From positions 1 to 59,429 of the forward strand of contig DASZYA010000029.1 in NCBI GenBank assembly GCA_035545675.1: a DNA stretch of 59,429 bases, in the 5' to 3' direction. Shown here piece after piece: positions 1 to 59,429 of this stretch (positions are counted from its first letter, which is position 1; the number at the start of each line of letters is the position of its first letter). A model generated the notes under the pieces. The model worked only from the letters and a program-made list of their open reading frames with translations, was not told where the DNA came from and made no database searches. A program made the position numbers and the translations under genes. The DNA is from Patescibacteria group bacterium (lineage in GTDB: Bacteria; Patescibacteriota; Microgenomatia; Levybacterales; GWA1-39-11).

Positions 1-176
1 CTGCAACCTAAGAATTGTGCGTTTACTTACATTACAGAGCACGAGGTTTAGGGCATCCCGATAATATCGGGAAGATATCGACGAATATCGAAATCTAGAT
101 AGATGATAGTCTTCCTCCGTTGCCGAAAGGCTATGGGAGGATAAGGAAACAGAATCTGGCTTACTATCTTCCTGGC
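1..176 (+). ncRNA. rnpB: RNase P RNA, 3' portion (5' part lies outside the window)
   Basis: 96-111 TAGATAGATGATAGTC and 149-164 ACAGAATCTGGCTTAC match the conserved bacterial RNase P RNA strings UAGAU(A)GAUGAnUGnC and ACAGAAnnnGGCUUA, as remembered from E. coli and B. subtilis. A hairpin at 113-141 (TCCTCC/GGAGGA) capped by a GAAA tetraloop lies between them, like P19. Confidence 0.8.
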
Positions 177-180
177 AAAA

Positions 181-762
181 TTAAATTTTTATATATTCCT
201 CTAATTCTTTTGCGTCTTCATAAAGAAAAGTTTCAAAACCAAGATCTCTTGCCATCTCTATATTTTTTTCCAAATCATCTATAAACAAAGTTTCAGTGGG
301 TTTTACATTTAATAATTCACATATTAGTTCATACATTTTTGGATCATCTTTTCTCATTTTTACATCAGAAGAAAATACTGTTGCATCAAAAAACCTATCT
401 AGATTAACTGTGTATTTTATTGTTTCCGTTTTATAAGTTGGGGAATCAGATAATATTCCAACCTTATATTTTTTTCTAAGCTTTTCAACGAATCTCCAGA
501 GCTCTTCATCTTTTATAACTTGATTTATGTAGGCGACTCCTTCTTGGATTTTTTCTTTCTTAATTCCAGTTGCGTCATAAACGTCTTCTATAAAAGCATC
601 CTTACTTATTTCGCCCCTGGTTATTTGTTCGTCTGCGGGCTTAATTAATTCAAGTAGTCTCTCATCGGTTAGATGTGTACCACTTTTTAAGATTTCCAAA
701 AATCCAACAAGTGATACTTTGTCTAAAACTCCATGCCAGTCAAAAACAATAGCCTTTCTCAT
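181..762 (-). CDS. HAD-superfamily hydrolase
   Basis: 193-aa ORF with FDWHGVLD (motif I-like), SDSPT (motif II) and FIDDLEKN (motif IV). Confidence 0.75.
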   Translation of the reverse strand: MRKAIVFDWHGVLDKVSLVGFLEILKSGTHLTDERLLELIKPADEQITRGEISKDAFIEDVYDATGIKKEKIQEGVAYINQVIKDEELWRFVEKLRKKYKVGILSDSPTYKTETIKYTVNLDRFFDATVFSSDVKMRKDDPKMYELICELLNVKPTETLFIDDLEKNIEMARDLGFETFLYEDAKELEEYIKI

Positions 763-776
763 TTTTTAATTTTATA

Positions 777-3635
777 TTAATTTGTGCCACATAGCATTTT
801 AAATTCACAATTTACACAAAGTACATTTCCACTACATTTGAATTCACTAGACTCAATCTGATTTATTTTTTCTATTAATTCATCTTCTAATTTTTCCAAA
901 TCAGCGGCCGTAAAGGTCATAGTTTTTTTGGTGTTTTCTTCCAAGAAATATAGAGATAGAGTTATATCTTTTGGATCCCTATTAAGAATCGAATCCCGCA
1001 CTCTTGTTGCTGCTAGAGCATACATTGCAAGTTGTAGTTCGTGTGCCTCATGAGCCTTTGGATTATCTGCCCCGGTTTTGTAATCTATAATTTCTATACC
1101 GTCACCATTTTTGTCTATTCTATCTATCTTTCCAAAAACCTTTACACCATTTTTTAATGTAAATGAGAATGGCATTTCCAGAGCTAGCGGAACAATATTT
1201 TTTGAGCTTTCCGTTTTGTAAAATTCTTTTAATATCTCAATTGCCTGGTTATATCTTTCTTCTTCGTGTTTTTTGTTTTGATAACCATCAGATATCCATT
1301 CCTTTTCGAGAATATTAAGAAGATCTGTCTCATTTGGTTTTAGACCGTCTTGAATCAATTTATAAAAGTTGTACAAAGTATTGTGTAGTGATATTCCGAA
1401 ACTTTGCACAAAAACTGTTGGAGTAGGAATATTAAATATTACCTTTGCTTTGTAATGTAGTGGGCATATATCAAACATCTGAAGATTAGAAAATGTAATA
1501 TAAGACACTTTATATGGGCTTTTGTTTTCAATCTTTTCTTCATCATTTTGATAAGTGGACAAAATTTCTGTAAGTGATAATTGTTGGATTCTTTTACTTG
1601 TTTCTACTTTATCTTTTAGGTGGGGTTGTGCTTCAAAAACGAATGGAGAAATTTTCTTGGCTCTTTTTCCTCCTCCATAATAATCAGCAGCTGTCATGTA
1701 TAAATGTTCTTTGGCGCGCGTTATTCCTACATAGAAAAGTCTTCTCTCCTCCTCTAGATGGAAATCAGAAGCTTCATCTACAACTTCCTTTAGTATTCCG
1801 GGAGGCAAAGGAATCTTTTCCTTTCTTTCACGCGAAGGGAATCTGTCAGAGACAAGATTCACTAAGAATACTACTTTGAACTCCAACCCTTTTGATGCGT
1901 GAACCGTTAAAATGTTTACAGCATTTCTGTCTTTCATGTCTACGTCCGCTGCGGTAGGACTATCTCCCATTTGAAGCATGAGATTTAGCCATTCAACCAA
2001 AACAAAAATATTGCTTTCTGGTCTTTCTGTTTCAAAGTTTTTGATTCTGTCAAAAAATTTAGCAATGTTTTGTACTCTTTTCTCATCCTTTGCAGAGTCC
2101 GTTTTGTTAAGGGTTTCAAATAAGCCAGAGTCTATTAAGAAGTAATAAAGTATTTGCCCTGCTTGATCAGTTTTGCTTCTGGTAACGTGTCTTTCAACCA
2201 TTTCATAAAACTTATTAAGTTTTTCTTTTGTATCTTCTTTTAGAAATGTTTGATCATTATTTCTTAATGCTTCAAACAATGTAAGATTCTTTTTCTTTGC
2301 AAAGTTAAGTAAATAATTCAGATCAATTGGTGATATTGCAAAAATATCCATAGAAAGAACTCTGAACAGAGAAACCGAATCAGAGAGGTTAGTAAGAAAT
2401 GATAGATAAGCAATTAAATCTTTTATTTCTTCTTGTTGAAATAAGTATCCAGGGCCTAAGAATTGATAAGGTATTTTGTAGCGGGTCAGAGCACTTGTAA
2501 TGGGATGCGCATGATTATTTGCGCGAACTAAAATTGCAATATCGCTATACTCATAATTTTTATTTGTTAGGTCTTGAATTGTTTTTGCAATTTTATCTGC
2601 TTCATCTTCAGATCTTAATTCATGGATCAATTCAATTTTGCTTTTTAGAGTCCGAGCGTTACTCTTTAGTTTTTTATCGATTCCCTCAACTATCTCTAGC
2701 CTATTTGGATTATTCTTTTGTATCAGTTGGTACGAGGCATCTAGAATTGCCTGAGTAGATCTGTAGTTATTAGTTAGAGTTATAATTTTTGCAGTAGGAA
2801 AATTCTTTTTAAATTGTAGAACATTAGAGACTGCTGCACCTCTAAATCTATATATTGACTGATCATCATCTGCAACTACTGTTATGTTTTTATCGTCTCC
2901 TGCAAGTAGGATTGCTAGTTCATTTTGAGCAAAATTTGTATCCTGAAATTCATCAACCAAAATTTGTTTGAACATTTTTTGGTATCGTTTTAATATCTCC
3001 GGCCTTTTTCTAAAAAGAAGTAAAACGTTTGATATAAGATCTGAGAAGTCCATTACAGATTCTTTTGTTTTAATTTCTTGATAAGCCTTGAACGCATGGG
3101 CAAGTTCTAGGTATTGATCCTTTTCTATTGTGTCTGATTCTTCTGCCCATTTTATATATTCGTCTGGCGTTATATCTTCGTCCGTTAGTCTTGAGAAGTG
3201 AGTAAGTAGGGCATCTAGAAACTTGGTGGGGTTACCTAGGGGTTTAAATATTTTGAGTCCCAGATTAAATATATTTTGACGCATAAGCAGTACACCTTCT
3301 GCCTCCGTTATCAGCTTATATCCTGGATCAAGACCAATAGCGTGCGCTTCGTCGCGTAGAATCCTGTCGCAGAATGAATGAAAAGTGTGAATCCATAAAT
3401 TTGTATACCCATAAGGTAGAAGAATATCTACTCTTTCCTGCATTTCAAAAGCGGCTTTATCTGTAAAAGTTAGAGCAAGAATGTTTGCTGGCGGAACTTT
3501 TTCGTCTACGATAAGGTATTTAATTCTTTCTGTAATAACGGTGGTTTTACCGGTTCCTGCCCCTGCAATTATTAATAGAGGACCAGATTTGTGTTCTACA
3601 GCTTCCTTTTGTTGTTTATTGAGCTCTCTTGCCAT
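777..3635 (-). CDS. UvrD/PcrA-type ATP-dependent DNA helicase fused to a C-terminal PD-(D/E)XK nuclease with a Cys4 cluster
   Basis: Walker A GAGTGKTT plus DEFQDTN, NNYRST, VHASKGLEF and YVGITRAK. The C-terminal part has IDRID...EIIDYKTG, QLAMY, a Cys in CPLHY and CSGNVLCVNC near the end (AddB/Cas4-like Fe-S arrangement). Confidence 0.85.
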   Translation of the reverse strand: MARELNKQQKEAVEHKSGPLLIIAGAGTGKTTVITERIKYLIVDEKVPPANILALTFTDKAAFEMQERVDILLPYGYTNLWIHTFHSFCDRILRDEAHAIGLDPGYKLITEAEGVLLMRQNIFNLGLKIFKPLGNPTKFLDALLTHFSRLTDEDITPDEYIKWAEESDTIEKDQYLELAHAFKAYQEIKTKESVMDFSDLISNVLLLFRKRPEILKRYQKMFKQILVDEFQDTNFAQNELAILLAGDDKNITVVADDDQSIYRFRGAAVSNVLQFKKNFPTAKIITLTNNYRSTQAILDASYQLIQKNNPNRLEIVEGIDKKLKSNARTLKSKIELIHELRSEDEADKIAKTIQDLTNKNYEYSDIAILVRANNHAHPITSALTRYKIPYQFLGPGYLFQQEEIKDLIAYLSFLTNLSDSVSLFRVLSMDIFAISPIDLNYLLNFAKKKNLTLFEALRNNDQTFLKEDTKEKLNKFYEMVERHVTRSKTDQAGQILYYFLIDSGLFETLNKTDSAKDEKRVQNIAKFFDRIKNFETERPESNIFVLVEWLNLMLQMGDSPTAADVDMKDRNAVNILTVHASKGLEFKVVFLVNLVSDRFPSRERKEKIPLPPGILKEVVDEASDFHLEEERRLFYVGITRAKEHLYMTAADYYGGGKRAKKISPFVFEAQPHLKDKVETSKRIQQLSLTEILSTYQNDEEKIENKSPYKVSYITFSNLQMFDICPLHYKAKVIFNIPTPTVFVQSFGISLHNTLYNFYKLIQDGLKPNETDLLNILEKEWISDGYQNKKHEEERYNQAIEILKEFYKTESSKNIVPLALEMPFSFTLKNGVKVFGKIDRIDKNGDGIEIIDYKTGADNPKAHEAHELQLAMYALAATRVRDSILNRDPKDITLSLYFLEENTKKTMTFTAADLEKLEDELIEKINQIESSEFKCSGNVLCVNCEFKMLCGTN

Positions 3636-3647
3636 TGTAGGTAATAC

Positions 3648-3656
3648 ATTGTACCA
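3648..3656 (-). promoter_or_regulatory. Extended -10 element TGGTACAAT, 12 nt upstream of the helicase ATG
   Basis: The minus strand reads TGGTACAAT-gtattacctaca-ATG. No SD is visible. Confidence 0.4.
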
Positions 3657-3674
3657 CAGCCTTAAAAGGGATAA

Positions 3675-4088
3675 TTACTTAACCATTATAGTACCTGTCT
3701 CTGAGGATTTGAATTGATTATGATAGCCAAAAGTTCCGGTATCATTAAATATTGCCTGAACTGTAGTTCCGTTTGGAAATGATCCTAGATTTAGAAATGG
3801 ATATTTATTATTATTGGGGTACGGATCAGAGTTAACTGTTGCATCTTCTCCGCTACTGTTGATCCAAGAAACGGTTTCTCCTTTGTTTATAGTTATGATT
3901 TTAGGTTCAAAACCATTTTTTGTAACCTTAACATCGTTAATCTTTTTTGGAGTAGGGATAGGGGTTTCATTAGCTTGATCTTCTGTAGAATATTGAGGTT
4001 GATTCGTATTTTTGTTTGAAGCAAGAAATATTCCCCCAATAACAACCACAATGAAAAGAACTAGAATCCAAATTGCTTTATTGCTCAT
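3675..4088 (-). CDS. Membrane-anchored cupredoxin-like domain protein (Cu ligands not evident)
   Basis: N-terminal TM helix. The stretch KGETVSWINSSGEDATVNS...GTFGYHNQF...GTIMV resembles the plastocyanin-like beta-sandwich pattern, but there is no Cys. Confidence 0.45.
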   Translation of the reverse strand: MSNKAIWILVLFIVVVIGGIFLASNKNTNQPQYSTEDQANETPIPTPKKINDVKVTKNGFEPKIITINKGETVSWINSSGEDATVNSDPYPNNNKYPFLNLGSFPNGTTVQAIFNDTGTFGYHNQFKSSETGTIMVK

Positions 4089-4138
4089 ATATTCTCAAAG
4101 TAGCATATTTATTTGAGCTCTGTCAAATAAAATAATGG

Positions 4139-4378
4139 TTGCAAAAAAAGATGATTAAAGATATTATAGTTAAACTTTCCTCTATGGCTAAGCCTAAATT
4201 TAATTTTAAATACACGCTTGAGAACAAAGACACAGATCCCTACACCTCAATTGAAGTTCTGAAAAAAGCTTGGGAAGACTTACCGGAGGACTTCACTTTT
4301 GGAGAGAGATCGCTTTTCATCGAATTAGCAGAAAGAATAATAAAGATAACTGAAGCCCCAGAAAATACAGCAAATTAA
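4139..4378 (+). CDS. Hypothetical small protein (likely starts at ATG 4151)
   Basis: 79-aa ORF with a TTG start in the track and ATG 4 codons in. I recognise no motif. Confidence 0.35.
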   Translation: MQKKMIKDIIVKLSSMAKPKFNFKYTLENKDTDPYTSIEVLKKAWEDLPEDFTFGERSLFIELAERIIKITEAPENTAN

Positions 4379-5355
4379 GCTTGCAACAATTCTTTCTCTT
4401 CTGCTTCGAGATTTTTTGTATTTTTAATCTTATCTCCCAGTCTACTAAAAGAAGTTTCTGCTGTTTTCATCATGTTGTAAGAGTTTGTTATGTGTTTGTT
4501 GAGAGTGTCAAGACTATCTCCAACTTTTTCATACTCTGTTTGAATGGAGCGAAGTGCTGATAATATTTTTTGAGCATGCATCGTAATTTTTTGTCCCTCA
4601 AATCCCATGAGTATTGCTCTTAGAAACGCATAGAAAGTCATAGGAGAGACTGGTAATACACGGTGTTTTTGGGAATAATCAAAAATTGTTGAGTTATTAA
4701 CTATCTCGTAATAAACGGATTCTGATGGAACGTACATTAGGGCATAGTCTATAGTTCCTTCTGCTGGTAATATGTATTTTTTTGCAATGTCATCAATATG
4801 TTTTTTAACATCATTTGTAAATGATTTCTCCGCAATTTTTTTCTCAGCTTCTGTTTCTGACTCATTCATAGCTCTAAAATTTTCCATTGGAAACTTTGAA
4901 TCAATTGGAATAATTCCAGCCTCAGTTTTTATTGCGGCATCAACTATTGACCCACTCTTGAATGCATACTGCATATTGAAAGATGCCTTCGGAAGCATTT
5001 GTGAAAGCAATTCTTTTAAAACCTGTTCTCCAATATTGCCACGTAGTTTTGGGCTTTTTAAAAAATCATTTAAGTCTTTCATGGAGCGCCCAATCTCACT
5101 CATTTCTCCAATATTTTTTTGAACAGCACCAATTACCTGAGCGGCCCTATCTAGTCTTTCATTTAAAGCTTGAGTATTTGAAGCAAGAGTTGAGTTCATG
5201 CTTTTTGAATTTTGGTCAAAACTTACTTGCATAGATTTCATCCACTCTAGCATTGCTTTGTCTTGAGTGCTATTCTGCTTTTTATTTATGAGGTATATAA
5301 CAATTCCAAAGCCAATTATGAGAATTGAAGATATGACGAGCAGGTCAGAATTCAT
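4375..5355 (-). CDS. rmuC: DNA recombination protein RmuC
   Basis: N-terminal TM helix, a coiled region, GNIGEQVLKELL and YALMYVPSESVYYE are typical of the RmuC family. I prefer ATG 5355 (MNSDLLV...) over the track start at 5385. Confidence 0.8.
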   Translation of the reverse strand: MNSDLLVISSILIIGFGIVIYLINKKQNSTQDKAMLEWMKSMQVSFDQNSKSMNSTLASNTQALNERLDRAAQVIGAVQKNIGEMSEIGRSMKDLNDFLKSPKLRGNIGEQVLKELLSQMLPKASFNMQYAFKSGSIVDAAIKTEAGIIPIDSKFPMENFRAMNESETEAEKKIAEKSFTNDVKKHIDDIAKKYILPAEGTIDYALMYVPSESVYYEIVNNSTIFDYSQKHRVLPVSPMTFYAFLRAILMGFEGQKITMHAQKILSALRSIQTEYEKVGDSLDTLNKHITNSYNMMKTAETSFSRLGDKIKNTKNLEAEEKELLQA

Positions 5356-5365
5356 GGTGAGGTAT

Positions 5366-5374
5366 ATTTTACCA
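5366..5374 (-). promoter_or_regulatory. Extended -10 element TGGTAAAAT, 10 nt upstream of the rmuC ATG
   Basis: The minus strand reads TGGTAAAAT-atacctcacc-ATG. Confidence 0.4.
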
Positions 5375-5430
5375 TAATAAATCAAGTTGTTTATAAAATT
5401 TTAACGCTCTTGGTTGAGAAGGACGAGAGT

Positions 5431-5967
5431 TTAGCGAATATTGTTTTTTTCGAGAGTTTTGTAGAGAACTATTGCAAGGGAGACCATTGTATTTATGGAA
5501 ACATTTACTCCAAGCATTGGGAGTTCCACAATTTGATCACAAAGTGTTAAGACCTCTTCGCTTATTCCATGAGTTTCGTTTCCAATAATAAGAGCTACGG
5601 GATAAGAATAATCTGCCTTTGTGTAATCAATGCTTCGCTTATCAAGTTCTATGCCAATAATTTTTATATCTTTTATCTTTGATCTGAGATCTTTAATTGC
5701 ATCCTCAGTTTTTTCAAAGTGTTGCCACTCTGTGAGATCAACGGTGTTGATGGAAGATTTTTTAATTCTAGTATTTGGAGGAGTTTCTGTATATCCGCAA
5801 AGCAATATTTTTTTTGCACCTGTCGCATCAGCTAAACGAAAAACTGCACCAACGTTGTATGTATCAAGCACGTTATCAAGAATTATATAGAGTTCATTTT
5901 TCTTGATTAAATCGTTCTTTAATTTTCCCGTTTCACTCCTTCTGAGTTCTGATGAATTCAGTTTCAT
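5431..5967 (-). CDS. SpoU/TrmH-family RNA 2'-O-methyltransferase
   Basis: VLDTYNVGAVFRLADA, LIIGNETHGIS and the C-terminal knot region VSINTMVSLAIVLY. Confidence 0.8.
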   Translation of the reverse strand: MKLNSSELRRSETGKLKNDLIKKNELYIILDNVLDTYNVGAVFRLADATGAKKILLCGYTETPPNTRIKKSSINTVDLTEWQHFEKTEDAIKDLRSKIKDIKIIGIELDKRSIDYTKADYSYPVALIIGNETHGISEEVLTLCDQIVELPMLGVNVSINTMVSLAIVLYKTLEKNNIR

Positions 5968-5974
5968 ACTAGGT

Positions 5975-5980
5975 ATTATA
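5975..5980 (-). promoter_or_regulatory. -10 box TATAAT 7 nt upstream of the trmH-family ATG (context TGATATATAAT)
   Basis: The minus strand reads TATAAT-acctagt-ATG. No SD is visible. Confidence 0.35.
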
Positions 5981-5999
5981 TATCAAAATGCTTATTCTT

Positions 6000-6157
6000 C
6001 CACTTTTGTGCCGACAAAAGTGGAGTAAAAACTTTCGTCATGCGTTACTCATGCTCTCAAATCTCATTCGTTTATCGGGGAACTTCACCCCTTCCGTATT
6101 CACGGAATTCCCCTGAACACTCAATCGATTTTCATGCATTCCGTACTAAAATGACGA
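6000..6157 (-). ncRNA. Unclassified structured RNA candidate, copy A (5' leader or free-standing sRNA)
   Basis: Outer stem 6035-6041/6151-6157. The 57-nt core 6067-6123 is 48/57 identical to 18650-18706. The hairpin 6093-6106 has a compensatory change relative to copy B. A trailing 10-bp hairpin lies at 6000-6023. Confidence 0.55.
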
Positions 6158-6196
6158 TTAAAATCTAAAAAAATCAATGGAAATTAAAAATTAACA

Positions 6197-6225
6197 AATA
6201 TAAATTATTCTTGGATATTGTCTAA
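6197..6225 (-). promoter_or_regulatory. Sigma70-like promoter TTAGAC-17-TATATT upstream of RNA copy A
   Basis: Hexamers read on the minus strand with hand-counted 17-nt spacing. Confidence 0.3.
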
Positions 6226-6227
6226 TA

Positions 6228-8306
6228 TTAATTAACTTGGGGCTCGGGAGTTTCTGTAGCTTTGGCTTCCGGCTTCTTGTTTGGGTCTACAACGGGAACT
6301 GCTTGTTTTTCTAATTCCGCTTTTGTCCAAACTGCAAAGTCACATTTCGGATAATTTCCACAGCCATAGAAAGTTCTTCCTTTTCTTGTTCTTTTCATTA
6401 CCATTTTTCCTTGATCGCGAGGACAGAGATACCCAGAATCCTCAACGATTGATTCACGGAATTTACACGTTGGGAAGTTACTACATGCTTTAAATTTACC
6501 AAACCTTCCAACTCTTATTACTACATCTCCGCCATCAAGTGGACATATTTCTCCGGTTTTTTCCAGTTTTATTTCAATCTTTTCCTCTTTTTCTGCTTTC
6601 TCTATATGTTTCTCAAGAGGTGTATAAAAGTCTTTTACAATAGGTACCCAACCAATTTTTCCCTCTGCAACTTCATCAAGTTTATCCTCCATGGTTGCCG
6701 TAAAAGGAATATCATCAATCTCTCCAAAATTTTTAACTAAGAAGTTATTTACCATGGTTCCTATTTCTGTTGGTTTAAATCTTCCTTCATCTTTTTCTAC
6801 ATAAAATCTTGCAGTAATAGTAGAGATAATAGGTGCATAGGTAGATGGTCTTCCTATACCGTGTTTTTCTAGGGCACCAATTATTGATGCTTCGTTATAG
6901 CGTGGTGGAGGAGTAGTTTTGTGTAGCGTATTTTTGACCTCTAACAAATTTAAATTATCATTTACGGCAAGCGTTGGTATTAATTGCTCATCATCTTCAT
7001 AAAACCAAACTTTTAGAAATCCATCAAACTTCATAACACGGCCATTTGCTTGGAAAAGATATGTTTTCCCATTTTTACTTTCTACATCAAGCCTACTGGA
7101 TAGAAAAATCGCATCATTCATTTGAGTTGATAAAGCCCTTTTATATATAAGGTTATATAGCTTCGCAAAATCTTTCCCAAGTTTTGCACTTACCGCCTCT
7201 TCATTTTCAAATAAATTAGTTGGTCTTATTGCCTCATGAGCTTCTTGTGCTAGCTTTGATTTTGTTTGGTAGGTACGAGGAGTTTCTGGCAAATATTTTT
7301 TACCAAAGTTTTTTTCAATGTAATCACGTGCTTCACGGAGAAAATCTGCTGATAGATTATAAGAATCGGTTCTGTGATAAGTAATAAAACCTTCTTCGTA
7401 TAATCTTTGTGCAAGACTCATTGTTCTTTTGCTGGGGTATCCAAAGCGGCGGCTAGCCTCCATCTGAAGCATGGATGTTGTAAATGGAGGGTAGGGGGAT
7501 CTTTTAGTTTCTTTTTGAGAAAGATCTGCTACCGTAAATTTTCTTGTTGCTAGTTCTTTCTTGAGATTTTCTGCATCATTTTCTGAAAGCCCGGTTTTTT
7601 TGTAATTGTACTCTCCATCATAAAGTTTGATTGTATTTGTTGATTCAATATTTTCACTATCTATCTTTACAAGCTCCAATGTTATTGGTTCTGTTTTTTT
7701 ATCTTTGTATAGAACTACAAAAACACGAGCAAAATCTTCGCTTTTAAACCTTGCTACTTCTTGTTCTCTTTCTACAATTAGTCTTAAGGCGATTGACTGT
7801 ACGCGTCCTGCTGATAAACCTTTTTTAATTTTCATCCACAAAACCGGAGAGAGTTTGTATCCTACAACACGATCAAGAACTCTTCTTCCGGTTTGAGCTT
7901 CAACAAGATTCATATCAATGTCTTTGGGATGTTCTAGTGCTTCGTTTATTGCACGAGGTGTGATTTCATGAAAAACAATTCTGTCAAATTTTGTTCCCTT
8001 TTTAACTTCATCAGACAAAACTTCTTTAAGATGGAAAGAAATAGCTTCTCCTTCACGATCAGGGTCAGTTGCCAATATTACGCGGTCAACATCTTTTACA
8101 TCGCTTTTTAAGCCTTCAATTATTTTCCTTTTATCTTTAGGAATTACATATTTAGGTTCAAAATTGTGCTCAATATCTACTCCCAAAGCTCCTTTTGGAA
8201 GATCTCTAATGTGTCCCATTGAGGCTTCAATAATATATTTATCCCCCAAAAATCTTGTTAAGGTTTTGGCTTTAGTTGGCGATTCGACAAGTATTAATGA
8301 TTTCAT
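6228..8306 (-). CDS. topA: DNA topoisomerase I
   Basis: TOPRIM N-terminus MKSLILVESPTKAKT, active-site region ITYHRTDS, and two C-terminal Cys4 zinc ribbons. Confidence 0.95.
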   Translation of the reverse strand: MKSLILVESPTKAKTLTRFLGDKYIIEASMGHIRDLPKGALGVDIEHNFEPKYVIPKDKRKIIEGLKSDVKDVDRVILATDPDREGEAISFHLKEVLSDEVKKGTKFDRIVFHEITPRAINEALEHPKDIDMNLVEAQTGRRVLDRVVGYKLSPVLWMKIKKGLSAGRVQSIALRLIVEREQEVARFKSEDFARVFVVLYKDKKTEPITLELVKIDSENIESTNTIKLYDGEYNYKKTGLSENDAENLKKELATRKFTVADLSQKETKRSPYPPFTTSMLQMEASRRFGYPSKRTMSLAQRLYEEGFITYHRTDSYNLSADFLREARDYIEKNFGKKYLPETPRTYQTKSKLAQEAHEAIRPTNLFENEEAVSAKLGKDFAKLYNLIYKRALSTQMNDAIFLSSRLDVESKNGKTYLFQANGRVMKFDGFLKVWFYEDDEQLIPTLAVNDNLNLLEVKNTLHKTTPPPRYNEASIIGALEKHGIGRPSTYAPIISTITARFYVEKDEGRFKPTEIGTMVNNFLVKNFGEIDDIPFTATMEDKLDEVAEGKIGWVPIVKDFYTPLEKHIEKAEKEEKIEIKLEKTGEICPLDGGDVVIRVGRFGKFKACSNFPTCKFRESIVEDSGYLCPRDQGKMVMKRTRKGRTFYGCGNYPKCDFAVWTKAELEKQAVPVVDPNKKPEAKATETPEPQVN

Positions 8307-8345
8307 AAATTTTACAAGAACTAGTATAGCAGGTGGAAGTTAGGG

Positions 8346-8374
8346 ATTGTAAAGTATCAAAAACAATTTTGCAA
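8346..8374 (-). promoter_or_regulatory. Sigma70-like promoter TTGCAA-17-TACAAT for topA
   Basis: Read on the minus strand, immediately after the tsaD stop. Confidence 0.45.
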
Positions 8375-8377
8375 GAT

Positions 8378-9511
8378 CTAGGCAAAGTAGAGGTCTGGGG
8401 TAGCATTTATTTTTTCCCAATCAACCGGTTTGTAAGAAAGAAGGGCGTAGGCGCCAATCATAGCACCGTTATCCATCGTATATTTTTTTTGTGGTACAAA
8501 TATTTCAATTGGAAGTTTATCCTTTACAATTTTTTCTTTAAGATCTTCCGTTAATTTTTGATTTGCAGAAACTCCTCCTCCAAGAAGTATTGTATTAACA
8601 TTATAAAATTTTGCCGCCTTGAGCGTTTTTCTAATTAGTACTTCTATTATTGATTCTTGTAGTGAGGCACATAGATCAAAAAGTAATTGTTTTTTTTGAG
8701 TTGGCAAATTTTCTATATCTATTTTTTCCCAAGAGTAGCCATTTTCAGTTTCTTTCCTCGCAACGCTAAATTCTTTGTTAACAACGTTCATAAAAGCAGT
8801 TTTGAGTCCGGAAAAAGAGAAATCAAAGTCATCTCCCGTCATAATTTTTGGAAGTGGAACATTTTTTGCGTTTCCAAAGCTGGCTAATTCTGCAATTTTT
8901 GGTCCTCCTGGATATGGATATCCAAGTAATCTTGCGCATTTATCAAAACATTCTCCTGCCGCATCATCTCTTGTTCCACCTAACCATTTATATTTATCAA
9001 CAGATTCAAAATAAACTAGATCTGTATGCCCTCCAGACACAATGAGTGCAACGAATGGATATTTAATCTTAGATTTTGGATCTTGGGAATGATCTTGAAT
9101 AAAGTTTGCGAATATATGACCAAGTAAATGATTAACTGGAACAAGGGGTTTGTTAAATGTAAGAGATAATGTTTTTGCTGTTTCTACCCCAACGAGTAGT
9201 GACCCAATTAGTCCAGGGCCATACGTTACAGCTATCGCATCAACGTCAACTTGTAGTATTTTTTGAGCATTTTCCCATGATTCATAATCCATACTTGCTG
9301 ATTCATTCAAGGCTTTAACAATTGTTGGGATAATTGCTTTTATTTGTTCGCGGGCTGCAAATTCTGGAATTATTCCGCCAGTCTTTGCATGTAAATCAAG
9401 AGATGTAGCAGTAATATTTGATAGGACTTCAACTGAAGTAGAGTTTTCTTTTTTCTCTACAACAGCAACGCTTGTCTCGTCACAGCTAGTTTCAATGCTC
9501 AAAATTTTCAT
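8378..9511 (-). CDS. tsaD: tRNA N6-adenosine threonylcarbamoyltransferase TsaD (Kae1/Gcp family)
   Basis: MKILSIETSCDETSVAVV, VNHLLGHIF and GGGVSAN. Confidence 0.92.
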   Translation of the reverse strand: MKILSIETSCDETSVAVVEKKENSTSVEVLSNITATSLDLHAKTGGIIPEFAAREQIKAIIPTIVKALNESASMDYESWENAQKILQVDVDAIAVTYGPGLIGSLLVGVETAKTLSLTFNKPLVPVNHLLGHIFANFIQDHSQDPKSKIKYPFVALIVSGGHTDLVYFESVDKYKWLGGTRDDAAGECFDKCARLLGYPYPGGPKIAELASFGNAKNVPLPKIMTGDDFDFSFSGLKTAFMNVVNKEFSVARKETENGYSWEKIDIENLPTQKKQLLFDLCASLQESIIEVLIRKTLKAAKFYNVNTILLGGGVSANQKLTEDLKEKIVKDKLPIEIFVPQKKYTMDNGAMIGAYALLSYKPVDWEKINATPDLYFA

Positions 9512-9531
9512 AGGATCAAAAGAGGACTTAA

Positions 9532-10011
9532 CTATTTTATACCTTTGAAGGTTATCTTTGTTCCGTTGGTGATTCCTAGATCCTTTGCTTTTCCAGCATT
9601 CACCTCTAATACATAGTTTGCATCTTGGTCGGGATAATAAATTGTAAGAGGACTTGTCTGTCCACTTGGTGCTGGAGCATCACTAACTATATAAACAACC
9701 GTATCATCGTTAATATAGATAATATCTATCGGGAATTTCATATCTTTCATCCAGAAGCCCGGCTTTCCTTTTTTATCGAATATAAATAGCATTCCTTGAT
9801 TAGTGCCTAGATCTTTTCTACCAGAAAGACCCTTTTGTCTATCTCCTTCTGTTTTTGCTAAATATAGACTTAGGGTTTTTCCGTTTACGGTTGCAGTAGC
9901 ATTGCTTGGGCCTTTTGGAAGGAAAGAGAGAAGATTTCCACCATTCCTAACCATGACAAGTAGTACAACTACAACAATTAATACTATGTAGACTAGAATT
10001 ATTTTTTTCAT
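9532..10011 (-). CDS. DUF192 domain protein with N-terminal TM/signal
   Basis: GLSGRKDL..GMLFIF...FWMKDMKFPIDIIYI matches the DUF192 pattern. Confidence 0.75.
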   Translation of the reverse strand: MKKIILVYIVLIVVVVLLVMVRNGGNLLSFLPKGPSNATATVNGKTLSLYLAKTEGDRQKGLSGRKDLGTNQGMLFIFDKKGKPGFWMKDMKFPIDIIYINDDTVVYIVSDAPAPSGQTSPLTIYYPDQDANYVLEVNAGKAKDLGITNGTKITFKGIK

Positions 10012-10478
10012 ATTCTTGCTTTATTTATTATATTTGTTGTTGAATAATCCTTTATTGGTTTTATTACTTCAACAATCTTTGCGTTTTGGGCTTTTACGTA
10101 TCTTTTTTCCCATTCAAAAATGGGTGCTCCAGCCGTGAGTGCAATTATATCAGGTTGTATCATTTTCACAAGAGCTTCGTAACTTTGGTCATTTTCCATA
10201 TAAGGAAGAGGAATTACATAATCTACCATGGATAGATTAGATAGAATTGTAGCTCTATCTTCTTGTGTATTTATGGGGCGATTATTTCCCTTTAACTCTT
10301 TAATTTTCTGATCTCCTTCAAGGATTACTACTAATATGTCTCCTCTTTCTTTTGCTTTCTTCAAAAACTCAATGTGTCCTGTATGAAGAATGTCAAAACA
10401 ACCACCGGCGAGCACTAGCTTCTGGTTCACATGGTTTTTGACTTTGTCTAGTTCTTGTAGATTTAGGATAATTCCCAT
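10008..10478 (-). CDS. Cytidylyl/adenylyltransferase-like protein (RfaE domain II / TagD-like)
   Basis: GGCFDILHTGHIEFL (HxGH nucleotidyltransferase motif). 4-nt ATGA overlap with the downstream gene. Confidence 0.75.
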   Translation of the reverse strand: MGIILNLQELDKVKNHVNQKLVLAGGCFDILHTGHIEFLKKAKERGDILVVILEGDQKIKELKGNNRPINTQEDRATILSNLSMVDYVIPLPYMENDQSYEALVKMIQPDIIALTAGAPIFEWEKRYVKAQNAKIVEVIKPIKDYSTTNIINKARI

Positions 10479-10493
10479 TGTATTGAATAAGAT

Positions 10494-10555
10494 TTATGAA
10501 TTATGAACAATAGAGCGGTCAAGTGATTTCTTAATTCGTACTTCGTGATTCATTC
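10494..10555. repeat. Degenerate heptamer arrays in the vanW/cytidylyltransferase spacer
   Basis: TTATGAA x2 at 10494-10507. TTCTTAA TTCGTAC TTCGTGA TTCATTC at 10528-10555. Confidence 0.6.
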
Positions 10556-10563
10556 TGCAAATA

Positions 10564-11976
10564 TTATGTTTTTGTTCCTCTAAGGAAAACTGCTTGCCAG
10601 GGTTTATAGACAGAAACAAAAGTATCGTTAATAATTTCTTTACCATCTCTTGTTACGGTTCTTGTAAATACAGATTTTGCTCCAGGAGCTGCAAAATCAA
10701 CCTGTTTAATTGTTCCGGCAGGTAGTGTTGGATCATCCTGATAAACATCTGGTGGGGCGGGTGCTACATTAGAGATTACCGGCTGGCTTATGGAAACTTT
10801 TCTGCCATCACTTTTTCCATAAATCGTGAAGGTAAGACTTAAATTATCTGTATCTGCTAGAGCCTGAATAAATATGTAGTGTCCTGTGTCATTTTTAAAT
10901 TTAAAGTCTACAGTAGGTACGTATGTTGTTGCATCGAGTCCTGGAGGAGCATCTTGCTCATAATATCCTACGCGGTATGCATGTGCATGACGTTCTGTTA
11001 TGGGAAGGCCAGCATTTAAAACTGCTCGGAAAAGAGTCGTTGAGACCTGACAAACTCCTCCACCATCTCCTAAGACTGTTTTTCCACCAGATATAACATA
11101 GGCTTGTGCATAACCAGTGTAAGCAGAAACATCTCCTAGGGTTTTGTCAAAAGAAAATTCTTCTCCAGGAGCAACTAGTGCTCCGTTAATTTTTGAGGTG
11201 GCAAGGGCTACATTATGAACGCGTCCAGGAATTGAATGATAAAAAGTTGATGTTCCAACTCCGATAGGTTCAACTATTCCCAGATTGTTTGCTTCCTCAG
11301 TTGTGGTATCAGGCTTTATTATTTTTATTGGAATATCAATTGTGTGTATGGTTGGTTTTTGGGCAAGGAGATTGGGAACAATATTTCTCATAGTTTTATT
11401 TAGTGAATTGTAATCAAGTAGTTCCCCGTTGCTAGATTGTTTAAATGCAACTACTTTATTGTTTTGTACATTAAACTCTGCATTAACTGGATCTTTGGCT
11501 ACACTTTTTTCAATTTTCGATAGTTTTGTTTTTAGTACATCTTCGTTGTATGTATATGAAGGTCTTAGAAATGTTCCGTTAAGGTACGAAGATAAAATTA
11601 TGTAAGCATCACTGAGTAAATCTCTTCCTTTACCAAGACTCAGTGATTGATCAATCATAAGGTTTGCGTCATATCCAATTCCCAAATCTTTTGCAGAAGC
11701 CGTTGCTATTTGGTCATTCACTTTGAAAGTGAAAGAATTTTTGGAGATTGAGTTGTTTTTTTCAGTAAACAATTGTTGTATTTGATCTTCTGTTTTTTCT
11801 CCTACATATGTATTGCCAATAAATACCCCGGGTATTACGCGATTTCTATATCTATATTGAAAATAAAACATTACAAAACTTGAAAGAAGTGCGCCGGATA
11901 ATAAAAATCCTACAGCAAACCAATAGAAAGATTTTAAGAAGTAATTTACTGACTCTTTTTTAACTATACGTTTCAT
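10564..11976 (-). CDS. VanW family protein (N-terminal TM)
   Basis: The C-terminal region GGGVCQVSTTLFRAVLNAGLPITERHAHAY is characteristic of the VanW domain. Confidence 0.85.
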   Translation of the reverse strand: MKRIVKKESVNYFLKSFYWFAVGFLLSGALLSSFVMFYFQYRYRNRVIPGVFIGNTYVGEKTEDQIQQLFTEKNNSISKNSFTFKVNDQIATASAKDLGIGYDANLMIDQSLSLGKGRDLLSDAYIILSSYLNGTFLRPSYTYNEDVLKTKLSKIEKSVAKDPVNAEFNVQNNKVVAFKQSSNGELLDYNSLNKTMRNIVPNLLAQKPTIHTIDIPIKIIKPDTTTEEANNLGIVEPIGVGTSTFYHSIPGRVHNVALATSKINGALVAPGEEFSFDKTLGDVSAYTGYAQAYVISGGKTVLGDGGGVCQVSTTLFRAVLNAGLPITERHAHAYRVGYYEQDAPPGLDATTYVPTVDFKFKNDTGHYIFIQALADTDNLSLTFTIYGKSDGRKVSISQPVISNVAPAPPDVYQDDPTLPAGTIKQVDFAAPGAKSVFTRTVTRDGKEIINDTFVSVYKPWQAVFLRGTKT

Positions 11977-12030
11977 CCATTTAATAGATTTTTGAAAGTA
12001 TAAAGTATTATACTATATTCAAGGCTAAAA

Positions 12031-13419
12031 ATGGACGAAAATATTAACCAACCACCGCAGGAATATAATCCTCAAGCAGATGTGGCCTCAGGCCCGCCAA
12101 TAAAGAAGATAGTAAGTCTTGTTATTGGACTTGTTGTAATAGTATTAATAGCAGTTCTAGTCTTTGTTGTGGTTCTTCCAAAGTTTTCCAAAAAGGAACC
12201 TAAAAATGTAACCTTAAAATACTGGTCAATTTATGAGGATAATGCACCTCTTGAGGCAGCTGCAGCTGACTTTACTAGGAAAAATCCCAACATAAAGATT
12301 GTTATTGAGAATCAAGATATTAAATCTTTAGGAAAATACGCTACAAGACTTGCAACAAGAATAAATCAAGGAACAGGGCCTGATATTTTTAGATTCCATA
12401 ATAGTTGGACGCCAGAATTAAAAGATTATCTTTTGCCTTTGCCGCAAAGCGTTGTTAAAACGCTTCAATTGCAAGATAAATATTACCCTGTTGTAGAAAA
12501 CGATTTAAAAATTAATGGTGCTTGGTATGGAGTTCCAACTCATTTTGATACTCTTGCGCTTTTTGTTAACACAGAAATTTTTAATAAAGCTGGAATTAAT
12601 AATTATCCAACCACGTGGGATGATGTAATTGCAACGGCAAGGCAACTTACGGTTAAGGACCCGGATGGTAAAATAATAACCTCAGGTGCTTCTCTTGGTA
12701 CTTTTGATAATGTTGCTCATGCTCCTGATATCGTATCTCTGCTTATGGCTCAAAATGGAGCAAATCTAAAAGATCTAGGAGGAAAAACCAGGCAAAATAC
12801 AATTGATGCTTTGGATTTTTATACATCTTTTGCAAAAGGAGATACTGCTGTTTGGGATAATACTCTTGAGAACTCAAAGCTTGCTTTTGCGAAAGGAAAT
12901 GTTGCTATGTATATAGGTTATTCTTGGGATATTTTTGAGATGAAAAATATAAATCCAAATTTACAGTTTGCAGTAGTTCCTGTACCTAAATTACCTGGTA
13001 GGTCAATGACCGTAGCAAGCTATTGGGTAGATGGGGTATCTTCTAAAACTAAATATCCGGAAGAGGCTTTTAAATTCTTAAACTACATAGCGTCAACTGA
13101 GGTTATGCAAACTATATATGCTCAGGAGGCAAAAACTAGAGGGTTTGGTGAGCTGTATCCAAGAAGTGATATGGCAGGCCAGCTAAAGTCTAATACTCTA
13201 ATTTATCCATTTGTTCAACAAGGTAATGAAGCCGTGTCAACAATGTTTTCATCTGATACTTACGATGCTGCTATGATAGATGCACTCAACCAGTATTTAG
13301 GAAACGCTGTAAATTCTATAGTGGACGACAGTTCGTCACCGGATAGTGCAGTTGACACTCTAGTAAAAGGAATTACGGAAGTTACAACCAAATATGAAAG
13401 CTCAGGACAAAGTAAATAA
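12031..13419 (+). CDS. Extracellular solute-binding protein (ABC family 1), membrane anchored
   Basis: N-terminal TM, then SBP_bac_1-like features (GTGPDIFRFHNSW, YGVPTHFDTLALFVN). No permease or ATPase gene is adjacent. Confidence 0.75.
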   Translation: MDENINQPPQEYNPQADVASGPPIKKIVSLVIGLVVIVLIAVLVFVVVLPKFSKKEPKNVTLKYWSIYEDNAPLEAAAADFTRKNPNIKIVIENQDIKSLGKYATRLATRINQGTGPDIFRFHNSWTPELKDYLLPLPQSVVKTLQLQDKYYPVVENDLKINGAWYGVPTHFDTLALFVNTEIFNKAGINNYPTTWDDVIATARQLTVKDPDGKIITSGASLGTFDNVAHAPDIVSLLMAQNGANLKDLGGKTRQNTIDALDFYTSFAKGDTAVWDNTLENSKLAFAKGNVAMYIGYSWDIFEMKNINPNLQFAVVPVPKLPGRSMTVASYWVDGVSSKTKYPEEAFKFLNYIASTEVMQTIYAQEAKTRGFGELYPRSDMAGQLKSNTLIYPFVQQGNEAVSTMFSSDTYDAAMIDALNQYLGNAVNSIVDDSSSPDSAVDTLVKGITEVTTKYESSGQSK

Positions 13420-14332
13420 TTTTGAAAAATCTATAATAAAGACCCTTTCTTATTCTGATATCTTTAGTTATCCATTAACTGCTTCTGAAATTAATAAATA
13501 CTATATGGGAAAACCAATTGATAAGAAGGATTTTAATAACACTCTCAAAGAAATGGTAGATAATTTATATATTCAGAAAAGAGGTAAATACTATTTTCTA
13601 AATGGAAGAGGAGATTTTGTAAATTTAAGAAGAAAAAGAGAAAGGATTGGTCACCACAAGCTTTTGTTTGCTAAAAAAATTGCTAATAAACTTTCTATTA
13701 TTCCAACAGTTAAATTAATTGGTTTGAGCGGAAGTTTATCTATGAACAACGCTGATAGGGGAGATGATATAGATTTTTTCATAATAACTTCAAAGAATTC
13801 TATTTGGATGACAAGACTTATTGTGACAATCTTTCTATTAATATTAAAAGTTAAAAGGTCTAGATATGATTCTTATGGTATGGATTTAATTTGTCCAAAT
13901 ATGTTTGTTGATGAATCAGATCTTTCCATGGAAGAAAATATTTTTATTGCTCATGAAATAGCCCAGCTTAAAGTCTTAGTAGATAAGGGTAGCTCATATA
14001 AAAGGTTTGTGGGGAGTAATCTTTGGGTTAAAAAGATCCTTCCAAATGTAAACATAGAAAAGGCTGAAGGTTTTAGAACTAATAATTCGTTGATTTTAAA
14101 AGTGCTAGATTATTTATTTTTTTCTTTGCAGTTTCTCTATATGAAGAGAAGAATTACCAATGAAACTGTAGGGCCAAAAATAGCTCGTTTTCACCCCCAA
14201 AATAAACGCGATTTTGTTACCGATTTATATGCCAAAAGATGCCGAAATTACCTCCAAAATTTGGCCAAATGTAAGAGAAATTTGAGCCCCAAAATACCCG
14301 ATTTAGCCTCGAATTTTACTCCAGGATATTGA
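13394..14332 (+). CDS. Pol-beta-superfamily nucleotidyltransferase-like hypothetical protein
   Basis: GLSGSLSMNNADRGDDIDFFII resembles the GS...DxD minimal NTase motif. Confidence 0.45.
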   Translation: MKAQDKVNNFEKSIIKTLSYSDIFSYPLTASEINKYYMGKPIDKKDFNNTLKEMVDNLYIQKRGKYYFLNGRGDFVNLRRKRERIGHHKLLFAKKIANKLSIIPTVKLIGLSGSLSMNNADRGDDIDFFIITSKNSIWMTRLIVTIFLLILKVKRSRYDSYGMDLICPNMFVDESDLSMEENIFIAHEIAQLKVLVDKGSSYKRFVGSNLWVKKILPNVNIEKAEGFRTNNSLILKVLDYLFFSLQFLYMKRRITNETVGPKIARFHPQNKRDFVTDLYAKRCRNYLQNLAKCKRNLSPKIPDLASNFTPGY

Positions 14333-14359
14333 CATCCAAATTTGCATCCTGTATATAAT
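14329..14359 (+). promoter_or_regulatory. Sigma70-like promoter TTGACA-17-TATATA(AT) for greA
   Basis: TTGACA 14329-14334, 17-nt spacer ending in TG, TATATA 14352-14357 (TATAAT 14354-14359). Confidence 0.55.
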
Positions 14360-14422
14360 AACTCTGGTTAAAAAAAACCAAGAAACGTCCCCTAAAAAAT
14401 GATGGGGATTTATTGTAAATAA

Positions 14423-14905
14423 ATGGATAATAACAACAAGAAAAAAGTATTTGTAACAAAAGAAGGTCTCGAAGAATTAAAGAGAGAACTTCAGGATTTA
14501 AATGACGTAAAAAGACCACAAGTTTTGGATCGTGTTTCTCAGGCACGTTCAATGGGTGATCTTTCTGAAAACTCAGAATACACGGCAGCTCGTGAGGAGT
14601 TATCTTTGATTGACGGTAGAATTGAAGAGCTCTCAGATATTATTAAGCACGCAGATCTTATTGAAGAAACCCACACAAAGGGATCAAAATCCACAATCCA
14701 ACTTGGATCAATTATTGCTGTATCAATCAATGGTAAAAAAGAGGAATTTTCATTGGTTGGAGAATGGGAAGCAGATCCAAAGAATAAAAAAATCTCACAT
14801 GAATCACCACTTGGAAAAGCTCTTATGGGCAAAGCAATTGGTGAGAAAGTAGAAGTAGAGGCACCTGCTGGTAAGGTAGTCTATACGGTAGTTGGAATTA
14901 ACTAG
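14423..14905 (+). CDS. greA: Transcription elongation factor GreA
   Basis: N-terminal coiled coil (LEELKRELQDL...GDLSENSEYTAAREE) and C-terminal FKBP-like domain. Confidence 0.92.
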   Translation: MDNNNKKKVFVTKEGLEELKRELQDLNDVKRPQVLDRVSQARSMGDLSENSEYTAAREELSLIDGRIEELSDIIKHADLIEETHTKGSKSTIQLGSIIAVSINGKKEEFSLVGEWEADPKNKKISHESPLGKALMGKAIGEKVEVEAPAGKVVYTVVGIN

Positions 14906-14932
14906 AAATAGTTAAAAAATCTAAACTACCAC

Positions 14933-14953
14933 AAACCCCGAAAGGGGTTTTTT
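14933..14953 (+). terminator. Intrinsic terminator after greA
   Basis: AAACCCC-GAAA-GGGGTTT followed by a T-run. Confidence 0.8.
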
Positions 14954-14981
14954 CTTATCTAGAGTATAATAAAATAATCAT

Positions 14982-17231
14982 ATGTTCTGGGCAGATCGAG
15001 TAGCAAAAGAAATAATTGATTCAGGAAAACACGAGCCATATTGGGTAGATGACATGTTTACTCCCTCTGGTTTTGCTCACGTGGGTTCATTAAGGGGTCC
15101 ATTGGTTCACGACATGGTTTATAGGGGTCTTGTTAAGGCAGGCCAAAAATCTAAATGGACATACATCATGAACGATTTTGATGTTATTGATGGTTTACCT
15201 CAGGAGTTAGAAAAAGATTTCAGCCAATATATGGGGGTTGTTTTAAGATTGGTTCCATCTCCGGAAAAAGGATTTGATAATTTTGCCGATTATTTTGCAA
15301 AAGACTTTCAGAAAGTATTAAGAGAGCTCGGTGTTGAGGCAGAATTTTTATCTTCTTTTGATATGTATAAGGCTGGAAAGTTTAATGATGTAATAAGACT
15401 TGCTTTAGATAATTCGGAGAAGATCCTTGATATTTACCAAAGGGTGTCAGGAAGTAAAAAAAGAGAGGCTGGTTGGCTTCCATTGCAAGTTATTTGTGAG
15501 AACTGTGGAAAATTAGGAACTACAAGGGTCCATGATTGGGATGGGGAAACAGTTGCTTATACATGTGAGAAGGCTATGGTTAAATGGGCAGAAGGATGCG
15601 GTCATACCGGAAGAATAAGTCCATTTGATGGTAATGGTAAACTCCCTTGGAAAGTGGATTGGCCAGCTCACTGGAAAGTGTTAGGAATAACAATAGAAGG
15701 AGCAGGAAAAGATCATTCTTCAGCCGGAGGTTCACGTGATATAGCAAGGGAACTCTGTAAAGAAGTTTTTGACTATCCAGATCCATTTAATATTCCATAC
15801 GAATTCTTCTTAATAGGTGGAAAGAAAATGTCTTCTTCAAAAGGTCTTGGTTTAAAAGGTAGAGATTTAACTAAACTTTTACCTCCAGAGGTTGGAAGAT
15901 TTTTATTTACTAGAACTGATTATAAAAAGGCAATTGAATTTGATCCAATGGGTACTATGGCTATCCCAATGCTTTTTGACGAATATCAAAAAGCCGCTGA
16001 GTCATATTTCTCAAAGACAGGAGATGATTTAGCTCGTGCATTTGAGTACTCCCACATAGGAGAGATTATGAAACCACCAAGTGTTCGTTTTTCTGTTTTG
16101 GCCCAATGGATACAGATGCCAAATATGGAAAATGAGATTAAAAAAGCGGGGGCAGAGTCGTGGGCAGATTATGCAAGAATTTGGATTGAGCAATTTGCTC
16201 CAGAATCTGAAAAGTTTCTAGTTCAGGATAATCTTCCCGATTCAGCCAGGAGCCTTTCAGATAAACAGAAAGAATATCTACAAAAAATAGTAGATTTGTT
16301 ACCCGTAAACGACGTTGAGGAATTCCAAACCAGAATTTATGAGATAGCAAGAGATCTAGATATTACCCCTAAGGAATCTTTTGGAGCAATATACTCTGTC
16401 TTAATTGGTAAAGATCATGGTCCAAAAGCTGCTTGGTTTATTTCATCTTTGGATCCTGAATTCATCAAGAAAAGATTTAAAGAGGCTTATGAAGCAGAGT
16501 ATGATAACAAAGTCCAAGATGCTAATTTGACTCGCTTTGATAATTCAAACATTTTTAGTATTGATAAAGAACTTGGTCAAAAATATCCATCAATTTCTGT
16601 AGGAATTGCAGTTATTAAAGGAGTAAATATTAAAAAAACAGATGAAAGACTTGAAAAAGAAAAAGAGGAGTTGCTAAAGACTCTTCAGAGTCTAACAACA
16701 GAACAGCTTGGGGAATATGAAGAAGTAAAAGACTATAGAAAGCTTTATAAAGAGATGGGTGTTGATTGGCATTCAAGGCGCCCGAGTCCTGAGGCGCTTC
16801 TCAGAAGAATAGCAACTAAAAAAGGTCTTTATACAGTAAATACATGTGTTGATGCGTACAATTTAGTAGTAATGAAAAATAGAATATCTGTTGGGGCTTT
16901 TGATTATGACAGCATAGCCTTTCCAACAGTAATTCGTTTTGCAAAAGAAGGAGAAAAAATATTATTACTCGGTGATCAAGAAGCGACTCCCTATACAGAA
17001 AAAGAAATTGCTTATTTTGATGAGAAGGGTGGGTACAATATGGACTTTAATTATAGAGACTCACAAAGAACAGCAGTCCAGCTTGATACTAAAAATATTC
17101 TTCTAAATGTTGATGGGATTTTTGGAATTAGTCCAGAAAAAGTGGAGGAAGTATTAAGACAAGCTTGTGACAAAATTATTGAATACTGTGGTGGAGAATT
17201 GTCTGAATTTGGTGTGGTAACTGCTTCTTAA
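14982..17231 (+). CDS. lysK: Class I lysyl-tRNA synthetase fused to a C-terminal B3/4 (PheT-like, COG3382-type) domain
   Basis: HIGH-type FAHVGSLRG and KMSKS-type KMSSSKG in the first ~520 aa. The last ~220 aa has RRPSPEALLRRI, VNTCVDAYNLV, GAFDYD and FNYRDSQRT, as in stand-alone B3/4 proteins. Confidence 0.85.
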   Translation: MFWADRVAKEIIDSGKHEPYWVDDMFTPSGFAHVGSLRGPLVHDMVYRGLVKAGQKSKWTYIMNDFDVIDGLPQELEKDFSQYMGVVLRLVPSPEKGFDNFADYFAKDFQKVLRELGVEAEFLSSFDMYKAGKFNDVIRLALDNSEKILDIYQRVSGSKKREAGWLPLQVICENCGKLGTTRVHDWDGETVAYTCEKAMVKWAEGCGHTGRISPFDGNGKLPWKVDWPAHWKVLGITIEGAGKDHSSAGGSRDIARELCKEVFDYPDPFNIPYEFFLIGGKKMSSSKGLGLKGRDLTKLLPPEVGRFLFTRTDYKKAIEFDPMGTMAIPMLFDEYQKAAESYFSKTGDDLARAFEYSHIGEIMKPPSVRFSVLAQWIQMPNMENEIKKAGAESWADYARIWIEQFAPESEKFLVQDNLPDSARSLSDKQKEYLQKIVDLLPVNDVEEFQTRIYEIARDLDITPKESFGAIYSVLIGKDHGPKAAWFISSLDPEFIKKRFKEAYEAEYDNKVQDANLTRFDNSNIFSIDKELGQKYPSISVGIAVIKGVNIKKTDERLEKEKEELLKTLQSLTTEQLGEYEEVKDYRKLYKEMGVDWHSRRPSPEALLRRIATKKGLYTVNTCVDAYNLVVMKNRISVGAFDYDSIAFPTVIRFAKEGEKILLLGDQEATPYTEKEIAYFDEKGGYNMDFNYRDSQRTAVQLDTKNILLNVDGIFGISPEKVEEVLRQACDKIIEYCGGELSEFGVVTAS

Positions 17232-17725
17232 AAAATAGAGTTAATTTTTTCCGCTGTTTTTTCTGCGGATAAGTTTGTGTTATCAATCTTCTCATCATAG
17301 TTTTCAAATTTACTTTGTTCTTCGTGCAGTGAAATGAGTCTCTCTTCTTGTAGATTGTAGCTCCTATTACTATTTCTTTTTTTAACTTCATCAAGTGTTG
17401 GAAAAAGTAAAACTATTTTTGGTTTAAATTCTTTTAAACCGTCTTTGTAAATCCTGCTTGTTTCTTTTGTTACTACATCAAGAATTACACAGTCAAATCC
17501 CTCTTCTATAAAATTCTTTGCTAGTCCTACTGCGTTTTTAGCTCCAAGTCTGGCTTGTTTTTGACCGGGCTCTCCATACCAAGGTGCAATATGGGGTTTT
17601 ATTGCCATGTGTCTTACGTCATCTACGTCAATAACTGCACATTTATGGCGGAGTTGTGCGAGTATATGACCAACTGTATTTTTACCTGCTCCCGCAGGTC
17701 CCGTTAGAATTATTATTTTTCCCAT
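17228..17725 (-). CDS. P-loop kinase-like ATPase (AAA_33/zeta-toxin-like fold)
   Basis: Walker A GPAGAGKNT near the N-terminus; 165 aa. Confidence 0.55.
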   Translation of the reverse strand: MGKIIILTGPAGAGKNTVGHILAQLRHKCAVIDVDDVRHMAIKPHIAPWYGEPGQKQARLGAKNAVGLAKNFIEEGFDCVILDVVTKETSRIYKDGLKEFKPKIVLLFPTLDEVKKRNSNRSYNLQEERLISLHEEQSKFENYDEKIDNTNLSAEKTAEKINSIF

Positions 17726-18576
17726 CTTGAGTAGATTGCGGTTGGAAGAATTCTTTCATTTTTCTGCTTTATTCCTAGCTCTCCATATTCTACTTTACCT
17801 TTTAGCTTCCTTGTCGCGTCAGATAATAGATTTCCAAGAGTAATTGATGATATTGGTACAGCATAGGCTGTAGTTAATATAAATAGTGGATCATCTGTTA
17901 GGATCTGGCGGCAATAATCTAATAATTCAGGAAAATGTTCTTCAAATTTCCAAACTTCACCTTGAGCTCCTCTTCCATATTTTGGTGGGTCCATAATGAT
18001 TGCGTCGTATCGAGAGTTTCTTCTTACTTCTCTTTTTACAAATTTCATTGCATCTTCTGGTATCCAGCGAATAGGTTTTTGCTCTAGTCCAGACATTCTC
18101 TGGTTGTCGCGCGCCCAAGTAATTGCTGGTTTTGAAGCATCAACATGTACTACGTTTGCTCCGGCGTTTGATGCGGCAAGGGTTGCAGCTCCTGTATATG
18201 TAAAAAGGCTAAGAACGTTTGGTTTTCTGCCAGATTCTTTTATTTTTTGACTAATCCAGGCCCATTGGCTTGATTGATCAGGAAAAACTCCAACATGGCC
18301 AAATGAGGTAAGTCTAAGGTCAAATTTTAGGTTTTCAAAGCCAATTGGCCAAGTCTGTGGTATTTGGTTTTTGAATTCCCAGTTGCCTCCTTTATCGCTA
18401 GTGCGCCTAAAAACAGCATCTGCTTTTTGCCAGGTTGCTTCATCTTCACTTTGATTCCAAATTGCTTGGGTTTCAACGCGGTTTAGAATGTATTTTCCAA
18501 AACGTTCGAGTTTTCTCCCGTTTCCACTGTCAAGCAGTTCGTATTCACTCCAATTTGGTGTAATTATATTAATCAT
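17713..18576 (-). CDS. Class I SAM-dependent rRNA methyltransferase (RlmI/RlmK-like)
   Basis: YELLDSGNGRKLERFG, VLSLFTYTGAATLAA, VHVDASK and IIMDPPKYG. I prefer ATG 18576 because the track's TTG start at 18630 lies inside RNA copy B. Confidence 0.8.
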   Translation of the reverse strand: MINIITPNWSEYELLDSGNGRKLERFGKYILNRVETQAIWNQSEDEATWQKADAVFRRTSDKGGNWEFKNQIPQTWPIGFENLKFDLRLTSFGHVGVFPDQSSQWAWISQKIKESGRKPNVLSLFTYTGAATLAASNAGANVVHVDASKPAITWARDNQRMSGLEQKPIRWIPEDAMKFVKREVRRNSRYDAIIMDPPKYGRGAQGEVWKFEEHFPELLDYCRQILTDDPLFILTTAYAVPISSITLGNLLSDATRKLKGKVEYGELGIKQKNERILPTAIYSRWEK

Positions 18577-18585
18577 ATTTTCTTT

Positions 18586-18742
18586 GTACTTTTGAGCCGC
18601 CAAAAGTACCAAAAGCTCTTTTGCGTGCAATCCGGACTAATTTTATTTCTTCGCTTATCGGGTGATTTCACCCCCTCCGAATTCTCGGAATCCCCCTGAA
18701 CGCTCACGTATAAAATCTTAACGTCCTCTGTTGCACATGCAA
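18586..18742 (-). ncRNA. Unclassified structured RNA candidate, copy B
   Basis: Outer stem 18621-18630/18731-18742, core 18650-18706, hairpin 18676-18689, trailing 9-bp hairpin 18586-18609. Confidence 0.55.
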
Positions 18743-18762
18743 AAATAAGGAAGCTAGCTTGT

Positions 18763-18791
18763 ATTATCCTAGAATTTCACTTCTGAAGCAA
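18763..18791 (-). promoter_or_regulatory. Sigma70-like promoter TTGCTT-17-GATAAT upstream of RNA copy B
   Basis: Read on the minus strand. The -10 box ends about 20 nt before the outer stem. Confidence 0.4.
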
Positions 18792-18803
18792 GTTTGATAT
18801 ACT

Positions 18804-19364
18804 TTGGGCGTGGATAAGATTTATCTTGCAACTACAAACAAAGGGAAGCTGAAAGAACTCCAGGCAATTATTCATGTTCCCATAGAGCCAGTTGAGCTTG
18901 ATATAGATGAGGTGCAGAGTATGGATTTGGAGTACATCGCACTTAAGAAGGTTGAAGAAGCTTTTAGACAAGTTAAGAACCCCGTAATAGTGGATGATGT
19001 TGGGTTTTATCTTTCTGCATGGAACGGATTTCCCGGACCGTTCACCAAGTATCTGGCAGAAACAATTACTTATGAAGGTTTACTTGCTGTTTTAGGAGAT
19101 GAGGAGAATAGGAAAGTAAAAGTTTTAACCGCAATTGGATATCATGATGGTAAAACTCCTCATATATTTATGGGTGAATCAACTGGCGTTATTGTTCATG
19201 AAAAACGGGGAGATAAGGGATTTGGATTTGATCCAATAATTATTCCAGATGGTTATGATAAAACATTTGCAGAGCTTGATGAGGAGCTTAAAAATAAAAT
19301 ATCGTCAAGAGGTCTAGCGCTTCATAAGTTCAAAAAGTTTCTAGATGGTCAAAAAGCTACATAA
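18804..19364 (+). CDS. rdgB: Non-canonical purine NTP pyrophosphatase (RdgB/HAM1)
   Basis: IYLATTNKGKLKEL, FPGPFTKY and GFGFDPI. The start may be GTG 18810. Confidence 0.85.
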   Translation: MGVDKIYLATTNKGKLKELQAIIHVPIEPVELDIDEVQSMDLEYIALKKVEEAFRQVKNPVIVDDVGFYLSAWNGFPGPFTKYLAETITYEGLLAVLGDEENRKVKVLTAIGYHDGKTPHIFMGESTGVIVHEKRGDKGFGFDPIIIPDGYDKTFAELDEELKNKISSRGLALHKFKKFLDGQKAT

Positions 19365-19383
19365 ACGATATAATATGCTAGAA

Positions 19384-19415
19384 AACTCGTTAACTCTTTA
19401 ACGCGTTAATAAAAA
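19384..19415 (+). repeat. Octamer array AACTCGTT AACTCTTT AACGCGTT AATAAAAA in the serS 5' region
   Basis: Period 8, x4, ending 1 nt before ATG 19417. TATAAT at 19369-19374 lies upstream. Confidence 0.6.
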
Positions 19416-19416
19416 T

Positions 19417-20655
19417 ATGCTTGATCTTAAATTTATTCGTGAGAATCCTGAAAAAGTGGCAGAAGGCGCTGCTTCAAAAAATATTGAGGTACCAGTAGAA
19501 GAAATATTAAGACTAGATGAAGAAGTTCGTGCCTTATCTCGTCAACTCCAAGAATTATATACAGAGCGTAATCGCGCTGCAAAAGAACGTGATATAGAGG
19601 GTGGAAAAGAAATAAAAGCGGAAGTTGGAAGTCTTGAAGCAAGGCTAAAAGAATTAGAAGAAAAGCTTAAAAATTATCTTTATGCAATTCCAAATATGCC
19701 AGCAGCGGATGTTAAAGTCGGAAAGAACGAGGAAGAGAATGAAGTAGTAAAAACGGTTGGAGATATTCCTAATTTTGATTTTAAACCTCGTGACCATGTA
19801 GAGCTTGGCCAAATTCTAGATATTATTGATATAGATCGTGCTGCAAAAGTAGCGGGTAGCAGATTCACATACCTTAAGAATGAAGGTGTTTTGTTAGAAT
19901 TTGCTTTGATTCAATTTGCTTTAAATACCTTAATGCATGATGGTTTTACTCCAGTTATTCCTCCAGAAATTATAAAAACAGAAGTTATGAAAAGAGTTGG
20001 CTACATGGAGCACGGAGGAGCTGAGGATATGTTTCATATAGAAAAAGATGGTCTTACCCTTATTGGTACGGGAGAACATTCAACAGTTGCCATGCACATG
20101 GATGAGACCTTTCTAGAGCGCGATTTACCAAAAAGATACGTTGCTTTCTCATCTTCTTTCAGAAGAGAGGCTGGATCTTACGGTAAAGATACAAGAGGAA
20201 TCCTACGTGTTCATCAGTTTGATAAAGTGGAACTCGTTTCTTATGTTGCTCCGGAGCAGGATGAGGCCGAGCAAAAACATTTATTGGCAATTGAAGAGAA
20301 GTTCTTCAATGATCTTAAAATCCCATACCAGGTTGTTAAAATGTGTACGGGTGATTTGGGATTTGTCCAAGCAAGAAAGTTTGATATAGAAGCATGGATT
20401 CCAACGCAGAACAAATATCGCGAAATGACATCAGCATCAACGCTTACTGATTTTCAAGCAAGAAATCTTAATATTAAATTCGCTCGCGGAGCAGAAAAAA
20501 GCTTTGTTCACACTCTAAATGCAACTGGCTTTGCAATTGGCAGAACATTAATTGCAATACTTGAGAATTATCAACAAGAAGATGGTAGTGTTGTTGTTCC
20601 AGAGGTGTTAAGAAAGTATATAAACCTTGATGTAATTTCTCCAAAACGCAATTAA
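19417..20655 (+). CDS. serS: Seryl-tRNA synthetase
   Basis: N-terminal coiled coil plus class II motifs FRREAGSYGKDTRGILRVHQF and GFAIGRTLIAILENYQ. Confidence 0.95.
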   Translation: MLDLKFIRENPEKVAEGAASKNIEVPVEEILRLDEEVRALSRQLQELYTERNRAAKERDIEGGKEIKAEVGSLEARLKELEEKLKNYLYAIPNMPAADVKVGKNEEENEVVKTVGDIPNFDFKPRDHVELGQILDIIDIDRAAKVAGSRFTYLKNEGVLLEFALIQFALNTLMHDGFTPVIPPEIIKTEVMKRVGYMEHGGAEDMFHIEKDGLTLIGTGEHSTVAMHMDETFLERDLPKRYVAFSSSFRREAGSYGKDTRGILRVHQFDKVELVSYVAPEQDEAEQKHLLAIEEKFFNDLKIPYQVVKMCTGDLGFVQARKFDIEAWIPTQNKYREMTSASTLTDFQARNLNIKFARGAEKSFVHTLNATGFAIGRTLIAILENYQQEDGSVVVPEVLRKYINLDVISPKRN

Positions 20656-20727
20656 TTAACCAAAAACCAAGCATCAATTTTTCAGACAAATTATAAATTT
20701 CTAATTAATTAAAATTTAAAAATTGGT

Positions 20728-20755
20728 TTGATTAATTGAAATTTGATAATTGATT
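20728..20755 (+). repeat. 14-nt (2x7) tandem repeat TTGATTAATTGAAA / TTTGATAATTGATT
   Basis: Seen in the 535-nt serS-secA spacer. Confidence 0.5.
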
Positions 20756-20977
20756 TTTTTTAGATAGTTTATGCGTAATATTCATTAAATATTTAGCCTC
20801 AAAAAACGATCGAAAATTGGAAAAAGCAATTTGTGATTTTTACTGTTAATTCAACCTAAACTTCTATTTTTGAAGCAAAGTATTTTTCTTGACAAATATT
20901 ACCATTTTTTTGCACCATTAACTTAGTCTAATATTCCGATTTTATTGGAATAAAAAAGAGAGGGGAGGTGTTCCAAC

Positions 20978-21025
20978 ATGGCTGCAAAGAAAAAAGCTGT
21001 AAAGAAAACAAAGAAGAGAAAATAA
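20978..21025 (+). CDS. 15-codon Lys-rich micro-ORF (MAAKKKAVKKTKKRK)
   Basis: ATG preceded by GGAGG (20964-20968) at 9-nt spacing. Too short for the ORF track. Confidence 0.4.
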   Translation: MAAKKKAVKKTKKRK

Positions 21026-21093
21026 ATAAAGTCTAACTTTGTTTATTCATTGAATTCGCCTTTAGCGAATATCAATTGATCAAATGGTATTCT

Positions 21094-21131
21094 GCCCCGT
21101 TCCCCTCAAAAGGTGCGGGGCGAATTCTTTT
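21094..21131 (+). terminator. Terminator-like or attenuator hairpin 60 nt upstream of secA
   Basis: GCCCCG (21094-21099) pairs with CGGGGC (21116-21121); gaattcTTTT follows. A smaller hairpin lies at 21054-21070. Confidence 0.35.
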
Positions 21132-21191
21132 AAAACAGCCTCATATGTGATAAGATTATCGAACGTTACTATTGAGTGATACCAATTTGCT

Positions 21192-23906
21192 ATGCTAGGA
21201 GTTCTCACAAAAATATTTGATTCAAACGACCGCGAAGTTAAAAAGCTTCTTCCCATCATCGATGAGATAAATGCACTTGAGCCTAAGATGAAAAAGCTCA
21301 AGGATGAAGACTTTCCCAAAAAGACAAAGGAATTTAAAAAAAGAATAGAAGAAGGGGAAAATATATTCTTAATCTTGCCAGAAGCTTTTGCATTAGCTCG
21401 TGAAGCTGCTTTTAGAAGTGTAGGATTGAGGCCATATGATGTTCAACTTATGGCAGCTACCGCACTTTCACAAGGAAAGGTAGCTGAGCAAAAAACAGGA
21501 GAAGGAAAAACATTATCTGCGGTTCCCGCTTTGTATCTTAATGCGCTAACGGGAAATAGCGTACATCTTGTTACTGTTAATGATTATCTAGCTCGCCGTG
21601 ATGCTGGATGGATGGGTGCAGTTTTTGCATTTTTGGGCATGACAACTGCTTCTATAATCTCTGAAAATTCCTTTATTTATGATGAATCTTTTGTAGAAAA
21701 TGACGCCTCAGACTATAGATTATCTCATCTAAAACCAACTACCCGTCGTGAAGCCTATCAGGCAGATATTGTTTATGGTATTAACTCAGAATTTGGTTTT
21801 GATTATCTTCGTGACAACATGGTTACAGAACCATCTCAGATGGTGCAAGGAAAACACTTCTTTGCCATTATTGATGAAGTAGACTCCGTTTTGATAGATG
21901 AGGCTCGTACTCCTCATATTATCTCAATGCCAGATGCCACCCCATCACAAAAATATTATGAGTATGCAAGAATGGTTGATAAGCTTACAGCAGAGGAAGA
22001 CTATCAAATAGATGAGAAATCTAGAACAGCTCATCTTACAGATCAAGGAATACTAAAAGTAGAAAAACTTTACAACGTAAAAGATATATATGAAAAGGAT
22101 TTTGATACCGTTTACCACATAGAAGCAGCTCTTAAGGCAAATACGCTTTTCCACAAAGATCGGGACTATATAGTTCGTGATGGACAGGTAATCTTGGTTG
22201 ATGAATTCACAGGAAGACTACTTGAGGGAAGAAGATTGTCAGAAGGACTTCATCAGGCAATAGAAGCAAAAGAAGGTGCACAAATCCAGCAGGAATCAAA
22301 AACCCTTGCTACAGTTTCTCTTCAGAACTACTTTAGAATGTATGAAAAACTCGGTGGAATGACTGGAACTGCCGTAACCGAGGCGGAAGAATTCCAAAAG
22401 ATTTATGGATTAGATGTTGTTGTTGTGCCAACTCATCGTGGCATGGTCAGAATTGATGAAGGAGATCTAATTTATAAGACTACAAAAGCAAAGATCAATG
22501 CAATCGTAGATAAGGTTGAAGAAGCACACAAAAAAGGACAGCCGGTTTTGGTTGGTACAACTTCAATTGATAAAAATGAAATTATCTCTGATGCTCTTAA
22601 CCGCCGCGGAATAAAGCACGAGGTTTTGAATGCTAAAAACCACCTTAAAGAGGCCATGATTATTAAGGATGCAGGACGTTTTAAATCAGTCACTGTTGCA
22701 ACAAACATGGCTGGTCGTGGAGTTGATATTATCCTTGGAGGGCAAGAACCATCTAAATTTGATGCAATTTATCGCGGAAGTAGTGGGGCAAAAAAGCTAG
22801 AAGCAGACGAGAAGAAATGGCAGAAAGAACACGATGAAGTTATAAATGCAGGTGGATTATTTGTTATAGGAACAGATAAGCACGAATCAAGAAGAATAGA
22901 TAATCAGCTTAGAGGCCGTGCTGGACGTCAGGGAGACCCGGGACAATCAGTTTTTATAGTATCTCTAGAAGATGATCTAATGCGTGTTTTTGGAGGAGAG
23001 CAGATATCAGGGCTCATGACCCGCTTTAATTTCCCGGAAGATACTCCGCTTGCTCACGGATTGGTAAGTAGGTTAATTGAGCAAGCTCAGGTTAAGGTAG
23101 AAGGATTTAACTTTGAGATAAGAAAGAATTTGCTTGATTATGATGATGTTCTCAATAAACAGAGAGAAATAATCTACAAAGAGAGGCAAAAGATTGTTAG
23201 AAACGAAGAGGATATGATGTCCTTTGTAAAAGGAAAAGTTAACGAGGCAATTACTTCAATTGTTGCTATGAATTTGTTCTCAGAAGCATCTGATGGATAC
23301 AAAACAGTTGTGGAAGAATTTGCCAATATTATTCCATTTGATGAGCACTCAAAAGGACATTTAGTTGAGCAGGTTCAACAACTCAACAATCAAGAAAAGG
23401 TAATAGAGTTTTTAACCGGTCTCTCAGCTCAACTCATGGAGAATTGGGAAAAGCAGTTTGGTAAAGAACAGATTGACCATGTATTCAAATTAATTACCTT
23501 ATCTACTATTGATAATCTTTGGATGGAGCACCTAACTGCAATGGAAGATCTTAGGACGGGTATTGGACTAAGGGGTTATGGACAACGTGATCCATTGGTT
23601 GAATATAAAAATGAAGCTTTCCAAACATTTGAAAGACTAATGGCAAATATTGATGATGAAATAGTTCACCGCGCTTTCAAGGTAAATATGGGTCAGGTTG
23701 TTCCACAGCCAGAAACTCCAAAAAATGTTAGTACAAACACTCCAGAATCAGAAGTTGGAGAAAAAGCAGCTAAGAAAGCTGCAAAGTCTACAAAGAAGGT
23801 TAAAATTGATAGTGGAGAGGTTAAAAAAATCAGCCGCAACGACCCATGTTGGTGTGGATCAGGTAAGAAATGGAAGAAGTGTCACTATCCTCAACTCCCT
23901 TCCTAA
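21192..23906 (+). CDS. secA: Preprotein translocase ATPase SecA
   Basis: MLGVLTKIFDSNDREVKKL, AEQKTGEGKT, IIDEVDSVLIDEAR and the C-terminal zinc motif CWCGSGKKWKKCH. Confidence 0.97.
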   Translation: MLGVLTKIFDSNDREVKKLLPIIDEINALEPKMKKLKDEDFPKKTKEFKKRIEEGENIFLILPEAFALAREAAFRSVGLRPYDVQLMAATALSQGKVAEQKTGEGKTLSAVPALYLNALTGNSVHLVTVNDYLARRDAGWMGAVFAFLGMTTASIISENSFIYDESFVENDASDYRLSHLKPTTRREAYQADIVYGINSEFGFDYLRDNMVTEPSQMVQGKHFFAIIDEVDSVLIDEARTPHIISMPDATPSQKYYEYARMVDKLTAEEDYQIDEKSRTAHLTDQGILKVEKLYNVKDIYEKDFDTVYHIEAALKANTLFHKDRDYIVRDGQVILVDEFTGRLLEGRRLSEGLHQAIEAKEGAQIQQESKTLATVSLQNYFRMYEKLGGMTGTAVTEAEEFQKIYGLDVVVVPTHRGMVRIDEGDLIYKTTKAKINAIVDKVEEAHKKGQPVLVGTTSIDKNEIISDALNRRGIKHEVLNAKNHLKEAMIIKDAGRFKSVTVATNMAGRGVDIILGGQEPSKFDAIYRGSSGAKKLEADEKKWQKEHDEVINAGGLFVIGTDKHESRRIDNQLRGRAGRQGDPGQSVFIVSLEDDLMRVFGGEQISGLMTRFNFPEDTPLAHGLVSRLIEQAQVKVEGFNFEIRKNLLDYDDVLNKQREIIYKERQKIVRNEEDMMSFVKGKVNEAITSIVAMNLFSEASDGYKTVVEEFANIIPFDEHSKGHLVEQVQQLNNQEKVIEFLTGLSAQLMENWEKQFGKEQIDHVFKLITLSTIDNLWMEHLTAMEDLRTGIGLRGYGQRDPLVEYKNEAFQTFERLMANIDDEIVHRAFKVNMGQVVPQPETPKNVSTNTPESEVGEKAAKKAAKSTKKVKIDSGEVKKISRNDPCWCGSGKKWKKCHYPQLPS

Positions 23907-23951
23907 TTTTCTTACATTGACACGAAATTTAAAGTGTGAAATGCTATTTGC

Positions 23952-24542
23952 ATGAAGAAAAGGAAGGTAATTAAAAAAACATCTACAAAATCAGTTAGGA
24001 AATCCAATAAATCTAGCTCACCATTATTGAGAGTTTTAATCCTCTTATTCATCCTGGGAACAATTGTATTGTTTGCATCACGGATTAACCTCAAAAATAC
24101 TCAAATGAAATCAAATATTAAATCTCCAACTAGCACTTCCGTTCCTAGTCCCACTTTAAGTCCAACACCAACGCTGATTCCTTTTACTCCCACACCAACG
24201 CCAGATTTGACTATTACGATTGGAGAAATAACTTCACGCTGTATAACTCTTTCTGCGGGGGATTCTGCTTGCGGTGAGGGTAATTTTAAATCAGCTTCTG
24301 AAAGTGGAGTAAATTACGTTGTTTACAATATAGGAAATGGAGGATGTGGAAGATTTGATCTTCCAGTTGGAGTTGTTGCTTATGACGGTGGCTACTTGCA
24401 TTATCTAGCGTTTGGTCCAAGAAAAACAATATTTGACTGTACTCTGAATTTTTATACAACGGCTGGTTATAACTATCTTAAAAGTCTTGGAAAGCTTCCT
24501 GAACAGGCTGAAAGCACCCCTATCCCAAGCTACTTCCCATAA
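23952..24542 (+). CDS. Membrane-anchored hypothetical protein with PT linker and a 4-Cys globular domain
   Basis: Basic N-terminus plus TM helix, a SPTLSPTPTLIPFTPTPTP linker and four Cys. Confidence 0.5.
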   Translation: MKKRKVIKKTSTKSVRKSNKSSSPLLRVLILLFILGTIVLFASRINLKNTQMKSNIKSPTSTSVPSPTLSPTPTLIPFTPTPTPDLTITIGEITSRCITLSAGDSACGEGNFKSASESGVNYVVYNIGNGGCGRFDLPVGVVAYDGGYLHYLAFGPRKTIFDCTLNFYTTAGYNYLKSLGKLPEQAESTPIPSYFP

Positions 24543-24578
24543 ATCCATTGAAATTTATGGTAGTATTATATCCACATT

Positions 24579-25862
24579 ATGCCAGAAGCTGTTGATGCCT
24601 CAGAGATTAAAATAAACTCTCCAGTAATTAGCTCAAAAGAGAGCGCTTTAGCACGTACAGAAGGAAGGCCGATTTTAGTTCTAAATCCCGGACATGGTAA
24701 TGAGCCATATATTATGGCAACTGCGATTGGTAGAGAGGTAAGTAAGAAGTTCGAGTCAGCTGGCTTGGAGAAGCCAATACTTGTTATGCCTCTTTTGTAC
24801 GGAGACCGACAAAAGAGAATAATTCTTGAAGAAAACCCAAACGATGCATCGATGATTTATTTTGATGAGAAATTTGGAGATATCTTAAAAGATATTATGT
24901 TTGGATCAGGGGATTTTGGTCAGCATGTTGCTCAGGTTAATGCTCACTACGATGAGGTGGATAAGATGCTTAATAATCGCTTTAATATCAACTCAGAGTC
25001 CTTTACGGCCAGGTCAGCTGTAACTCAAGAAAGTGCAGAACTCAGCCCAAAAAACATTGTAGGAGTGATTGAAACGGGAAATAAAGTATCGGTTAAAGTT
25101 CCACATAGGTATTATGCTTTCCCAGAAGTGTTATCAAGAGTTTTAAATGAAAGCATTAAACATCCGGAATTGGGATTTAGTGAAGCTGATATGAAGAAAT
25201 TGGCAAACAGAATGATAAAAGTTGAAGCAGCTTATTCTCAAGTTTTTATTCCCTGGGTTAGTACTTTTTCATACCAAAATGCTGAAGATCTTAGTACGCA
25301 GCCAACGACTGTTGAAGGAGTATCAAGAACTTATACGCCAGCAATGAAGTCTGATATTGCAGTAACTAATGGTGAGGTTGAGCCAGGGGTATATATTATG
25401 TTTAGTGGAACAGGAAGTGCTAGTGAGGCAAATAAATCATTAATCAGCGCAGCTCATCAGGCAGGAATAAAAGCCTTTGCGCCACCTTGGGAAAACATAG
25501 AAGGGGCAGAAAAAGCTCCGCCTTCTGTTATGTCAGATAGAAATATTCAGGCAATTATGGGTAGAAGTGGTTGGGGAACGGGTTGGCAAGCAATGCAGCT
25601 TGAGAAACCATGGCTTGTAACACCATATCAAAGGGGTGATGATCCAGAAATATATTTCAACAATAAGACAATTGAAGCTTTGAAGTTGGGGAGATTGGTA
25701 GGCTCAGAAGGAATAAGCGCAGATGAATTAATTAGTGCAGCTCAGGAAATTTCTCCGGGTCTAGCTAGTTTAAATATTGCCATTAGGCAAAGGTTTGGTA
25801 CGACAGACGGTATAGATTATATAGCTGATAATATATTTAAAGACCTCGTTAAAAGTAAATAG
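24579..25862 (+). CDS. Hypothetical protein, possibly a divergent GT-B-fold glycosyltransferase-like protein
   Basis: ILVLNPGHGNEPYIMATAIG (N-lobe-like) and MGRSGWGTGWQAMQLEKPWLVTPY...DDPEIYFNNKTIE. The second stretch is similar to the GT1/GT28 C-lobe pattern G.G..E....G.P....P...DQ..NA. Weak, by eye only. Confidence 0.3.
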   Translation: MPEAVDASEIKINSPVISSKESALARTEGRPILVLNPGHGNEPYIMATAIGREVSKKFESAGLEKPILVMPLLYGDRQKRIILEENPNDASMIYFDEKFGDILKDIMFGSGDFGQHVAQVNAHYDEVDKMLNNRFNINSESFTARSAVTQESAELSPKNIVGVIETGNKVSVKVPHRYYAFPEVLSRVLNESIKHPELGFSEADMKKLANRMIKVEAAYSQVFIPWVSTFSYQNAEDLSTQPTTVEGVSRTYTPAMKSDIAVTNGEVEPGVYIMFSGTGSASEANKSLISAAHQAGIKAFAPPWENIEGAEKAPPSVMSDRNIQAIMGRSGWGTGWQAMQLEKPWLVTPYQRGDDPEIYFNNKTIEALKLGRLVGSEGISADELISAAQEISPGLASLNIAIRQRFGTTDGIDYIADNIFKDLVKSK

Positions 25863-25882
25863 TATAAGTGTTAAAGATTGTT

Positions 25883-26134
25883 TTAGATTTTGATAAATCG
25901 CTCCAAATCCATTGTTAGAGTTTGGGGTTCAAAAGCTTCCAATAACGCCGTTCTAATTGCTTCGCCTCTAGTATCTGGTCTATACTGTCTTCCTCCAACC
26001 ATGCCTTCATTTTCTGCATTTTCAATTTGCCTTTGTGTTTCTATGTCGTATCTCGGCGATTCGTTAATATATATGGCACTTCCATTTTCTAAACTCATAT
26101 AAAGCATTTTATCTATAATGCTTTTTGAGATCAA
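25883..26134 (-). CDS. Hypothetical small protein
   Basis: 83-aa ORF with a TTG start in the track and internal ATGs at codons 10 and 13. No motif recognised. Confidence 0.3.
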   Translation of the reverse strand: MISKSIIDKMLYMSLENGSAIYINESPRYDIETQRQIENAENEGMVGGRQYRPDTRGEAIRTALLEAFEPQTLTMDLERFIKI

Positions 26135-26147
26135 TTTTTATAAGTTT

Positions 26148-26176
26148 TTGATAAAAATCATATAAAATGTTAAAAT
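26148..26176 (+). promoter_or_regulatory. Sigma70-like promoter TTGATA-17-TAAAAT with TGT extension
   Basis: TTGATA 26148-26153, TGTTAAAAT 26168-26176, about 55-nt leader to ATG 26236. Confidence 0.55.
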
Positions 26177-26235
26177 ATTAACAGTTCGGCTCTCTATCTC
26201 TCGCTCACTGCAAGCGCGTCGAAGTAAATTAAATT

Positions 26236-26862
26236 ATGATTACCGTTCCTGATGCTACCAAAAAAATTATAGAGAGGTCTCGTTATTTATCCGAGGCTAT
26301 ATCAAAAGGTCTTATTAATTATTCAGCGCTTGCTCGTTATATAAAGCCAGAGCTTGAAAAGATGCTTATTAAAGATGTTAGTGAGGCATCAATCGTTATG
26401 GCATTAAAACGCCTGGAAAAAGATTTTAAGCCAAAGTACAGATATAACAATATATTCAAATCTCCTCCAGAAATTACAATGCGTTCCAATCTGATTTTTT
26501 TGGCAATAAGCGGAGCGGGAAGATATTTGCCAGAGACAAAAAGTATTTTATTTAAGACAGACTCAGATAGTCAAACTTCTATGATTGTAGATCAAGAATT
26601 TATAGAAAAGCCAAGAATTCCAATTGATTATATCCAAAAGCAGATAGATCAAGTCTCTGTAATTTCTATAAAGCTACCTAGTGAAGCATTAGCTACTTAT
26701 GGTGTTTTTTATTTTTTTCTTAAGTCTCTTGCCTGGGAAGCAATTAATATAATTGAATTTTATTCAACTCTTGATTCTATAAATATTGTTGTTGGTGAAT
26801 CCGATTCAGAAAGATCACTTGCTGTTATTCGCTCCCTTGTATCGGGTCGTCAGGATTACTAA
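26236..26862 (+). CDS. Hypothetical protein (possible N-terminal HTH plus C-terminal ACT-like domain)
   Basis: The C-terminal pattern VSVISIKLP...GVFYFFLKSLAWEAINIIEFYSTLDSINIVV resembles ACT repeats. By eye only. Confidence 0.3.
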   Translation: MITVPDATKKIIERSRYLSEAISKGLINYSALARYIKPELEKMLIKDVSEASIVMALKRLEKDFKPKYRYNNIFKSPPEITMRSNLIFLAISGAGRYLPETKSILFKTDSDSQTSMIVDQEFIEKPRIPIDYIQKQIDQVSVISIKLPSEALATYGVFYFFLKSLAWEAINIIEFYSTLDSINIVVGESDSERSLAVIRSLVSGRQDY

Positions 26863-26882
26863 ATTTTGCTATCATAAAATGA

Positions 26883-27779
26883 ATGGCAAAAGATACTGCT
26901 CTCTATCAAAATCTTCGTGATAAATGGTCTACAAAGCATAAAGAGCTTCAAAAATCTTTGTGGGAGAAGCATGGAAATATAATTGATGATTTTGTAACTG
27001 GCACTCGTAATTTTGCAATAGGTTCAGTTTCAGCGCTTATGTTGCTTTCAAGTCCAGTAGCAAACAATATGCTTCCACCGTCTACTGCGATAACGGTTCA
27101 GGAAGAACATTTACCAGTTAGTAAAAATGTATTTTTGATCAATGATTTATCAAATATTCTTCCCCAAGAGGTAAGACCACTAACAACAGATGAAGAAAGT
27201 AGCGTCTCTGCCGTTTTAACGCGTGATTTTGGGGTGCCAATAAGTGCAGAGCTAGATGGAATAAGACTTAATAGGAGTTATGGTTATATAGGAGCAGAAC
27301 AGCATCTTGCTCGTTATCCAGGAGATACAATGGCAACACATTTTAGTACGCCAAGTGGTCCTACACCGCCTGAAGAAATACAAAAAGCTTATTCATCTGG
27401 TATGGCACCTGGTCTTGGTGGATGGGGATATTTTGCCCCTTCTGCTACTCAGATGACCCAAGAAGATTCTGATCGCGAGAAATACTATATTGCAGTACAA
27501 AGTTTTCTAGCCCCTGGTTTTGCAGATCACACAGGTGAATATATTAAATTTTTTAAATTTAGAAAAATGATCCTTGTTAATCCACAAAATGGAAAAGCAA
27601 TAGTCGTAGTAATTGGAGATGCAGGACCAGCTGAGTGGACGGGAAAAAGTCTTGGAGGAAGTCCAGAGGTTATGAAGTATCTTGAGCGTGTGGATGGGAA
27701 AGCACGCGGCGCGGTTCTCTATTATTTCATTGATGACCCTGATAATAAAATACCTTTGGGACCAATAGATATTAAATAG
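26883..27779 (+). CDS. Membrane-anchored hypothetical protein with a possible RlpA-like DPBB domain
   Basis: ILVNPQNGKAIVVVIGDAGPAEWTGKSLGGSPEVMKYL parallels the RlpA pattern V.N..NG..v.V.v.DrGP.....iDLS..A...L. Confidence 0.35.
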   Translation: MAKDTALYQNLRDKWSTKHKELQKSLWEKHGNIIDDFVTGTRNFAIGSVSALMLLSSPVANNMLPPSTAITVQEEHLPVSKNVFLINDLSNILPQEVRPLTTDEESSVSAVLTRDFGVPISAELDGIRLNRSYGYIGAEQHLARYPGDTMATHFSTPSGPTPPEEIQKAYSSGMAPGLGGWGYFAPSATQMTQEDSDREKYYIAVQSFLAPGFADHTGEYIKFFKFRKMILVNPQNGKAIVVVIGDAGPAEWTGKSLGGSPEVMKYLERVDGKARGAVLYYFIDDPDNKIPLGPIDIK

Positions 27780-27861
27780 TTAAAGAGTTGCGGGTTAAAG
27801 GGTTAAAGAGTTATTATGAACTCGCTAGCCCGTTAACGCTTTAACTCGTTAATAAAATATT
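27780..27861 (+). repeat. Octamer array spacer: (TTAAAGAG)n followed by its inverted form (AACTCGTT)n, giving a long imperfect hairpin
   Basis: Units are TTAAAGAG, TTGCGGG, TTAAAGGG, TTAAAGAG, then AACTCGCT, AGCCCGTT, AACGCTTT, AACTCGTT, AATAAAAT. Confidence 0.65.
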
Positions 27862-28188
27862 ATGATTAAACATTTTTATAGTTACCAAGTAGACATAGCA
27901 TCCGTTGATATTGAAATAGATTCTCTTAATATAGAGGATCATGAGAAAAATCATCTTAAGTCTCTTGCAGAATCTCATATTCACCATGTTGTAATAGATG
28001 CAGTTCTGTCAGAACTAGATACAGAAGATAAAAAAACATTTATGTCTTATCTCAATGCAAAAGATCATGAGAAAATCTGGAAATTTTTGCATGCAAGACT
28101 TAAAAACGCAGAAGATACTATAGAAAAAGCCGCAGCCGGTATAAAGAAAGAGCTATTAACAGATATCAGAAACGAGCGCTCTAAATAG
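27862..28188 (+). CDS. Hypothetical helical protein
   Basis: 108-aa ORF. No motif recognised. Confidence 0.4.
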   Translation: MIKHFYSYQVDIASVDIEIDSLNIEDHEKNHLKSLAESHIHHVVIDAVLSELDTEDKKTFMSYLNAKDHEKIWKFLHARLKNAEDTIEKAAAGIKKELLTDIRNERSK

Positions 28189-29233
28189 AAATCGGTGAAG
28201 GAATTGTTAGTCCGTCTCTGTTATTGACCTTCGGGATATTAAATACAACGAATCCATCATTTCCCTTTATATTTAACCGTTTTAGAGTAGTAAGCCCCAT
28301 TGCAGCATTTAATTTTAGTTCTCCTATAGCTGTTTCTACTTGTTCAAGATCAACTATTCCTAGGAATTTCAAAAAATCTAGGTACTGTGTGGGTACTTTC
28401 ACTCTAAGATATTCGCTTGGTGGAGGAGAGATAGGCATATGATGATGTTTTAGATCGGGTCTATAGGGAACATAATCAAGGTGATGATCCAGTATCTCTT
28501 TTTCCTCTCTACGTTTTAAGTCCATATGTTTTCTTAGACCGGATTGTTGAGCCCAAGAGCGTAAGGCTTTATCTGCTGCCTCGGTTGGATCAACCCCTTT
28601 AACCTTGATTCCAATTTCTTCTAAGGATGTTACAGCGTTTTCTATGGACCCATTTCTGATTTTTGCTCTGATAGCTTCTCGAATTGAATCAGTTAATAGT
28701 TGCATTCCATCTTCCTGAGGAATATTTATAAATATCATATCTCTTCTTTCTTTTGCTTGTTTTTCCAGGACGGAAGCTCCAGCGTCCCAGAGTCCTTCTC
28801 CGTAACCTTTTGCAACAACTTCATTAATCTGAACAAGGTGCTGCGTATTTGCTATGTGCTCCAATTGAATTTGGTTGGGGAGCCTATAATCTTCCCATGT
28901 ATTAGCGGGTCCTGCTATTCTTATTGCTTCGTCTCGTGCGTCATCCCATAGATTTTTGGCGACATTGCTATCTTTCCCTACTATATCGCATACTTCTCCA
29001 TATGCACTAGTTAATAAATTAATCATTGTAGTTTTCCCCATACCAGATTCACTAAAGAACGTTACAGACATATTATCCATCACCATTCTTTTTAGAACGG
29101 TTGGCATAACTTTTCTATTTCCAGCTGTGACCTCTGTGAGATTAAAAAGAGGATCGTATATGGGATCATGTTTTAATAGCTCAATACTTGCTGTAACAAG
29201 CCTTTCTTTTGTTCTTAAGTCAGGTTCTACCAT
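28181..29233 (-). CDS. P-loop NTPase of unknown family, translationally coupled to the histidine kinase
   Basis: Walker A-like FFSESGMGKTT at about residue 60. Its ATG lies 1 nt after the upstream stop codon. Confidence 0.5.
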   Translation of the reverse strand: MVEPDLRTKERLVTASIELLKHDPIYDPLFNLTEVTAGNRKVMPTVLKRMVMDNMSVTFFSESGMGKTTMINLLTSAYGEVCDIVGKDSNVAKNLWDDARDEAIRIAGPANTWEDYRLPNQIQLEHIANTQHLVQINEVVAKGYGEGLWDAGASVLEKQAKERRDMIFINIPQEDGMQLLTDSIREAIRAKIRNGSIENAVTSLEEIGIKVKGVDPTEAADKALRSWAQQSGLRKHMDLKRREEKEILDHHLDYVPYRPDLKHHHMPISPPPSEYLRVKVPTQYLDFLKFLGIVDLEQVETAIGELKLNAAMGLTTLKRLNIKGNDGFVVFNIPKVNNRDGLTIPSPISI

Positions 29234-29234
29234 A

Positions 29235-30392
29235 TTATTTGGATGATTCTGCTTTTGGAAGAGTAATTTCTATTTTTGTTCCTTTTCCTGGAGTTGATTC
29301 TGCTGTGATACTTCCATTGTGTCTTTGGACTATATTTTCAGCCAAAAATAGTCCTAGGCCAAATCCTTCTTTCGTATTGTCGTGTGCTTTGTAGAAGCCC
29401 TCAAATATATGTGGTAAATCTCTTTTTTTAATACCCTTTCCGCTATCTTTAACATATAGACCAAAGTATTCACCATCACTTGTTAAACCTATCTCAATGG
29501 TTGAGTCCTTTGGAGAGAACTTAGCAGAGTTATTGATAAGTATTATTAGTATTTGGAGTATCTTATCAAAATCAGAATATAGAATATCTGCTTCCCCATC
29601 TAATTTATTTGAAAATGAAAATTTATGATTTGGATGACTAACACGCGCATTAGCAAGAGATCTATCAATGATTTCTATTAGGCTATTGTTTTTCCACTCA
29701 TATCTAAATTGGCCTGTTCTAATTTGCTCAATCTGCATAAGTTCTTTAAGTAGGTTGTTTAGTCTCACGGTTTCGGCGTATAAAATTTCTATCCATTTCT
29801 GGGGGATTGCTTCTCCTTTCTGATTTTTCTTTTGAATCATTTGTGTATAGCCTTGGATGGTGGTCGTGGGTGTTCTGAGTTCATGTGCAGCCATAGAAAT
29901 AAATAGATCACGAGTTTTTAGAGCGCTAGTTGCTTCGTTATACATCGTAGTTTTTTGTATTGCAAGGCTTACCAGGCCTCCAAAAAATTTAAGAGTGTTT
30001 AGTCTTTCTCTTGTGAAGTGTTGTTCTCTTCTTGCTTCCACTGTCAAAACTCCAATTGTTCTCTCGTGATGGGTTAAGGGTATTATTACAGCGGATTTAA
30101 TCCCTACCTTAATTAGATTTGGATGTATCTGTCCAATAATTTTGCTCGATAAAAGTTGGGGTCTTCCGGTATTAAGAGCTTTGTAAGCGAAGCCTCCTTT
30201 TCTTGGTTCAGTAAAATTTTCTCTTGGAATGTTGGTATAGACTCGATTCAAAATACCATTCTTCTCAAGAAGTATCGTTCCATGATCTGCTTCTGTTAGG
30301 GCAATAGCTTCATTTACAGCAGTTTCATAAGTATCCTGCAGAGTTTGGGGAGACAAAAACTTTATGGCTGAATCATATATTCTGTCGAGCAT
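29235..30392 (-). CDS. Cytoplasmic GAF-domain sensor histidine kinase
   Basis: No TM helix, GAF-like N-terminal half, H-box AAHELRTPTTTIQGY, N-box LINNSAKFS, G-boxes DSGKGI and GFGLGL. Confidence 0.88.
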   Translation of the reverse strand: MLDRIYDSAIKFLSPQTLQDTYETAVNEAIALTEADHGTILLEKNGILNRVYTNIPRENFTEPRKGGFAYKALNTGRPQLLSSKIIGQIHPNLIKVGIKSAVIIPLTHHERTIGVLTVEARREQHFTRERLNTLKFFGGLVSLAIQKTTMYNEATSALKTRDLFISMAAHELRTPTTTIQGYTQMIQKKNQKGEAIPQKWIEILYAETVRLNNLLKELMQIEQIRTGQFRYEWKNNSLIEIIDRSLANARVSHPNHKFSFSNKLDGEADILYSDFDKILQILIILINNSAKFSPKDSTIEIGLTSDGEYFGLYVKDSGKGIKKRDLPHIFEGFYKAHDNTKEGFGLGLFLAENIVQRHNGSITAESTPGKGTKIEITLPKAESSK

Positions 30393-30447
30393 AAAAGATC
30401 AACTAGAGTATACATTCTTATGGGTGGAATCTCAACTTGTAGTACTT

Positions 30448-30453
30448 TATAAT
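30448..30453 (+). promoter_or_regulatory. -10 box TATAAT 7 nt upstream of the udg ATG
   Basis: TATAAT-ctgataa-ATG. No SD is visible. Confidence 0.4.
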
Positions 30454-30460
30454 CTGATAA

Positions 30461-31015
30461 ATGACAAAACAACAAAGGCTTAATGGGATCGCTCAGGAAA
30501 TAGAAGAATGTGAGATTTGTCGCGAGAATAGTATAGGTGTTGCTGTTGTTGGTGAAGGAAACCCAGATGCGGATGTAATGTTCATTGGTGAGGCTCCTGG
30601 AAGATTAGAGGCAGAGACGGGTAGGCCATTTATAGGAAGATCTGGACAACTTTTAAGACAAGCCATTAGAGACGCAGGACTTCGCGAAGAAGATGTTTAT
30701 ATTACGAGTCCTGTCAAATATTTGCCCACATATAAGACTCCTAAGGATAAGGACATAGAGCATGGGATGTATCATTTATCAAAGCAGATTGAGACTATTG
30801 ATCCCAAAATTATGGTACTACTTGGAAACGTAGCTACAATTGGTGTAATTGGTAAAGGACACTTTATAGCAAAAGAGCATGGTTCAATAATTAAAAAAGA
30901 AGGAAGAACCTACTTTTTATCTTATCATCCGGCAGCAGCTATAAGATTTGCAAAATTTAAGCCAATTTTTCTCTCAGATTTTAAGAAAATTAAAAGTCTT
31001 CTTGGTACTTCTTAA
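30461..31015 (+). CDS. Uracil-DNA glycosylase, family 4
   Basis: CEICREN..., GEGNPDADVMFIGEAPG and GRPFIGRSGQLL. Confidence 0.88.
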   Translation: MTKQQRLNGIAQEIEECEICRENSIGVAVVGEGNPDADVMFIGEAPGRLEAETGRPFIGRSGQLLRQAIRDAGLREEDVYITSPVKYLPTYKTPKDKDIEHGMYHLSKQIETIDPKIMVLLGNVATIGVIGKGHFIAKEHGSIIKKEGRTYFLSYHPAAAIRFAKFKPIFLSDFKKIKSLLGTS

Positions 31016-31246
31016 TCAATTCTTACTTTTCTTTTCTTTGCTTCTTAAATACAAAACTTAATATTGCCTTATGAAAATAAAAAAGACATTTAAGAAGACT
31101 CCCTTTTACGATTTTTGGAATGTTTTAAACGCCGATACGGGAGAATCTTTACAAAGAGTAACGGAAGAGAAAAAGAGTTATGTGATCCATCATAAATTCA
31201 ATACTACCCATTTATTCAATTTGAGGATGGGTTGGAGGTGACATTT

Positions 31247-31582
31247 ATGGATAGTACACGTTATATCTTAATTAGAATTGTAAATATAATTGGAGGAATT
31301 GTTGGGTTTATATTAGCCACAAGGATTGTTCTAATACTTTTCTCAGCAAATTCAAGCACTCCTATTGTCGCATGGATATATTCTGTAAGTGGCGCATTGG
31401 TATATCCTTTTGAGGGAATATTTAGAAGTCTTTCTTTTGGTTTTGGCACGCTTGATTTATCTGCTCTTGTAGCGCTGTTAGTTTATGCTGTGCTTTTTAC
31501 AGTACTTACAAATGTGATTAATTCTCTTACATTACCGTTAATCCATGAGGATGACGCAGGGCACGTTCATTCTCATATATAA
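31247..31582 (+). CDS. yggT: YggT family membrane protein
   Basis: SD GGAGGTG lies 6 nt before ATG 31247. Two-TM YGGT-like pattern. Confidence 0.6.
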   Translation: MDSTRYILIRIVNIIGGIVGFILATRIVLILFSANSSTPIVAWIYSVSGALVYPFEGIFRSLSFGFGTLDLSALVALLVYAVLFTVLTNVINSLTLPLIHEDDAGHVHSHI

Positions 31583-31600
31583 AACCTTAAGTACAAAAAT

Positions 31601-31629
31601 AAAAAAAGCCCCGATAATCGGGGCTTTTT
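31601..31629. terminator. Bidirectional intrinsic terminator
   Basis: A7-GCCCCGA-TAA-TCGGGGC-T5 between convergent genes. Confidence 0.85.
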
Positions 31630-31646
31630 AATTGGTAACAATCATT

Positions 31647-31901
31647 TTATCTGCTTAAGTTTAGGGCTCTTCCTAATGCTATAAGAACTACTGCTCCAAC
31701 TACAGCAACAACTAAGCTATATACATCAAATCCTGTAACTCCAGGTTGACCAAACATAGTCATAAGGAATCCTCCAACGATTCCTCCAACAATACCTAAA
31801 ACTACATCCATAAGGAATCCTTGCTGTGCATCAGTTCTCATTATTATTGAAGCTAACCATCCTGCAATTGCTCCAAATATTATCCATAATATTATTCCCA
31901 T
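31647..31901 (-). CDS. GlsB/YeaQ/YmgE (transglycosylase-associated) family membrane protein
   Basis: MGIILWIIFGAIAGWLAS with Gly-rich TM helices. SD GGAGGTG upstream. Confidence 0.8.
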   Translation of the reverse strand: MGIILWIIFGAIAGWLASIIMRTDAQQGFLMDVVLGIVGGIVGGFLMTMFGQPGVTGFDVYSLVVAVVGAVVLIALGRALNLSR

Positions 31902-31989
31902 ATTTATTCACCTCCTTCTTATGTATGAACTATTCTAAAAAAAATGGATTATAAGCAAATTAGGGAGGTGTAAGAGTAGGGTAAGGAAG

Positions 31990-32655
31990 TTATTCTTTGA
32001 TCACATATCCAAAGCCACGCATGGAGTGAATTAAAGGCTTTTCTGATCCTGCATCAATTTTCTTTCTTAAGTATCCCATATATACATCAACAACTCTTGT
32101 TTCGATATCTGGAGACGTCAGCCAAATTCTATTTAGTATCATTTCGCGACTCAAAACCCTTCCTTTATTACTCATTAGATATTCAAGTAGCTTAAATTCA
32201 GTAGGTGTAAGGTTGATTTGTTTTGTGCCTCTTTTGATTTCAAGAGTTGAGCGATCAAGTTCCAAATCTGCAACACGAAGCTTTGTGTCTGCGGTATCGC
32301 GAAGCCTAGCATGAATCCTTGCTATTAGCTCATTTCCATCAAAAGGTTTAGCAAGATAATCATCAGCTCCCAAATTTAATCCGTGTATAACATCTTCAGT
32401 CTGTCCTTTAGCAGTAAGTATAATAACTGGAATTTCAGCATATTTTTTCTTTATCTCTGCACATACTGCCTCTCCGCTAACTTTTGGAAGACCGAGATCA
32501 AGGATTACTAGATTTGGTTTGCTTTTTTTAATTAGACTAAGAGCTAGTGCTCCATCTTCTGCTATTTCAACCGTAAAACCCGCATCATTAAGAAGATCTT
32601 TTAAATACTCTTGAAGTGCTGAGTCATCTTCAACAACTAAAATTTTATTAACCAT
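31990..32655 (-). CDS. OmpR/PhoB-family response regulator
   Basis: Receiver domain (ILVVEDD, VILDLGLP, TAKG) plus a winged-helix C-terminus (LTPTEFKLLEYL, GFGY). Confidence 0.92.
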   Translation of the reverse strand: MVNKILVVEDDSALQEYLKDLLNDAGFTVEIAEDGALALSLIKKSKPNLVILDLGLPKVSGEAVCAEIKKKYAEIPVIILTAKGQTEDVIHGLNLGADDYLAKPFDGNELIARIHARLRDTADTKLRVADLELDRSTLEIKRGTKQINLTPTEFKLLEYLMSNKGRVLSREMILNRIWLTSPDIETRVVDVYMGYLRKKIDAGSEKPLIHSMRGFGYVIKE

Positions 32656-32733
32656 CTATTTATAATAAGAACGCTGAATACAATGTATAACAAATCTTTG
32701 TAAGAAGTGTGTAAGAGCAAATAGGGCCTAGAA

Positions 32734-33078
32734 TTAATCTTTTCTCGCTTTTTCCTTTTCTATACGCTCTGAAATAGTCTTAAGTTTGTCTGTGATTGCA
32801 CGATCCATATCTACGTTGGACGCAATTGCCAATTGCATTAAGGTTATTAAAACGTCTGCAAATTCTTGATAAATATTTCTTCTATCAAAACGTTCTAGTT
32901 TTGCTCTCCTTTGCAGTCTTAGAATAGATAAGATGTCATTGCATAGCTCTCCAACTTCTTCGTTCAATTTAACAGTTCGCGCCAATATCTCTTTTTCTCG
33001 GGGTGTTCCAAGTTTATAATCAAAGTTACTTTTGTTTGTTATCGATCTTACCTTTTCTTCTATACCTTTTATATCCAT
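32734..33078 (-). CDS. MazG-like nucleotide pyrophosphohydrolase domain protein
   Basis: LNEEVGELCNDIL and EFADVLITLMQLA (EExxE...D helices). Confidence 0.65.
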   Translation of the reverse strand: MDIKGIEEKVRSITNKSNFDYKLGTPREKEILARTVKLNEEVGELCNDILSILRLQRRAKLERFDRRNIYQEFADVLITLMQLAIASNVDMDRAITDKLKTISERIEKEKARKD

Positions 33079-33133
33079 AAAGCAATTATAGCACGTGGTG
33101 CAAGTGGTTATACAAATGTATAATAATTATCAA

Positions 33134-33553
33134 ATGCCCAAAAAAGAACTCAGTATAAAAGTTGATGATGATGTACAAGATGGTGAGGTTGTAGAAACTC
33201 AGTGGGATATTAAAAAAATTGGTATAGGCTTAGCACTTCTCGCACTCATGTTTATAGGTGCTTCTTATGTATTATTTCCCGTAGGTGGTGCGTCAAATCA
33301 TCCGGATAAGGGGGTTCTGGGAATTTCAGCAGAAAGTGATACAAAAAAACAGATTGATCCTCCACCTCTTCCAAATAGTCAAGATATTCAGCAAGTGATT
33401 GATAATGCAAAAGATACTCTTTCTGGAATAACGTCAGATAATTTAGTTTCATCTCAAGCCGCAATTCAACAAATAATTACGGATCTTCAAGTTTTGCAGG
33501 GGAAAAAGGATGCTAAAGCTGCAGTTTGTGCAATGATTTGTGGAGATAAATAA
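33134..33553 (+). CDS. Hypothetical single-pass membrane protein
   Basis: I prefer ATG 33134, with TATAAT 33119-33124 lying 9 nt upstream. One TM helix. Confidence 0.45.
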   Translation: MPKKELSIKVDDDVQDGEVVETQWDIKKIGIGLALLALMFIGASYVLFPVGGASNHPDKGVLGISAESDTKKQIDPPPLPNSQDIQQVIDNAKDTLSGITSDNLVSSQAAIQQIITDLQVLQGKKDAKAAVCAMICGDK

Positions 33554-34817
33554 AATGTTTAAAAGACTTAAAAAACTAGCAAGAGTTTTAGGCCCCGGTT
33601 TTATAACCGGAGCATCAGATGATGATCCATCTGGAATTGCCACGTATTCTCAAACGGGAGCCCAATTTGGTTACCAGCAGCTTTGGATGGCCGTGTTTTC
33701 TCTACCCTTTATGACTGTAGTTCAGGAGATGTGTGGAAGGATAGGTATGGTTACAGGGAAGGGAATTGCTGTAATTGTAAAAGAAAATTACTCGAAAACA
33801 ATTTTGTTTGTTGCAGTTGGGCTCCTGATAATTGCTAACACTATTAATATAGGAGCGGATCTTGGCGCAATGGCGTCTGCTGCCGGGCTTATTATTGGAT
33901 TGCCTTTTGTAGTTTTATTGATTATCTTTACAATTACAACATTATTGTTAGAAGTTTTTGTTCCATATCCAGCTTATGCGAAGATTTTAAAATACCTTAC
34001 ATTTTCTTTATTTGCGTATATATTAACTGCATTTGTCATAAAAGAAGACTGGCCAAAAATCATTTCTTCGACCATTATTCCTCGTTTTAGTTTCTCAGCA
34101 GAATATTACATGAATATTGTTGCGATTTTAGGAACAACAATTTCTCCATATTTGTTTTTTTGGCAAGCAGATGAAGAGATTGAAGAGGAAGTTAGCAAAC
34201 ATAAGCTTAAGGCAATGGGGAAAGGTGTTCCAAGGGTTATGAAAAAAGATATTAGAGAGATGAGACTAGACACAGTTGTTGGAATGTTTTTTTCTAACTT
34301 AGTAATGTTTTTTGTAATTCTTGTAGCTGCTTCTGCACTAAACAGTAATGGTGTTTTTGTAATTGGTACAGCAGATCAGGCAGCTTCGGCTCTAAGACCA
34401 TTTGCTGGCCAATTTGCATTCCTTCTTTTTGCAGCTGGAATTATAGGTACTGGGTTTTTGGCTGTGCCTGTTCTTGCCGGATCAGCAGCTTATGCAATAT
34501 CTGAAAGCTTTAAATGGAAAGCGGGTCTTGGATTGAAGCTCAAGCGCGCCCACGGATTTTATGGAGTTATAACTTTAGCAACTCTTGTTGGATTGATAGT
34601 CAACTTTACTCCAATTAGGCCATTTCAAATGCTTTACTATACGGCAATTATTAATGGAATAGTTGCTCCTCCGCTTTTGGTAATAATTCTTTTGATTTCA
34701 AACAACAAGAAGATTATGGGTGAGCATACCAACTCTAAATTCTCAAATATTATGGGAATAATTATTGCCATTATTATGTTTGCCTCCGTTGGGTTACTTC
34801 TTCTAAATATTTTCTAA
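33540..34817 (+). CDS. mntH: NRAMP-family divalent metal transporter
   Basis: GPGFITGASDDDPSGIATYSQTGAQFGY, about 11 TM helices. Confidence 0.88.
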   Translation: MEINKMFKRLKKLARVLGPGFITGASDDDPSGIATYSQTGAQFGYQQLWMAVFSLPFMTVVQEMCGRIGMVTGKGIAVIVKENYSKTILFVAVGLLIIANTINIGADLGAMASAAGLIIGLPFVVLLIIFTITTLLLEVFVPYPAYAKILKYLTFSLFAYILTAFVIKEDWPKIISSTIIPRFSFSAEYYMNIVAILGTTISPYLFFWQADEEIEEEVSKHKLKAMGKGVPRVMKKDIREMRLDTVVGMFFSNLVMFFVILVAASALNSNGVFVIGTADQAASALRPFAGQFAFLLFAAGIIGTGFLAVPVLAGSAAYAISESFKWKAGLGLKLKRAHGFYGVITLATLVGLIVNFTPIRPFQMLYYTAIINGIVAPPLLVIILLISNNKKIMGEHTNSKFSNIMGIIIAIIMFASVGLLLLNIF

Positions 34818-34830
34818 ACCTTGTCTAAAT

Positions 34831-35517
34831 TTAGCGATCTATCAAGTGGGTTAAGGGTTTTCCTTTAATCCAATTGCTTGTGATTGTTATGTTTTTCGGG
34901 TCGTTCAATCCAACGACCTCCATATCTACAGGATAAAGTCTTCCCGATTTTTTATCCCAGCCCCAATTATCTGTATGTGAAGCCTCGCGATAGTTTAGAA
35001 GATATAGAAGCTGGTTTCCTTCTGACTTGTTGACATCAAAAGTGGGATCAAGTCTTGTAAACCATTCTCGTACGTGCGAGTTGGATCTTGATAAGAGATC
35101 AATATTCCAGCTGGTTTCATCTTGATCGGGTGATCGTTTAATAAATTCTTGCATACCTTCAGGAATTGGTTTGAGATTGCTGCAGACCTCTAATGGAGGC
35201 ATAACCGCATAAATTTGATATTCATTATTAGGATTTTTGTAGGTTCCCCATTCAATTTGAGGATGAAATATTCCAACATCTCTAAAGTGTTCTAGAAGTT
35301 TTGTGCCATTTTTTAATTCTTCTTCTGATGAAAAAATATATTGCCTTTTAATGTATAGAAATCTACCGTCTTTATCCGATTGAAACGTACCAGAATGCCC
35401 TTCATTAAATCCTGCTTCACTTTTGAATTTCAAGAAGTCTTCGTATGTTGTTATTCCTTTAGGGATTGGAGTTTCATTACTCGATGATAAATCTTCAATA
35501 CCGCCCGTATCTACCAT
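34831..35517 (-). CDS. Hypothetical protein, possibly an atypical kinase-like fold
   Basis: ASHTDNWGW (HxDxxxxN-like) and YPVDMEV (DxE/DFG-like). By eye only. Confidence 0.3.
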   Translation of the reverse strand: MVDTGGIEDLSSSNETPIPKGITTYEDFLKFKSEAGFNEGHSGTFQSDKDGRFLYIKRQYIFSSEEELKNGTKLLEHFRDVGIFHPQIEWGTYKNPNNEYQIYAVMPPLEVCSNLKPIPEGMQEFIKRSPDQDETSWNIDLLSRSNSHVREWFTRLDPTFDVNKSEGNQLLYLLNYREASHTDNWGWDKKSGRLYPVDMEVVGLNDPKNITITSNWIKGKPLTHLIDR

Positions 35518-35560
35518 AGTGTATTTTATTCAAACTCATCTGCTATTTCAATCTGGTATT

Positions 35561-35569
35561 TGTTAAAAT
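35561..35569 (+). promoter_or_regulatory. Extended -10 TGTTAAAAT 7 nt upstream of the prfB ATG
   Basis: TGTTAAAAT-tagctct-ATG. No SD is visible. Confidence 0.45.
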
Positions 35570-35576
35570 TAGCTCT

Positions 35577-36581
35577 ATGAATGACTTAATTGAGAGAGCA
35601 AAGGTTCTTGTTGAAAGATTAGATATTGTAGATAAGAAAAAAAAGATAGAAATATTGGAGGCAGAATCTGCAAATCCAGATTTTTGGAAGGATACAAACG
35701 CTGCAACGCGCAAGATGAAGGAGCTTGCCGCGCTTCAGAAAATAGTAGATGATGGGCAAAAATTAAGTGAATATATAGAATCAAATACTACAACAGGACT
35801 TGAGACTCTTCTCTCTGATATGGAGAAATATCTCTATTTGTCAGGTCCATATGACAATAAAAATGCAATTATGACAATTCACGCAGGCCAAGGGGGAAGT
35901 GACGCTATGGATTGGGCTGCAATGCTTGAAAGGATGTATATGAGATTTTTTGAGAAAAAAGATTGGAGCTACGAAATTGTAGATGAAGCTTCCGGAGAAG
36001 AGGCTGGAATTAAAAGCGCAGTTTTAGCAGTAGAAGGTGAGTTCGCCTATGGGTATTTAAAAGGCGAGATTGGGACGCATCGTTTAGTTAGGCTATCTCC
36101 GTTTAATGCCAATAATCTTCGTCAAACATCATTTGCGTTAGTTGAGGTTCTTCCTCAAATTGAGGATGCTGATGTAGATATAAAAGAAGACGATCTTGAA
36201 TGGGAATTTTATAGAGCCGGAGGACACGGAGGGCAGAATGTAAACAAAGTTTCAACTGCAGTAAGACTAAAACACAAACCAACTGGAATTGTTGTTTCTT
36301 GTCAGACTGAACGCTTTCAGGCGCAAAATAGAGAATATGCGTTAAAGCTTCTCAAAGCAAAGCTTTGGGCTCACGAAGAAGAAAAGAGAAGCGCTGAAGA
36401 GAAAGAACTAAAAGGAGAATATAAGCCGGCTTCTTGGGGAAATCAAATCCGTTCATATGTTTTACACCCATACCAGATGGTCAAAGATTTAAGAACAGGT
36501 GTTGAAACTAGCCAAACAGAAGCAGTTTTAGGGGGCGATATAGACGTATTTATTGACGCAGAACTTAAAACTAGTAGTTAG
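35577..36581 (+). CDS. prfB: Peptide chain release factor 2 (uninterrupted ORF)
   Basis: SPF (RLSPFNA) and GGQ (GGHGGQNVN). No in-frame TGA or CTTTGAC site near codon 25. Confidence 0.93.
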
Positions 36582-36604
36582 GTACTAGGGAATAGGGATT
36601 AGGT
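36572..36604 (+). repeat. (TAG-N4)x5 heptamer array spanning the prfB stop codon
   Basis: TAG at 36572, 36579 (stop), 36586, 36593 and 36600. The 18-mer 36586-36603 is identical to 42601-42618. Confidence 0.75.
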
Positions 36605-36612
36605 AAAAAATA

Positions 36613-37074
36613 ATGAGAAAAGTAATAGAGGGAGAGAAACATTTTACAGTATCTGCCTGGATACTTACAAAAACAAAGCCTGCTAAAGTCCTTCTTATTC
36701 TTCATAAGAAGTTTAACAAATGGATTCAACCAGGAGGTCACATTGAAGAATTTGAAAATCCAATTGATGCAGTGATTCGTGAGGCAAAAGAGGAGTCGGG
36801 AATCGATATCTCATTCTTAGCAAATGATATTGTGATTGGAAATGAAGTTAAATTTTTGCCAAACTCGGTTTTCTTTATGGAGCAAACAATTCCTGAACAT
36901 AAAGGTCAGCCAAGTCACTTCCACCTAGATTTTAGTTATGTTGTAAAAGTTGATGAGCAAGAGATAAATCAGAGTGAATTAAATAATGATCAAGTGGGGT
37001 GGTTTACAAAAGAAGAAGCTCTCAAATTAGATACCCATCTTGATACAAAAACTATCCTAAAAAAGATAATGTGA
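36613..37074 (+). CDS. NUDIX hydrolase
   Basis: Nudix box GGHIEEFENPIDAVIREAKEESGI. Confidence 0.88.
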   Translation: MRKVIEGEKHFTVSAWILTKTKPAKVLLILHKKFNKWIQPGGHIEEFENPIDAVIREAKEESGIDISFLANDIVIGNEVKFLPNSVFFMEQTIPEHKGQPSHFHLDFSYVVKVDEQEINQSELNNDQVGWFTKEEALKLDTHLDTKTILKKIM

Positions 37075-37078
37075 TGGG

Positions 37079-37603
37079 TTGCGCAAAAGCACGAAATGTG
37101 CTTTACTAAAGTGTATGGAAGAGAGTCAGAAACTGATTCATACTTTTGATAATTCTTCTAAAAGTAGTAAGCCAGTGAGTTCTATGAATGAGAATATAGC
37201 AGGTAAAGCAAAACCACCAATTGTTCTTTTTGTAGTATTACTTCTTTTGGGTGTCTTCACGGGTTATGTTGTTGCACAAATTAAAGGTTCATCAACTGTT
37301 AAGATTGCAGGGCCTGGTGGTAAAGTTACAACAACAACACTCACCAAAGGTCAGATTTTTGGTTCTAAAGATGAAAAAACTTTTAAAGATAGTGCAGAAG
37401 GAACACTTAAAACAGGTGGAATAGATGGAGAGGGTGCATATCACTTAGAGCGTCCGGGTGGAGACTCTCAGAATGTCTACTTAACTTCCTCAGTTATAGA
37501 TCTCTCAACATTCGTAGGTAAAAAGGTTAAAGTCTGGGGACAAACCAACGCATCTGACAAAGCAGGTTGGTTAATGGATGTCGGAAGACTTCAGGTTGAA
37601 TAA
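37079..37603 (+). CDS. Hypothetical membrane-anchored protein (start uncertain)
   Basis: One TM helix (PIVLFVVLLLLGVFTGYVV). Internal ATGs are possible starts. Confidence 0.45.
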   Translation: MRKSTKCALLKCMEESQKLIHTFDNSSKSSKPVSSMNENIAGKAKPPIVLFVVLLLLGVFTGYVVAQIKGSSTVKIAGPGGKVTTTTLTKGQIFGSKDEKTFKDSAEGTLKTGGIDGEGAYHLERPGGDSQNVYLTSSVIDLSTFVGKKVKVWGQTNASDKAGWLMDVGRLQVE

Positions 37604-37651
37604 AATCAATCTGTCCTAAACGAATTTATATTCAATTTAAAATGTGTTCTT

Positions 37652-38479
37652 ATGATTGTGTTTCGCGATGTAACTAAGCAATATGGTGGTAGTGAGCCTG
37701 TCCTTGATAACGTAAATTTTGAAATAGACAAGGGGGCTTTTGTGTATCTTATTGGCCCTACAGGGTCAGGTAAAACCACGATTTTTCGCCTCATTATTCG
37801 CGATCTTCTTCCTTCAAGCGGCGGTATAAATATTGGTGAATGGGATCTTGTTAATCTTCCAAAATCTATAATCCCAACTCTAAGACGTAAGGTTGGAGTA
37901 ATCTTTCAGGACCTCAAGCTTTTGATGGACAGGACAGTCGTAGAAAATGTAATGCTTCCACTTCAATTCTCTGGTACAAAAGAGGAAGAGGCAAGGAAAA
38001 AAGCAGAAGAAGTTTTGATAAGCGTAGGACTAGAGGGAAAAATTGAAAAGTTCCCAATGCAGCTATCCGGGGGAGAACGCCAAAGAGTTGCTATTGCCCG
38101 CGCTTTGGTTTTTGATCCAGAAGTATTATTAGCAGATGAACCTACTGGAAATCTTGATACACAAACATCATTTCAGATATTGGATTTACTCAAAAGTATT
38201 AATAAGCGTGGAACAACTATTTTCATGGCAACTCACAATGATAGGATAATTGAGAAAACTAGTGATCGCGTAATAGCAATTGAACATGGTAAGCTAATTC
38301 ATGATAAGAAAGCTGCAAAAAAAGACAGCACAGAAGAAAAAGACGATAAAAAAACTAAAGAAGCACACGAAACAAAGACAGCGGGTAACCCGCCAGCTGG
38401 CGAAGATGATGACAAAAAGAAGGGTTCAATAAAATTAGAATCTTTGGCAGCAAAGGGGGATAAAGCCAATAGCAAATAG
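37652..38479 (+). CDS. ftsE: Cell-division ABC ATPase FtsE with a charged C-terminal tail
   Basis: GPTGSGKTT, LSGGERQR, LLADEPTGNLD and a K/D/E-rich tail of about 55 aa. Confidence 0.9.
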   Translation: MIVFRDVTKQYGGSEPVLDNVNFEIDKGAFVYLIGPTGSGKTTIFRLIIRDLLPSSGGINIGEWDLVNLPKSIIPTLRRKVGVIFQDLKLLMDRTVVENVMLPLQFSGTKEEEARKKAEEVLISVGLEGKIEKFPMQLSGGERQRVAIARALVFDPEVLLADEPTGNLDTQTSFQILDLLKSINKRGTTIFMATHNDRIIEKTSDRVIAIEHGKLIHDKKAAKKDSTEEKDDKKTKEAHETKTAGNPPAGEDDDKKKGSIKLESLAAKGDKANSK

Positions 38480-38534
38480 CGCGTAGCGGATAGAAAACTA
38501 TCAGCTAAAAGCTATAAGCCATAAGCTAAATAAT
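38470..38534 (+). repeat. Heptamer array filling the ftsE-ftsX spacer
   Basis: TAG at 38470, 38477 (stop), 38484 and 38491, then AGCTAAA AGCTATA AGCCATA AGCTAAA at 38503-38530. A single 7-nt phase holds throughout. Confidence 0.7.
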
Positions 38535-39398
38535 ATGCATTTTGATACAGTAGCAAAATATATTAGAAGGTCACCTTATCAATCGCTTTCAGCAGCGCTA
38601 ATTATGAGCCTTACCTTCTTTACTATTACGATCTTTGGAATTCTCACAATATTCTCAATAAGATTTATTGCTTATTTTGAGTCACGTCCTCAGCTCACAG
38701 TGTTTTTCAAAGATACTGCAACAAAAGCAGACATTGACTCTATGCAGAAGAGTCTTGAGAATACAGGAAAAACTTCTTCCGTGACTTATGTTTCAAAAGA
38801 ACAGGCCCTAAAAATTTATAAACAGCAAAATAAGAGTGATCCTTTACTTTTGGATCTTGTTACCTCAGATATTCTACCTGCATCTATTGAAATACAGGCT
38901 TTACAGGCAGAAGATTTATCCTCTCTTGCTAGTGTTGTTCAAAAGTCCCCTTTAGTAGAAGAAGTTGTGTTTCAGAAAGATATTGTTGATACTCTAATCT
39001 CTTGGACAAATGCTGCAAGAAGAGTTGGGATTGCCATAATTGCTATTCTCACAACGGTTTCAGTATTAGTCATAATTACAATCATAGGAATAAGAATTAC
39101 GGTAAGGCGCGAGGAGATAGAAATAATGAAACTAATTGGTGCTTCTAACTGGTTTATTAGGGCGCCATTCCTTATGGAAGGAGCCTTCTATGGGCTAGTT
39201 GGATCCTTGGTGGGAGGGTTATCTGCGATTGGAATATTTTATTATTTCCAGCCGGCAATAGAAGTATTTTTGAAAGGTATAGCAATTTTCCCTCTTAATC
39301 CATTGATTTTACTTGAGTTGTTACTCATTGAGATTATCATTGCTTGTAGTTTGGGAGCTTTTGCGAGTTACATGGCAGTTCTTCGCTACCTAAAATAG
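38535..39398 (+). CDS. ftsX: Cell-division permease FtsX
   Basis: Four TM helices, an extracytoplasmic domain between TM1 and TM2, adjacent to ftsE. Confidence 0.88.
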   Translation: MHFDTVAKYIRRSPYQSLSAALIMSLTFFTITIFGILTIFSIRFIAYFESRPQLTVFFKDTATKADIDSMQKSLENTGKTSSVTYVSKEQALKIYKQQNKSDPLLLDLVTSDILPASIEIQALQAEDLSSLASVVQKSPLVEEVVFQKDIVDTLISWTNAARRVGIAIIAILTTVSVLVIITIIGIRITVRREEIEIMKLIGASNWFIRAPFLMEGAFYGLVGSLVGGLSAIGIFYYFQPAIEVFLKGIAIFPLNPLILLELLLIEIIIACSLGAFASYMAVLRYLK

Positions 39399-39410
39399 CT
39401 ATTGGCTTAA

Positions 39411-39438
39411 TAGTTAATAGTTTATAGTTTATGGTTAA
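39411..39438 (+). repeat. Heptamer array TAGTTAA TAGTTTA TAGTTTA TGGTTAA overlapping the start codon
   Basis: The 15-mer AATAGTTTATAGTTT (39416-39430) recurs at 53277-53291. Confidence 0.7.
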
Positions 39439-40681
39439 AATGTTTTTTAAAAATAAGTTAGCGTTAATTCTTCTAGTTTCAATAATATTTTGTTCATTTG
39501 TTGTTGGAAGGGTTTATGCTGATGATCCAACACCAACACCTACCCCAACTTCTGCACCCGATAACTCTCAAGCTATAAATGATCTCCAAAAGCAAATCAA
39601 TGATTATCAATCAAAGATTTCTGATCTTCAAAGCCAAGAGAAAACTTTTACCTCACAAATAGCTATTATGGATAATCAAATTAAATTAACAGAACTTAGA
39701 ATTAATGCAACAAAAGAGCAAATTGCACAACTTGAAAAAGATATAGATATTGCAAAAAACAAAGTTTCAAATCTGCAAAGTGATATTGATGTTTCTACAA
39801 AAGCTTTGGTAGGAAGAATTGCTGCAGTTTATCAGGTGGGATCAATCAAGCCTTGGCAAGTTTTTTTAACGGCCAATGATATTTCTGACGTATTTACAAG
39901 ACTCACTTATCTTAGAGTTGTTCAGGCATATGATAAGAGAAAGGTTTATGCAGCAGAGCAAGCCAAAAATGATTATGCTAACCAACAAGATATATATCAA
40001 AAAGAACAAGATGAGGCCGAGGCTCTTAATAAAAAATTGAATGATTATACAGATCAGCTTGATCAACAGAAGGCAGATAAGCAAACCTTGCTTACTCAAA
40101 CTCAAGGAAGTGAGGCAAATTACCAAAGGTTACTTGCTCAAGCAAAAGCACAGCTGGCGGGATTCTCAAAATTCTCTCAAAATGCTGGAGGAGCATCATT
40201 GCTTTCCGGTCAAACATCGTGTGATGATTGGGGATGTTATTACAACCAACGCGATACGCAATGGGGAGGAATGTCTCTAAATGGTACGCAGTATACGATA
40301 GCCTCAGATGGATGTCTTGTTACTTCTATGGCTATGGTAATGACTCACTATGGACATAGGGGTGTTACTCCTATTTCAATTAATTCAAACCCAGATAATT
40401 TTGCTTCTTATTATCCTGCCTACCTTCTCTATACGATTCATGCAGATGGAGCAACGGCTCAAAGAATTGGTGCCTCAATTGATTCAATCCTATCAAGCGG
40501 TAACCCAGTAGTTGTTGGTATCCATGCATATGGGGGAACTCATTTTGTTGTGTTAACAAGCGGAAATGGTGGAAACTATAAAATGCGCGATCCATACTTA
40601 GCAAGTGCTAAAGATATTAATTTTTCCGACCATTATTCGATAGGAAGTATATTTGAAATAGATAAGGTTGTCGTTAACTAA
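39431..40681 (+). CDS. Secreted coiled-coil protein with a C-terminal papain-fold (peptidase C39-like) domain; PcsB/EnvC-type FtsEX partner candidate
   Basis: Signal/TM segment, PT linker, about 200 aa of heptad-rich coiled coil, then DGCLVTSMAMV (Cys) and GGTHFVVL (His). Confidence 0.65.
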   Translation: MVKMFFKNKLALILLVSIIFCSFVVGRVYADDPTPTPTPTSAPDNSQAINDLQKQINDYQSKISDLQSQEKTFTSQIAIMDNQIKLTELRINATKEQIAQLEKDIDIAKNKVSNLQSDIDVSTKALVGRIAAVYQVGSIKPWQVFLTANDISDVFTRLTYLRVVQAYDKRKVYAAEQAKNDYANQQDIYQKEQDEAEALNKKLNDYTDQLDQQKADKQTLLTQTQGSEANYQRLLAQAKAQLAGFSKFSQNAGGASLLSGQTSCDDWGCYYNQRDTQWGGMSLNGTQYTIASDGCLVTSMAMVMTHYGHRGVTPISINSNPDNFASYYPAYLLYTIHADGATAQRIGASIDSILSSGNPVVVGIHAYGGTHFVVLTSGNGGNYKMRDPYLASAKDINFSDHYSIGSIFEIDKVVVN

Positions 40682-40716
40682 TTGAATATTATTCTACTTA
40701 CTGCTAGACTCCTAAT

Positions 40717-40737
40717 TAGATATTAGATATTAATGAA
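40717..40737 (+). repeat. Heptamers TAGATAT TAGATAT TAATGAA directly before ATG 40737
   Basis: Seen in sequence. Confidence 0.55.
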
Positions 40738-41603
40738 TGATTAAGAAGTTATTATTAATATTATTTTTCTCTTTATCCTTTTTTGTATTGGTTCCATCAA
40801 AAGTCTTTGCGGTCACGGTCTCTGTAACTAATTCTCCTTCTACCATTGGTTCTGATTCATTCAAGGTTACAGTTTCTGTAACTGGTGCATCAGCAGGAAC
40901 AAATTACTTAAGAATTGATTTATATAAGGACGGAACTACAAATTACTTTGGTGAAACAAATGGTGCGAATGGTTGGTATAGCGGTAGTGACGGTAAGCAG
41001 TATTTTCCTATAACTATCCAGTCTGGGACTGCCTGGAGCGGAGACGTAGAGGCAAGAATTGGATCGCCAAGTCAATCAAATTATGATGGACAGGGATCAT
41101 ACAAACTACGAATAAGAAGATATACGGATTCTGGGAATCAAGGCGGAGAAGATGCAAATCTTAGTGCAGTCTCCGTGAATATTTCTGTTCCTACTCTTAC
41201 TCCTACGCCCACTATTACTCCAACTCCTACCAATGCGCCTACCCCCACAAAAACTCCCACCCCAACTCCAACCAGCTCTCCAACTGCAACATCTACCCCA
41301 ATCAAAACTCCCACTCCCACTGTTAAAGCGAGCGCAACATCTACACCTAGCCCAACAGAAGAGGAGACAGAAGGATCAAGCAACGGATCAGATTTATCAC
41401 TTGCTTCTGATTCACAGGATAAGGTTTTTGGTGATGGGACTATCTCACCTACACCAAAAACAGAGGTTTTGGGGGCTAGTACTAGTATTGGAAATCCTTT
41501 TCTTTTTGTTGCTCTTGGTTTGATATTTATAGTTGTTTGTGGCATACTTGCCTACTTCCAGTTGGGAGACAAGATTTTTATATGGAAGAAGAAAGATTCG
41601 TAA
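40737..41603 (+). CDS. Secreted protein with PT-rich linker and C-terminal TM anchor
   Basis: Signal peptide, globular domain, the run TPTPTITPTPTNAPTPTKTPTPTPTSSPT, and a C-terminal hydrophobic helix plus a basic tail. Confidence 0.6.
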   Translation: MIKKLLLILFFSLSFFVLVPSKVFAVTVSVTNSPSTIGSDSFKVTVSVTGASAGTNYLRIDLYKDGTTNYFGETNGANGWYSGSDGKQYFPITIQSGTAWSGDVEARIGSPSQSNYDGQGSYKLRIRRYTDSGNQGGEDANLSAVSVNISVPTLTPTPTITPTPTNAPTPTKTPTPTPTSSPTATSTPIKTPTPTVKASATSTPSPTEEETEGSSNGSDLSLASDSQDKVFGDGTISPTPKTEVLGASTSIGNPFLFVALGLIFIVVCGILAYFQLGDKIFIWKKKDS

Positions 41604-42025
41604 GTGAAAATGCAGCTTCAACACAAAAACTTGGGGAAGAGTTGGCCCAAAGTCTAAAGCCGGGAGACATAATAAGTCTTACTGGCAATTTAGGTGCTGG
41701 AAAAACAACTTTTGTTCAGGGACTAGCAAAAGGACTTGGAATAGAAGAAAGGATAATATCTCCGACCTTCGTTTTAGTTAGACAACATAATATTCATCCT
41801 AAGACCCAAGATCTAGGATCTAACATCAAAACTTTATATCATATAGATCTTTATAGACTTGAAGGAGAAGAAAGTATTAAAAATATAGGACTAGAAGAGT
41901 TTCTAAATGATCCTAATGCCGTATCGGTTATTGAATGGGCAAAAAAGCATCCCGGTCTTAGGCCAAATATAGAAATAGAAATTGAGAACGAAGATGATAA
42001 GAGAGTTATAAAAATAAAAAAATGA
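41582..42025 (+). CDS. tsaE: tRNA t6A biosynthesis ATPase TsaE
   Basis: GNLGAGKTT, SPTFVLV and HIDLYRL. I prefer ATG 41582. Confidence 0.88.
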   Translation: MEEERFVSENAASTQKLGEELAQSLKPGDIISLTGNLGAGKTTFVQGLAKGLGIEERIISPTFVLVRQHNIHPKTQDLGSNIKTLYHIDLYRLEGEESIKNIGLEEFLNDPNAVSVIEWAKKHPGLRPNIEIEIENEDDKRVIKIKK

Positions 42026-42603
42026 ATAAAGGCTTAAATGAATCCGTTAAGGTTCTGAAGAAGGGGGGAGTAATAATATATCCTACTGATACTGCTTTTG
42101 GGATAGGTTGTAAGGTGGATGAAGAACAGGTTATCAATAAGTTATTTAAGCTAAGAAGAAGGCCAAAAGAAAAAGCAGTTCCAATATTGGTTTCCTCAAT
42201 AAAAATGGCAGAAGATTATGCAGAGATTAATCCCAAAGCAAAAGCCCTCATGGAAAAATATTGGCCAGGGGGGTTAACGATAATTGTTAAGGCAAAGAAG
42301 GATAAGATTCCGTTTCTCGCTCGTGGTGGAGGAGAAACAGTGGGTTTGAGAATGCCAAATCATAAAACAACGCTTGCCTTAATTAGAAAAATTAATACGC
42401 CGCTTATTGGTTGTTCGGCAAATTTCGCAGGTGAGGCAACACCTTACAAATTTTTAGATCTTAACAAAGATTTAATTAAAAAGGTGGATTATGTTTTGAT
42501 GGGTAGAACTTCAGCAAAGTTAGCTTCAACAGTTGTTGATACCACAGGAGACAGGCTTAATATCGTAAGAGAAGGAGCAGTCAAATTAGGGACTAGGAAT
42601 TAG
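42022..42603 (+). CDS. tsaC: L-threonylcarbamoyladenylate synthase (TsaC/YrdC/Sua5 family)
   Basis: IIYPTDTAFGIG, RRRPKEKAVPIL and GLRMPNH. ATGA overlap with tsaE. Confidence 0.88.
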   Translation: MNKGLNESVKVLKKGGVIIYPTDTAFGIGCKVDEEQVINKLFKLRRRPKEKAVPILVSSIKMAEDYAEINPKAKALMEKYWPGGLTIIVKAKKDKIPFLARGGGETVGLRMPNHKTTLALIRKINTPLIGCSANFAGEATPYKFLDLNKDLIKKVDYVLMGRTSAKLASTVVDTTGDRLNIVREGAVKLGTRN

Positions 42604-42621
42604 GGAATAGGGATTAGGAAC
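42587..42621 (+). repeat. (TAG-N4)x5 heptamer array spanning the tsaC stop codon
   Basis: TAGGGAC TAGGAAT TAGGGAA TAGGGAT TAGGAAC, with TAG at 42587, 42594, 42601 (stop), 42608 and 42615. ATG 42629 is in the same 7-nt phase. Confidence 0.75.
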
Positions 42622-42628
42622 AGAAATT

Positions 42629-42940
42629 ATGAATATATTAAAAATAGATACAAGAAATAATTCGAATATAAAAGTCACCTTATTAAAAGGTGAGGAAAAA
42701 TTCGAAAGGGAGTCAGAGGCTGTAACCGCTAAGGCGCAGGTCGCGCTACCTTTAATAAGCGAGTTGCTTAAAGAGTCAGATCTTAAGATTCAAGATATAG
42801 ATGAGATTGAGGTGGAAAAAACTGATGGATCACTCACTGGATTAAGGGTTGGAGTTGCAATTGCAAATGCTTTGTCCTTTGGGGCTCAAATTAAGATAAA
42901 CGGTAAGGAATTGGGCGAAATAGAATTGCCAGAATATTAA
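42629..42940 (+). CDS. tsaB: Truncated TsaB-like protein (N-terminal ASKHA lobe only, 103 aa)
   Basis: MNILKIDTRNN... and TDGSLTGLRVGVAIANAL correspond to TsaB MKILAIDTS... and GPGSFTGLRIG. The protein has roughly half the usual length. Confidence 0.55.
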   Translation: MNILKIDTRNNSNIKVTLLKGEEKFERESEAVTAKAQVALPLISELLKESDLKIQDIDEIEVEKTDGSLTGLRVGVAIANALSFGAQIKINGKELGEIELPEY

Positions 42941-42964
42941 TCAATCAATTTTCACACATAATTC

Positions 42965-42973
42965 TGGTATTAT
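42965..42973 (+). promoter_or_regulatory. Extended -10 TGGTATTAT 6 nt upstream of ATG 42980
   Basis: TGGTATTAT-ctaaat-ATG. No SD is visible. Confidence 0.45.
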
Positions 42974-42979
42974 CTAAAT

Positions 42980-43915
42980 ATGCTCAATTTCTTTAAGCAT
43001 TTATTGGTTCCTCATTCTGGAAATAATCACAGGGCAAAAATTCTTCATAATTCAAGTCTTCTTGTATTAATTTTATTTTTATTATCTTTTACTTTTGTAG
43101 CACATCTTGTCAATGTAAATCACCCAGAGGTTTTAGGTGTATCTTATTCAATTTCGGACCAAGAACTACTCACGTTAGTTAATCAGCAAAGACAACAAAA
43201 TGGACTTTCCGCGCTTACCATGAATGATCAGTTGAGCGATGCTGCAAGACGCAAGGCTGCTGATATGTTTGCTAAAAATTATTGGGCGCATTTTGCACCG
43301 GATGGATCAACATCTCCTTGGGGTTTTATTAGGGCTGCAGGTTATGACTATCAATATGCAGGAGAAAATTTAGCAAAAGGATTTACAGATTCAGGGTCCG
43401 TTGTTACTGCGTGGATGAATTCTCCAACACATAGAGACAATATATTGTCTAATAAATACAAAGATATTGGTTTTGCAATCGTTCCCGGAACTCTTCAAGG
43501 AGAAGATACTGTTTTAGTAGTGCAAATGTTTGGTTCAAAACCAAATGAGGTAGCGGTTGTGCCTCAGGTTCCAGCCCGAGTTGCGGATAATTCTCCTCCT
43601 CAAACAACACCTATTCCTACAATATCACCAGAGGTTAAAAAAATAGTACCCGTTGTAGCGCAAGAAAGTAATAGTAATCCACCGGCGGTTAATGGTAGTG
43701 CAGTGGTTAATAATCCAACAATTAACTCAAAAGTAGCATCAAAAGATATAGTAGGGGTTATATTGATATTTATTCTTGCAGGATTGATGCTTGATGCGTT
43801 GATCGTAGAAAGAAAGAAGATACCAAGAGTAGTGGGTCACAATTTAGATCACATTATGATTATTTTGCTCTTTATATTATTTATAGTAATACTTAAAGGA
43901 GGAGTTACTCTATGA
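42980..43915 (+). CDS. CAP (SCP/PR1, YkwD-like) domain protein with N- and C-terminal TM segments
   Basis: NYWAHFAPDGS, AGENLAKGF and WMNSPTHRDNIL. Confidence 0.8.
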   Translation: MLNFFKHLLVPHSGNNHRAKILHNSSLLVLILFLLSFTFVAHLVNVNHPEVLGVSYSISDQELLTLVNQQRQQNGLSALTMNDQLSDAARRKAADMFAKNYWAHFAPDGSTSPWGFIRAAGYDYQYAGENLAKGFTDSGSVVTAWMNSPTHRDNILSNKYKDIGFAIVPGTLQGEDTVLVVQMFGSKPNEVAVVPQVPARVADNSPPQTTPIPTISPEVKKIVPVVAQESNSNPPAVNGSAVVNNPTINSKVASKDIVGVILIFILAGLMLDALIVERKKIPRVVGHNLDHIMIILLFILFIVILKGGVTL

Positions 43916-44178
43916 GAATAAGAAAGGTTCCACATTCACTTTATTATGTGATTGAGTTGATTGTATTGCTCTCAGGATTTTTCTCAGTTTACATGCTTTC
44001 TTTTAATTTTCAGCTTCAGGAAATTACACTTGCAATAGTTCTTGTTTTTTACGCCCTAATAGGCATTTTCCATCATAAGCTTCACCATGACTTGAGACGT
44101 AAGATTGTGATAGAATATATCCTAATAAGCGTACTTATATTTGTCTGCTTCCTATTTATAAGTACGGGCAAAATATGA
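43912..44178 (+). CDS. Small hypothetical membrane protein
   Basis: 88 aa, three hydrophobic helices, 4-nt overlaps on both sides. Confidence 0.5.
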   Translation: MRIRKVPHSLYYVIELIVLLSGFFSVYMLSFNFQLQEITLAIVLVFYALIGIFHHKLHHDLRRKIVIEYILISVLIFVCFLFISTGKI

Positions 44179-44897
44179 AAGGTATAATCTTGGCAGGTGG
44201 TAAGGCAACTAGGCTTAGGCCACTAACAAAAATTACATCAAAACAGCTTCTCCCGGTTTATAACAAACCGATGATTTATTACCCAATAGAAACTTTAAAA
44301 AAAGCAGGAATCACAGACGTTTTGATAATAGTAGCTCCCGATTATGCTGGTCATTTTCTAAACCTTCTTGGATCTGGGAATGAGATGGGTATGAACTTTA
44401 CATATGAAGTACAACCAGAAGCAAGAGGATTAGCTGACGCATTTATAGTTGGTGAAAATTTTATTGGAGACGAAAGTGTCGCGATGATTTTGGGAGATAA
44501 TATATTTGAGCACGATTTTACTAATAGCGTTAAAAGTTTTAAATCAGGAGCGAGAATATTTGCTAAAAAAGTACACGATCCAGAGAGATCGGGAGTTGTT
44601 GAATTTGATGAGAATATGAAGGTTTTATCAATTGTTGAAAAACCAGAACACCCTAAAAGTGATTATGCAATTGTTGGATTTTATCTTTATGACAATCGTG
44701 TTATTGATTATGCGAAAAACCTCAAGCCATCTGCTCGAGGAGAAATTGAGATTGTTGACTTACATAACAAATATTTAGAACAAGGAGAGCTCGATGTCAA
44801 TGTAATAGAAGGAATGTGGGAAGATGCTGGAACCTTTGATAGTTTACTCCGAGTTAATAATCTAATAGCTGAGAAGGTAAAAGCCGGAGAACTCTAA
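44175..44897 (+). CDS. rfbA: Glucose-1-phosphate thymidylyltransferase (short form) or related sugar-1-P nucleotidyltransferase
   Basis: MKGIILAGGKATRLRPLT and KQLLPVYNKPMIYYP. Confidence 0.8.
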   Translation: MKGIILAGGKATRLRPLTKITSKQLLPVYNKPMIYYPIETLKKAGITDVLIIVAPDYAGHFLNLLGSGNEMGMNFTYEVQPEARGLADAFIVGENFIGDESVAMILGDNIFEHDFTNSVKSFKSGARIFAKKVHDPERSGVVEFDENMKVLSIVEKPEHPKSDYAIVGFYLYDNRVIDYAKNLKPSARGEIEIVDLHNKYLEQGELDVNVIEGMWEDAGTFDSLLRVNNLIAEKVKAGEL

Positions 44898-44901
44898 TCT
44901 T

Positions 44902-45912
44902 ATGAAAATTCTTGTAACCGGAGGAGCTGGTTTTATTGGTTCAAACTTCATTTTATATTGGATTAAAAATCATCCAGAAGACCAAATAGTAAATTTTGAT
45001 AAATTAACTTACGCTGGAAATCTTGAAAATCTAAAAGAAATTGAAACTAGTCCAAATTACAAATTTATAAAAGGAGATATTGTTAATCCAAAAGATGTTG
45101 AGGGTGCAATGGATGGAATAGATACGGTAGTTCATTTTGCAGCAGAATCTCATGTCGACCGCTCTATTCAGGACCCTTCGCCTTTTGTAATGACCAACGT
45201 TGCTGGAACTCAAGTATTGCTTGATTCGGCTTTGAAAAACAAAGTTAAAAGATTTCACCACATATCAACGGATGAAATCTTTGGGGCATTAGATCTCAAA
45301 TCAACGGATAAATTTAGTGAACGAACAAATTATGACCCCAGAAGTCCTTATTCGGCGAGTAAAGCAGGTTCAGACCATCTTGTAAGAGCTTATTATCACA
45401 CCTTTAATTTACCTATTACAATAACAAATTGCTCTAATAATTTTGGTCCTTATCAGTTTCCAGAAAAAATAATACCGCTTGCTATAACAAATCTTATGGA
45501 AGGGAAAAAAGTTCCAATTTATGGAGATGGATTGTATGTGCGTGATTGGCTCTATGTAGATGATCATGTTAGGGCTATCGAATTAGTTCTTGAAAAAGGG
45601 AAGGTTGGAGACACTTATGTAGTAGGTGGTTTAACGGAAGATATTCCAAATATAGAAGTTGCTAACAAGATAATAAAACTTCTGGGTGGAAGTGAGGATT
45701 CTATTGAATTTGTTCAAGATAGACCCGGGCATGACAGGCGTTATGCAGTTGATTGGTCAAAAATCCGCGATGAGTTGGGGTACAAACCTCTTTATGACTT
45801 TGATACTTATCTTGAAAAAACTGTTGAATGGTATAGGGCCAATGAAGCATGGTGGAAAAACGTTAAAGACGGTGAATATCAAAAGTACTACGAAAAACAA
45901 TACGAAAAATAA
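44902..45912 (+). CDS. rfbB: dTDP-glucose 4,6-dehydratase
   Basis: TGGAGFIGSNF, ISTDEIFG and YSASKAGSDHL. Confidence 0.9.
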   Translation: MKILVTGGAGFIGSNFILYWIKNHPEDQIVNFDKLTYAGNLENLKEIETSPNYKFIKGDIVNPKDVEGAMDGIDTVVHFAAESHVDRSIQDPSPFVMTNVAGTQVLLDSALKNKVKRFHHISTDEIFGALDLKSTDKFSERTNYDPRSPYSASKAGSDHLVRAYYHTFNLPITITNCSNNFGPYQFPEKIIPLAITNLMEGKKVPIYGDGLYVRDWLYVDDHVRAIELVLEKGKVGDTYVVGGLTEDIPNIEVANKIIKLLGGSEDSIEFVQDRPGHDRRYAVDWSKIRDELGYKPLYDFDTYLEKTVEWYRANEAWWKNVKDGEYQKYYEKQYEK

Positions 45913-46841
45913 TGAAAGTAGCAATAACGGGGGCATCAGGCCTAGTCGGTTCAAGATTCTTTGATTTATATAAAAGCAAATATGATTTAATTCCAATTTC
46001 ATCTTCTTTTGGAGTAGATATTACAGATAGAAAAAAACTTCACAAATTTTTATCTCAAAAAAATCCAGGTTTAATAATTCATTTAGCAGCAAAAACAAAT
46101 GTAGATAAGTGTGAAGAGGATAAGGTTGACGATCTTAAAAAAAGCAAAGTAAAAAGTATTTCAGATCTTGAGAATTTGGATACAGAAAAGTGGAAAGGTT
46201 CTACAAGCGCTTTTGGAGTAAATGTGGTTGGTACCAAAAATCTTTCTGATTACGCCAAGAGGAACAATATAAAAATTATCTACGTTTCAACGGATTTTGT
46301 TTTTGATGGAGAAAAGAACGGAGAATACACAGAAGCAGATGAGGTTTCACCAATTAATTGGTACGGACAAACAAAACTGTATGGAGAAAAAGTTTTGGGT
46401 GAAGAAAGTTTAATTGCGAGAATTTCATATCCATACGGTTTTAAAAGTAATATTAAAAAGGATATTGTTTGGACAATGGTAAGTTTGTTGGAAGAAAAAG
46501 ATAGAGTAGAACTTGTTACTGATCAGATTATTACTCCAACATTTATTGATGATATAGTGCGTGCGCTTCACTTTTTGATAGAAAATAACATAACGGGATT
46601 GGTAAATGTTGTAGGCAATAACTTTTTATCACCCTATGAAATTGGTATTGCTATTGCTTCTCAATTTGGACTAGAAGAAGGGAAAATTGAGGTCACAACT
46701 AGAGCGAAATTGTATAAGGGGAGAGCCAAGAGGCCCTTTAAAGTTTGCCTCAAAAATGATAAACTGAGAGCCCTAGGTTTTGAGATGACTGGTTTTTTTG
46801 AGAGCCTAACTCAAATCAATCAGAAACAGTCTTTATTATGA
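45912..46841 (+). CDS. rfbD: dTDP-4-dehydrorhamnose reductase-like SDR
   Basis: ITGASGLVGS, STDFVFDG and YGQTKLYGE, with an insertion after the Rossmann beta-3. Confidence 0.7.
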   Translation: MKVAITGASGLVGSRFFDLYKSKYDLIPISSSFGVDITDRKKLHKFLSQKNPGLIIHLAAKTNVDKCEEDKVDDLKKSKVKSISDLENLDTEKWKGSTSAFGVNVVGTKNLSDYAKRNNIKIIYVSTDFVFDGEKNGEYTEADEVSPINWYGQTKLYGEKVLGEESLIARISYPYGFKSNIKKDIVWTMVSLLEEKDRVELVTDQIITPTFIDDIVRALHFLIENNITGLVNVVGNNFLSPYEIGIAIASQFGLEEGKIEVTTRAKLYKGRAKRPFKVCLKNDKLRALGFEMTGFFESLTQINQKQSLL

Positions 46842-48136
46842 AATTAACCTTTATAGGACATGGATATGTTGGATTAGTATCGGCGGCGATCTTTGCAGAT
46901 CTCGGAAATACAGTTACCGTTATTGGTCATACCCCTCAAACAGTAGAAAACCTCAATCGTGGAATAGTTCATATTTATGAACCTGGACTAGATGAAATAG
47001 TAAAGAGAAATGTAGAAGCCAAAAGACTTATTTTTACTCTAGATTATGATTCAGTAAAATCTTCTGATCTTATTTTTACAGCAGTTGGTACACCTCCAAA
47101 AGAGAGCGGAGAAGCAGATCTTTCTGTAGTTTTGGAAGTTGCAGAAAAGATTGGTAAAAACTTATCTGGATACACAGTGATTGTTACTAAGAGTACAGTT
47201 CCGATAGGAACAAACAAAAAGATACGTGCAATTGTAGAAAAAGTAAAAGATGAAAAAGCGGAGTTTGATATGGCATCTTGTCCTGAGTTTCTACGCCAGG
47301 GAACAGCTATTTCTGACACGCTAAATCCAGACAGGATTGTAATTGGAGCAGAATCAAAAAGAGCACAGGAATTGTTGATAGAGCTTCACCGCCCGCTCCA
47401 GGAGAATACAAATGCCCCATATGTTTTAACAAATCTTGAGACAGCAGAGATGATAAAGTATGCAGCAAATGCATTTTTAGCAACCAAGATCTCTTTTGCA
47501 AATTCCATAGCAGAGTTATCAGAAAGTTGTGGCGCAGACGCGTTAGCAGCGCTTGCAGGTATTGGTTTTGACCATAGGATTGGTAAGGACTTTTTATCTC
47601 CGGGAGCAGGGTATGGTGGAAGTTGTTTTCCAAAAGATGTAAAAGCATTGATCTCTATTGCTAAAGATTATGATTATGATTTTAAACTTCTAAAAGAAGT
47701 GGAGAATGTAAACCATGAGGCAAAGATGGCTATAGTCAAAAAGGCGGAGGAGATGCTTGGAGATGTATCAGGAAAGCAAATTGGAATTTTGGGTCTTGCC
47801 TTTAAACCTAACACGGATGATATGAGGTTTGCCCCATCTATTGAAATAATTGATGCGCTTGTTAAAAAAGGAGCTGTTATAAAAGCATATGACCCAGAAT
47901 CAATGAAAAAAGCAAAAACTATAATTACTGGAATTGATTTTAAAGATAATGCTCACGATGTTATTAAAGATATAGATTTACTCATTGTATTAACCGAATG
48001 GAATGAATTCAAAGAAATGGATCTAGAAAATTTGAAAAAAGAAATGAAAGCACCAAGAGTTTTGGACGGACGTAATATTTGGGAGCCTCAAGAAATGAAA
48101 GATCTAGGATTTAACTATGTTGGTGTAGGGCGATAA
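46838..48136 (+). CDS. ugd: UDP-glucose 6-dehydrogenase
   Basis: IGHGYVGLV and the catalytic GGSCFPKD. Confidence 0.92.
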   Translation: MKLTFIGHGYVGLVSAAIFADLGNTVTVIGHTPQTVENLNRGIVHIYEPGLDEIVKRNVEAKRLIFTLDYDSVKSSDLIFTAVGTPPKESGEADLSVVLEVAEKIGKNLSGYTVIVTKSTVPIGTNKKIRAIVEKVKDEKAEFDMASCPEFLRQGTAISDTLNPDRIVIGAESKRAQELLIELHRPLQENTNAPYVLTNLETAEMIKYAANAFLATKISFANSIAELSESCGADALAALAGIGFDHRIGKDFLSPGAGYGGSCFPKDVKALISIAKDYDYDFKLLKEVENVNHEAKMAIVKKAEEMLGDVSGKQIGILGLAFKPNTDDMRFAPSIEIIDALVKKGAVIKAYDPESMKKAKTIITGIDFKDNAHDVIKDIDLLIVLTEWNEFKEMDLENLKKEMKAPRVLDGRNIWEPQEMKDLGFNYVGVGR

Positions 48137-48137
48137 G

Positions 48138-48217
48138 TTAAAGAGTTAAAGTGTTAACGAGTTGAAGAGTTAAAAACTCATAACCAAAAAACCCGTTAAC
48201 TCGTTAATAATATTATT
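48138..48217 (+). repeat. Octamer array spacer, exactly ten 8-nt units between the ugd stop and the next ATG
   Basis: TTAAAGAG TTAAAGTG TTAACGAG TTGAAGAG TTAAAAAC ... CGTTAACT CGTTAATA ATATTATT. TTAACGAGTT (48154-48163) is the exact complement of AACTCGTTAA (48198-48207). Confidence 0.7.
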
Positions 48218-49165
48218 ATGAAGGCTTTAATAACAGGTGTCACAGGTTTTGCGGGAAGTTTTCTAGCAGAAAACCTAATTTCTGCCGGATATGAAGTGTC
48301 TGGAACATATCTAAACGATAATAGTGTTAATAACGTCTCTGCAATTTCTGATAAATTAACTCTTCACAAAGTAGATCTCCAAAACGCTTTAGAGGTAAAT
48401 GAACTAATTAAGAATTTAAAGCCAGATTATGTATTTCATTTAGCAGCTCTTACTTCTCCTGCAGAGAGCTTTAAAAATCCAAGCGAATTTATAAATAACA
48501 ATATTGATGTAGAGATAAATCTATTAGAAGCCGTAAGGATGAATGATTTAAAACCAAGAATTCTTATTGTTTCTTCCGGAGAAACATACGGGAATGTGAA
48601 AGCAGAAGATCTCCCAATAGATGAGGCAACTCCCATGATGCCAGTTAATCCCTATGCAGTCTCTAAAATTGCTCAAGATAGACTTGGCTATCAATATTTT
48701 GTTGCTTATAAAATCCCAATAATTATTATCAGACCATTCAATCATATTGGTCCAAAACAATCTCCTGATTTTGTTGTTTCATCTTTTGCAAAGAAGATTG
48801 CAGAAATTGAAAGTGGAAAGATGGAGCCTGTTCTTAAAGTTGGAAACTTAAGTGCTAAAAGAGATTTTACAGATGTAAAAGATATGGTTGATGCTTACCG
48901 CTTAATTCTTGAAAAAGGAGAACCGGGGGAAGCATACAATGCTGGATCCGGAAAATCTACGGAAATAAAAGAAGTTCTTGATACGTTACTTTCATTTTCC
49001 GAAAAACAGATAACTGTTGAGGTAGATGATTCACTTCTTCGCCCAATAGATGTAGAAGATTTAGTTTGTGATAACTCAAAAATAAAGGACGCAACAGGCT
49101 GGGAGCCAAAAATTCCTCTCGAACAAACATTAAGAGAAGTCCTCGATTACTGGAGAGGACAGTAA
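48218..49165 (+). CDS. NAD-dependent epimerase/dehydratase; probable GDP-4-keto-6-deoxy-D-mannose reductase (Rmd-like)
   Basis: ITGVTGFAGSFL, SSGETYG and YAVSKIAQD. A gmd gene is nearby. Confidence 0.65.
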   Translation: MKALITGVTGFAGSFLAENLISAGYEVSGTYLNDNSVNNVSAISDKLTLHKVDLQNALEVNELIKNLKPDYVFHLAALTSPAESFKNPSEFINNNIDVEINLLEAVRMNDLKPRILIVSSGETYGNVKAEDLPIDEATPMMPVNPYAVSKIAQDRLGYQYFVAYKIPIIIIRPFNHIGPKQSPDFVVSSFAKKIAEIESGKMEPVLKVGNLSAKRDFTDVKDMVDAYRLILEKGEPGEAYNAGSGKSTEIKEVLDTLLSFSEKQITVEVDDSLLRPIDVEDLVCDNSKIKDATGWEPKIPLEQTLREVLDYWRGQ

Positions 49166-49166
49166 T

Positions 49167-50066
49167 ATGGCTATTATTAAAAATAAGGAAGAGAGAAAAG
49201 GTGTACTTTTCTTATTGGCTAGTGCTTTTATTTATAGTACAATGCCTGTTTTTATCAGAACTTTAGGTGGTGCTGGTTTACCTCCAACCGCACAGGTTTT
49301 CTTACGCTACATATTCGCATTTCTAGCTGCTATTGTATATTTTGGCTTAACAAATAAAGCAAAGGTAAAGGTAAAAAGTAAAGATGTGTTACCTTTATTG
49401 GGACTTACAGTTTTTGGATATGGGCTCATGAATCTGTTTTTTACACTTGGTATCTTAAATACTCAAATAGGAAACGCACTATTTTTATTCTATAGTTATG
49501 CAATAATCACTCCAATTTTGGGGCTTATTTTTTTGAAGGATAAGATTAATAAATTTAATATTGTCGCAGTAATTTTTAGTGGTATAGCTTTGATTCTTCT
49601 TTTCCAACCCAATTCTCTACCAACGTGGAAAATAGGAGGGCTATTTGCAATATTAGCATCCTTTGGCCAGGCTGGATATCTAATTCTTAGAAAGGTTTTA
49701 AAAGACTATCCGGCCAATTTTATAATGCTTGCAAACACTTTTGTTGGACTTATTATCTTAGGGGTTTTAAGTTTTGTTTTTGAAAATAAATTCTATTTTC
49801 AAGGTGGCATTATGAATATGTCTATAAATACTTGGGTTACAACTATTATTTTAGGTTTGGCTAACTTCTTCGCGTGGTTTGCAATGACAAAGGGTTTTGA
49901 GTATTTTAAAGCAACAGCGGCGAGCATAATACTTCTTTCAGAGCTTATATTTGGAATATTTTTCGCTTTTACTTTTTTCCACGAGATACCAACTTATGCA
50001 ACATTTTTTGGAGGATTCTTGATCCTAATATCTTCAGTAGTAGTTATAACTAGGGGAGAAAATTAA
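49167..50066 (+). CDS. EamA/DMT-family transporter
   Basis: Ten predicted TM helices in two EamA-like halves. Confidence 0.75.
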   Translation: MAIIKNKEERKGVLFLLASAFIYSTMPVFIRTLGGAGLPPTAQVFLRYIFAFLAAIVYFGLTNKAKVKVKSKDVLPLLGLTVFGYGLMNLFFTLGILNTQIGNALFLFYSYAIITPILGLIFLKDKINKFNIVAVIFSGIALILLFQPNSLPTWKIGGLFAILASFGQAGYLILRKVLKDYPANFIMLANTFVGLIILGVLSFVFENKFYFQGGIMNMSINTWVTTIILGLANFFAWFAMTKGFEYFKATAASIILLSELIFGIFFAFTFFHEIPTYATFFGGFLILISSVVVITRGEN

Positions 50067-51175
50067 TTTTGACTTAGTGCATGAATTAACTCGTCTACTG
50101 ATTGCTTGAACTTGTTCGGATCTCGGGCCAATGCTATTCTCAAATATTTTTCCCCTTCATTAAAGTTGTTCCAATAAAATTGAGCACCGGGCGACAAAAA
50201 TAGGCCAAAGGTTTCTAGCTTATCAACTAATTCGGTGGCGGGAATATTTCTATTATGGAGTACCCATTCGACTGTGGACTTTGAATTTTGATTAACAACG
50301 GTGAAATTAAGTTTACCCAAATTATCTCTAAAATACGCCCGATTAATATTGCAAAGTTGATTTATGTAAATGTTCTCTGGATCCTCCAGTCGTATAATAT
50401 TAATTAATAGGTTAAGTATGAAAGGGGAAACATTTAATAAGACATCATCAGAAATATCTTTTATTATTTGATAGTAACTATCAGACGATAACATAAAGCC
50501 AACTTTTAAATCCGCAATGCTCCAAATTTTTCCAGTATCTTCATAAGTTATAAAATCTACTTGTTCTTCGATTAAAATCTTATATTGATCAAATCTTTGA
50601 TAGTCTTCCTCTGTTAGTCGAAAGCAAAAGTCTATTGCTAAGAGCTTATTTTCCTTTTTGCATTTTTTAACTAAATTTCTAAATTGAGTTTCATCTAGAT
50701 AGAATCCGGTAGGATTATTTGGAATTGTTATGAAAAGCGAATCAATTTGGTTCCATGGAATATTTTCAGGATCCGCCAGAGAATTTTCACTTACCGCAAT
50801 TATATTGCTATTTATGTGTCTTTTTAATATATCCGCCAGGTTGTCAAAGGTTGGTGTATTAAGACCAACTCTCATATTTTTAATTCTGAAAACATTTGCC
50901 AGAACTTCAAGTGATATAGAAGTTGAATAGTGAAATATGGTAGGTTTTAATTCTCGATAAGATGGTTGACCAGCTAATCCAAAGTAAGCTTCGCAGAAAG
51001 TTTTTTCAATCTCTTTATGAGGTGTTTTAATTGATTCATTAAATATAAATGGTAAATTTTCTATCACCCCTTTTTGATAATCAGGGAGAGTATACTTTGC
51101 ATGTCCTACTGACATGTCAAATGTTTTGACTAAGGCGTGTTGTTGTATTTCTGTTAGTTTTCTGGAGTTCCCCAT
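50063..51175 (-). CDS. PLP-dependent aminotransferase (class I/II fold)
   Basis: IPNNPTGFYL and the Lys region YEDTGKIWSIADLKVGF. Confidence 0.65.
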   Translation of the reverse strand: MGNSRKLTEIQQHALVKTFDMSVGHAKYTLPDYQKGVIENLPFIFNESIKTPHKEIEKTFCEAYFGLAGQPSYRELKPTIFHYSTSISLEVLANVFRIKNMRVGLNTPTFDNLADILKRHINSNIIAVSENSLADPENIPWNQIDSLFITIPNNPTGFYLDETQFRNLVKKCKKENKLLAIDFCFRLTEEDYQRFDQYKILIEEQVDFITYEDTGKIWSIADLKVGFMLSSDSYYQIIKDISDDVLLNVSPFILNLLINIIRLEDPENIYINQLCNINRAYFRDNLGKLNFTVVNQNSKSTVEWVLHNRNIPATELVDKLETFGLFLSPGAQFYWNNFNEGEKYLRIALARDPNKFKQSVDELIHALSQN

Positions 51176-51197
51176 ATGGGAAAATTATAGCAGAATC

Positions 51198-52202
51198 TTA
51201 TTTGAATCTTTCAAGATCGGCGTCTACCATTATTTGCATTAATTCTTCAAAAGATGTTTTTGGTTCCCACCCAAGATCTGTCTTTGCTTTTGTGTAATCT
51301 CCTTTTAATTCTTTAATCTCTGTTGGTCTTTTGAGTTTGTCATTTGAGATAACATGATCTTCCCAATTAAGCCCTGCGTGCTCAAACGCAATCTTACAAG
51401 CATCTTTTACAGAGTAAGATTTGTTTGTTCCAATTATATAATCTACCGGCTTGTCCTGTTGAAGCATAAGCCACATCGCTTCTACATATTCTTTTGCATA
51501 ACCCCAATCGCGCTGTGCATCAAGATTTCCGAGGTGAAGCTTGCCAGCACTATCTACGAGTGGTTCACCAAGTTCATTGAGTGGTGGATTTTTAACTCCA
51601 TTTTTAATGCATGCTACAGCAGCACTAATCTTTCTTGTTACAAAGTGTAGACTTCTGCGTGGTGATTCATGATTAAATAAAATTCCTCCACAAGCAAACA
51701 TACCATATGATTCGCGATAACATCTAACCATCATGTATGCATAGGCCTTTGCTATTCCATAAGGGTTATTTGCATCCGGTAGCATGGCTTCTGTTGCACT
51801 TTCTGCTGCAACATTTCCATATATTTCGCGACTTGTTGCTTGATAAAACTTTGCATTTGGCGCAAAGTGGCGTACTGCCTCCATGGTTCTAACGGGTCCC
51901 ATAGCGGTTGCTTCGCCGGTATAGAAGGGTTGGGTCCAAGAATCATGAGGAACACTTTGAGCTGCAATGTTATAAACTTCATCTGGCTTACTTGTTATAA
52001 CAGCATGATTTAGGCTTTCTCCATCTGTGAGGTCTGCCGGAATAATTTTTATTTTTCCATAGAGATGTGTGATATTTTCCTGATAGAAGTTCGTAGTATG
52101 GCGGACGGTTCCTGTTACATCATAACCTTTTTCAAGTAGAAGGTCAGCAAGATATGATCCATCCTGGGAGGATACCCCAATAATAAGAGCGCTTTTTGCC
52201 AT
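51198..52202 (-). CDS. gmd: GDP-mannose 4,6-dehydratase
   Basis: GVSSQDGSYLADLLLEKGY and LFNHESPRR. I prefer ATG 52202, with TAGAAT (52210-52215) lying 7 nt upstream. Confidence 0.9.
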   Translation of the reverse strand: MAKSALIIGVSSQDGSYLADLLLEKGYDVTGTVRHTTNFYQENITHLYGKIKIIPADLTDGESLNHAVITSKPDEVYNIAAQSVPHDSWTQPFYTGEATAMGPVRTMEAVRHFAPNAKFYQATSREIYGNVAAESATEAMLPDANNPYGIAKAYAYMMVRCYRESYGMFACGGILFNHESPRRSLHFVTRKISAAVACIKNGVKNPPLNELGEPLVDSAGKLHLGNLDAQRDWGYAKEYVEAMWLMLQQDKPVDYIIGTNKSYSVKDACKIAFEHAGLNWEDHVISNDKLKRPTEIKELKGDYTKAKTDLGWEPKTSFEELMQIMVDADLERFK

Positions 52203-52251
52203 TTGTATAATTCTACATAATGCAATCAGTTTTCTCAATAGGTACCGTTAA

Positions 52252-52283
52252 ATCGGGATAAATTCAGATCCGATCGGGATAAA
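52252..52283. promoter_or_regulatory. Two exact 11-bp direct repeats ATCGGGATAAA spaced 21 bp apart in the gmd/uxs divergent region
   Basis: Copies at 52252-52262 and 52273-52283. Confidence 0.5.
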
Positions 52284-52301
52284 GAATTATAAAGACTAGT
52301 T

Positions 52302-52310
52302 TGATACAAT
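52302..52310 (+). promoter_or_regulatory. Extended -10 TGATACAAT 6 nt upstream of ATG 52317
   Basis: TGATACAAT-aagcat-ATG. No SD is visible. Confidence 0.45.
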
Positions 52311-52316
52311 AAGCAT

Positions 52317-53267
52317 ATGGGGGTTTATGTGGTTGCAGGTGGTGCGGGTTTTATAGGGTGTCACCTAGTAGAGAGGTTACTTGATCGTGGAGATCAGGTG
52401 GTAGCAATAGATAATCTTATTACAGGCGCTGAGGATAATATCTCACATCTTTATGGAAATCCTAACTTTACATTTATTAATCAAGATATTATCAAAGGGT
52501 TACCAAGAATTGATGCAGAAGTTCTGGGAATTTTTCACCTTGCCTCTCCAGCTTCCCCAAATGCAAAAAGTCCTAAGAGCTATATTGCCTTCCCTCTTGA
52601 GACGATGCTTGTTAATTCCCTCGGAACCTTACATCTTCTAGATCTAGCCTTGCACAAAGGAGCTAAATTTTTGTTTGCATCAACATCAGAAGTATACGGA
52701 GATCCGGATGTTTCTCCTCAAAAAGAAACATATTTTGGAAATGTGAATCCTGTTGGCGTAAGATCCGTTTATGATGAAGGAAAAAGATTTGGAGAGGCAC
52801 TTACGGCAAGCTACGTACGTGAATCAAATGTTAACGCAGTGATAATTAGAATTTTTAACACCTATGGAGATAGAATGCAGGTGGATGACGGAAGAGTAGT
52901 TTCAAATTTTATAAACCAAGCATTAATGGGAGATGATATGACAATTTATGGCAAGGGGGATCAGACAAGAAGTTTTTGTTTTGTTGACGATTTGGTAACC
53001 GGTCTAGTGTCTGCAATGGATCGCGATACTCGTGGTGAGGTTATAAACCTTGGTAATCCAAAAGAATTTTCAATCAAAGAGTTGGCAGAGAAGGTGAAGC
53101 ATGAAACCGGTTCAAAATCAAAAATAATTCATGAAGAGTTGCCGGAAGACGATCCTAAGCAGAGAAAGCCAGATATCACAAAAGCAAAAAAACTTTTAGG
53201 CTTCGATCCAAAAATAGATCTTGATGAAGGGTTGAAAAAAACAATAGAATATTTTAAAAGTTTATAG
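52317..53267 (+). CDS. UDP-glucuronate decarboxylase (UDP-xylose synthase-like SDR)
   Basis: GGAGFIGCHL, STSEVYGDP and YDEGKRFGE. Confidence 0.88.
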   Translation: MGVYVVAGGAGFIGCHLVERLLDRGDQVVAIDNLITGAEDNISHLYGNPNFTFINQDIIKGLPRIDAEVLGIFHLASPASPNAKSPKSYIAFPLETMLVNSLGTLHLLDLALHKGAKFLFASTSEVYGDPDVSPQKETYFGNVNPVGVRSVYDEGKRFGEALTASYVRESNVNAVIIRIFNTYGDRMQVDDGRVVSNFINQALMGDDMTIYGKGDQTRSFCFVDDLVTGLVSAMDRDTRGEVINLGNPKEFSIKELAEKVKHETGSKSKIIHEELPEDDPKQRKPDITKAKKLLGFDPKIDLDEGLKKTIEYFKSL

Positions 53268-53298
53268 TTAATTGTAAATAGTTTATAGTTTTAAGTAT
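53265..53298 (+). repeat. Heptamer array TAGTTAA TTGTAAA TAGTTTA TAGTTTT AAGTATA from stop to start
   Basis: Shares the 15-mer AATAGTTTATAGTTT with 39416-39430. Confidence 0.7.
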
Positions 53299-54429
53299 AT
53301 GAAAAAAGCAGTTGTTATTATTCCTACATACAACGAGAAGGACAATGTTGCAAAGATAATTCCTATTATTGAGGATGAAGTTTTTCCAAAGATTAAAAAT
53401 TATGACATGGCAATTCTTATTGCTGATGATAACTCTCCAGATGGAACAAAAGAAGTTGTAGAAGCGCTTGCTAAGAAATACAAAAATATAGAGGTATCAA
53501 GCGGAGAGAAAAATGGTCTGGGAGCAGCCTACGTAAGAGGTATGACATACGCAATAGATAAAATGAATGCAGATGTTGTTTTTGAAATGGATGCAGATCT
53601 TCAGCATGATCCCCTAAAAATTCCTGACTTTTTGAAAAAGATAGATGAGGGGTGCGATATGGTAATTGGTACTCGTTATAGTGATGGTGGTTCAATTCCA
53701 GCAGGATGGCCACCACAAAGAAAAGCATTTTCAATTGTTGCCAATTTGTTTGTAAGAACTGTATTCACTAAGTTCTCAATTCATGATTGGACGGGTGGAT
53801 ATAGAGCACTAAAGAAAGAGGTATTTCTTAAGGAGAAAGATAGTTTAACAAAGTTTAAGGGTTATATATTTCAAATCTCATTTCTACATAATGCTGTAAA
53901 TGATGGTTTCAGGATTGGGGAGGTTCCATTCCATTTTGGAGAGAGAAATATGGGAGATTCAAAGATTGCATCATTTAGTTATATTACTGATGTTGTAACC
54001 TATGTTTTGATAACTAGATTCAAAGAACTTGCTTTCGGAAAATTTGGAAAGTTTTTGGTAGTTGGAGGATTTGGTTTTGTTCTAAACTATGGAATTCTAG
54101 TTCTTCTTTCAAAAAGAGGGTGGGATCATTCGGCTGCAAATCTTGTGGGAGCATCTGTTGCTATTTTTTCAAACTATAATCTAAATAATCTGTGGACCTT
54201 TAAAGACGAAAAGATTCACAGTCTCAGCTTATATCTTTGGAAAATGGTTCAATTCTATGCAACAAGTGCAATTGGAGTCATATTCATCCAGACGGGGACA
54301 ATCTTCTTAGGAGACAAATTTATAGGAGATAAGTATTATCAGTTATATTTCTTCTTGGGAACAGGTCTCTTGTTGATTTGGAACTTTACCGTCTACTCAA
54401 AATTCATTTGGAAAAATAAGAAGAAATAA
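53299..54429 (+). CDS. Polyprenol-phosphate glycosyltransferase (GT2, Dpm1/ArnC-like) fused to a GtrA-like membrane domain
   Basis: IIPTYNEKDN, ADDNSPDGT and EMDADLQHDP, with a four-TM GtrA-like C-terminus. Confidence 0.85.
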   Translation: MKKAVVIIPTYNEKDNVAKIIPIIEDEVFPKIKNYDMAILIADDNSPDGTKEVVEALAKKYKNIEVSSGEKNGLGAAYVRGMTYAIDKMNADVVFEMDADLQHDPLKIPDFLKKIDEGCDMVIGTRYSDGGSIPAGWPPQRKAFSIVANLFVRTVFTKFSIHDWTGGYRALKKEVFLKEKDSLTKFKGYIFQISFLHNAVNDGFRIGEVPFHFGERNMGDSKIASFSYITDVVTYVLITRFKELAFGKFGKFLVVGGFGFVLNYGILVLLSKRGWDHSAANLVGASVAIFSNYNLNNLWTFKDEKIHSLSLYLWKMVQFYATSAIGVIFIQTGTIFLGDKFIGDKYYQLYFFLGTGLLLIWNFTVYSKFIWKNKKK

Positions 54430-54433
54430 TCTC

Positions 54434-55999
54434 ATGTTCTCTGAAAAGAATAAATTCTTTAAATTCATAAAGAAAAATTACGTAATAATCTTACTTTCTA
54501 TAATTTTGATTTTCGCAGCCTTCTTAAGGCTCTACAAAATAGAAGACTACATGACTTTTTTGGGAGATGAGGGAAGAGACGTATTGATAGTAAGAGATAT
54601 TCTGCATGGTCATCTTACATTTTTGGGTCCCAGAACTTCTGCAGCCGACTTCTATACAGGTCCAGTCTATTACTACATGATGGCGCCGTTTTTATTCTTA
54701 GCAAACTACAATCCCGTAGGTCCAGCAATTATGATTGCTCTTCTTGGTATAGCAACTGTTTATCTAATATTTAGATTTGGAAAAGAATGGTTTGGAGTAA
54801 AGGGAGCTCTTGTTGCAGCGGCTTTGTATACTATATCGCCCCTAGTCATTGCCTACTCTAGGTCTTCTTGGAATCCTAATCCAATGCCATTTTTTACGAT
54901 AATTATTTTGTACTTTTTATATAAATCAGTTAGTGAAAAACCCAAGATTAGTAACTTCTTAATAATTGGACTTTTGTATGGGATTGCTTTTCAACTTCAC
55001 TACATAGAGATTATTGTTGGGGTTGTTATGTTTTTCTTTACGCTTTTTGGAAACATTATAGTCTCGAAAAAGAATCTATTTGCAAAACTTATCAAAGAAT
55101 ACGCTGCTTTGTTGATAGGTTTTCTGATTGGTTTATCTCCATTTTTGGCATTTGAAATAAGACATGGATTTCCAAATACACGGACAGTGATTAACTTCAT
55201 GTTAAAAGGAGATCCAACTGCTACAGATTTAACAAAAGCAACCTTTCCACAAATAGTATGGGATGTTTTTACTAGGCTTTTTGGGAGACTTATTCTCTTT
55301 TTACCACCCCAAGAAAAATTAGTAATACTTGATAAAACTACGGTTAATATCTGGATAGCAGCATCTGTTATTTTAGCAGTCTTATCTATAGTTGTTCTTT
55401 TTACCGTTAAAAATAAGTTAACAAAATTACTATTTGGTTTGTGGTTATTTTTTGGTGTAGTCTTGTTTGGTTTTTATCACAAACCAATATATGACTACTA
55501 CTTTGAATTTATGTTCCCTCTACCATTTTTGTTGGTGGGAAATCTATTCTCTTACTCTTGGGAGAAGGGTAAGGTTTTAAGACTAGTTGGTGTAGTAATT
55601 CTAATTGGAATAATGGGCCTAAATTTGTCCGGTTATCCTTTCCAGTATCCGGCGAATAGGCAATATAGGCAAGTAGAGAAGATTGCTAAATTTGTTATGG
55701 ATAAAGCTGGCAATAAGCCATATAACTTTGCCCTTGTAACTCTTGGTAACTCTGATCAGGGGTATCGTTATATTTTTGAGACAAATAATAAGCCACCTGT
55801 AACAATAGAATACACCGGAGTTGATCCTGAGAGGAAAACGGTAACTGATCAATTATTTGTAGTTTGTGAAGATCCAAACTGTCAGCCTCTTGGAAATTCT
55901 TTGTGGGAGGTAGCAGGATTTGGAAGGGCAGAGATTGCGAATGAGTGGCCTGTTTCTGTTGTGAAGGTTTATAAGTTAGTGCACTACAATAATAAATAA
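54434..55999 (+). CDS. ArnT/PMT-like (GT-C fold) polyprenol-phosphate-sugar-dependent glycosyltransferase
   Basis: About 12 TM helices. The first extracytoplasmic loop has FLGDEGRD, and the tail is soluble. Confidence 0.75.
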   Translation: MFSEKNKFFKFIKKNYVIILLSIILIFAAFLRLYKIEDYMTFLGDEGRDVLIVRDILHGHLTFLGPRTSAADFYTGPVYYYMMAPFLFLANYNPVGPAIMIALLGIATVYLIFRFGKEWFGVKGALVAAALYTISPLVIAYSRSSWNPNPMPFFTIIILYFLYKSVSEKPKISNFLIIGLLYGIAFQLHYIEIIVGVVMFFFTLFGNIIVSKKNLFAKLIKEYAALLIGFLIGLSPFLAFEIRHGFPNTRTVINFMLKGDPTATDLTKATFPQIVWDVFTRLFGRLILFLPPQEKLVILDKTTVNIWIAASVILAVLSIVVLFTVKNKLTKLLFGLWLFFGVVLFGFYHKPIYDYYFEFMFPLPFLLVGNLFSYSWEKGKVLRLVGVVILIGIMGLNLSGYPFQYPANRQYRQVEKIAKFVMDKAGNKPYNFALVTLGNSDQGYRYIFETNNKPPVTIEYTGVDPERKTVTDQLFVVCEDPNCQPLGNSLWEVAGFGRAEIANEWPVSVVKVYKLVHYNNK

Positions 56000-56430
56000 T
56001 GGTTGTAGACCATCTATCTACTAAATCCTCTCCCCTTGTGGGAGAGGGAATGGGTGAGGGGAATATTAAAAATAACTCCAAGAAGCTTCGATTAAATCAA
56101 ACCAATGAAGAAAAGATTCTCTGGGAGAAACTCAGGAACAGGCAAATGTTCGGTCTTAAATTTCGTCGTCAACAGTCGATTGGTGAATATATCGTAGACT
56201 TCGTAGCTTATGAAAACAAAATAATTATTGAGCTTGATGGGAATCGTCATAACGATGCTATGGTAAAATTAAAAGATAAAAAGAGGACCAAATGGTTGGA
56301 AAATCAAGGATTTAGGGTTTTAAGATTCTGGAATAACGAACTTTATACGAATTTGGAAGGTATTTCTTATGCAATTTATAAATTAATTTCTCACCCTCAC
56401 TCTAAATCTCTCCCATCAAGGGAGAGATAA
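55999..56430 (+). CDS. DUF559 (Vsr-like endonuclease fold) protein
   Basis: LRLNQTNEEKILWEKLRNRQMFGLKFRRQQSIGEYIVDFV...IIELDGNRH...VLRFWNNE. The start may be ATG 56050 rather than 55999. Confidence 0.8.
   Translation: MVVDHLSTKSSPLVGEGMGEGNIKNNSKKLRLNQTNEEKILWEKLRNRQMFGLKFRRQQSIGEYIVDFVAYENKIIIELDGNRHNDAMVKLKDKKRTKWLENQGFRVLRFWNNELYTNLEGISYAIYKLISHPHSKSLPSRER
56027..56427 (+). mobile_element. Candidate selfish cassette: the DUF559 gene bounded by hairpin-containing imperfect inverted repeats
   Basis: Left end 56027-56061: CCTCTCCCC-TTGT-GGGAGAGG..GGGTGAGGG. Right end 56390-56427: CTCACCCTCAC..TCTCTCCC-ATCAA-GGGAGAGA. Confidence 0.35.
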
Positions 56431-56454
56431 ATTTGATTCCTATTTTATAGAAAA

Positions 56455-56503
56455 AACCCGATAAGAGTAATCTGTTTTCAAGAATACCGATAATCGGGTT
56501 TTT
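56455..56503. terminator. Bidirectional terminator-like element between convergent genes
   Basis: A-run, AACCCGAT (56455-56462), 30-nt loop, ATCGGGTT (56493-56500), T-run. Confidence 0.45.
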
Positions 56504-56522
56504 ACTAAATTGCGAAAGAGAA

Positions 56523-56666
56523 TTAAGCAGCTCCAATTTTGAACATTGCTGTTCCACAAACTGGACACTTTCCTTTCATAGCAGGTTTACCATTTTTCAT
56601 GGTTACCTTTTCTGCGTTAGCATCCTCTCTTTTTGCGCGACATTTTACACAATACATGCTTGCCAT
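56523..56666 (-). CDS. 47-aa zinc-ribbon protein (DUF5679-like), absent from the ORF track
   Basis: MASMYCVKCRAKREDANAEKVTMKNGKPAMKGKCPVCGTAMFKIGAA, with CxxC...CxxC. A strong SD GGAGGGAGGTG lies 8 nt upstream. Confidence 0.7.
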   Translation of the reverse strand: MASMYCVKCRAKREDANAEKVTMKNGKPAMKGKCPVCGTAMFKIGAA

Positions 56667-56820
56667 AATTTAATTCACCTCCCTCCGCCCCTCGTAGCTT
56701 TACGCGTAGGGGGGTTACATTTGTTAAAAAAATCTATATGTATATTCATGGTAAATTGCTTGGCTTCGGTGAGGCATGCCTCATTTGAAAACCAAAAGTA
56801 AAAAGCTTAAAGATCATTCT

Positions 56821-57099
56821 CTAAAACGTTAATCCAAAAAAGCTAATGATTTTTTGTTTCAAAAGAAAATAAATCACTAGGTCTAATATGATTAATAAAG
56901 AGGTAATTAATAGGGTTTTTCTAACATCGGCTATTACGTATGAGTAGTCTTGAGTTGGTGTATTTTGAATAGGTATTTCTCTTTGAATTGGAGTTAGTTT
57001 AAGGTCTAAAGAGATAGAAGGGGCGCTTAGGACTTGTGAAAAGTTTTGTCTTGTTGATGCTGCTATTTTTTGTTTCTTTGTTTGTCTTTTCTTGCTCAT
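56821..57099 (-). CDS. Small hypothetical protein with basic N-terminus and C-terminal TM helix
   Basis: 92-aa ORF with MSKKRQTKKQK... and LLITSLLIILDLVIYFLL. Confidence 0.45.
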   Translation of the reverse strand: MSKKRQTKKQKIAASTRQNFSQVLSAPSISLDLKLTPIQREIPIQNTPTQDYSYVIADVRKTLLITSLLIILDLVIYFLLKQKIISFFGLTF

Positions 57100-57163
57100 A
57101 TTGCAAAAGTTACAAGTTTATTTTATTGAGCCTAATAAGCGTGATGCATGAAAAAGTATCATA

Positions 57164-57193
57164 TTGACAACGTGCGTGTCAAGAGGCTAAAAT
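57164..57193 (+). promoter_or_regulatory. Promoter TTGACA-18-TAAAAT whose -35 box is half of the palindrome TTGACA-N7-TGTCAA
   Basis: TTGACA 57164-57169, TGTCAA 57177-57182, TAAAAT 57188-57193, ATG 57206. Confidence 0.5.
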
Positions 57194-57205
57194 ATTTTTT
57201 ACACT

Positions 57206-57679
57206 ATGAATTTCTCCTCAGTATTGCCAGTTTTTATTGTATTGATAATCTGGCTTGCTCTTCTAACATTCCTCTTTTTTCGCTTCTATTTGTACTACAT
57301 GAGGCTGGTAAAGAATGGCCAAAAAGAATCACTTATCGGTATCCTTGACGAAGTCGTTAAACGTGATGAACACAGTAAGAAAGTGCTTGACGAATTAAAC
57401 GCAAGATATGATAAACTTGAAAAGGATGGTCAATCTCATATACAAAAAATTGGCCTGGTTCGTTTCAATCCTTTTAAAGAAACAGGTGGAGATCAAAGCT
57501 TCATACTCGCTTTAGTAGATGCTGATAATACAGGGGTTGTAATATCAAGTCTACATACCAGAACCGGTACAAGATGGTATGCAAAGGGAATAGTAAGAGG
57601 AAAAGGGGTTGAGTACGAATTATCAGATGAAGAGCAAAAAGCGCTAAGAGGAGCAAAGGTTTTATCTGAAAATAGCTAA
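57206..57679 (+). CDS. DUF4446 family protein
   Basis: N-terminal TM and GLVRFNPFKETGGDQSFILALVD. Confidence 0.75.
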   Translation: MNFSSVLPVFIVLIIWLALLTFLFFRFYLYYMRLVKNGQKESLIGILDEVVKRDEHSKKVLDELNARYDKLEKDGQSHIQKIGLVRFNPFKETGGDQSFILALVDADNTGVVISSLHTRTGTRWYAKGIVRGKGVEYELSDEEQKALRGAKVLSENS

Positions 57680-57684
57680 ATAAA

Positions 57685-58863
57685 ATGGACGCAAAAAAGA
57701 AAAATTTATTAATAGGTGGAATAATTTATGTAGTATCTGCAGTTGCTGCTTTCTTTTTATTCTCTTCCGTTCTTGGACAAGGTGGTACTTCCTCTAATGT
57801 TACTACTCCGGTTGCACTTCCTTCATCTGGGTCAGATCAGAAAGTCGCTTTTAATCAGGATTTACCAAAGACAGAGGTTTGTCCAATTAATGGTGCTAAA
57901 TACTCCAAGCAGCAAGAACAATGGTGGCAACAGCATAGACCTCTTGGAGTCATGATTGAGAACCATGAGGAAGCTCGTCCACAATCTGGTCTTTCATATG
58001 CAGATGTTGTTTATGAAGCAGTTGCAGAAGGTGGAATTACTCGTTTCTTGGCAATATTTTATTGTCAGGACGCAGGAATTATTGGTCCAGTTAGATCCGC
58101 TAGAACTTACTTCTTGGATATGGTTTCAGAATACGGCGATTATCCACTATATGCTCATGTAGGAGGAGCAAATACTCCAGGACCTGCGGATGCATTAGGT
58201 CAAATTGAGCAATATGGTTGGCAAACATATAATGATCTCAATCAATTCTCAATAGGTTTTCCAACATATTGGAGAGATTATGAAAGGCTTGGTCACACAG
58301 TTGCTACAGAGCACACAATGTATTCAACAACAAGTAAGCTTTGGGATATTGGTAAATCTCGTAAGTTAACCAACGTTGATAAAGATGGTAACGAATGGAA
58401 TGCTGATTTTTCAGAGTTTGAATTCAAGGATGACGCAAAGCCAGCTGATAGACCAACAGCTCAAACAATAAGTTTTGATTTCTGGGAAGGCTATGATGCA
58501 TATGGTGTAAGCTGGAATTACGACAAAGAAACAAATTCTTACCTCAGATCAAACGGTGGAGTAAAGCACATAGATAAAGATACTGGAAAGCAAATTGCAG
58601 CAAAGGATGTTGTTATATTATTCATGCGCGAAAGCCATGCAAATGATGGATATGATAATAATCAGCACATGCTTTATGGAACAACCGGTACGGGCCAAGC
58701 ATTGATATTCCAAGATGGCAAAGAAACAAAAGGTACATGGAGCAAGAAGAGTAGAACATCAAGAATCATGATAAAAGATGCAACCGGACAGCAAGTTAAG
58801 TTTACACGCGGTTTAATATGGTTTGAGATAGTTGGAACAGGAACTCCGGTTGTTGTTAAATAA
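57685..58863 (+). CDS. DUF3048 domain-containing secreted/anchored protein
   Basis: RPLGVMIENHEEARPQSGLSYADVVYEAVAEGGITRFLAIF. Confidence 0.8.
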   Translation: MDAKKKNLLIGGIIYVVSAVAAFFLFSSVLGQGGTSSNVTTPVALPSSGSDQKVAFNQDLPKTEVCPINGAKYSKQQEQWWQQHRPLGVMIENHEEARPQSGLSYADVVYEAVAEGGITRFLAIFYCQDAGIIGPVRSARTYFLDMVSEYGDYPLYAHVGGANTPGPADALGQIEQYGWQTYNDLNQFSIGFPTYWRDYERLGHTVATEHTMYSTTSKLWDIGKSRKLTNVDKDGNEWNADFSEFEFKDDAKPADRPTAQTISFDFWEGYDAYGVSWNYDKETNSYLRSNGGVKHIDKDTGKQIAAKDVVILFMRESHANDGYDNNQHMLYGTTGTGQALIFQDGKETKGTWSKKSRTSRIMIKDATGQQVKFTRGLIWFEIVGTGTPVVVK

Positions 58864-58895
58864 CTTGCCCCGCGTTATAATTAGCCATAATTTCT

Positions 58896-59429
58896 ATGTT
58901 TGAAGATCTAATTACAAGCAAAACTCGAGTAAAAATTTTATCCTTATTTCTGGATAATCCCCTTGAAATGTACCACGTTAGAGAAGTTGTTAGAAGAGTA
59001 GATGAAGAAATAAATGCAGTAAGAAGAGAGTTAATACTACTTGAGAAAAAAGGTGTTTTAACCCGCGAGCCAAGAGTAAATAGAGTTTATTATTATTTAG
59101 ACAAAAATTACTCATATTATTATGATATGTTTGCAATTCACGCAAAGAGCGTTGGTTTAGGAGCAGATATACTTAAGAATAAAATGAAGTTGGGAAAGAT
59201 AAAATTTGCAATGCTGTCTGGTAAGTTTGCAAGGGGAATGAGAGATAATCCTGAAGAGGTAGATTTGCTTGTTGTGGGTACCATTGTAGTGCCAGAAATT
59301 GATATAGTAGTAAGACGCGAGGAAGAGAGGAAAAAAATAGAAATAAACTACACAGTTATGACAGAAGAAGAATTCTCATTTAGGAAAAAGAGACATGATC
59401 CATTTATAACATCAGTAATTTATGGTTCA
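58896..59429 (+). CDS. Winged-helix (ArsR-like) domain protein, 3'-truncated by the window end
   Basis: Open frame from ATG 58896 to the window edge. SKTRVKILSLFLDNP...YHVREVVRRV...INAVRRELILLEKKGVL. Confidence 0.5.
   Translation, partial: MFEDLITSKTRVKILSLFLDNPLEMYHVREVVRRVDEEINAVRRELILLEKKGVLTREPRVNRVYYYLDKNYSYYYDMFAIHAKSVGLGADILKNKMKLGKIKFAMLSGKFARGMRDNPEEVDLLVVGTIVVPEIDIVVRREEERKKIEINYTVMTEEEFSFRKKRHDPFITSVIYGS

Follow-up and report, generated by a model that had tools for sequence, protein, structure and literature searches.

Introduction

Orphan structured RNA motifs of the Weinberg/Breaker type, such as raiA, are known from comparative genomics. The repeats ERIC/IRU of enterobacteria, Correia of Neisseria and BOX/RUP of pneumococci occur in tens to hundreds of similar copies with conserved ends, and 6S RNA is present as two paralogues per genome in some bacteria. 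The non-coding RNAs of the Candidate Phyla Radiation have hardly been studied, and the family described here is a well-supported new structured RNA from these organisms.

In the present work, we examine a folded element, called copy A, on the minus strand of a 59-kb (59,429-nt) stretch of DNA, the window, together with its paralogue, copy B, and their relatives in other genomes. The homologues of two proteins encoded in the window, a SpoU and an RlmI-like protein, place it in Patescibacteria, which are ultra-small bacteria, near genomes named Levybacteria or Daviesbacteria. We will show that copies A and B are members of an uncatalogued family of structured RNAs of ca 170–200 nt, and that there is comparative evidence for both gain and loss of the module, one gain having taken place exactly between the promoter and the start codon of an otherwise leaderless gene.

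The family has features in common with each of the closest described systems. With the Weinberg/Breaker-type motifs it shares strong covariation, a narrow range, the lack of a consistent gene association and an unassigned function; it differs from them in being absent from Rfam 15 and without a matching sequence in the literature searched, in being specific to Microgenomates-type genomes, and in its documented insertion at leaderless promoters. The resemblance to ERIC/IRU, Correia and BOX/RUP lies in transcribed intergenic, imperfect palindromes of ca 100–200 bp that fold as RNA rods, are patchy among relatives and modular, and reside in 5′ or 3′ UTRs in either orientation. Here, however, there are one or two copies per genome or contig with 58–79% identity, the ends are variable while the centre is conserved, and compensatory evolution has occurred in place. 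Like 6S, 4.5S/SRP and the bacterial Y RNAs, the module forms a long, irregular hairpin in which the internal loops and an apical or central part are conserved, it has paralogues in one genome, and its function is independent of the neighbouring genes, but it matches no model, lacks a 6S-type bubble and the motifs of SRP domain IV, is not conserved in close relatives and is sometimes found within 5′ UTRs.

A generic riboswitch is similar in that variable, covarying stems close a conserved junction core, and some members have a 3′ hairpin next to a start codon in a true 5′ leader position, with two mutually exclusive pairings possible. Unlike a riboswitch, the family has no Rfam match and an inconsistent gene context with many members lacking a downstream gene. 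It is closed by a very long rod whose non-canonical loops are conserved, its last hairpin is not a terminator with a U-tail and does not sequester an SD sequence, and one of its scaffolds bears an unrelated apical domain.

The two copies in the window

Copy A occupies positions 5991–6157 of the minus strand, between the upstream topA (6228–8306) and a downstream gene of the SpoU/TrmH family (SpoU_methylase, 5431–5967, 4e-32). It is predicted to fold into a long rod with an energy of −50.8 kcal/mol (z = −3.85). In the minus-strand reading, the 5′ strand of the rod (6125–6157) comprises UCGUCAU of the outer stem P1 (6151–6157), the type-1 scaffold motif AUGCAUGA (6132–6139), which is also found in L004, L005 and L009-X, and AAAUC of P2 (6127–6131). 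The 3′ strand (6035–6063) comprises GAUUU of P2 (6059–6063), the scaffold motif GAGAGCAUGAG (6048–6058) and AUGACGA (6035–6041), which pairs with the 5′ strand of P1. Between them lies the conserved apical core (6063–6124), which matches both of our covariance models, R1 and R2 (89.5 bits). It consists of the P2a 5′ strand UUGAGU (6119–6124), J1 GUUCA (6114–6118), G-run 1 CAGGGGAA (6108–6115), the inner hairpin P4, UUCCGU-GAAU-ACGGAA (6092–6107), G-run 2 GGAAGGGGUGAA (6084–6095), and the stretch GUUCCCCGAUAAACGAAUGA (6064–6083), made up of the loop end GUU, the C-run CCCC, J3 and the P2a 3′ strand. The element is completed by a 3′ module (5991–6034) with a U-rich linker (6024–6034), the AU-rich hairpin CCACUUUUG-UCGGCA-CAAAAGUGG (6000–6023) and the A-rich tail AAGAAUAAG (5991–5999).

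Copy B, a paralogue with a type-2 scaffold, is located at 18577–18755, also on the minus strand, with its core at 18646–18707 (87.7 bits). Its predicted fold is a long rod as well (−49.3 kcal/mol, z = −2.42), with the inner hairpin UUCCGA-GAAU-UCGGAG, the trailing hairpin GUACUUUUG-GCGGCU-CAAAAGUAC (18586–18609) and the tail AAAGAAAAU (18577–18585). The gene behind it is of the Methyltrans_SAM type (RlmI/K/L-like, 17713–18576, 4e-15). A Ham1/RdgB gene lies upstream of copy B and is divergent from it.

The cores 6067–6123 and 18650–18706 are identical at 48 of 57 positions, and the enclosing stems differ in sequence but still pair. The closing pair of the inner hairpin is U:A in copy A and A:U in copy B, a compensatory change. 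The original prediction had reported this swap, together with the 7-bp outer stem, the 57-nt core and the hairpins, and on the minus strand all of these statements are correct. When a 35-nt core pattern with up to 3 mismatches was used, only copies A and B matched in the window, where 0 matches are expected from shuffles, and the covariance-model searches of the window (R1 with filters off, R2 with default filters) gave no further copies.

A sigma70-like promoter had been proposed in front of each copy, and this holds in part. Upstream of copy A, the promoter scan finds TAGACA-16-TATATT on the minus strand (6197–6224, 10/12 match). The site is weak evidence, because promoter-like sites are no more common in the window than in shuffles (67 vs 70.5). 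At copy B, the promoter TTGCTT-17-GATAAT (18791–18763) has been conserved in a relative without the RNA and is, as judged by this sequence comparison, the original promoter of the methyltransferase gene and not the RNA's own. Copy B itself sits between the −10 box GATAAT (18763–18768) and the ATG (18574–18576) of that gene.

The trmH gene keeps its own leaderless-type promoter and start, TATAAT-N7-ATG (5965–5980, minus strand), downstream of copy A and outside the element, which shows that trmH can do without the transcript of the RNA, and the equivalent promoter is also present in relatives without the RNA. Copy A ends upstream of this intact promoter and is therefore unlikely to control the gene; most likely it does not, to judge from the sequence arrangement. 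This fits the alternative that had been raised from the outset, namely a free-standing RNA next to an independently expressed trmH. Transcription of copy A probably starts at its weak promoter or reads through from topA, and the RNA would end before the trmH promoter.

Members and range of the family

There are 11 intact members in 8 contigs: A, B, L001, L002a, L002b, L004, L005, L006, L017, L032a and L032b. Outside the window the searches have thus yielded 9 intact members in addition to 2 relics and 1 variant with a different apical domain. Exact-pattern scans gave 3 true matches and 1 chance match in species-representative genomes (the MAG contigs L001, L002 and L004, with one match on each of these 3 contigs), and 2 true (L005, L006) and 2 chance matches in metagenomes. 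Searching the syntenic regions of relatives with the core covariance models, R1 and then R2, added 4 members. The one in L017 was found at 62.8 bits, L002b was added by the same type of search, and L032a and L032b score 15–23 bits with R1 and 39–46 bits with R2.

One relic, in L009/L010, has retained only the 3′ half of an element of the copy A type, with 98% identity over 59 nt; the other, in L017, is a stand-alone 3′ module located 10 nt before an ATG. The variant, L009-X, has the type-1 scaffold, the linker and the 3′ hairpin of the family together with an unrelated apical domain of ca 80 nt. Overall, members are 58–79% identical, and their clusters follow the subtype and not the genome of origin, copy A being nearer to L004 and L005 and copy B nearer to L017 and L006.

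All members known so far come from Patescibacteria of the Microgenomates type, and there from a narrow clade. The large collections were scanned with exact patterns only, and the diverged members all came from synteny look-ups; since these patterns are too strict, both the abundance and the range of the family are underestimated. In viral contigs, the core pattern has 0 matches, and the 9 matches of the 3′-module pattern all fall in one phage coding sequence (GAFDAFGEK) and are due to chance. A blastn search against phage and plasmid collections gave no match.

The element had been put forward as an unclassified RNA, and this stands: Rfam 15 has no match at the gathering score in the whole window, and at E ≤ 10 only chance eukaryotic matches appear in the copy A region and none in the copy B region. 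For L032a and L009-X there are no matches at E ≤ 5. As a positive control, the divergent RNase P RNA of the clade was detected in the same E-value mode (72 bits, E = 3e-22), below its gathering score, so the negative result is meaningful and the class stays unrecognised by Rfam. Scans for tRNA and tmRNA found none. The literature searches gave nothing relevant on the core sequence (full-text), on structured or small RNAs of Patescibacteria, or on their leaderless translation.

Covariation and architecture

Every member folds into a long irregular hairpin with a further, AU-rich one behind it, and the combination of a rod, an apex with two G-runs and one C-run, and an AU hairpin is unusual. In six type-2 members, 13 of the 20 pairs of the rod (P1, P1b, P2 and P2a) are changed on both sides, while 89% of the cells are paired. 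None of 500 shuffles reaches the observed level of covariation, and sliding the partner columns results in only 33–48% paired. For the core helices, 95% of the cells are paired, with 4 compensatory pairs. The conserved core and the covarying stems that characterize a generic riboswitch are thus both present. In 9 of the 9 elements tested, the given strand folds with a stability 4–10 kcal/mol above that of the reverse complement, and its G·U pairs are as many or more, which identifies the minus strand of the window as the functional one. The family is a strand-specific RNA supported by covariation; the strand preference, the covariation and the further homologues bear out the structured minus-strand RNA of the original prediction.

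Two scaffolds can be distinguished. In type 1, which comprises A, L004, L005 and L009-X, the motif AUGCAUGA of the 5′ strand is opposite GARAGCAUGAG, and in type 2, which comprises B, L001, L002a/b, L006, L017 and L032a/b, GNNC-GUUAAR is opposite UAG-NNC. The internal loop of type 2 accommodates hairpin insertions (L001, L032a). Tandem G·A motifs occur in the rod, and P2a is a 6-bp helix with a central tandem G·A. J1 and J3 form a 5 × 5 nt arrangement that shows pair-like co-variation.

The conserved apex consists of CAGGGGR, P4, GGARGGGG, a variable stretch of 7–9 nt, and CCCCGAYRAG. The length of P4 varies from 14 to ca 50 nt. The two G-runs flank P4 and each of them is complementary to the single C-run, and the three runs vary in length in concert, being 4/4/4 in type 1 and 5/5/5 in the others. 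Models in which the C-run is paired with G-run 1 or with G-run 2 score alike on 8–11 sequences, and a toggle of the apex between the two pairings is possible. The first eight sequences have the motif GGGGUGAA without exception, but the diverged members do not keep it. An SD-mimic role of the apex was considered and rejected, in that GGGGUGA is not conserved in L032a/b and L002b whereas GGARGGGG is, and when the window was searched for complements of the G-rich stretch left exposed, nothing meaningful turned up. A conserved small ORF was likewise discarded, the short ORFs being different between members.

The 3′ module is composed of a U-rich linker (consensus GAGCUUUUGG), a hairpin of the form NNNCUUUUG-NCGGNN-CAAAAGNNN and an A-rich tail. 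It is present in 10 of the 10 members whose 3′ end lies in the contig; L002b runs off its contig earlier. The outer pairs of the hairpin covary, and in L032a the U/A run does so too (CUCUUG/CAAGAG). Possible pairing partners of the linker CUUUUGG are the 5′ leader, the 3′ arm of the hairpin and the tail. The hairpin was also considered as an intrinsic terminator, but it is AU-rich and is followed by the tail of copy A or that of copy B, with no U-run, and it is not among the terminators of the scan, which does detect a canonical one behind greA. Furthermore, it cannot be an efficient terminator, since in L017 the essential topA lies behind it. That the last hairpin has no U-tail counts, as regards termination, against a stand-alone RNA. 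In three members and one relic, the hairpin is 8–10 nt before a start codon, which looks more like a cis leader than a trans-acting RNA.

Gain and loss of the module

At the site that holds copy B in the window, the closest relative, L019, whose RlmI-like protein is 83% identical, has TTGATT-17-GATAAT-acgcat-ATG, that is, a leaderless gene and no RNA. The site is empty and leaderless also in L020 and L022. The −10 box of L019 is shared by the window, where the 179-nt element separates it from the ATG. From the empty leaderless site and the shared −10 box it follows that copy B is an insertion between promoter and start codon. The L017 member is, in the same manner, inserted between the promoter and the ATG of topA, a stretch that is uninterrupted in the window.

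The spacer between topA and SpoU is 0–32 nt long in L011, L012, L014, L016, L017 and L018; in the window it contains the type-1 copy A, in L009/L010 the 3′ relic and in L032 a type-2 member. The rnpB–miaA spacer contains the L001 member, L032b or L009-X and is empty in other relatives. At the two mapped junctions (copy B and L017) no target-site duplication is visible, and the gene tables list no transposase, reverse transcriptase or integrase adjoining any member. Taken together, the sequence comparisons show a module that appears self-contained and portable, placed at intergenic sites that differ between genomes, either in a 5′ UTR or alone, and lost by deletion.

Gene context

The next gene is indeed a SAM-dependent RNA methyltransferase at both window copies, as had been pointed out, but two adjacencies to one gene class within a single window are no evidence of a regulon. 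Among the 9 intact members outside the window, only L032a is adjacent to a methyltransferase gene, namely SpoU, and it is placed upstream of SpoU's own TATAAT-N7-ATG. Conversely, relatives with SpoU or RlmI-like proteins that are 69–88% identical lack the RNA at both sites. On these comparisons the family is not tied to methyltransferase genes.

The other neighbours are diverse. L001 and L032b are followed by a convergent miaA, L004 by a convergent diacylglycerol kinase gene (dgk), and L006, which is divergent from smpB, by a convergent comF. The AAA ATPase gene behind L002a has its own promoter and is ca 125 nt away; in L002, two copies are arranged back to back and adjoin toxin-antitoxin genes. 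In L017 the topA start codon comes 9 nt after the hairpin, and in L005 an ORF with a signal peptide (a secreted protein) begins 8 nt after it. For 10 members the downstream context is known, and six of these have nothing to regulate, as the neighbouring gene is convergent or has its own promoter. For the stand-alone members the promoter scans are inconsistent, with promoter-like sites upstream of copy A and L006 and none that is convincing for L001 and L032b.

Mechanistic interpretation

Our preferred interpretation, to which we assign a rough probability of 0.45, is that copy A is one of the two window paralogues of a new family of portable, self-contained RNA modules of ca 170–200 nt. What favours a self-contained RNA is that intact stand-alone members without a gene to regulate keep compensatory changes, which speaks for selection on the RNA in place. 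Its biochemical function we infer from sequence: the module would act as an RNA in its own right, with the rod as a scaffold that is probably bound by a protein or a ligand. If it does bind a protein or a small molecule, this would point to an RNP or a signal not yet known from these reduced organisms.

The idea that the RNA is a leader regulating the gene behind it takes two forms of quite different standing. In the specific one, the RNA would be a riboswitch that senses SAM, SAH or a similar metabolite of methylation and controls genes for SAM-dependent RNA methyltransferases; this was suggested by the methyltransferase gene after both window copies, of which copy B is a true 5′ leader. It is largely refuted by the gene context and now appears highly improbable. 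No SAM, SAH or other Rfam model matches, the only methyltransferase neighbour outside the window is that of L032a, where SpoU has its own promoter just as at copy A, methyltransferase orthologues in 8–9 relatives have no RNA, and other members are found at unrelated genes. Patescibacteria are, moreover, dense in RNA-modification genes, so that two adjacencies would be unsurprising. The more general form, a portable cis-regulatory leader or RNA sensor for a general signal with the apical junction as aptamer, is doubtful but has to be taken seriously as a rival, given that the hairpin and the A-rich tail lie right before the AUG in three members and one relic. A ligand-dependent choice of G-run, or a stabilised P1 that extends into the linker, would here decide whether the linker pairs with the A-rich tract before the AUG, and hence translation. 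The order hairpin, AAAGAAAAU, AUG, with the element between promoter and start codon as in copy B, L017 and L005, agrees with this, the 9-nt tails of copy B and L017 being identical, and so does the relic that has retained just the 3′ module 10 nt before an ATG. The conserved junction nucleotides amid variable peripheral stems and the three alternative partners of the linker also speak in its favour, as does the window genome itself, in which most genes have a −10-like box 6–16 nt before the ATG, no Shine-Dalgarno sequence and A-rich start regions. The difficulty is that the members without a gene to regulate would have to be decaying or to act on read-through transcripts, whereas those between rnpB and miaA, which have no downstream gene, are intact and show compensatory changes. 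In addition, the putative targets (an rRNA methyltransferase, topA, a secreted protein) are unrelated, and a type-1 scaffold with an unrelated apex, as in L009-X, would be odd for the P1 of an aptamer. If the module is nevertheless regulatory, it shows a route by which leaderless genes acquire leaders. Still unlikely in our estimate is a transposable riboregulatory or catalytic cassette that drops between a −10 box and an ATG and keeps the gene expressed, either by offering an A-rich tract under the control of the G-run/C-run switch or by self-cleavage or processing upstream of the AUG. If true, such a cassette would represent a new means by which regulatory RNA spreads through genomes without Shine-Dalgarno-led translation, and self-cleavage or processing would amount to a new ribozyme or processing class.

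The presence/absence polymorphism with clean empty sites raises the possibility of non-autonomous mobile DNA, MITE- or PATE-like or a small retroelement, whose fold would serve transposition as ssDNA or as an RNA intermediate and whose insertions near leaderless promoters would reflect target preference or tolerated sites. The exchange of type 1 (window) for type 2 (L032) at the topA–SpoU site, the modular shuffling seen in the L005 hybrid, in L009-X and in the stand-alone 3′ modules, the relics, and the back-to-back copies beside toxin-antitoxin genes in L002 would all be accommodated. The outer ends are, however, the least conserved part and the centre the most, opposite to the inverted repeats of a transposon. 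Copies are few (two in 59 kb, and one exact-pattern match on each of three contigs), neither a target-site duplication at the two mapped junctions nor a neighbouring transposase, reverse transcriptase or integrase is seen, and the core is absent from the viral, phage and plasmid collections. Copies that are only 58–79% identical have kept their pairing by compensatory changes, which implies selection on each resident copy. We therefore regard a mobile element as distinctly unlikely; on the sequence comparison a plain transposon remnant is the less likely reading, and the scattered repeat or MITE family against which the RNA was to be checked is not what the variable outer stems, the junctions and the copy number indicate. 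A strongly diverged known class missed by Rfam, for example 6S RNA, SRP RNA, Y RNA or the ydaO c-di-AMP riboswitch, is very improbable. The rod-like shape with a conserved apical part and the pair of paralogues in a genome, which some bacteria also have for 6S, would be in line with it, and the words GGGGUGAAUC and CACCCGAC, which also occur in ydaO-type riboswitches, provided no more than a lead, tested against Rfam. Against it, A, B, L032a and L009-X have no relevant Rfam match at E ≤ 10 or E ≤ 5 although the RNase P RNA of the clade is found. The internal loops are small, without the large central bubble of 6S RNA, and J1/J3 look paired; there is no GNRA/AGCA SRP motif in the sequence, and the patchy distribution among close relatives is unlike that of a core housekeeping RNA. 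Compared by eye with consensus sequences, the K-turn, hammerhead core, T-box, HDV-like, SRP domain IV and 5S structures do not fit and have no Rfam support.

Returning to the self-contained RNA module, the apex could in this model toggle between the G-run 1:C-run and G-run 2:C-run pairings, such that one G-run would always be exposed; in most members the second G-run contains the SD-like sequence GGAGG. Three members (copy B, L017 and L005) lie between promoter and AUG, and there the last hairpin, with its A-rich 3′ arm and its tail, may become the translation-initiation region of the formerly leaderless gene.

We now turn to the variant of the RNA family found on contig L009 of a relative (L009-X, 16333-16515, plus strand). 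It shares with the family the type-1 scaffold, the GAGCUUUUGG linker and the 3' hairpin, while its apical domain of about 80 nt, which includes AAGGAGG, is an unrelated one. An Rfam search of this variant returned no match. Judging by L009-X, scaffold and apical domain may each be a module that can be swapped.

The type-2 scaffold also varies. Extra small hairpins are present in L001 (~5770-5790, minus strand, CCCCGCUUAGCGGGG) and in L032 (~8905-8916, plus strand, AGCCUGAAAGGC), both inserted at one and the same site, an internal loop, which the extra hairpin turns into a three-way junction.

The 3' module was also found on its own. On L017, a stand-alone copy (19196-19232, plus strand) consists of the U-rich linker followed by CUACUUUUG-GCGGCC-CAAAAGUAG, with the ATG of a DXP_synthase_N/transketolase gene located 10 nt downstream. 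The 82-nt spacer that carries this copy is absent from L011, L016 and L018. The copy is probably the leftover of a full family element. A gene-free stretch of 650 nt between secA and serS on L022 (2833-3484) has several GC-rich hairpins, and its AU hairpin CAUUUUUG-UAGGCA-CAAAAAUG is similar to the 3' module of the family. Searches of this stretch gave neither a tRNA nor a tmRNA, nor a match to the family core.

Two family members lie divergently, back to back, on the 2.4-kb contig L002 (CAZLZN010000048.1; 1-165, minus strand, and 170-355, plus strand). Encoded on the same contig are an AAA ATPase and, judged from the appearance of the sequence, a putative HicA/HicB toxin-antitoxin pair. Both L002 and L001 (CAZIAP010000005.1) are contigs of metagenome-assembled genomes labelled 'uncultured Gammaproteobacteria', and despite these titles the RNA family is present on both. 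The gene order RNase Y-HU-MiaA is common to L001 and the Patescibacteria relatives. The Gammaproteobacteria labels of the two contigs look wrong.

The rnpB-miaA spacer, a recurrent host site of family members, is adjoined by the class A RNase P RNA (L012 15662-15971, minus strand; L009 ~15870-16260; L011 ~15740-16060; L032 ~14160-14530). In the clade of the window this RNA scores 72 bits, which is below the Rfam gathering score of 100, and it is therefore missed by a gathering-threshold search.

Most genes in the window have a TATAAT-like box 6-16 nt upstream of the ATG (for example 5965-5980, 14960-14984 and 777-3660), and most have no Shine-Dalgarno sequence, their start regions being A-rich. 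The mRNAs of this genome seem to be predominantly leaderless or to have very short leaders. Window positions 1-20000 contain fewer sites that resemble a terminator (a GC hairpin with a T-run) than shuffled sequence does (5 vs 12.4), and the scan of these positions gave one clear canonical terminator, 3' of greA (14933-14950).

Follow-up and report, generated by a model that had tools for sequence, protein, structure and literature searches.

On comparison with its homologues, the segment at 18577-18756 on the minus strand of the window (the whole 59,429-nucleotide stretch of DNA analysed here) is a real and previously unclassified folded RNA of about 170 nt that belongs to Levybacteria-like candidate-phyla bacteria. 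The window contains one structured RNA in two copies: copy B, the segment just named, and copy A at 5994-6161 (-), which has arms of a different type, the same core and the same trailing hairpin, and lies between topA and a SpoU-family methylase gene. An earlier note on this DNA had described copy B as an unclassified structured RNA and as the second copy of a motif at 6000-6157, and both statements are borne out by the absence of an Rfam match, by covariation and by covariance-model matches. The reading preferred here, which is held with roughly even confidence, is that of a stand-alone family of small RNAs, trans-acting or processed, whose members relocate from one intergenic site to another; copy B would be one of its two paralogues in the window. 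The function of the RNA itself would most likely be exerted in trans, a point that is argued by exclusion. Candidate Phyla Radiation organisms have tiny genomes and few known regulators and, to our knowledge, hardly any small RNA, regulatory or structural, has been reported from them.

Members of the RNA family and support for a conserved fold

The organism of the window is placed near Candidatus Levybacteria by the names on its protein homologues. The core pattern shared by the two copies occurs exactly twice in the window with zero occurrences expected (100 shuffles), and copy A has both the core GTTCAGGGGRATTCCNNGNATNNGGARGGGGTGAARTYMCCCGATWA and the trailing hairpin in common with copy B. 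A candidate third copy at 14190-14198 (GGGGGTGAA) lies within coding sequence and was set aside as a chance match. A pattern scan of the GTDB species genomes produced 28 loci, three of which are true homologues: L012 from a Levyibacteriota genome, L024 from a Patescibacteria genome, and L002. From the metagenome scan came eleven more loci, corresponding to ten distinct ones (L124, L127, L130, L133, L135, L140, L143, L147, L158 and L160; L154 equals L127). Beyond the window pair there are thirteen further full-length copies, in Patescibacteria or Levybacteria-like contigs. A locus from Ruminococcus (L011) scored 28.8 bits and was judged to be a chance or pattern-driven match.

The copy number is low, with two copies in the 59-kb window, one pattern match in a 720-kb contig (L154) and one copy per genome in the GTDB scan. 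Since the scan of the genome collection demanded GTTCAGGGG and passed over the more common ATTCAGGGG type, both the distribution and the number of copies are underestimated and are to be taken as lower bounds. The family has so far been found only in Levybacteria-like Patescibacteria, in a sample that is small and phylogenetically narrow. The phage, plasmid and IMG/VR collections contained no family members, and literature searches by topic and by sequence string returned nothing relevant to the RNA.

The contig of L002 (CAZIAP010000005.1) is labelled as a Gammaproteobacteria MAG. It has 37% G+C, bears a type-B copy of the RNA and shows the gene order RNase Y-HU-miaA, which is that of Levybacteria-like relatives. 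The contig is probably mis-binned or misclassified.

A covariance model was built from 15 sequences, comprising the 13 homologues and the two window copies. The model recovers all 15 members at full length with scores of 108-181 bits. Run against the window with filters off, it identified exactly copies A and B with 145 and 140 bits, respectively, and the next best match scored 13 bits. The full-length match to copy B spans 18580-18748 (-) and model positions 1-169 with a score of 140.2 bits. A search of the whole window against the 4227 families of Rfam 15 gave no match at the gathering score. At E<=10, no match was obtained for the surroundings of copy B (18500-18850), and permissive E-values returned only junk with E>1 for copy A. 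Neither the variant locus of L172 described below nor the weak look-alikes L011, L144 and L157 matched an Rfam family. The same permissive mode recovers the divergent RNase P RNA of the lineage at E = 6e-22.

The folding energy of the single sequences is modestly unusual relative to shuffled sequence (copy B, z = -2.1; copy A, z = -3.1), so the case rests on the comparison with homologues. From the 15 sequences, RNAalifold predicted 40 pairs, 22 of which have compensatory changes on both sides; many of the homologues are closely related and the effective sequence number is 2.07. In this alignment 95.1% of cells are paired versus 47-57% when the partners are slid by 1-3 columns, and none of 500 shuffles reached the observed value on any of five measures. 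Within pairs, G·U was counted 39 times and A·C 8 times, an excess that fixes the strand and assigns the structure to RNA of the minus strand of the window. What would be expected of a stand-alone structured small RNA family, namely a conserved secondary structure with compensatory changes on one strand only, is what was found. The invariance of the core is partly by construction because about 21 core nucleotides were demanded by the retrieval patterns; core positions outside those patterns (AUUCC, GGA, AU) are likewise invariant.

Architecture of the rod, the core and the 3' hairpin

Taken from the alignment, the RNA is a self-contained module that may be divided into an imperfect rod, a G-rich core that is apical and near-invariant, and a 3' hairpin that is AU-rich and conserved. 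The elements of copy B that the earlier note had listed were all recovered on the minus strand: an outer stem of 18742-18731 with 18630-18621, a core at 18706-18650, a hairpin at 18689-18676, and a trailing hairpin at 18609-18586 that ends 9 nt before ATG 18576.

The rod comes with two types of arms, A and B, while L012 has a third kind in the form of a long perfect rod. Type A is found in copy A, in L024 and in the majority of the metagenome copies, and is made of UCGCC/GGCGA and GAAUGCAUGA/GAAAGCAUGA. Type B is found in copy B, L135 and L002, and combines an outer stem with the helices GGAC/GUCC and GAUUUUA/UAAAAUU. The outer stem of copy B, as identified from sequence and folding, pairs a 5' arm UUGCAUGUGCAA (18731-18742 (-)) with a 3' arm UUGCACGCAA (18621-18630 (-)); the arms of L135 and L002 are different but self-complementary. 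The 5' strands of the two middle helices occupy 18711-18726 (-), with GGAC at 18726-18723, GAUUUUA at 18717-18711 and a GUUAA loop between them, and the 3' strands occupy 18634-18645 (-), with UAAAAUU at 18645-18639 and GUCC at 18637-18634. Both helices are supported by covariation. The first reads GGAC/GUCC, GGGC/GCCC and GAGC/GCUC across the three sequences, and the second reads GAUUUUA/UAAAAUU versus AAUUUUG/CAAAAUU. The AAAGGACGTTAAG segment had been considered as a promoter box and was rejected in favor of an RNA helix, Pb, since GGAC, GGGC and GAGC covary with their 3' partners.

Copy B is 57% identical to copy A overall (39% in the arms), compared to 64-66% identity with the type-B copies of other organisms. 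Being closer to foreign type-B RNAs than to the other copy in its own window, copy B indicates that types A and B are old paralogues. Near-identical type-A copies (84-93% identity) were found in six separate gene contexts. A further family member, with a score of 60 bits, is present at L172 16338-16516 (+), flanked by the RNase P RNA gene and by miaA, which is convergent. The basal arms CCGCC/GGCGG and GAAUGCAUGAGAAA/UGAAAGCAUGAG are retained along with the trailing hairpin, and an entirely different apical domain replaces the G-rich core.

The core opens with the 5' side of a tandem G·A motif and a 2-bp helix P4 (U-GA-GC) at 18702-18706 (-), for which the partner strand is 18650-18654. The P4 pairs 68-123 and 69-122 covary (CG in 6, UA in 6 and UG in 3). 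A first G-run plus AU (GGGGGAU) follows at 18690-18696 (-) and serves as the 5' strand of helix P5 in one of two predicted states; a compensatory change from G-C to A-U occurs in alignment columns 80/112. Next is the hairpin P6 (UCCGA-GAAU-UCGGA) at 18676-18689 (-), which covaries strongly: two-sided changes affect pair 86-97 in 6/15 sequences and pair 87-96 in 7/15. The hairpin is followed by an invariant G-rich strand, GGGGGUGAA, at 18667-18675 (-), and by a single C-run, AUCACCC, at 18660-18666 (-) that is able to pair with either G-run and gives rise to the two-state folding.

In state 1, G-run 1 plus AU pairs with AUC(C/A)CCC over 7 bp, which encloses P6 and leaves GGGGGUGAA unpaired. In state 2, G-run 2 forms a hairpin with the same C-run, and the pairing GGGUG/CACCC is perfect in the six sequences that have CACCC, copy B included. 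The calculated energies for copy B are -13.6 kcal/mol for state 1 and -14.9 kcal/mol for state 2. Throughout the family the two core states are 1.3-3.3 kcal/mol apart in the predicted folds, with type B favoring state 2 and type A favoring state 1. From these models, the RNA likely functions through its invariant G-rich strand, which is exposed on a core with two states.

Other readings of the core were rejected. A small ORF (GUG AAA UCN CCC... after a GGAGG-like sequence) would encode a peptide with a length anywhere from 5 to 33 codons; the spacing to its GUG is 2 nt, and the helices covary (sequences read by eye). The G-rich strand might have paired with the 3' end of 16S rRNA, or mimicked its 690 loop or parts of 23S rRNA, but the presumed resemblance is not conserved in type A (GGAAGG). 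Similarity of GGUGAAAUUCC to an FMN or cobalamin riboswitch was accompanied by no model match.

A linker, GAGCUUUUG, joins the core to the AU-rich 3' hairpin. In copy B, this module spans 18579-18614 (-), where a core stem-loop at 18609-18586 is extended by UUUU/AAAG pairs. The helix covaries between GUACUUUUG/CAAAAGUAC and CUUCUUUUC/GAAAAGAAG, with changes in 8/14 of its pairs. The hairpin does not resemble an intrinsic (Rho-independent) terminator, as the stem is AU-rich and there is no U-tract. It is flanked by U's on the 5' side and A's on the 3' side, so no intrinsic terminator is formed on either strand, and a scan of 17500-19500 found no terminator-like site. The possibility of a generic repeat was dismissed since the hairpin is present in the window only beside the two RNA copies. 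An outward promoter within the hairpin (TTGGTA-18-TACAAA-6/7-ATG) is possible for copy B and L158; such a promoter would make no sense where the downstream gene is convergent, and it is weak in the second variant of the hairpin. A start codon lies 3-8 nt after the RNA in copy B, L133 and L127, and 3-16 nt from the RNA end in 5 of about 7 co-directional cases. With start codons this close, the 3' module could influence downstream expression.

Insertion sites and genomic context

The gene that follows copy B (17713-18576 (-)) encodes a SAM-dependent, RlmI-like methyltransferase of 287 amino acids (PF10672). Its start at ATG 18576, which the earlier note had favored, agrees with the homologues, which are about 285-295 amino acids long and all begin with M-I/V-N-I; when their N-termini were compared, none covered the 18 residues that would be added by the TTG start. 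The promoter that the same note had proposed (TTGCTT-17-GATAAT, 18791-18763) is also corroborated, as five relatives keep TTGAWT-17-GATAAT at the same place. Its -35 box, TTGCTT at 18786-18791 (-), belongs to the ancestral methyltransferase promoter and is represented by TTGATT, TTGAAT or TTGATC at the homologous position in relatives. The -10 box, GATAAT at 18763-18768 (-), is invariant in L169, L170, L202, L203 and L205, where it is found 6 nt upstream of the methyltransferase ATG.

The relatives in question (L168/L169, L170, L202/L203 and L205/L206) have a methyltransferase with 73-83% identity and are collinear with the window in the order SecA-SerRS-Ham1-methyltransferase-LysRS-GreA...TsaD-TopA. 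In the five syntenic relatives, the spacer between Ham1 and the methyltransferase gene is only 38-55 bp long, reads TTGAWT-17-GATAAT-6 nt-ATG, and lacks the RNA. The methyltransferase gene in these five relatives is, on its promoter spacing, leaderless. In the window, the corresponding order is TTGCTT-17-GATAAT, ACAAGC, 180 nt of RNA (18756-18577) and ATG. Copy B thus corresponds to a unit of 180 nt (18577-18756 (-)) that is extra with respect to the five relatives and is situated between the -10 box (plus 6 nt) and the ATG. The insertion is precise, with promoter and ORF undamaged. Read from this alignment of loci, copy B is a recent insertion between the methyltransferase promoter and start codon, and not a methyltransferase-specific switch. 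The junctions of both copies showed no target-site duplication.

At L158 5005-5013, compared with window 18576-18568, the similarity to copy B runs past the trailing hairpin into TATGAT(A/T)AA, which in the window is the native start of the methyltransferase gene. This sequence may represent microhomology at the insertion junction. Genes in the lineage appear to lack a leader, with GATAAT or TATAAT 6-7 nt before the ATG and no Shine-Dalgarno sequence, as at window 18757-18791 (-) and 5968-5993 (-), L169 3230-3273, L170 4886-4921, L202 3965-4000 and L205 715-750. The neighborhood also contains a second indel. A gene for a P-loop kinase-like protein of 165 amino acids (AAA_18/AAA_33; window 17228-17725 (-)) lies between the methyltransferase and LysRS genes and is absent in L168/L169, where those two genes abut. 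The LysRS gene itself (window 14982-17231 (+)) encodes a class I lysyl-tRNA synthetase with a B3_4 (tRNA-binding) domain fused at its C-terminus, 749 amino acids in total; the enzyme of L170 has a 498-amino-acid form that is followed by a separate small ORF.

The locus of copy A presents a similar picture. Copy A precedes the SpoU methylase gene, which has its own TATAAT 7 nt before the ATG. The spacer between topA and spoU is 0-26 bp in L174, L175/176 and L177, and contains no RNA. The closest relative, L172/L173, has a SpoU protein with 88% identity and keeps only the 3' third of copy A. By this comparison copy A is, like copy B, a lineage-specific insertion. The decayed copy (L172 9900-9974 (+) and L173 1155-1229) consists of the 3' arm and the trailing hairpin only and sits between topA and spoU; its hairpin and the subsequent TTGATATATAAT-7 nt-ATG are nearly identical to those of the window. 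The genome of L169/L172 holds an intact type-A copy elsewhere (L024).

Across the loci, the occurrence of the RNA is independent of the flanking genes, and no protein gene was found to co-occur with the family. The downstream gene is convergent in at least seven loci (L002, L024, L135, L143, L147, L160 and L172), and in four of these the convergent stop codon is -1 to 2 nt from the RNA end. The convergent genes include miaA (L002 and L172), dgkA of the diacylglycerol-kinase family (L024), a phosphoribosyltransferase-like gene (L135) and nadE, encoding NAD synthase (L147). Co-directional neighbors are mutually unrelated and include two methyltransferases, an FNR-like reductase and membrane proteins.

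Some loci are composite (L133 11523-11570 (-); L143 4130-4190 and 4364-4420; L158 4951-5010). In these, a complete type-A unit is flanked by matches to the 5' arm of type-B copy B, including the AAAGGACGTTAAG box, and to the 3' linker of copy B together with a second, orphan trailing hairpin. From their sequences, the composite loci look like nested elements, with a type-A unit inside type-B remnants.

Function and alternative readings

With respect to a stand-alone RNA that acts in trans or is processed, the following course may be proposed for copy B. The captured methyltransferase promoter would drive transcription of the RNA, as a leader of 180 nt. Having no U-tract, the trailing hairpin would terminate inefficiently and the methyltransferase would still be made by read-through, as is suggested by the intact and conserved ORF together with the hairpin that lacks a U-tract. 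The mature RNA would probably be released or stabilized by processing at the long AU-rich hairpin. A partner, either a protein or a C/U-rich RNA, would then recognize the exposed invariant GGGGGUGAA strand in trans, with exposure set by the choice between the two near-isoenergetic folds of the core. For the methyltransferase, any effect would be a by-product of the landing site.

Small RNAs that stand alone and are built from riboswitch-like sensors are known, among them SreA/SreB of Listeria and the B12-controlled Rli55/EutX. Like these, the present family has a conserved sensor-like core, alternative folds and, in some cases, no co-directional gene after it, and either action in trans or control over read-through into neighboring genes, sense or antisense, would be conceivable. 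Unlike these, it has no recognizable aptamer class or terminator-type expression platform. A second point of comparison is provided by orphan structured noncoding RNA motifs such as the raiA entry of Rfam, which were found by comparative genomics and for which a function was not deduced. The family shares with the raiA class a length of 100-200 nt, covarying helices around highly conserved unpaired nucleotides, restriction to one lineage and a function that is not deducible from neighboring genes. It differs in matching none of the 4227 Rfam models and coming from candidate-phyla (Patescibacteria) genomes, in its modularity (interchangeable arm types and a separate 3' hairpin), and in a position that varies between close relatives. 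A covariation-supported family with a near-invariant, two-state core would constitute a new orphan class for which ligand binding, protein binding and self-cleavage are possible activities.

A rather unlikely alternative, and the one that survives best, is a selfish or mobile structured element that spreads between intergenic sites at the DNA or RNA level and has no host function. The rod and the 3' hairpin would then be kept to make insertions harmless, through processing or read-through, or for mobilization. Much of the comparative context can be read in this way. Both window copies are insertions with respect to close relatives, one of which has a decayed copy, and this presence/absence polymorphism, like the composite loci, fits a selfish element as well as it fits a useful gene. 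Type-A copies of 84-93% identity are scattered over six gene contexts, composite loci enclose a complete type-A unit within type-B remnants, copy B was inserted precisely with promoter and ORF intact, and there is possible microhomology (ATGATWAA) at the 3' junction. The hallmarks of a transposon-derived repeat or MITE, however, are not seen: target-site duplication is lacking, there are no conserved terminal inverted repeats since the arms differ between copies and covary, and copies are not numerous. No transposase, reverse transcriptase or recombinase is nearby, and members are absent from the phage, plasmid and IMG/VR collections. The two old paralogue types and the near-invariant core argue instead for purifying selection on a function.

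The same balance is found when the family is set beside small dispersed structured repeats that are co-transcribed with their neighbors, such as ERIC of enterobacteria, Correia/NEMIS of Neisseria and bcr1 of the Bacillus cereus group. The likeness lies in rod-forming intergenic insertions about 100-200 bp long, in presence/absence polymorphism, and in insertion into leaders or operon spacers without gene disruption. The difference lies in a very low copy number, no conserved terminal inverted repeats, no target duplication, a near-invariant apical core and two old paralogue types across organisms.

Mobility and regulation may also be combined. In this quite improbable version, the RNA would be a mobile module of candidate-phyla bacteria in which a bistable G-rich core, as a new ligand sensor or self-processing ribozyme, is mounted on a rod with a portable 3' hairpin. 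The targets of the module would be operon spacers and the sites where transcription of leaderless genes begins, and constitutive leaderless genes would be turned into leadered and potentially regulated ones. The insertion polymorphism also amounts to a natural experiment. Relatives have this housekeeping methyltransferase gene in leaderless form and the window has it with a 180-nt structured leader, which lets one ask how leaderless genes tolerate or exploit acquired leaders.

Very doubtful, and largely refuted by context, is a cis-acting riboswitch or leader that senses a metabolite (e.g. SAM or SAH) and gates the downstream methyltransferase by means of the trailing hairpin. The earlier note had suggested that the trailing hairpin could gate translation initiation, and there were grounds for a functional link to the methyltransferases: both window copies precede genes of SAM-dependent RNA methyltransferases, the core is highly conserved and bistable with aptamer-like alternative folds, and the hairpin ends 9 nt before the ATG. 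The link is not supported, as relatives with the same gene order are leaderless and lack the RNA (orthologous methyltransferase genes in five relatives and SpoU genes in four), and the RNA elsewhere precedes convergent genes, in at least seven loci, or functionally unrelated ones. A riboswitch would be expected upstream of co-directional genes of one functional class, which is not the distribution observed. The spoU gene that follows copy A is served by a separate TATAAT, 7 nt ahead of its start codon, and no Rfam riboswitch was matched. Nor was an expression platform identified, in that there is no terminator U-tract, the sequence after the hairpin is A-rich, and no Shine-Dalgarno sequence precedes ATG 18576. 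The proposal that the trailing hairpin gates translation lacks specific support: the hairpin is constant whatever lies downstream, and there is no ribosome-binding site to mask. It adjoins the ATG because of the insertion, and this adjacency does not argue for a translation gate. The case is also a caution, as two copies before two methyltransferase genes resembled a riboswitch until the comparative context showed the association to be accidental.

Still less probable is a new self-processing RNA, either a self-cleaving ribozyme class or a dedicated RNase substrate, in which the core would be catalytic or serve for recognition and cleavage would free the flanking transcripts. A compact, near-invariant core flanked by freely covarying helices is consistent with this idea, as are the scattered, non-syntenic contexts and the tolerance of the RNA inside transcription units (the leader position of copy B, and copy A between the formerly adjacent topA and spoU). 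Moreover, there is no terminator, and ends must come from cleavage. Against it, the RNA has no similarity to the known ribozyme families of Rfam, a cleavage site is not inferable from the sequence, and the member at L172 16338-16516 keeps the arms and 3' hairpin with a different apical domain, from which the core is not indispensable to the scaffold.

The weakest alternative, a universal housekeeping RNA (6S RNA, SRP RNA or a Y-like RNA) so divergent that the Rfam models miss it, draws on the rod-like shape, on the presence of two paralogues (6S RNA has two in Bacillus) and on an RNase P RNA in this lineage that itself falls below the gathering threshold (71.9 bits versus a cut-off of 100), and it is very hard to reconcile with the absence of any match at E<=10, in a mode that detected the RNase P RNA at E = 6e-22, or with absence at equivalent sites in close relatives, copy loss and decay, which are unexpected for an essential RNA. 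The 6S, SRP and bacterial Y RNAs are stable, protein-binding small RNAs, and the family resembles them in its rod shape, in conserved loops on variable helices, and in the possibility of paralogues (6S and Y). It differs in having no model match or defining motifs and in not being conserved at orthologous sites. For SRP RNA, no domain IV motif is present. For 6S RNA, there is no match to RF00013 at E<=10, the locus is not conserved, and a large central bubble flanked by long helices is missing; the largest internal loop adjoins a 5-bp basal helix in type A, and type B has none.

The searches also brought out two points on Rfam annotation in these genomes. The RNase P RNA of the lineage, which scores 71.9 bits against RF00010 (gathering score 100) at L172 15883-16252 (-), is also present at about 15740-16080 in L174 and about 15530-15950 in L177. 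Because it falls below the gathering score, standard Rfam annotation misses the RNase P RNA in these genomes. In L174, a match to RF03531 ('C. difficile sRNA included into helicase gene') was obtained just above the gathering score at 14156-14254 (+). The match lies inside a UvrD/PcrA-like helicase gene and probably reflects conserved coding sequence, not RNA.

Follow-up and report, generated by a model that had tools for sequence, protein, structure and literature searches.

The RF2-like release factor gene of a 1.05-Mb genome of the Patescibacteria (CPR) ends inside a short run of TAG triplets that recur every 7 nt. This raises the questions of what this array is, where it came from and how it came to supply the stop codon of an essential gene. 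Intergenic heptamer arrays, such as the STRR, GGGAATC and TAACTGA repeats, have been catalogued for decades without a mechanism. The array was analyzed in a stretch of 59,429 nucleotides (contig DASZYA010000029.1; hereafter the window), in the genome to which the window belongs and in related genomes.

The array at the RF2-NUDIX junction

The features of this junction are listed below. Gene coordinates here and elsewhere came from a simple in-house ORF caller, so that the start codons are uncertain.

35577–36581, + strand: gene for an RF2/prfB-like class I peptide-chain release factor of 334 aa (Pfam PCRF 2.5e-44, RF-1 8.6e-39)
36572–36606, + strand: five-unit TAG-N4 heptamer array TAGTAGT TAGGTAC TAGGGAA TAGGGAT TAGGTAA (direct sequence reading; called as a 5-unit array)
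36579–36581, + strand: RF2 stop codon TAG, in register with the array (sequence and ORF call)
36613–37074, + strand: NUDIX hydrolase gene, downstream of RF2 (Pfam NUDIX 1.6e-13)

The 334-aa ORF contains the tripeptide SPF, which we take as the mark of RF2. The same tripeptide was a filter requirement when RF2 sequences were collected, and RF2 orthologs were recovered in 30 relatives. A first-pass annotation of the window had described an array with a strict 7-nt period at the RF2 stop, and all five TAG positions were re-read in the sequence (36572, 36579, 36586, 36593, and 36600). One additional TAG, at 36575, is out of phase with the array. RF2 stops at the second TAG (offset −10 from the stop), and the last TAG is followed by 10 nt and the next ATG. 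The NUDIX start is separated from the array by this 10-nt gap only, which holds no ORF, and neither a promoter nor a terminator-like hairpin was found in the RF2-NUDIX spacer. No partner arm was found at the locus, and the local RNA fold was unstructured (z = −1.1). The array belongs to the TAGGGAW family, as a solo arm that reads TAG. Its first unit is degenerate, or else possibly ancestral coding sequence.

A sister array at the tsaC-tsaB junction

Similar to RF2, tsaC of the same window ends inside a five-unit array.

42022–42603, + strand: tsaC (Sua5/YciO/YrdC) gene (ORF call and Pfam), whose stop is the third TAG of the sister array
42587–42621, + strand: sister five-unit array TAGGGAC TAGGAAT TAGGGAA TAGGGAT TAGGAAC, which carries the shared 18-mer (sequence and array call)
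42629–42940, + strand: short gene, TsaB-like, that follows the sister array (N-terminal match to the TsaD family of Pfam, 6.3e-11)

The 18-mer said to be common to both spacers, TAGGGAATAGGGATTAGG, was reconfirmed to be identical at positions 36586–36603 and 42601–42618. Genome-wide, there were 3 copies of the 18-mer and 6 of its 14-mer core. Because of this recurrence, and because the genes around both loci are unique and have the same order in relatives, an assembly artifact does not account for the sharing. In addition, TAGGNNNTAGGNNNTAGG had 5 matches in the window versus 0.00 in 100 shuffles. The two arrays were identical at 27 of 35 positions, and the sister array was identical at 31 of 35 positions to an arm (C20:21989) of the cassette on contig C20 described below.

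The first-pass annotation had also proposed that the array encodes the C-terminal residues of RF2. The RF2 tail K-T-S-S is similar to the AST and ESSNT tails of array-less relatives, and its origin from the array is thus not required. In TsaC, the last four codons (G-T-R-N) and the stop TAG at 42601 are clearly supplied by the array. In essential genes (RF2 and TsaC), such modules provide the stop codon and the last residues of the protein, those of RF2 possibly excepted, and they fill positions expected for ribosome-binding sites.

A genome-wide family of TAG-N4 arrays

The genome contained about 108 (TAG-N4)n arrays. The number of units per array was 3 in 21 arrays, 4 in 31, 5 in 46 and 6 in 6, and four arrays were longer. 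The mode was thus 5, with a steep fall at 6, and the same fall was seen in 204 kb of the loci of relatives (15 arrays with 5 units and 2 with 6). The module consists of approximately four full units and a closing TAG. Three consecutive units, (TAG-N4)x3, had 223 matches in the genome versus ~6 expected. Other TAG spacings had 1–21 matches each, except for the spacing of 11 (period 14), which had 99. A genome-wide excess at lag 7, the check set by the first-pass annotation, was strongly present: in the autocorrelation of intergenic DNA, lags 7, 14, and 21 had z values of 28, 15.7, and 20.8, respectively. That of coding DNA revealed the 3-nt period only. Moreover, 86 of 89 strict arrays were outside ORFs. 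The following further arrays were found in the window.

38470–38534, + strand: gene-less hairpin spacer, TAG arm 38470–38493 (TAGCAAA TAGCGCG TAGCGGA TAG) facing CTA arm 38498–38528 (array call)
39411–39430, + strand: TAGTTWA heptamer array running into the next start codon (sequence)
40715–40732, + strand: short TAGATAT array of 2.6 units, just 5′ of the ATG at 40737 (sequence)
53265–53291, + strand: TAGTTWA-type array; ORF 52317–53267 stops at its first TAG (offset −3 from the stop, 10 from the next start)

The identity between adjacent units of an array was 0.47, versus 0.465 between these units and those of other arrays. Position-matched units of different arrays were more alike than mismatched ones (0/500 permutations). 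Mosaic units together with positional homology across loci suggest that the modules were copied rather than generated by local slippage. Near-identical 72-nt hairpin spacers were also found, in 4 copies on contig C40. The features typical of slippage, i.e., near-identical neighboring units and open-ended lengths, were not those of the family, although a few long perfect arrays exist. These were homogeneous TAGCGAA arrays of 17–19 units at contig ends, which show that slippage acts too; long arrays break assemblies.

The arrays were placed and oriented by rule. The 39 arrays reading TAG in the sense of the gene were located at a median of −3 nt from the stop, with offsets of −3, −10, and −17, and in 20 of them a TAG of the array was the gene's stop codon. 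The 28 arrays reading CTA in the sense of the gene ended 4–8 nt 5′ of start codons (median 7 nt); in the sense frames, these complements are free of stops. The same polarity was found for solo arrays (24:3 versus 6:10, p = 0.0012), and paired arrays were TAG-first in 21 cases versus CTA-first in 4. Arrays were also present between divergent genes. Many spacers carried a TAG arm and a CTA arm together, which form a hairpin. Gene-less hairpin spacers folded at z of −2.65 to −3.63; the spacer at 38470–38534 of the window had −18.1 kcal/mol and z = −3.63.

PF05635 genes are enclosed by inverted arrays

A Pfam family search identified six PF05635 (S23p/IVP, Avd-like) genes in the genome, five of which had visible inverted arrays on either side. 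A link between PF05635 and the arrays is absent from the first-pass annotation. The IVP gene on contig C20 (C20:22016–22381) encodes a 121-aa protein and is accompanied by the arm TAGGGAT TAGGATT TAGGGAA TAGGGAC TAG and its complement. These arms are built of TAGGGAW units, as is the array at the RF2 end, and when joined by a short loop they folded at z = −4.85. Ranked by the pairing energy of their flanks among 1067 genes, the six IVP genes were at positions 1, 6, 42, 43, 58, and 372, the last being the copy on contig C11. Other genes with strongly pairing flanks were unrelated, such as GIY-YIG ORFs and tRNA-flanked genes, and had no heptamer arms.

Arm pairing was compared over 29 IVP loci, of which six belong to this genome and 23 to relatives: the arms of the same locus paired at a median of −29.0 kcal/mol versus −18.3 kcal/mol between loci (p = 3e-10). 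For the flanks of the 23 loci of relatives, periodicity at lag 7 amounted to 65%, versus 12% for controls (p = 3e-9). In relatives, the core of some arrays that flank IVP genes is not a stop, e.g., CAG or GAG. The similarity of the IVP proteins was weakly correlated with that of their arm units (Mantel rho = 0.10, p about 0.04), and similar proteins could have very different units. Thus, outside the TAG core and the register, any recognition of the arms by the protein is loose, and no claim is made for a reading of the N4 positions. No cognate IVP gene for the TAGCTTA, TAGCGAA, and TAGGTTT families was found in the draft assembly. The closest solved structure to the IVP was 2GSC (E = 2.8e-22), with five chains in the entry. 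S23p of Xanthomonas is a homopentameric toroid (PMC4990558), and the PF05635/S23p family has been called "functionally uncharacterised" (PMC11270868, PMC4990558). A gene for RNase III is present in the genome.

Comparison across genomes and turnover at the junctions

Among 61 relatives, the number of IVP genes was correlated with the number of arrays (rho = 0.83, uncorrected for phylogeny). At least five pattern matches were found in 38 of 46 IVP-bearing genomes versus none of the 15 IVP-less ones, and the contrasts in IVP and arrays recurred within genera. In 119 further Patescibacteria the correlation was 0.70, also uncorrected for phylogeny, with mean numbers of matches of 0.9, 1.5, 20.8, and 38.2 for genomes with 0, 1, 2–4, and at least 5 IVP genes, respectively. 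Two IVP-less genomes of this set had 10–11 pattern matches. These correlations could partly reflect the general repeat load. PF05635 was found in about 65% of the sampled Patescibacteria.

The junctions themselves turn over. In the congeners G010 and G011 the RF2-NUDIX junction is array-less, with a TGA stop that abuts or overlaps the NUDIX start. In G005, whose RF2 is 91% identical, a different array family is found at this junction, and in G009 a PF05635 gene (121.5 bits) lies between arrays exactly there. Within the genus, all seven RF2 junctions with an array that starts at the stop use TAG, and the four array-less ones use TGA or TAA. The tsaC-tsaB junction had the same pattern of turnover: G007, G008, and G020 are array-less, and their tsaC stop overlaps the tsaB start (ATGA). 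Orthologous spacers without arrays, which the first-pass annotation had held to speak against its reading, were present in four relatives of the same genus. Such array-less junctions favor an inserted element over a site-specific regulator that is conserved.

Alternative explanations

A plain heptanucleotide microsatellite, generated by replication slippage in situ, functionless and unconnected to any protein, is an unlikely source of the family. Heptamer simple-sequence repeats are over-represented in prokaryotic intergenic DNA, according to the passages of PMC4679880 and PMC4692102 that cite Mrazek and colleagues. Moreover, close relatives differ in their arrays, and the 17–19-unit TAGCGAA arrays are as slippage would make them. 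However, the sizes do not decay monotonically but peak at 5 units and collapse at 6. The units are mosaic, no closer within an array than between arrays, and homologous by position across loci. Position and orientation relative to stops and starts follow strict rules, the arms are paired and complementary, and the arrays flank IVP genes with which their numbers covary across genomes. A role in re-initiation at the next ATG, for which the array would supply the spacing and a Shine-Dalgarno-like AGG(T/A), would fit AGGT 9 nt 5′ of the ATG at 36613, AGGA ~10 nt 5′ of the ATG at 42629 and five sense arrays that end 10–11 nt before a start. Genome-wide, SD-like motifs preceded 11.2% of the starts, with start calls being approximate, and the background was also 11.2%. 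Families without AGG, i.e., TAGCTTA and TAGTTTA, are found at the same distance, and pyrimidine-rich CTA arms fill the SD position of many genes. An SD function of the element that had been noticed in the last unit is thus unsupported, and this explanation is highly improbable.

Selection for a barrier with stops in all frames, which would guarantee that ribosomes coming off RF2 or tsaC terminate whatever their frame and would uncouple the downstream gene, is very unlikely. As arithmetic, the three-frame stops pointed out in the first-pass annotation are correct, as three units place a TAG in each of the three frames. An array TAG is the stop in 20 of the 39 sense arrays, and TAGs in register, at +7 and +14, were found after 20 of 316 TAG stops versus 2 of 643 TAA stops. 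The proposed function did not hold, since CTA arms, which are nearly as common (28 versus 39) and are found at starts, carry no sense-strand stops. Moreover, arrays lie between divergent genes as well, relatives use overlapping stops and starts at the same junctions, and CAG and GAG cores surround some of their IVP genes. Both release-factor paralogs are present and no suppressor tRNA was found in the genome, so that no special read-through problem is evident. Three-frame stops are an automatic result of TAG with a period of 7 and most likely a side effect. HutP recognizes UAG triplets spaced by 4 nt. The tract at RF2, which is predicted to be single-stranded, fits this geometry, and a HutP- or TRAP-type antiterminator or attenuator site regulating the downstream gene had been conceived. 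Searches of the genome found no HutP match (PF09021, E ≤ 1); the best TRAP match (PF02081) was below the cut-off (E = 0.12, inside a 352-aa ORF), and neither homolog was thus found. In addition, the spacer is without a terminator-like hairpin or promoter, the array is between two genes with no leader, arrays occur at ~100 unrelated junctions in both orientations, and congeners are array-less at the orthologous site. Such a regulatory site is scarcely credible.

Proposed origin and function

We consider it probable that the array at the RF2 end, which now supplies the RF2 stop, was acquired recently and is the one remaining arm of a heptamer element associated with IVP. The complete element would be a hairpin cassette, 5′-(TAG-N4)5 ... 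(N4-CTA)5-3′, able to enclose a small PF05635 gene whose product is a four-helix bundle. A hairpin or cassette of this kind may have been inserted at the RF2-NUDIX junction in recent ancestry, such that the original TGA or TAA stop was replaced by a TAG of the array. The loop and the CTA arm would have been deleted afterwards. The TAG arm would have been kept, as we propose, because it now bears the RF2 stop codon. As the RF2 locus has neither an IVP gene nor a complementary arm, this history of a remnant is an inferred one. With no ORF and no stem partner, the locus would be a derivative and not a complete member of the class of IVP cassettes.

In mRNA, the arm may be an unstructured tract of five UAG-N4 units and a candidate site for one IVP pentamer, with one unit per subunit. 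Paired arms would form stems of the type that RNase III cuts in the S23p-bearing intervening sequences of rRNA. By analogy with HutP and TRAP, we infer that a pentameric IVP ring may read the five units. The first-pass notion of a ring protein that reads periodic UAG triplets would thus be kept in general, with PF05635 as the candidate instead of HutP. More broadly, and only tentatively, PF05635 proteins could form ring pentamers with the five-unit array as cognate ligand, one (U/T)AG-N4 unit being read per subunit. The gene with its inverted sites might then be a self-propagating junction cassette, and gene-less hairpins and solo arms, such as 36572–36606, might be its non-autonomous or decayed copies. 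If true, this possible, though doubtful, reading would provide a function for the orphan PF05635 family and an origin for the STRR, GGGAATC, and TAACTGA repeats.

Relation to known systems

HutP, with UAG-N4 triplets, and TRAP, with 11 G/UAG triplets, are ring proteins on periodic triplets of single-stranded RNA, and it is to them that the IVP may be analogous. Different from the arrays of this study, with a spacing of 4 nt, the triplets of TRAP are spaced by 2–3 nt. Similar to REP/BIME and MITE-type elements, the arrays are dispersed, lineage-specific, short intergenic hairpins in operons with gene-bearing and gene-less forms. Different from them, the arms consist of phased 7-nt units rather than a single palindrome, and the gene product is a four-helix bundle for which no catalytic activity is known. 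A Y1 (RAYT/IS200-605) transposase was not found in the genome (PF01797, no match at E ≤ 0.1).

Avd of diversity-generating retroelements (DGR), a homolog that is likewise a four-helix bundle, is a nucleic-acid-interacting pentamer. The IVP of contig C20 matched bAvd (PF22296) at 1.3e-7, which is below the cut-off of the model, and the homology between Avd and S23p/IVP has been noted (PMC10053308). Reverse transcriptase (PF00078) is absent from the genome, and its IVPs are thus not DGR accessory proteins.

[quoted passage not shown] S23p-bearing IVSs are similar to the C20 cassette in that a PF05635 ORF lies within stem-forming terminal inverted repeats, with heptamers next to the ORF. They are located in rRNA, whereas the cassettes and gene-less derivatives of this study are located between protein-coding genes, number ~100 per 1-Mb genome, are built on a TAG core and in many cases provide a stop codon; at the RF2 locus there is one arm only and no ORF. 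A search of the available literature found no published link of S23p to genome-wide heptamer arrays beyond the Coxiella IVS. Two puzzles, the heptamer arrays and PF05635/S23p, meet in one 1-Mb CPR genome, with covariation over about 180 genomes, and the link to IVP may reveal the system of which bacterial heptamer repeats are part.

Arrays of GGGAATC in Xanthomonas and of GGGGA(C/T)T in Nostoc are nearest to the 5′-neighboring ORF, and about 70 convergent inverted pairs are present per Xanthomonas genome (Rehm et al., 2015; PMC4692102). The TAACTGA repeats of Beggiatoaceae, Cyanobacteria, and Bacteroidetes carry forward stops in all frames that limit the overlap of ORF ends (MacGregor, 2015; PMC4679880). 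Different from these repeats and STRR, the arrays of this study have a TAG core, mosaic units and a host in the Patescibacteria (CPR), and neither the modal size of five nor the association with PF05635 is in the papers of Rehm or MacGregor (PMC4692102, PMC4679880). All share 7-nt units in short tandem arrays, about 90% of which are intergenic. The likeness to cyanobacterial STRR-type arrays proposed in the first-pass annotation thus holds, given the tandem 7-nt units, their intergenic location and the excess at lag 7.

The flagged array and its sister array

The features at the RF2–NUDIX and tsaC–tsaB junctions are as follows.

36572-36606, plus strand: flagged array TAGTAGT TAGGTAC TAGGGAA TAGGGAT TAGGTAA, as read in the sequence
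35577..36581, plus strand: class I release factor ORF with PCRF and RF-1 domains (Pfam), whose stop is the TAG at 36579
42587-42621, plus strand: sister array of five units, TAGGGAC TAGGAAT TAGGGAA TAGGGAT TAGGAAC

The release factor ORF contained the SPF tripeptide, which was required by our orthologue filter and which we take to be a mark of RF2. As described in the first-pass annotation, five TAGs (36572, 36579, 36586, 36593, and 36600) were spaced by 7 nt across the RF2 stop, and the 18-mer TAGGGAATAGGGATTAGG was repeated at 42601-42618, within the sister array; both were read directly in the sequence. TAGGNNNTAGGNNNTAGG had five matches in the window vs 0.00 in shuffles. The genome had three copies of the 18-mer and six of its 14-mer core, so that the presence of the 18-mer at two loci is expected. 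Nor is it the assembly or chimera artefact considered earlier, because the gene order flanking both loci is conserved in relatives.

The Sua5/TsaC gene ends on the third TAG of the sister array, which encodes the tail of this gene, G-T-R-N plus stop. For RF2, the earlier claim that the C-terminal residues (TSS) are array-encoded is uncertain, as this tail is similar to those in array-less relatives. The flagged array is a solo arm, i.e., an arm without partner, at -10 nt from the upstream stop and 10 nt from the downstream start. The RNA of its spacer was predicted to be unstructured (z=-1.1).

Heptamer arrays of the genome

The source genome (G000) is a 1.05-Mb draft of 36% GC and 46 contigs, of which the window is contig C29. 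It contained 223 matches to (TAG-N4)x3, whereas about 6 were expected. Other TAG spacings gave 1–21 matches each, except for a spacing of 11 (two periods), which gave 99. The genome-wide lag-7 excess proposed as a check was also present: base autocorrelation of the 98.5 kb of intergenic DNA gave z-scores of 28, 15.7, and 20.8 at lags 7, 14, and 21, respectively, whereas coding DNA showed the codon period only.

A tolerant caller identified 108 arrays, whose unit families included TAGGGAW/TAGGTTT, TAGCTTA, TAGCGAA, TAGATCT, TAGAAAT, and TAGTTAA. Their sizes were not geometrically distributed: 21 arrays had three units, 31 four, 46 five, 6 six, and 4 were longer. The drop past five units was also found in the loci of relatives (204 kb), with 15 five-unit vs 2 six-unit arrays. 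Among 29 TAGG-family arrays of five units, the similarity of adjacent units was 0.47, compared to 0.465 between units of different arrays, and units at the same position across arrays were more alike than those at different positions (0/500 permutations). Unit 1 of this family was mostly TAGGGAT/C and unit 4 mostly TAGGGAT, and the fifth "unit" was the closing TAG alone. Given these sizes and the similarity by position, the arrays appear to be copied from a ~31–35-nt module rather than produced by local slippage.

Polarity and hairpins

Polarity was analyzed with our own greedy ORF set (1090 ORFs, 89% coding), in which gene calls are approximate. Sense-TAG arrays between co-directional neighbours began at a median of -3 nt from the upstream gene end, with offsets of -3, -10, and -17; in 20/39 of them, the upstream stop was the first, second or third TAG of the array. 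Sense-CTA arrays, which are read as the complement, ended at a median of 7 nt ahead of the downstream start (4–8 nt in 17/28). Many spacers had both arms, with TAG-first and CTA-first pairs at 21:4. These two-arm spacers, including 38470-38534 in the window, fold into periodic stems (z from -2.65 to -3.63). As a TAG-first hairpin reads identically on both strands, hairpins explain the polarity automatically. The solo arms also followed it (TAG near stop 24:3, CTA near start 10:6, p=0.0012), as expected if they are hairpins minus the inner part. Thus, the arrays form a module family with fixed polarity and hairpin forms.

Contig C40, which is not part of the window, had four nearly identical ~72-nt hairpin spacers between consecutive genes, with the layout TAGGGAA TAGGrrT TAGGTTT TAGGGAT TAG ... 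CTAGGAACTAATAACTAAAAA-ATG. A Shine-Dalgarno (SD) motif before the next start was absent in all four, and the ORF in one of them suggests a ribosomal-protein operon.

C40, ending near 10828-11158, 12956-13029, 14459-14532, and 17215-17281: hairpin spacers

In the window, ORF 38535-39398, presumably ftsX, lies between complementary arms (CTA arm 38498-38528 upstream, TAGCTAT... downstream). For flank pairing, it ranked 10 of 1067 genes; pairing between the arms of adjacent spacers could thus span an entire gene. The array TAGATCC TAGATCT TGGGTCT TAG at 41799-41822 is in TAG phase on the minus strand and in CTA phase on the plus strand. It lies within ORF 41537..42025; thus, genes may include CTA-orientation arrays in their translated sequence.

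Association with PF05635 genes

A Pfam profile search identified six PF05635 (23S_rRNA_IVP/S23p) genes, referred to as IVP genes, in the genome. As no reverse transcriptase was found in this genome, these genes are not Avd genes of a DGR. Five of the six lay between inverted repeat arrays, each gene with its own type of unit.

C20:22016-22381: arms TAGGGAT TAGGATT TAGGGAA TAGGGAC TAG and complement, the family of the flagged array
C1:36018-36407: arms of the octamer GTTAACGA/AACTCGTT, which also occurs in the window
C1:12293: arms of TAGAAAT
C26: arms of TAGAnnn units
C12: arms of CAATTGATCAAA type
C11, the sixth gene: array (TAGGTCT/TAGTTCT) visible on the 5' side only
Window 19384-19409, 27772-27852, and 48136-48174: period-8 arrays (AACTCGTT / TTAAAGAG) of ~3–5 units

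The 5'/3' flank-pairing energies of the six genes ranked 1, 6, 42, 43, 58, and 372 of 1067 genes, and the arm at C20:21989 was identical to the sister array at 31/35 positions. Across 29 IVP loci (the six above plus 23 of relatives), own arms paired at a median of -29.0 kcal/mol vs -18.3 for arms of different loci (p=3e-10). Thus, the arms co-vary despite their widely differing units, which had TAG, CAG, GAG, and other cores. Moreover, lag-7 periodicity was enriched in the upstream flanks of the relatives' 23 loci (65% vs 12% in controls, p=3e-9). The six IVPs were only 21–39% identical to one another, and protein similarity barely predicted arm sequence (rho 0.10), so any recognition beyond core and register is probably loose. 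As octamers bracket C1:36018-36407, at least one IVP lineage goes with an 8-nt register that lacks a TAG core.

Two small ORFs outside the window, C36:1571-1858 (95 aa) and C37:7335-7571 (78 aa), also lie between strongly pairing flanks (-41.8 and -34.4 kcal/mol, respectively), which are not heptameric. Both look GIY-YIG-like to us by sequence and probably represent small mobile cassettes of another kind.

Across 61 draft genomes from the order of the source genome, PF05635 gene counts correlated with those of (TAG-N4)x4 matches (rho=0.83; kinship ignored, TAG-core arrays only). All 15 genomes without the gene had at most 2 matches, and 38 of 46 with it had at least 5 (Fisher p=7e-9, kinship ignored). 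Contrasts within genera were repeated, with G010 in the genus of the source genome and further cases in g2, g3, g21, and g26. A second, independent set of 119 Patescibacteria (~100 genera) gave rho=0.70 (kinship ignored, TAG-core arrays only), and mean matches were 0.9, 1.5, 20.8, and 38.2 for 0, 1, 2–4, and at least 5 PF05635 genes, respectively. PF05635 was present in 46/61 related genomes and in 79/121 genomes across the phylum, one of which, of 0.8 Mb, had as many as 17 copies, and in only 1/14 well-known control genomes; it is an orphan family strikingly expanded in reduced genomes. The module family is associated with IVP genes both in physical position and in number, and the flagged array quite probably belongs to this IVP-associated family.

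Turnover at the two junctions

Orthologous RF2–NUDIX spacers within the genus, whose comparison had been suggested earlier, were divided: G002, G008, G010, and G011 had no array, and other relatives had different ones. In G010 (RF2 80% identical) and G011, the RF2 gene ends with TGA, directly next to or overlapping the NUDIX start. In the closest relative, G005 (RF2 91%), the RF2 stop is TAA, and the 182-nt spacer behind it contains a different family (TAGCTTA and others). G006 and G001 had other four-unit arrays, and G007 (locus L010) had TAGATAC-type units with a small extra DUF3850/ASCH gene behind them. In G009 (locus L011), a complete PF05635 gene (121.5 bits) lies exactly between RF2 and NUDIX, flanked by TAGTTAT TAGGGTC TAGCGTC TAGAAAA and, on its 3' side, by a complementary arm. 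This junction had no arrays in relatives outside the genus. The tsaC–tsaB junction behaved alike, with an ATGA overlap in G007, G008, and G020 and other arrays or hairpins in other relatives.

The RF2 stop of relatives was TAG in 7/7 junctions with an array starting at the stop and TGA or TAA in 4/4 array-less ones. The family turns over quickly at this site and donates stop codons, and small cassettes, such as those of G009 and G007, have repeatedly landed at the junction.

Known systems and alternative explanations

Intergenic heptamer arrays and S23p IVSs are each already known. S23p of Xanthomonas is a toroidal homopentamer; in the Coxiella IVS, which has a terminal stem of 28 bp, the S23p ORF is preceded by tandem GACAGAT heptamers, and RNase III cuts at the first of these repeats (PMC4990558). 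The genomes of Xanthomonas harbour many GGGAATC heptamer arrays (~70 inverted pairs), for which no S23p link was made (PMC4692102). Our literature search found no genome-wide S23p–heptamer link, five-unit module or array abundance in CPR genomes. The solved structure closest to the C20 protein was 2GSC, which has five chains (E=2.8e-22), and an RNase III gene is present in the source genome. By analogy with HutP or TRAP, an IVP pentamer might read (U/T)AG at 7-nt register, so that five units would match five subunits; we regard this model as tentative and rather unlikely. RNase III would be expected to act on paired arms, and the flagged array may be a decayed copy kept because it carries the RF2 stop.

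Slippage also occurs in this genome, as shown by perfect TAGCGAA arrays at two contig ends.

C1:8-136 (outside the window): 19 units
C7:46845-46959 (outside the window): 17 units

Such long arrays therefore break assembly, and C1 and C7 may adjoin. The size mode, mosaic units, polarity, arm pairing, and IVP association all contradict pure slippage. A dedicated all-frame stop, one of the interpretations first proposed, is contradicted by the CTA arms and the non-stop cores in relatives, as well as by the genome itself, which has both release-factor paralogues and no suppressor tRNAs. The suggested HutP-type antiterminator site was rejected, as the genome has no HutP or TRAP homologue and the flagged spacer no promoter-like or terminator-like site. 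A RAYT-type element was discarded because no RAYT-type transposase was found in the genome. Finally, the proposed SD-like AGG role gains no support, since SD-like motifs at -18..-5 of called starts (gene calls being approximate) were at the background of random genomic 20-mers (11.2% for both). The 16S 3' end on contig C12 still carries the usual CACCTCCTT.
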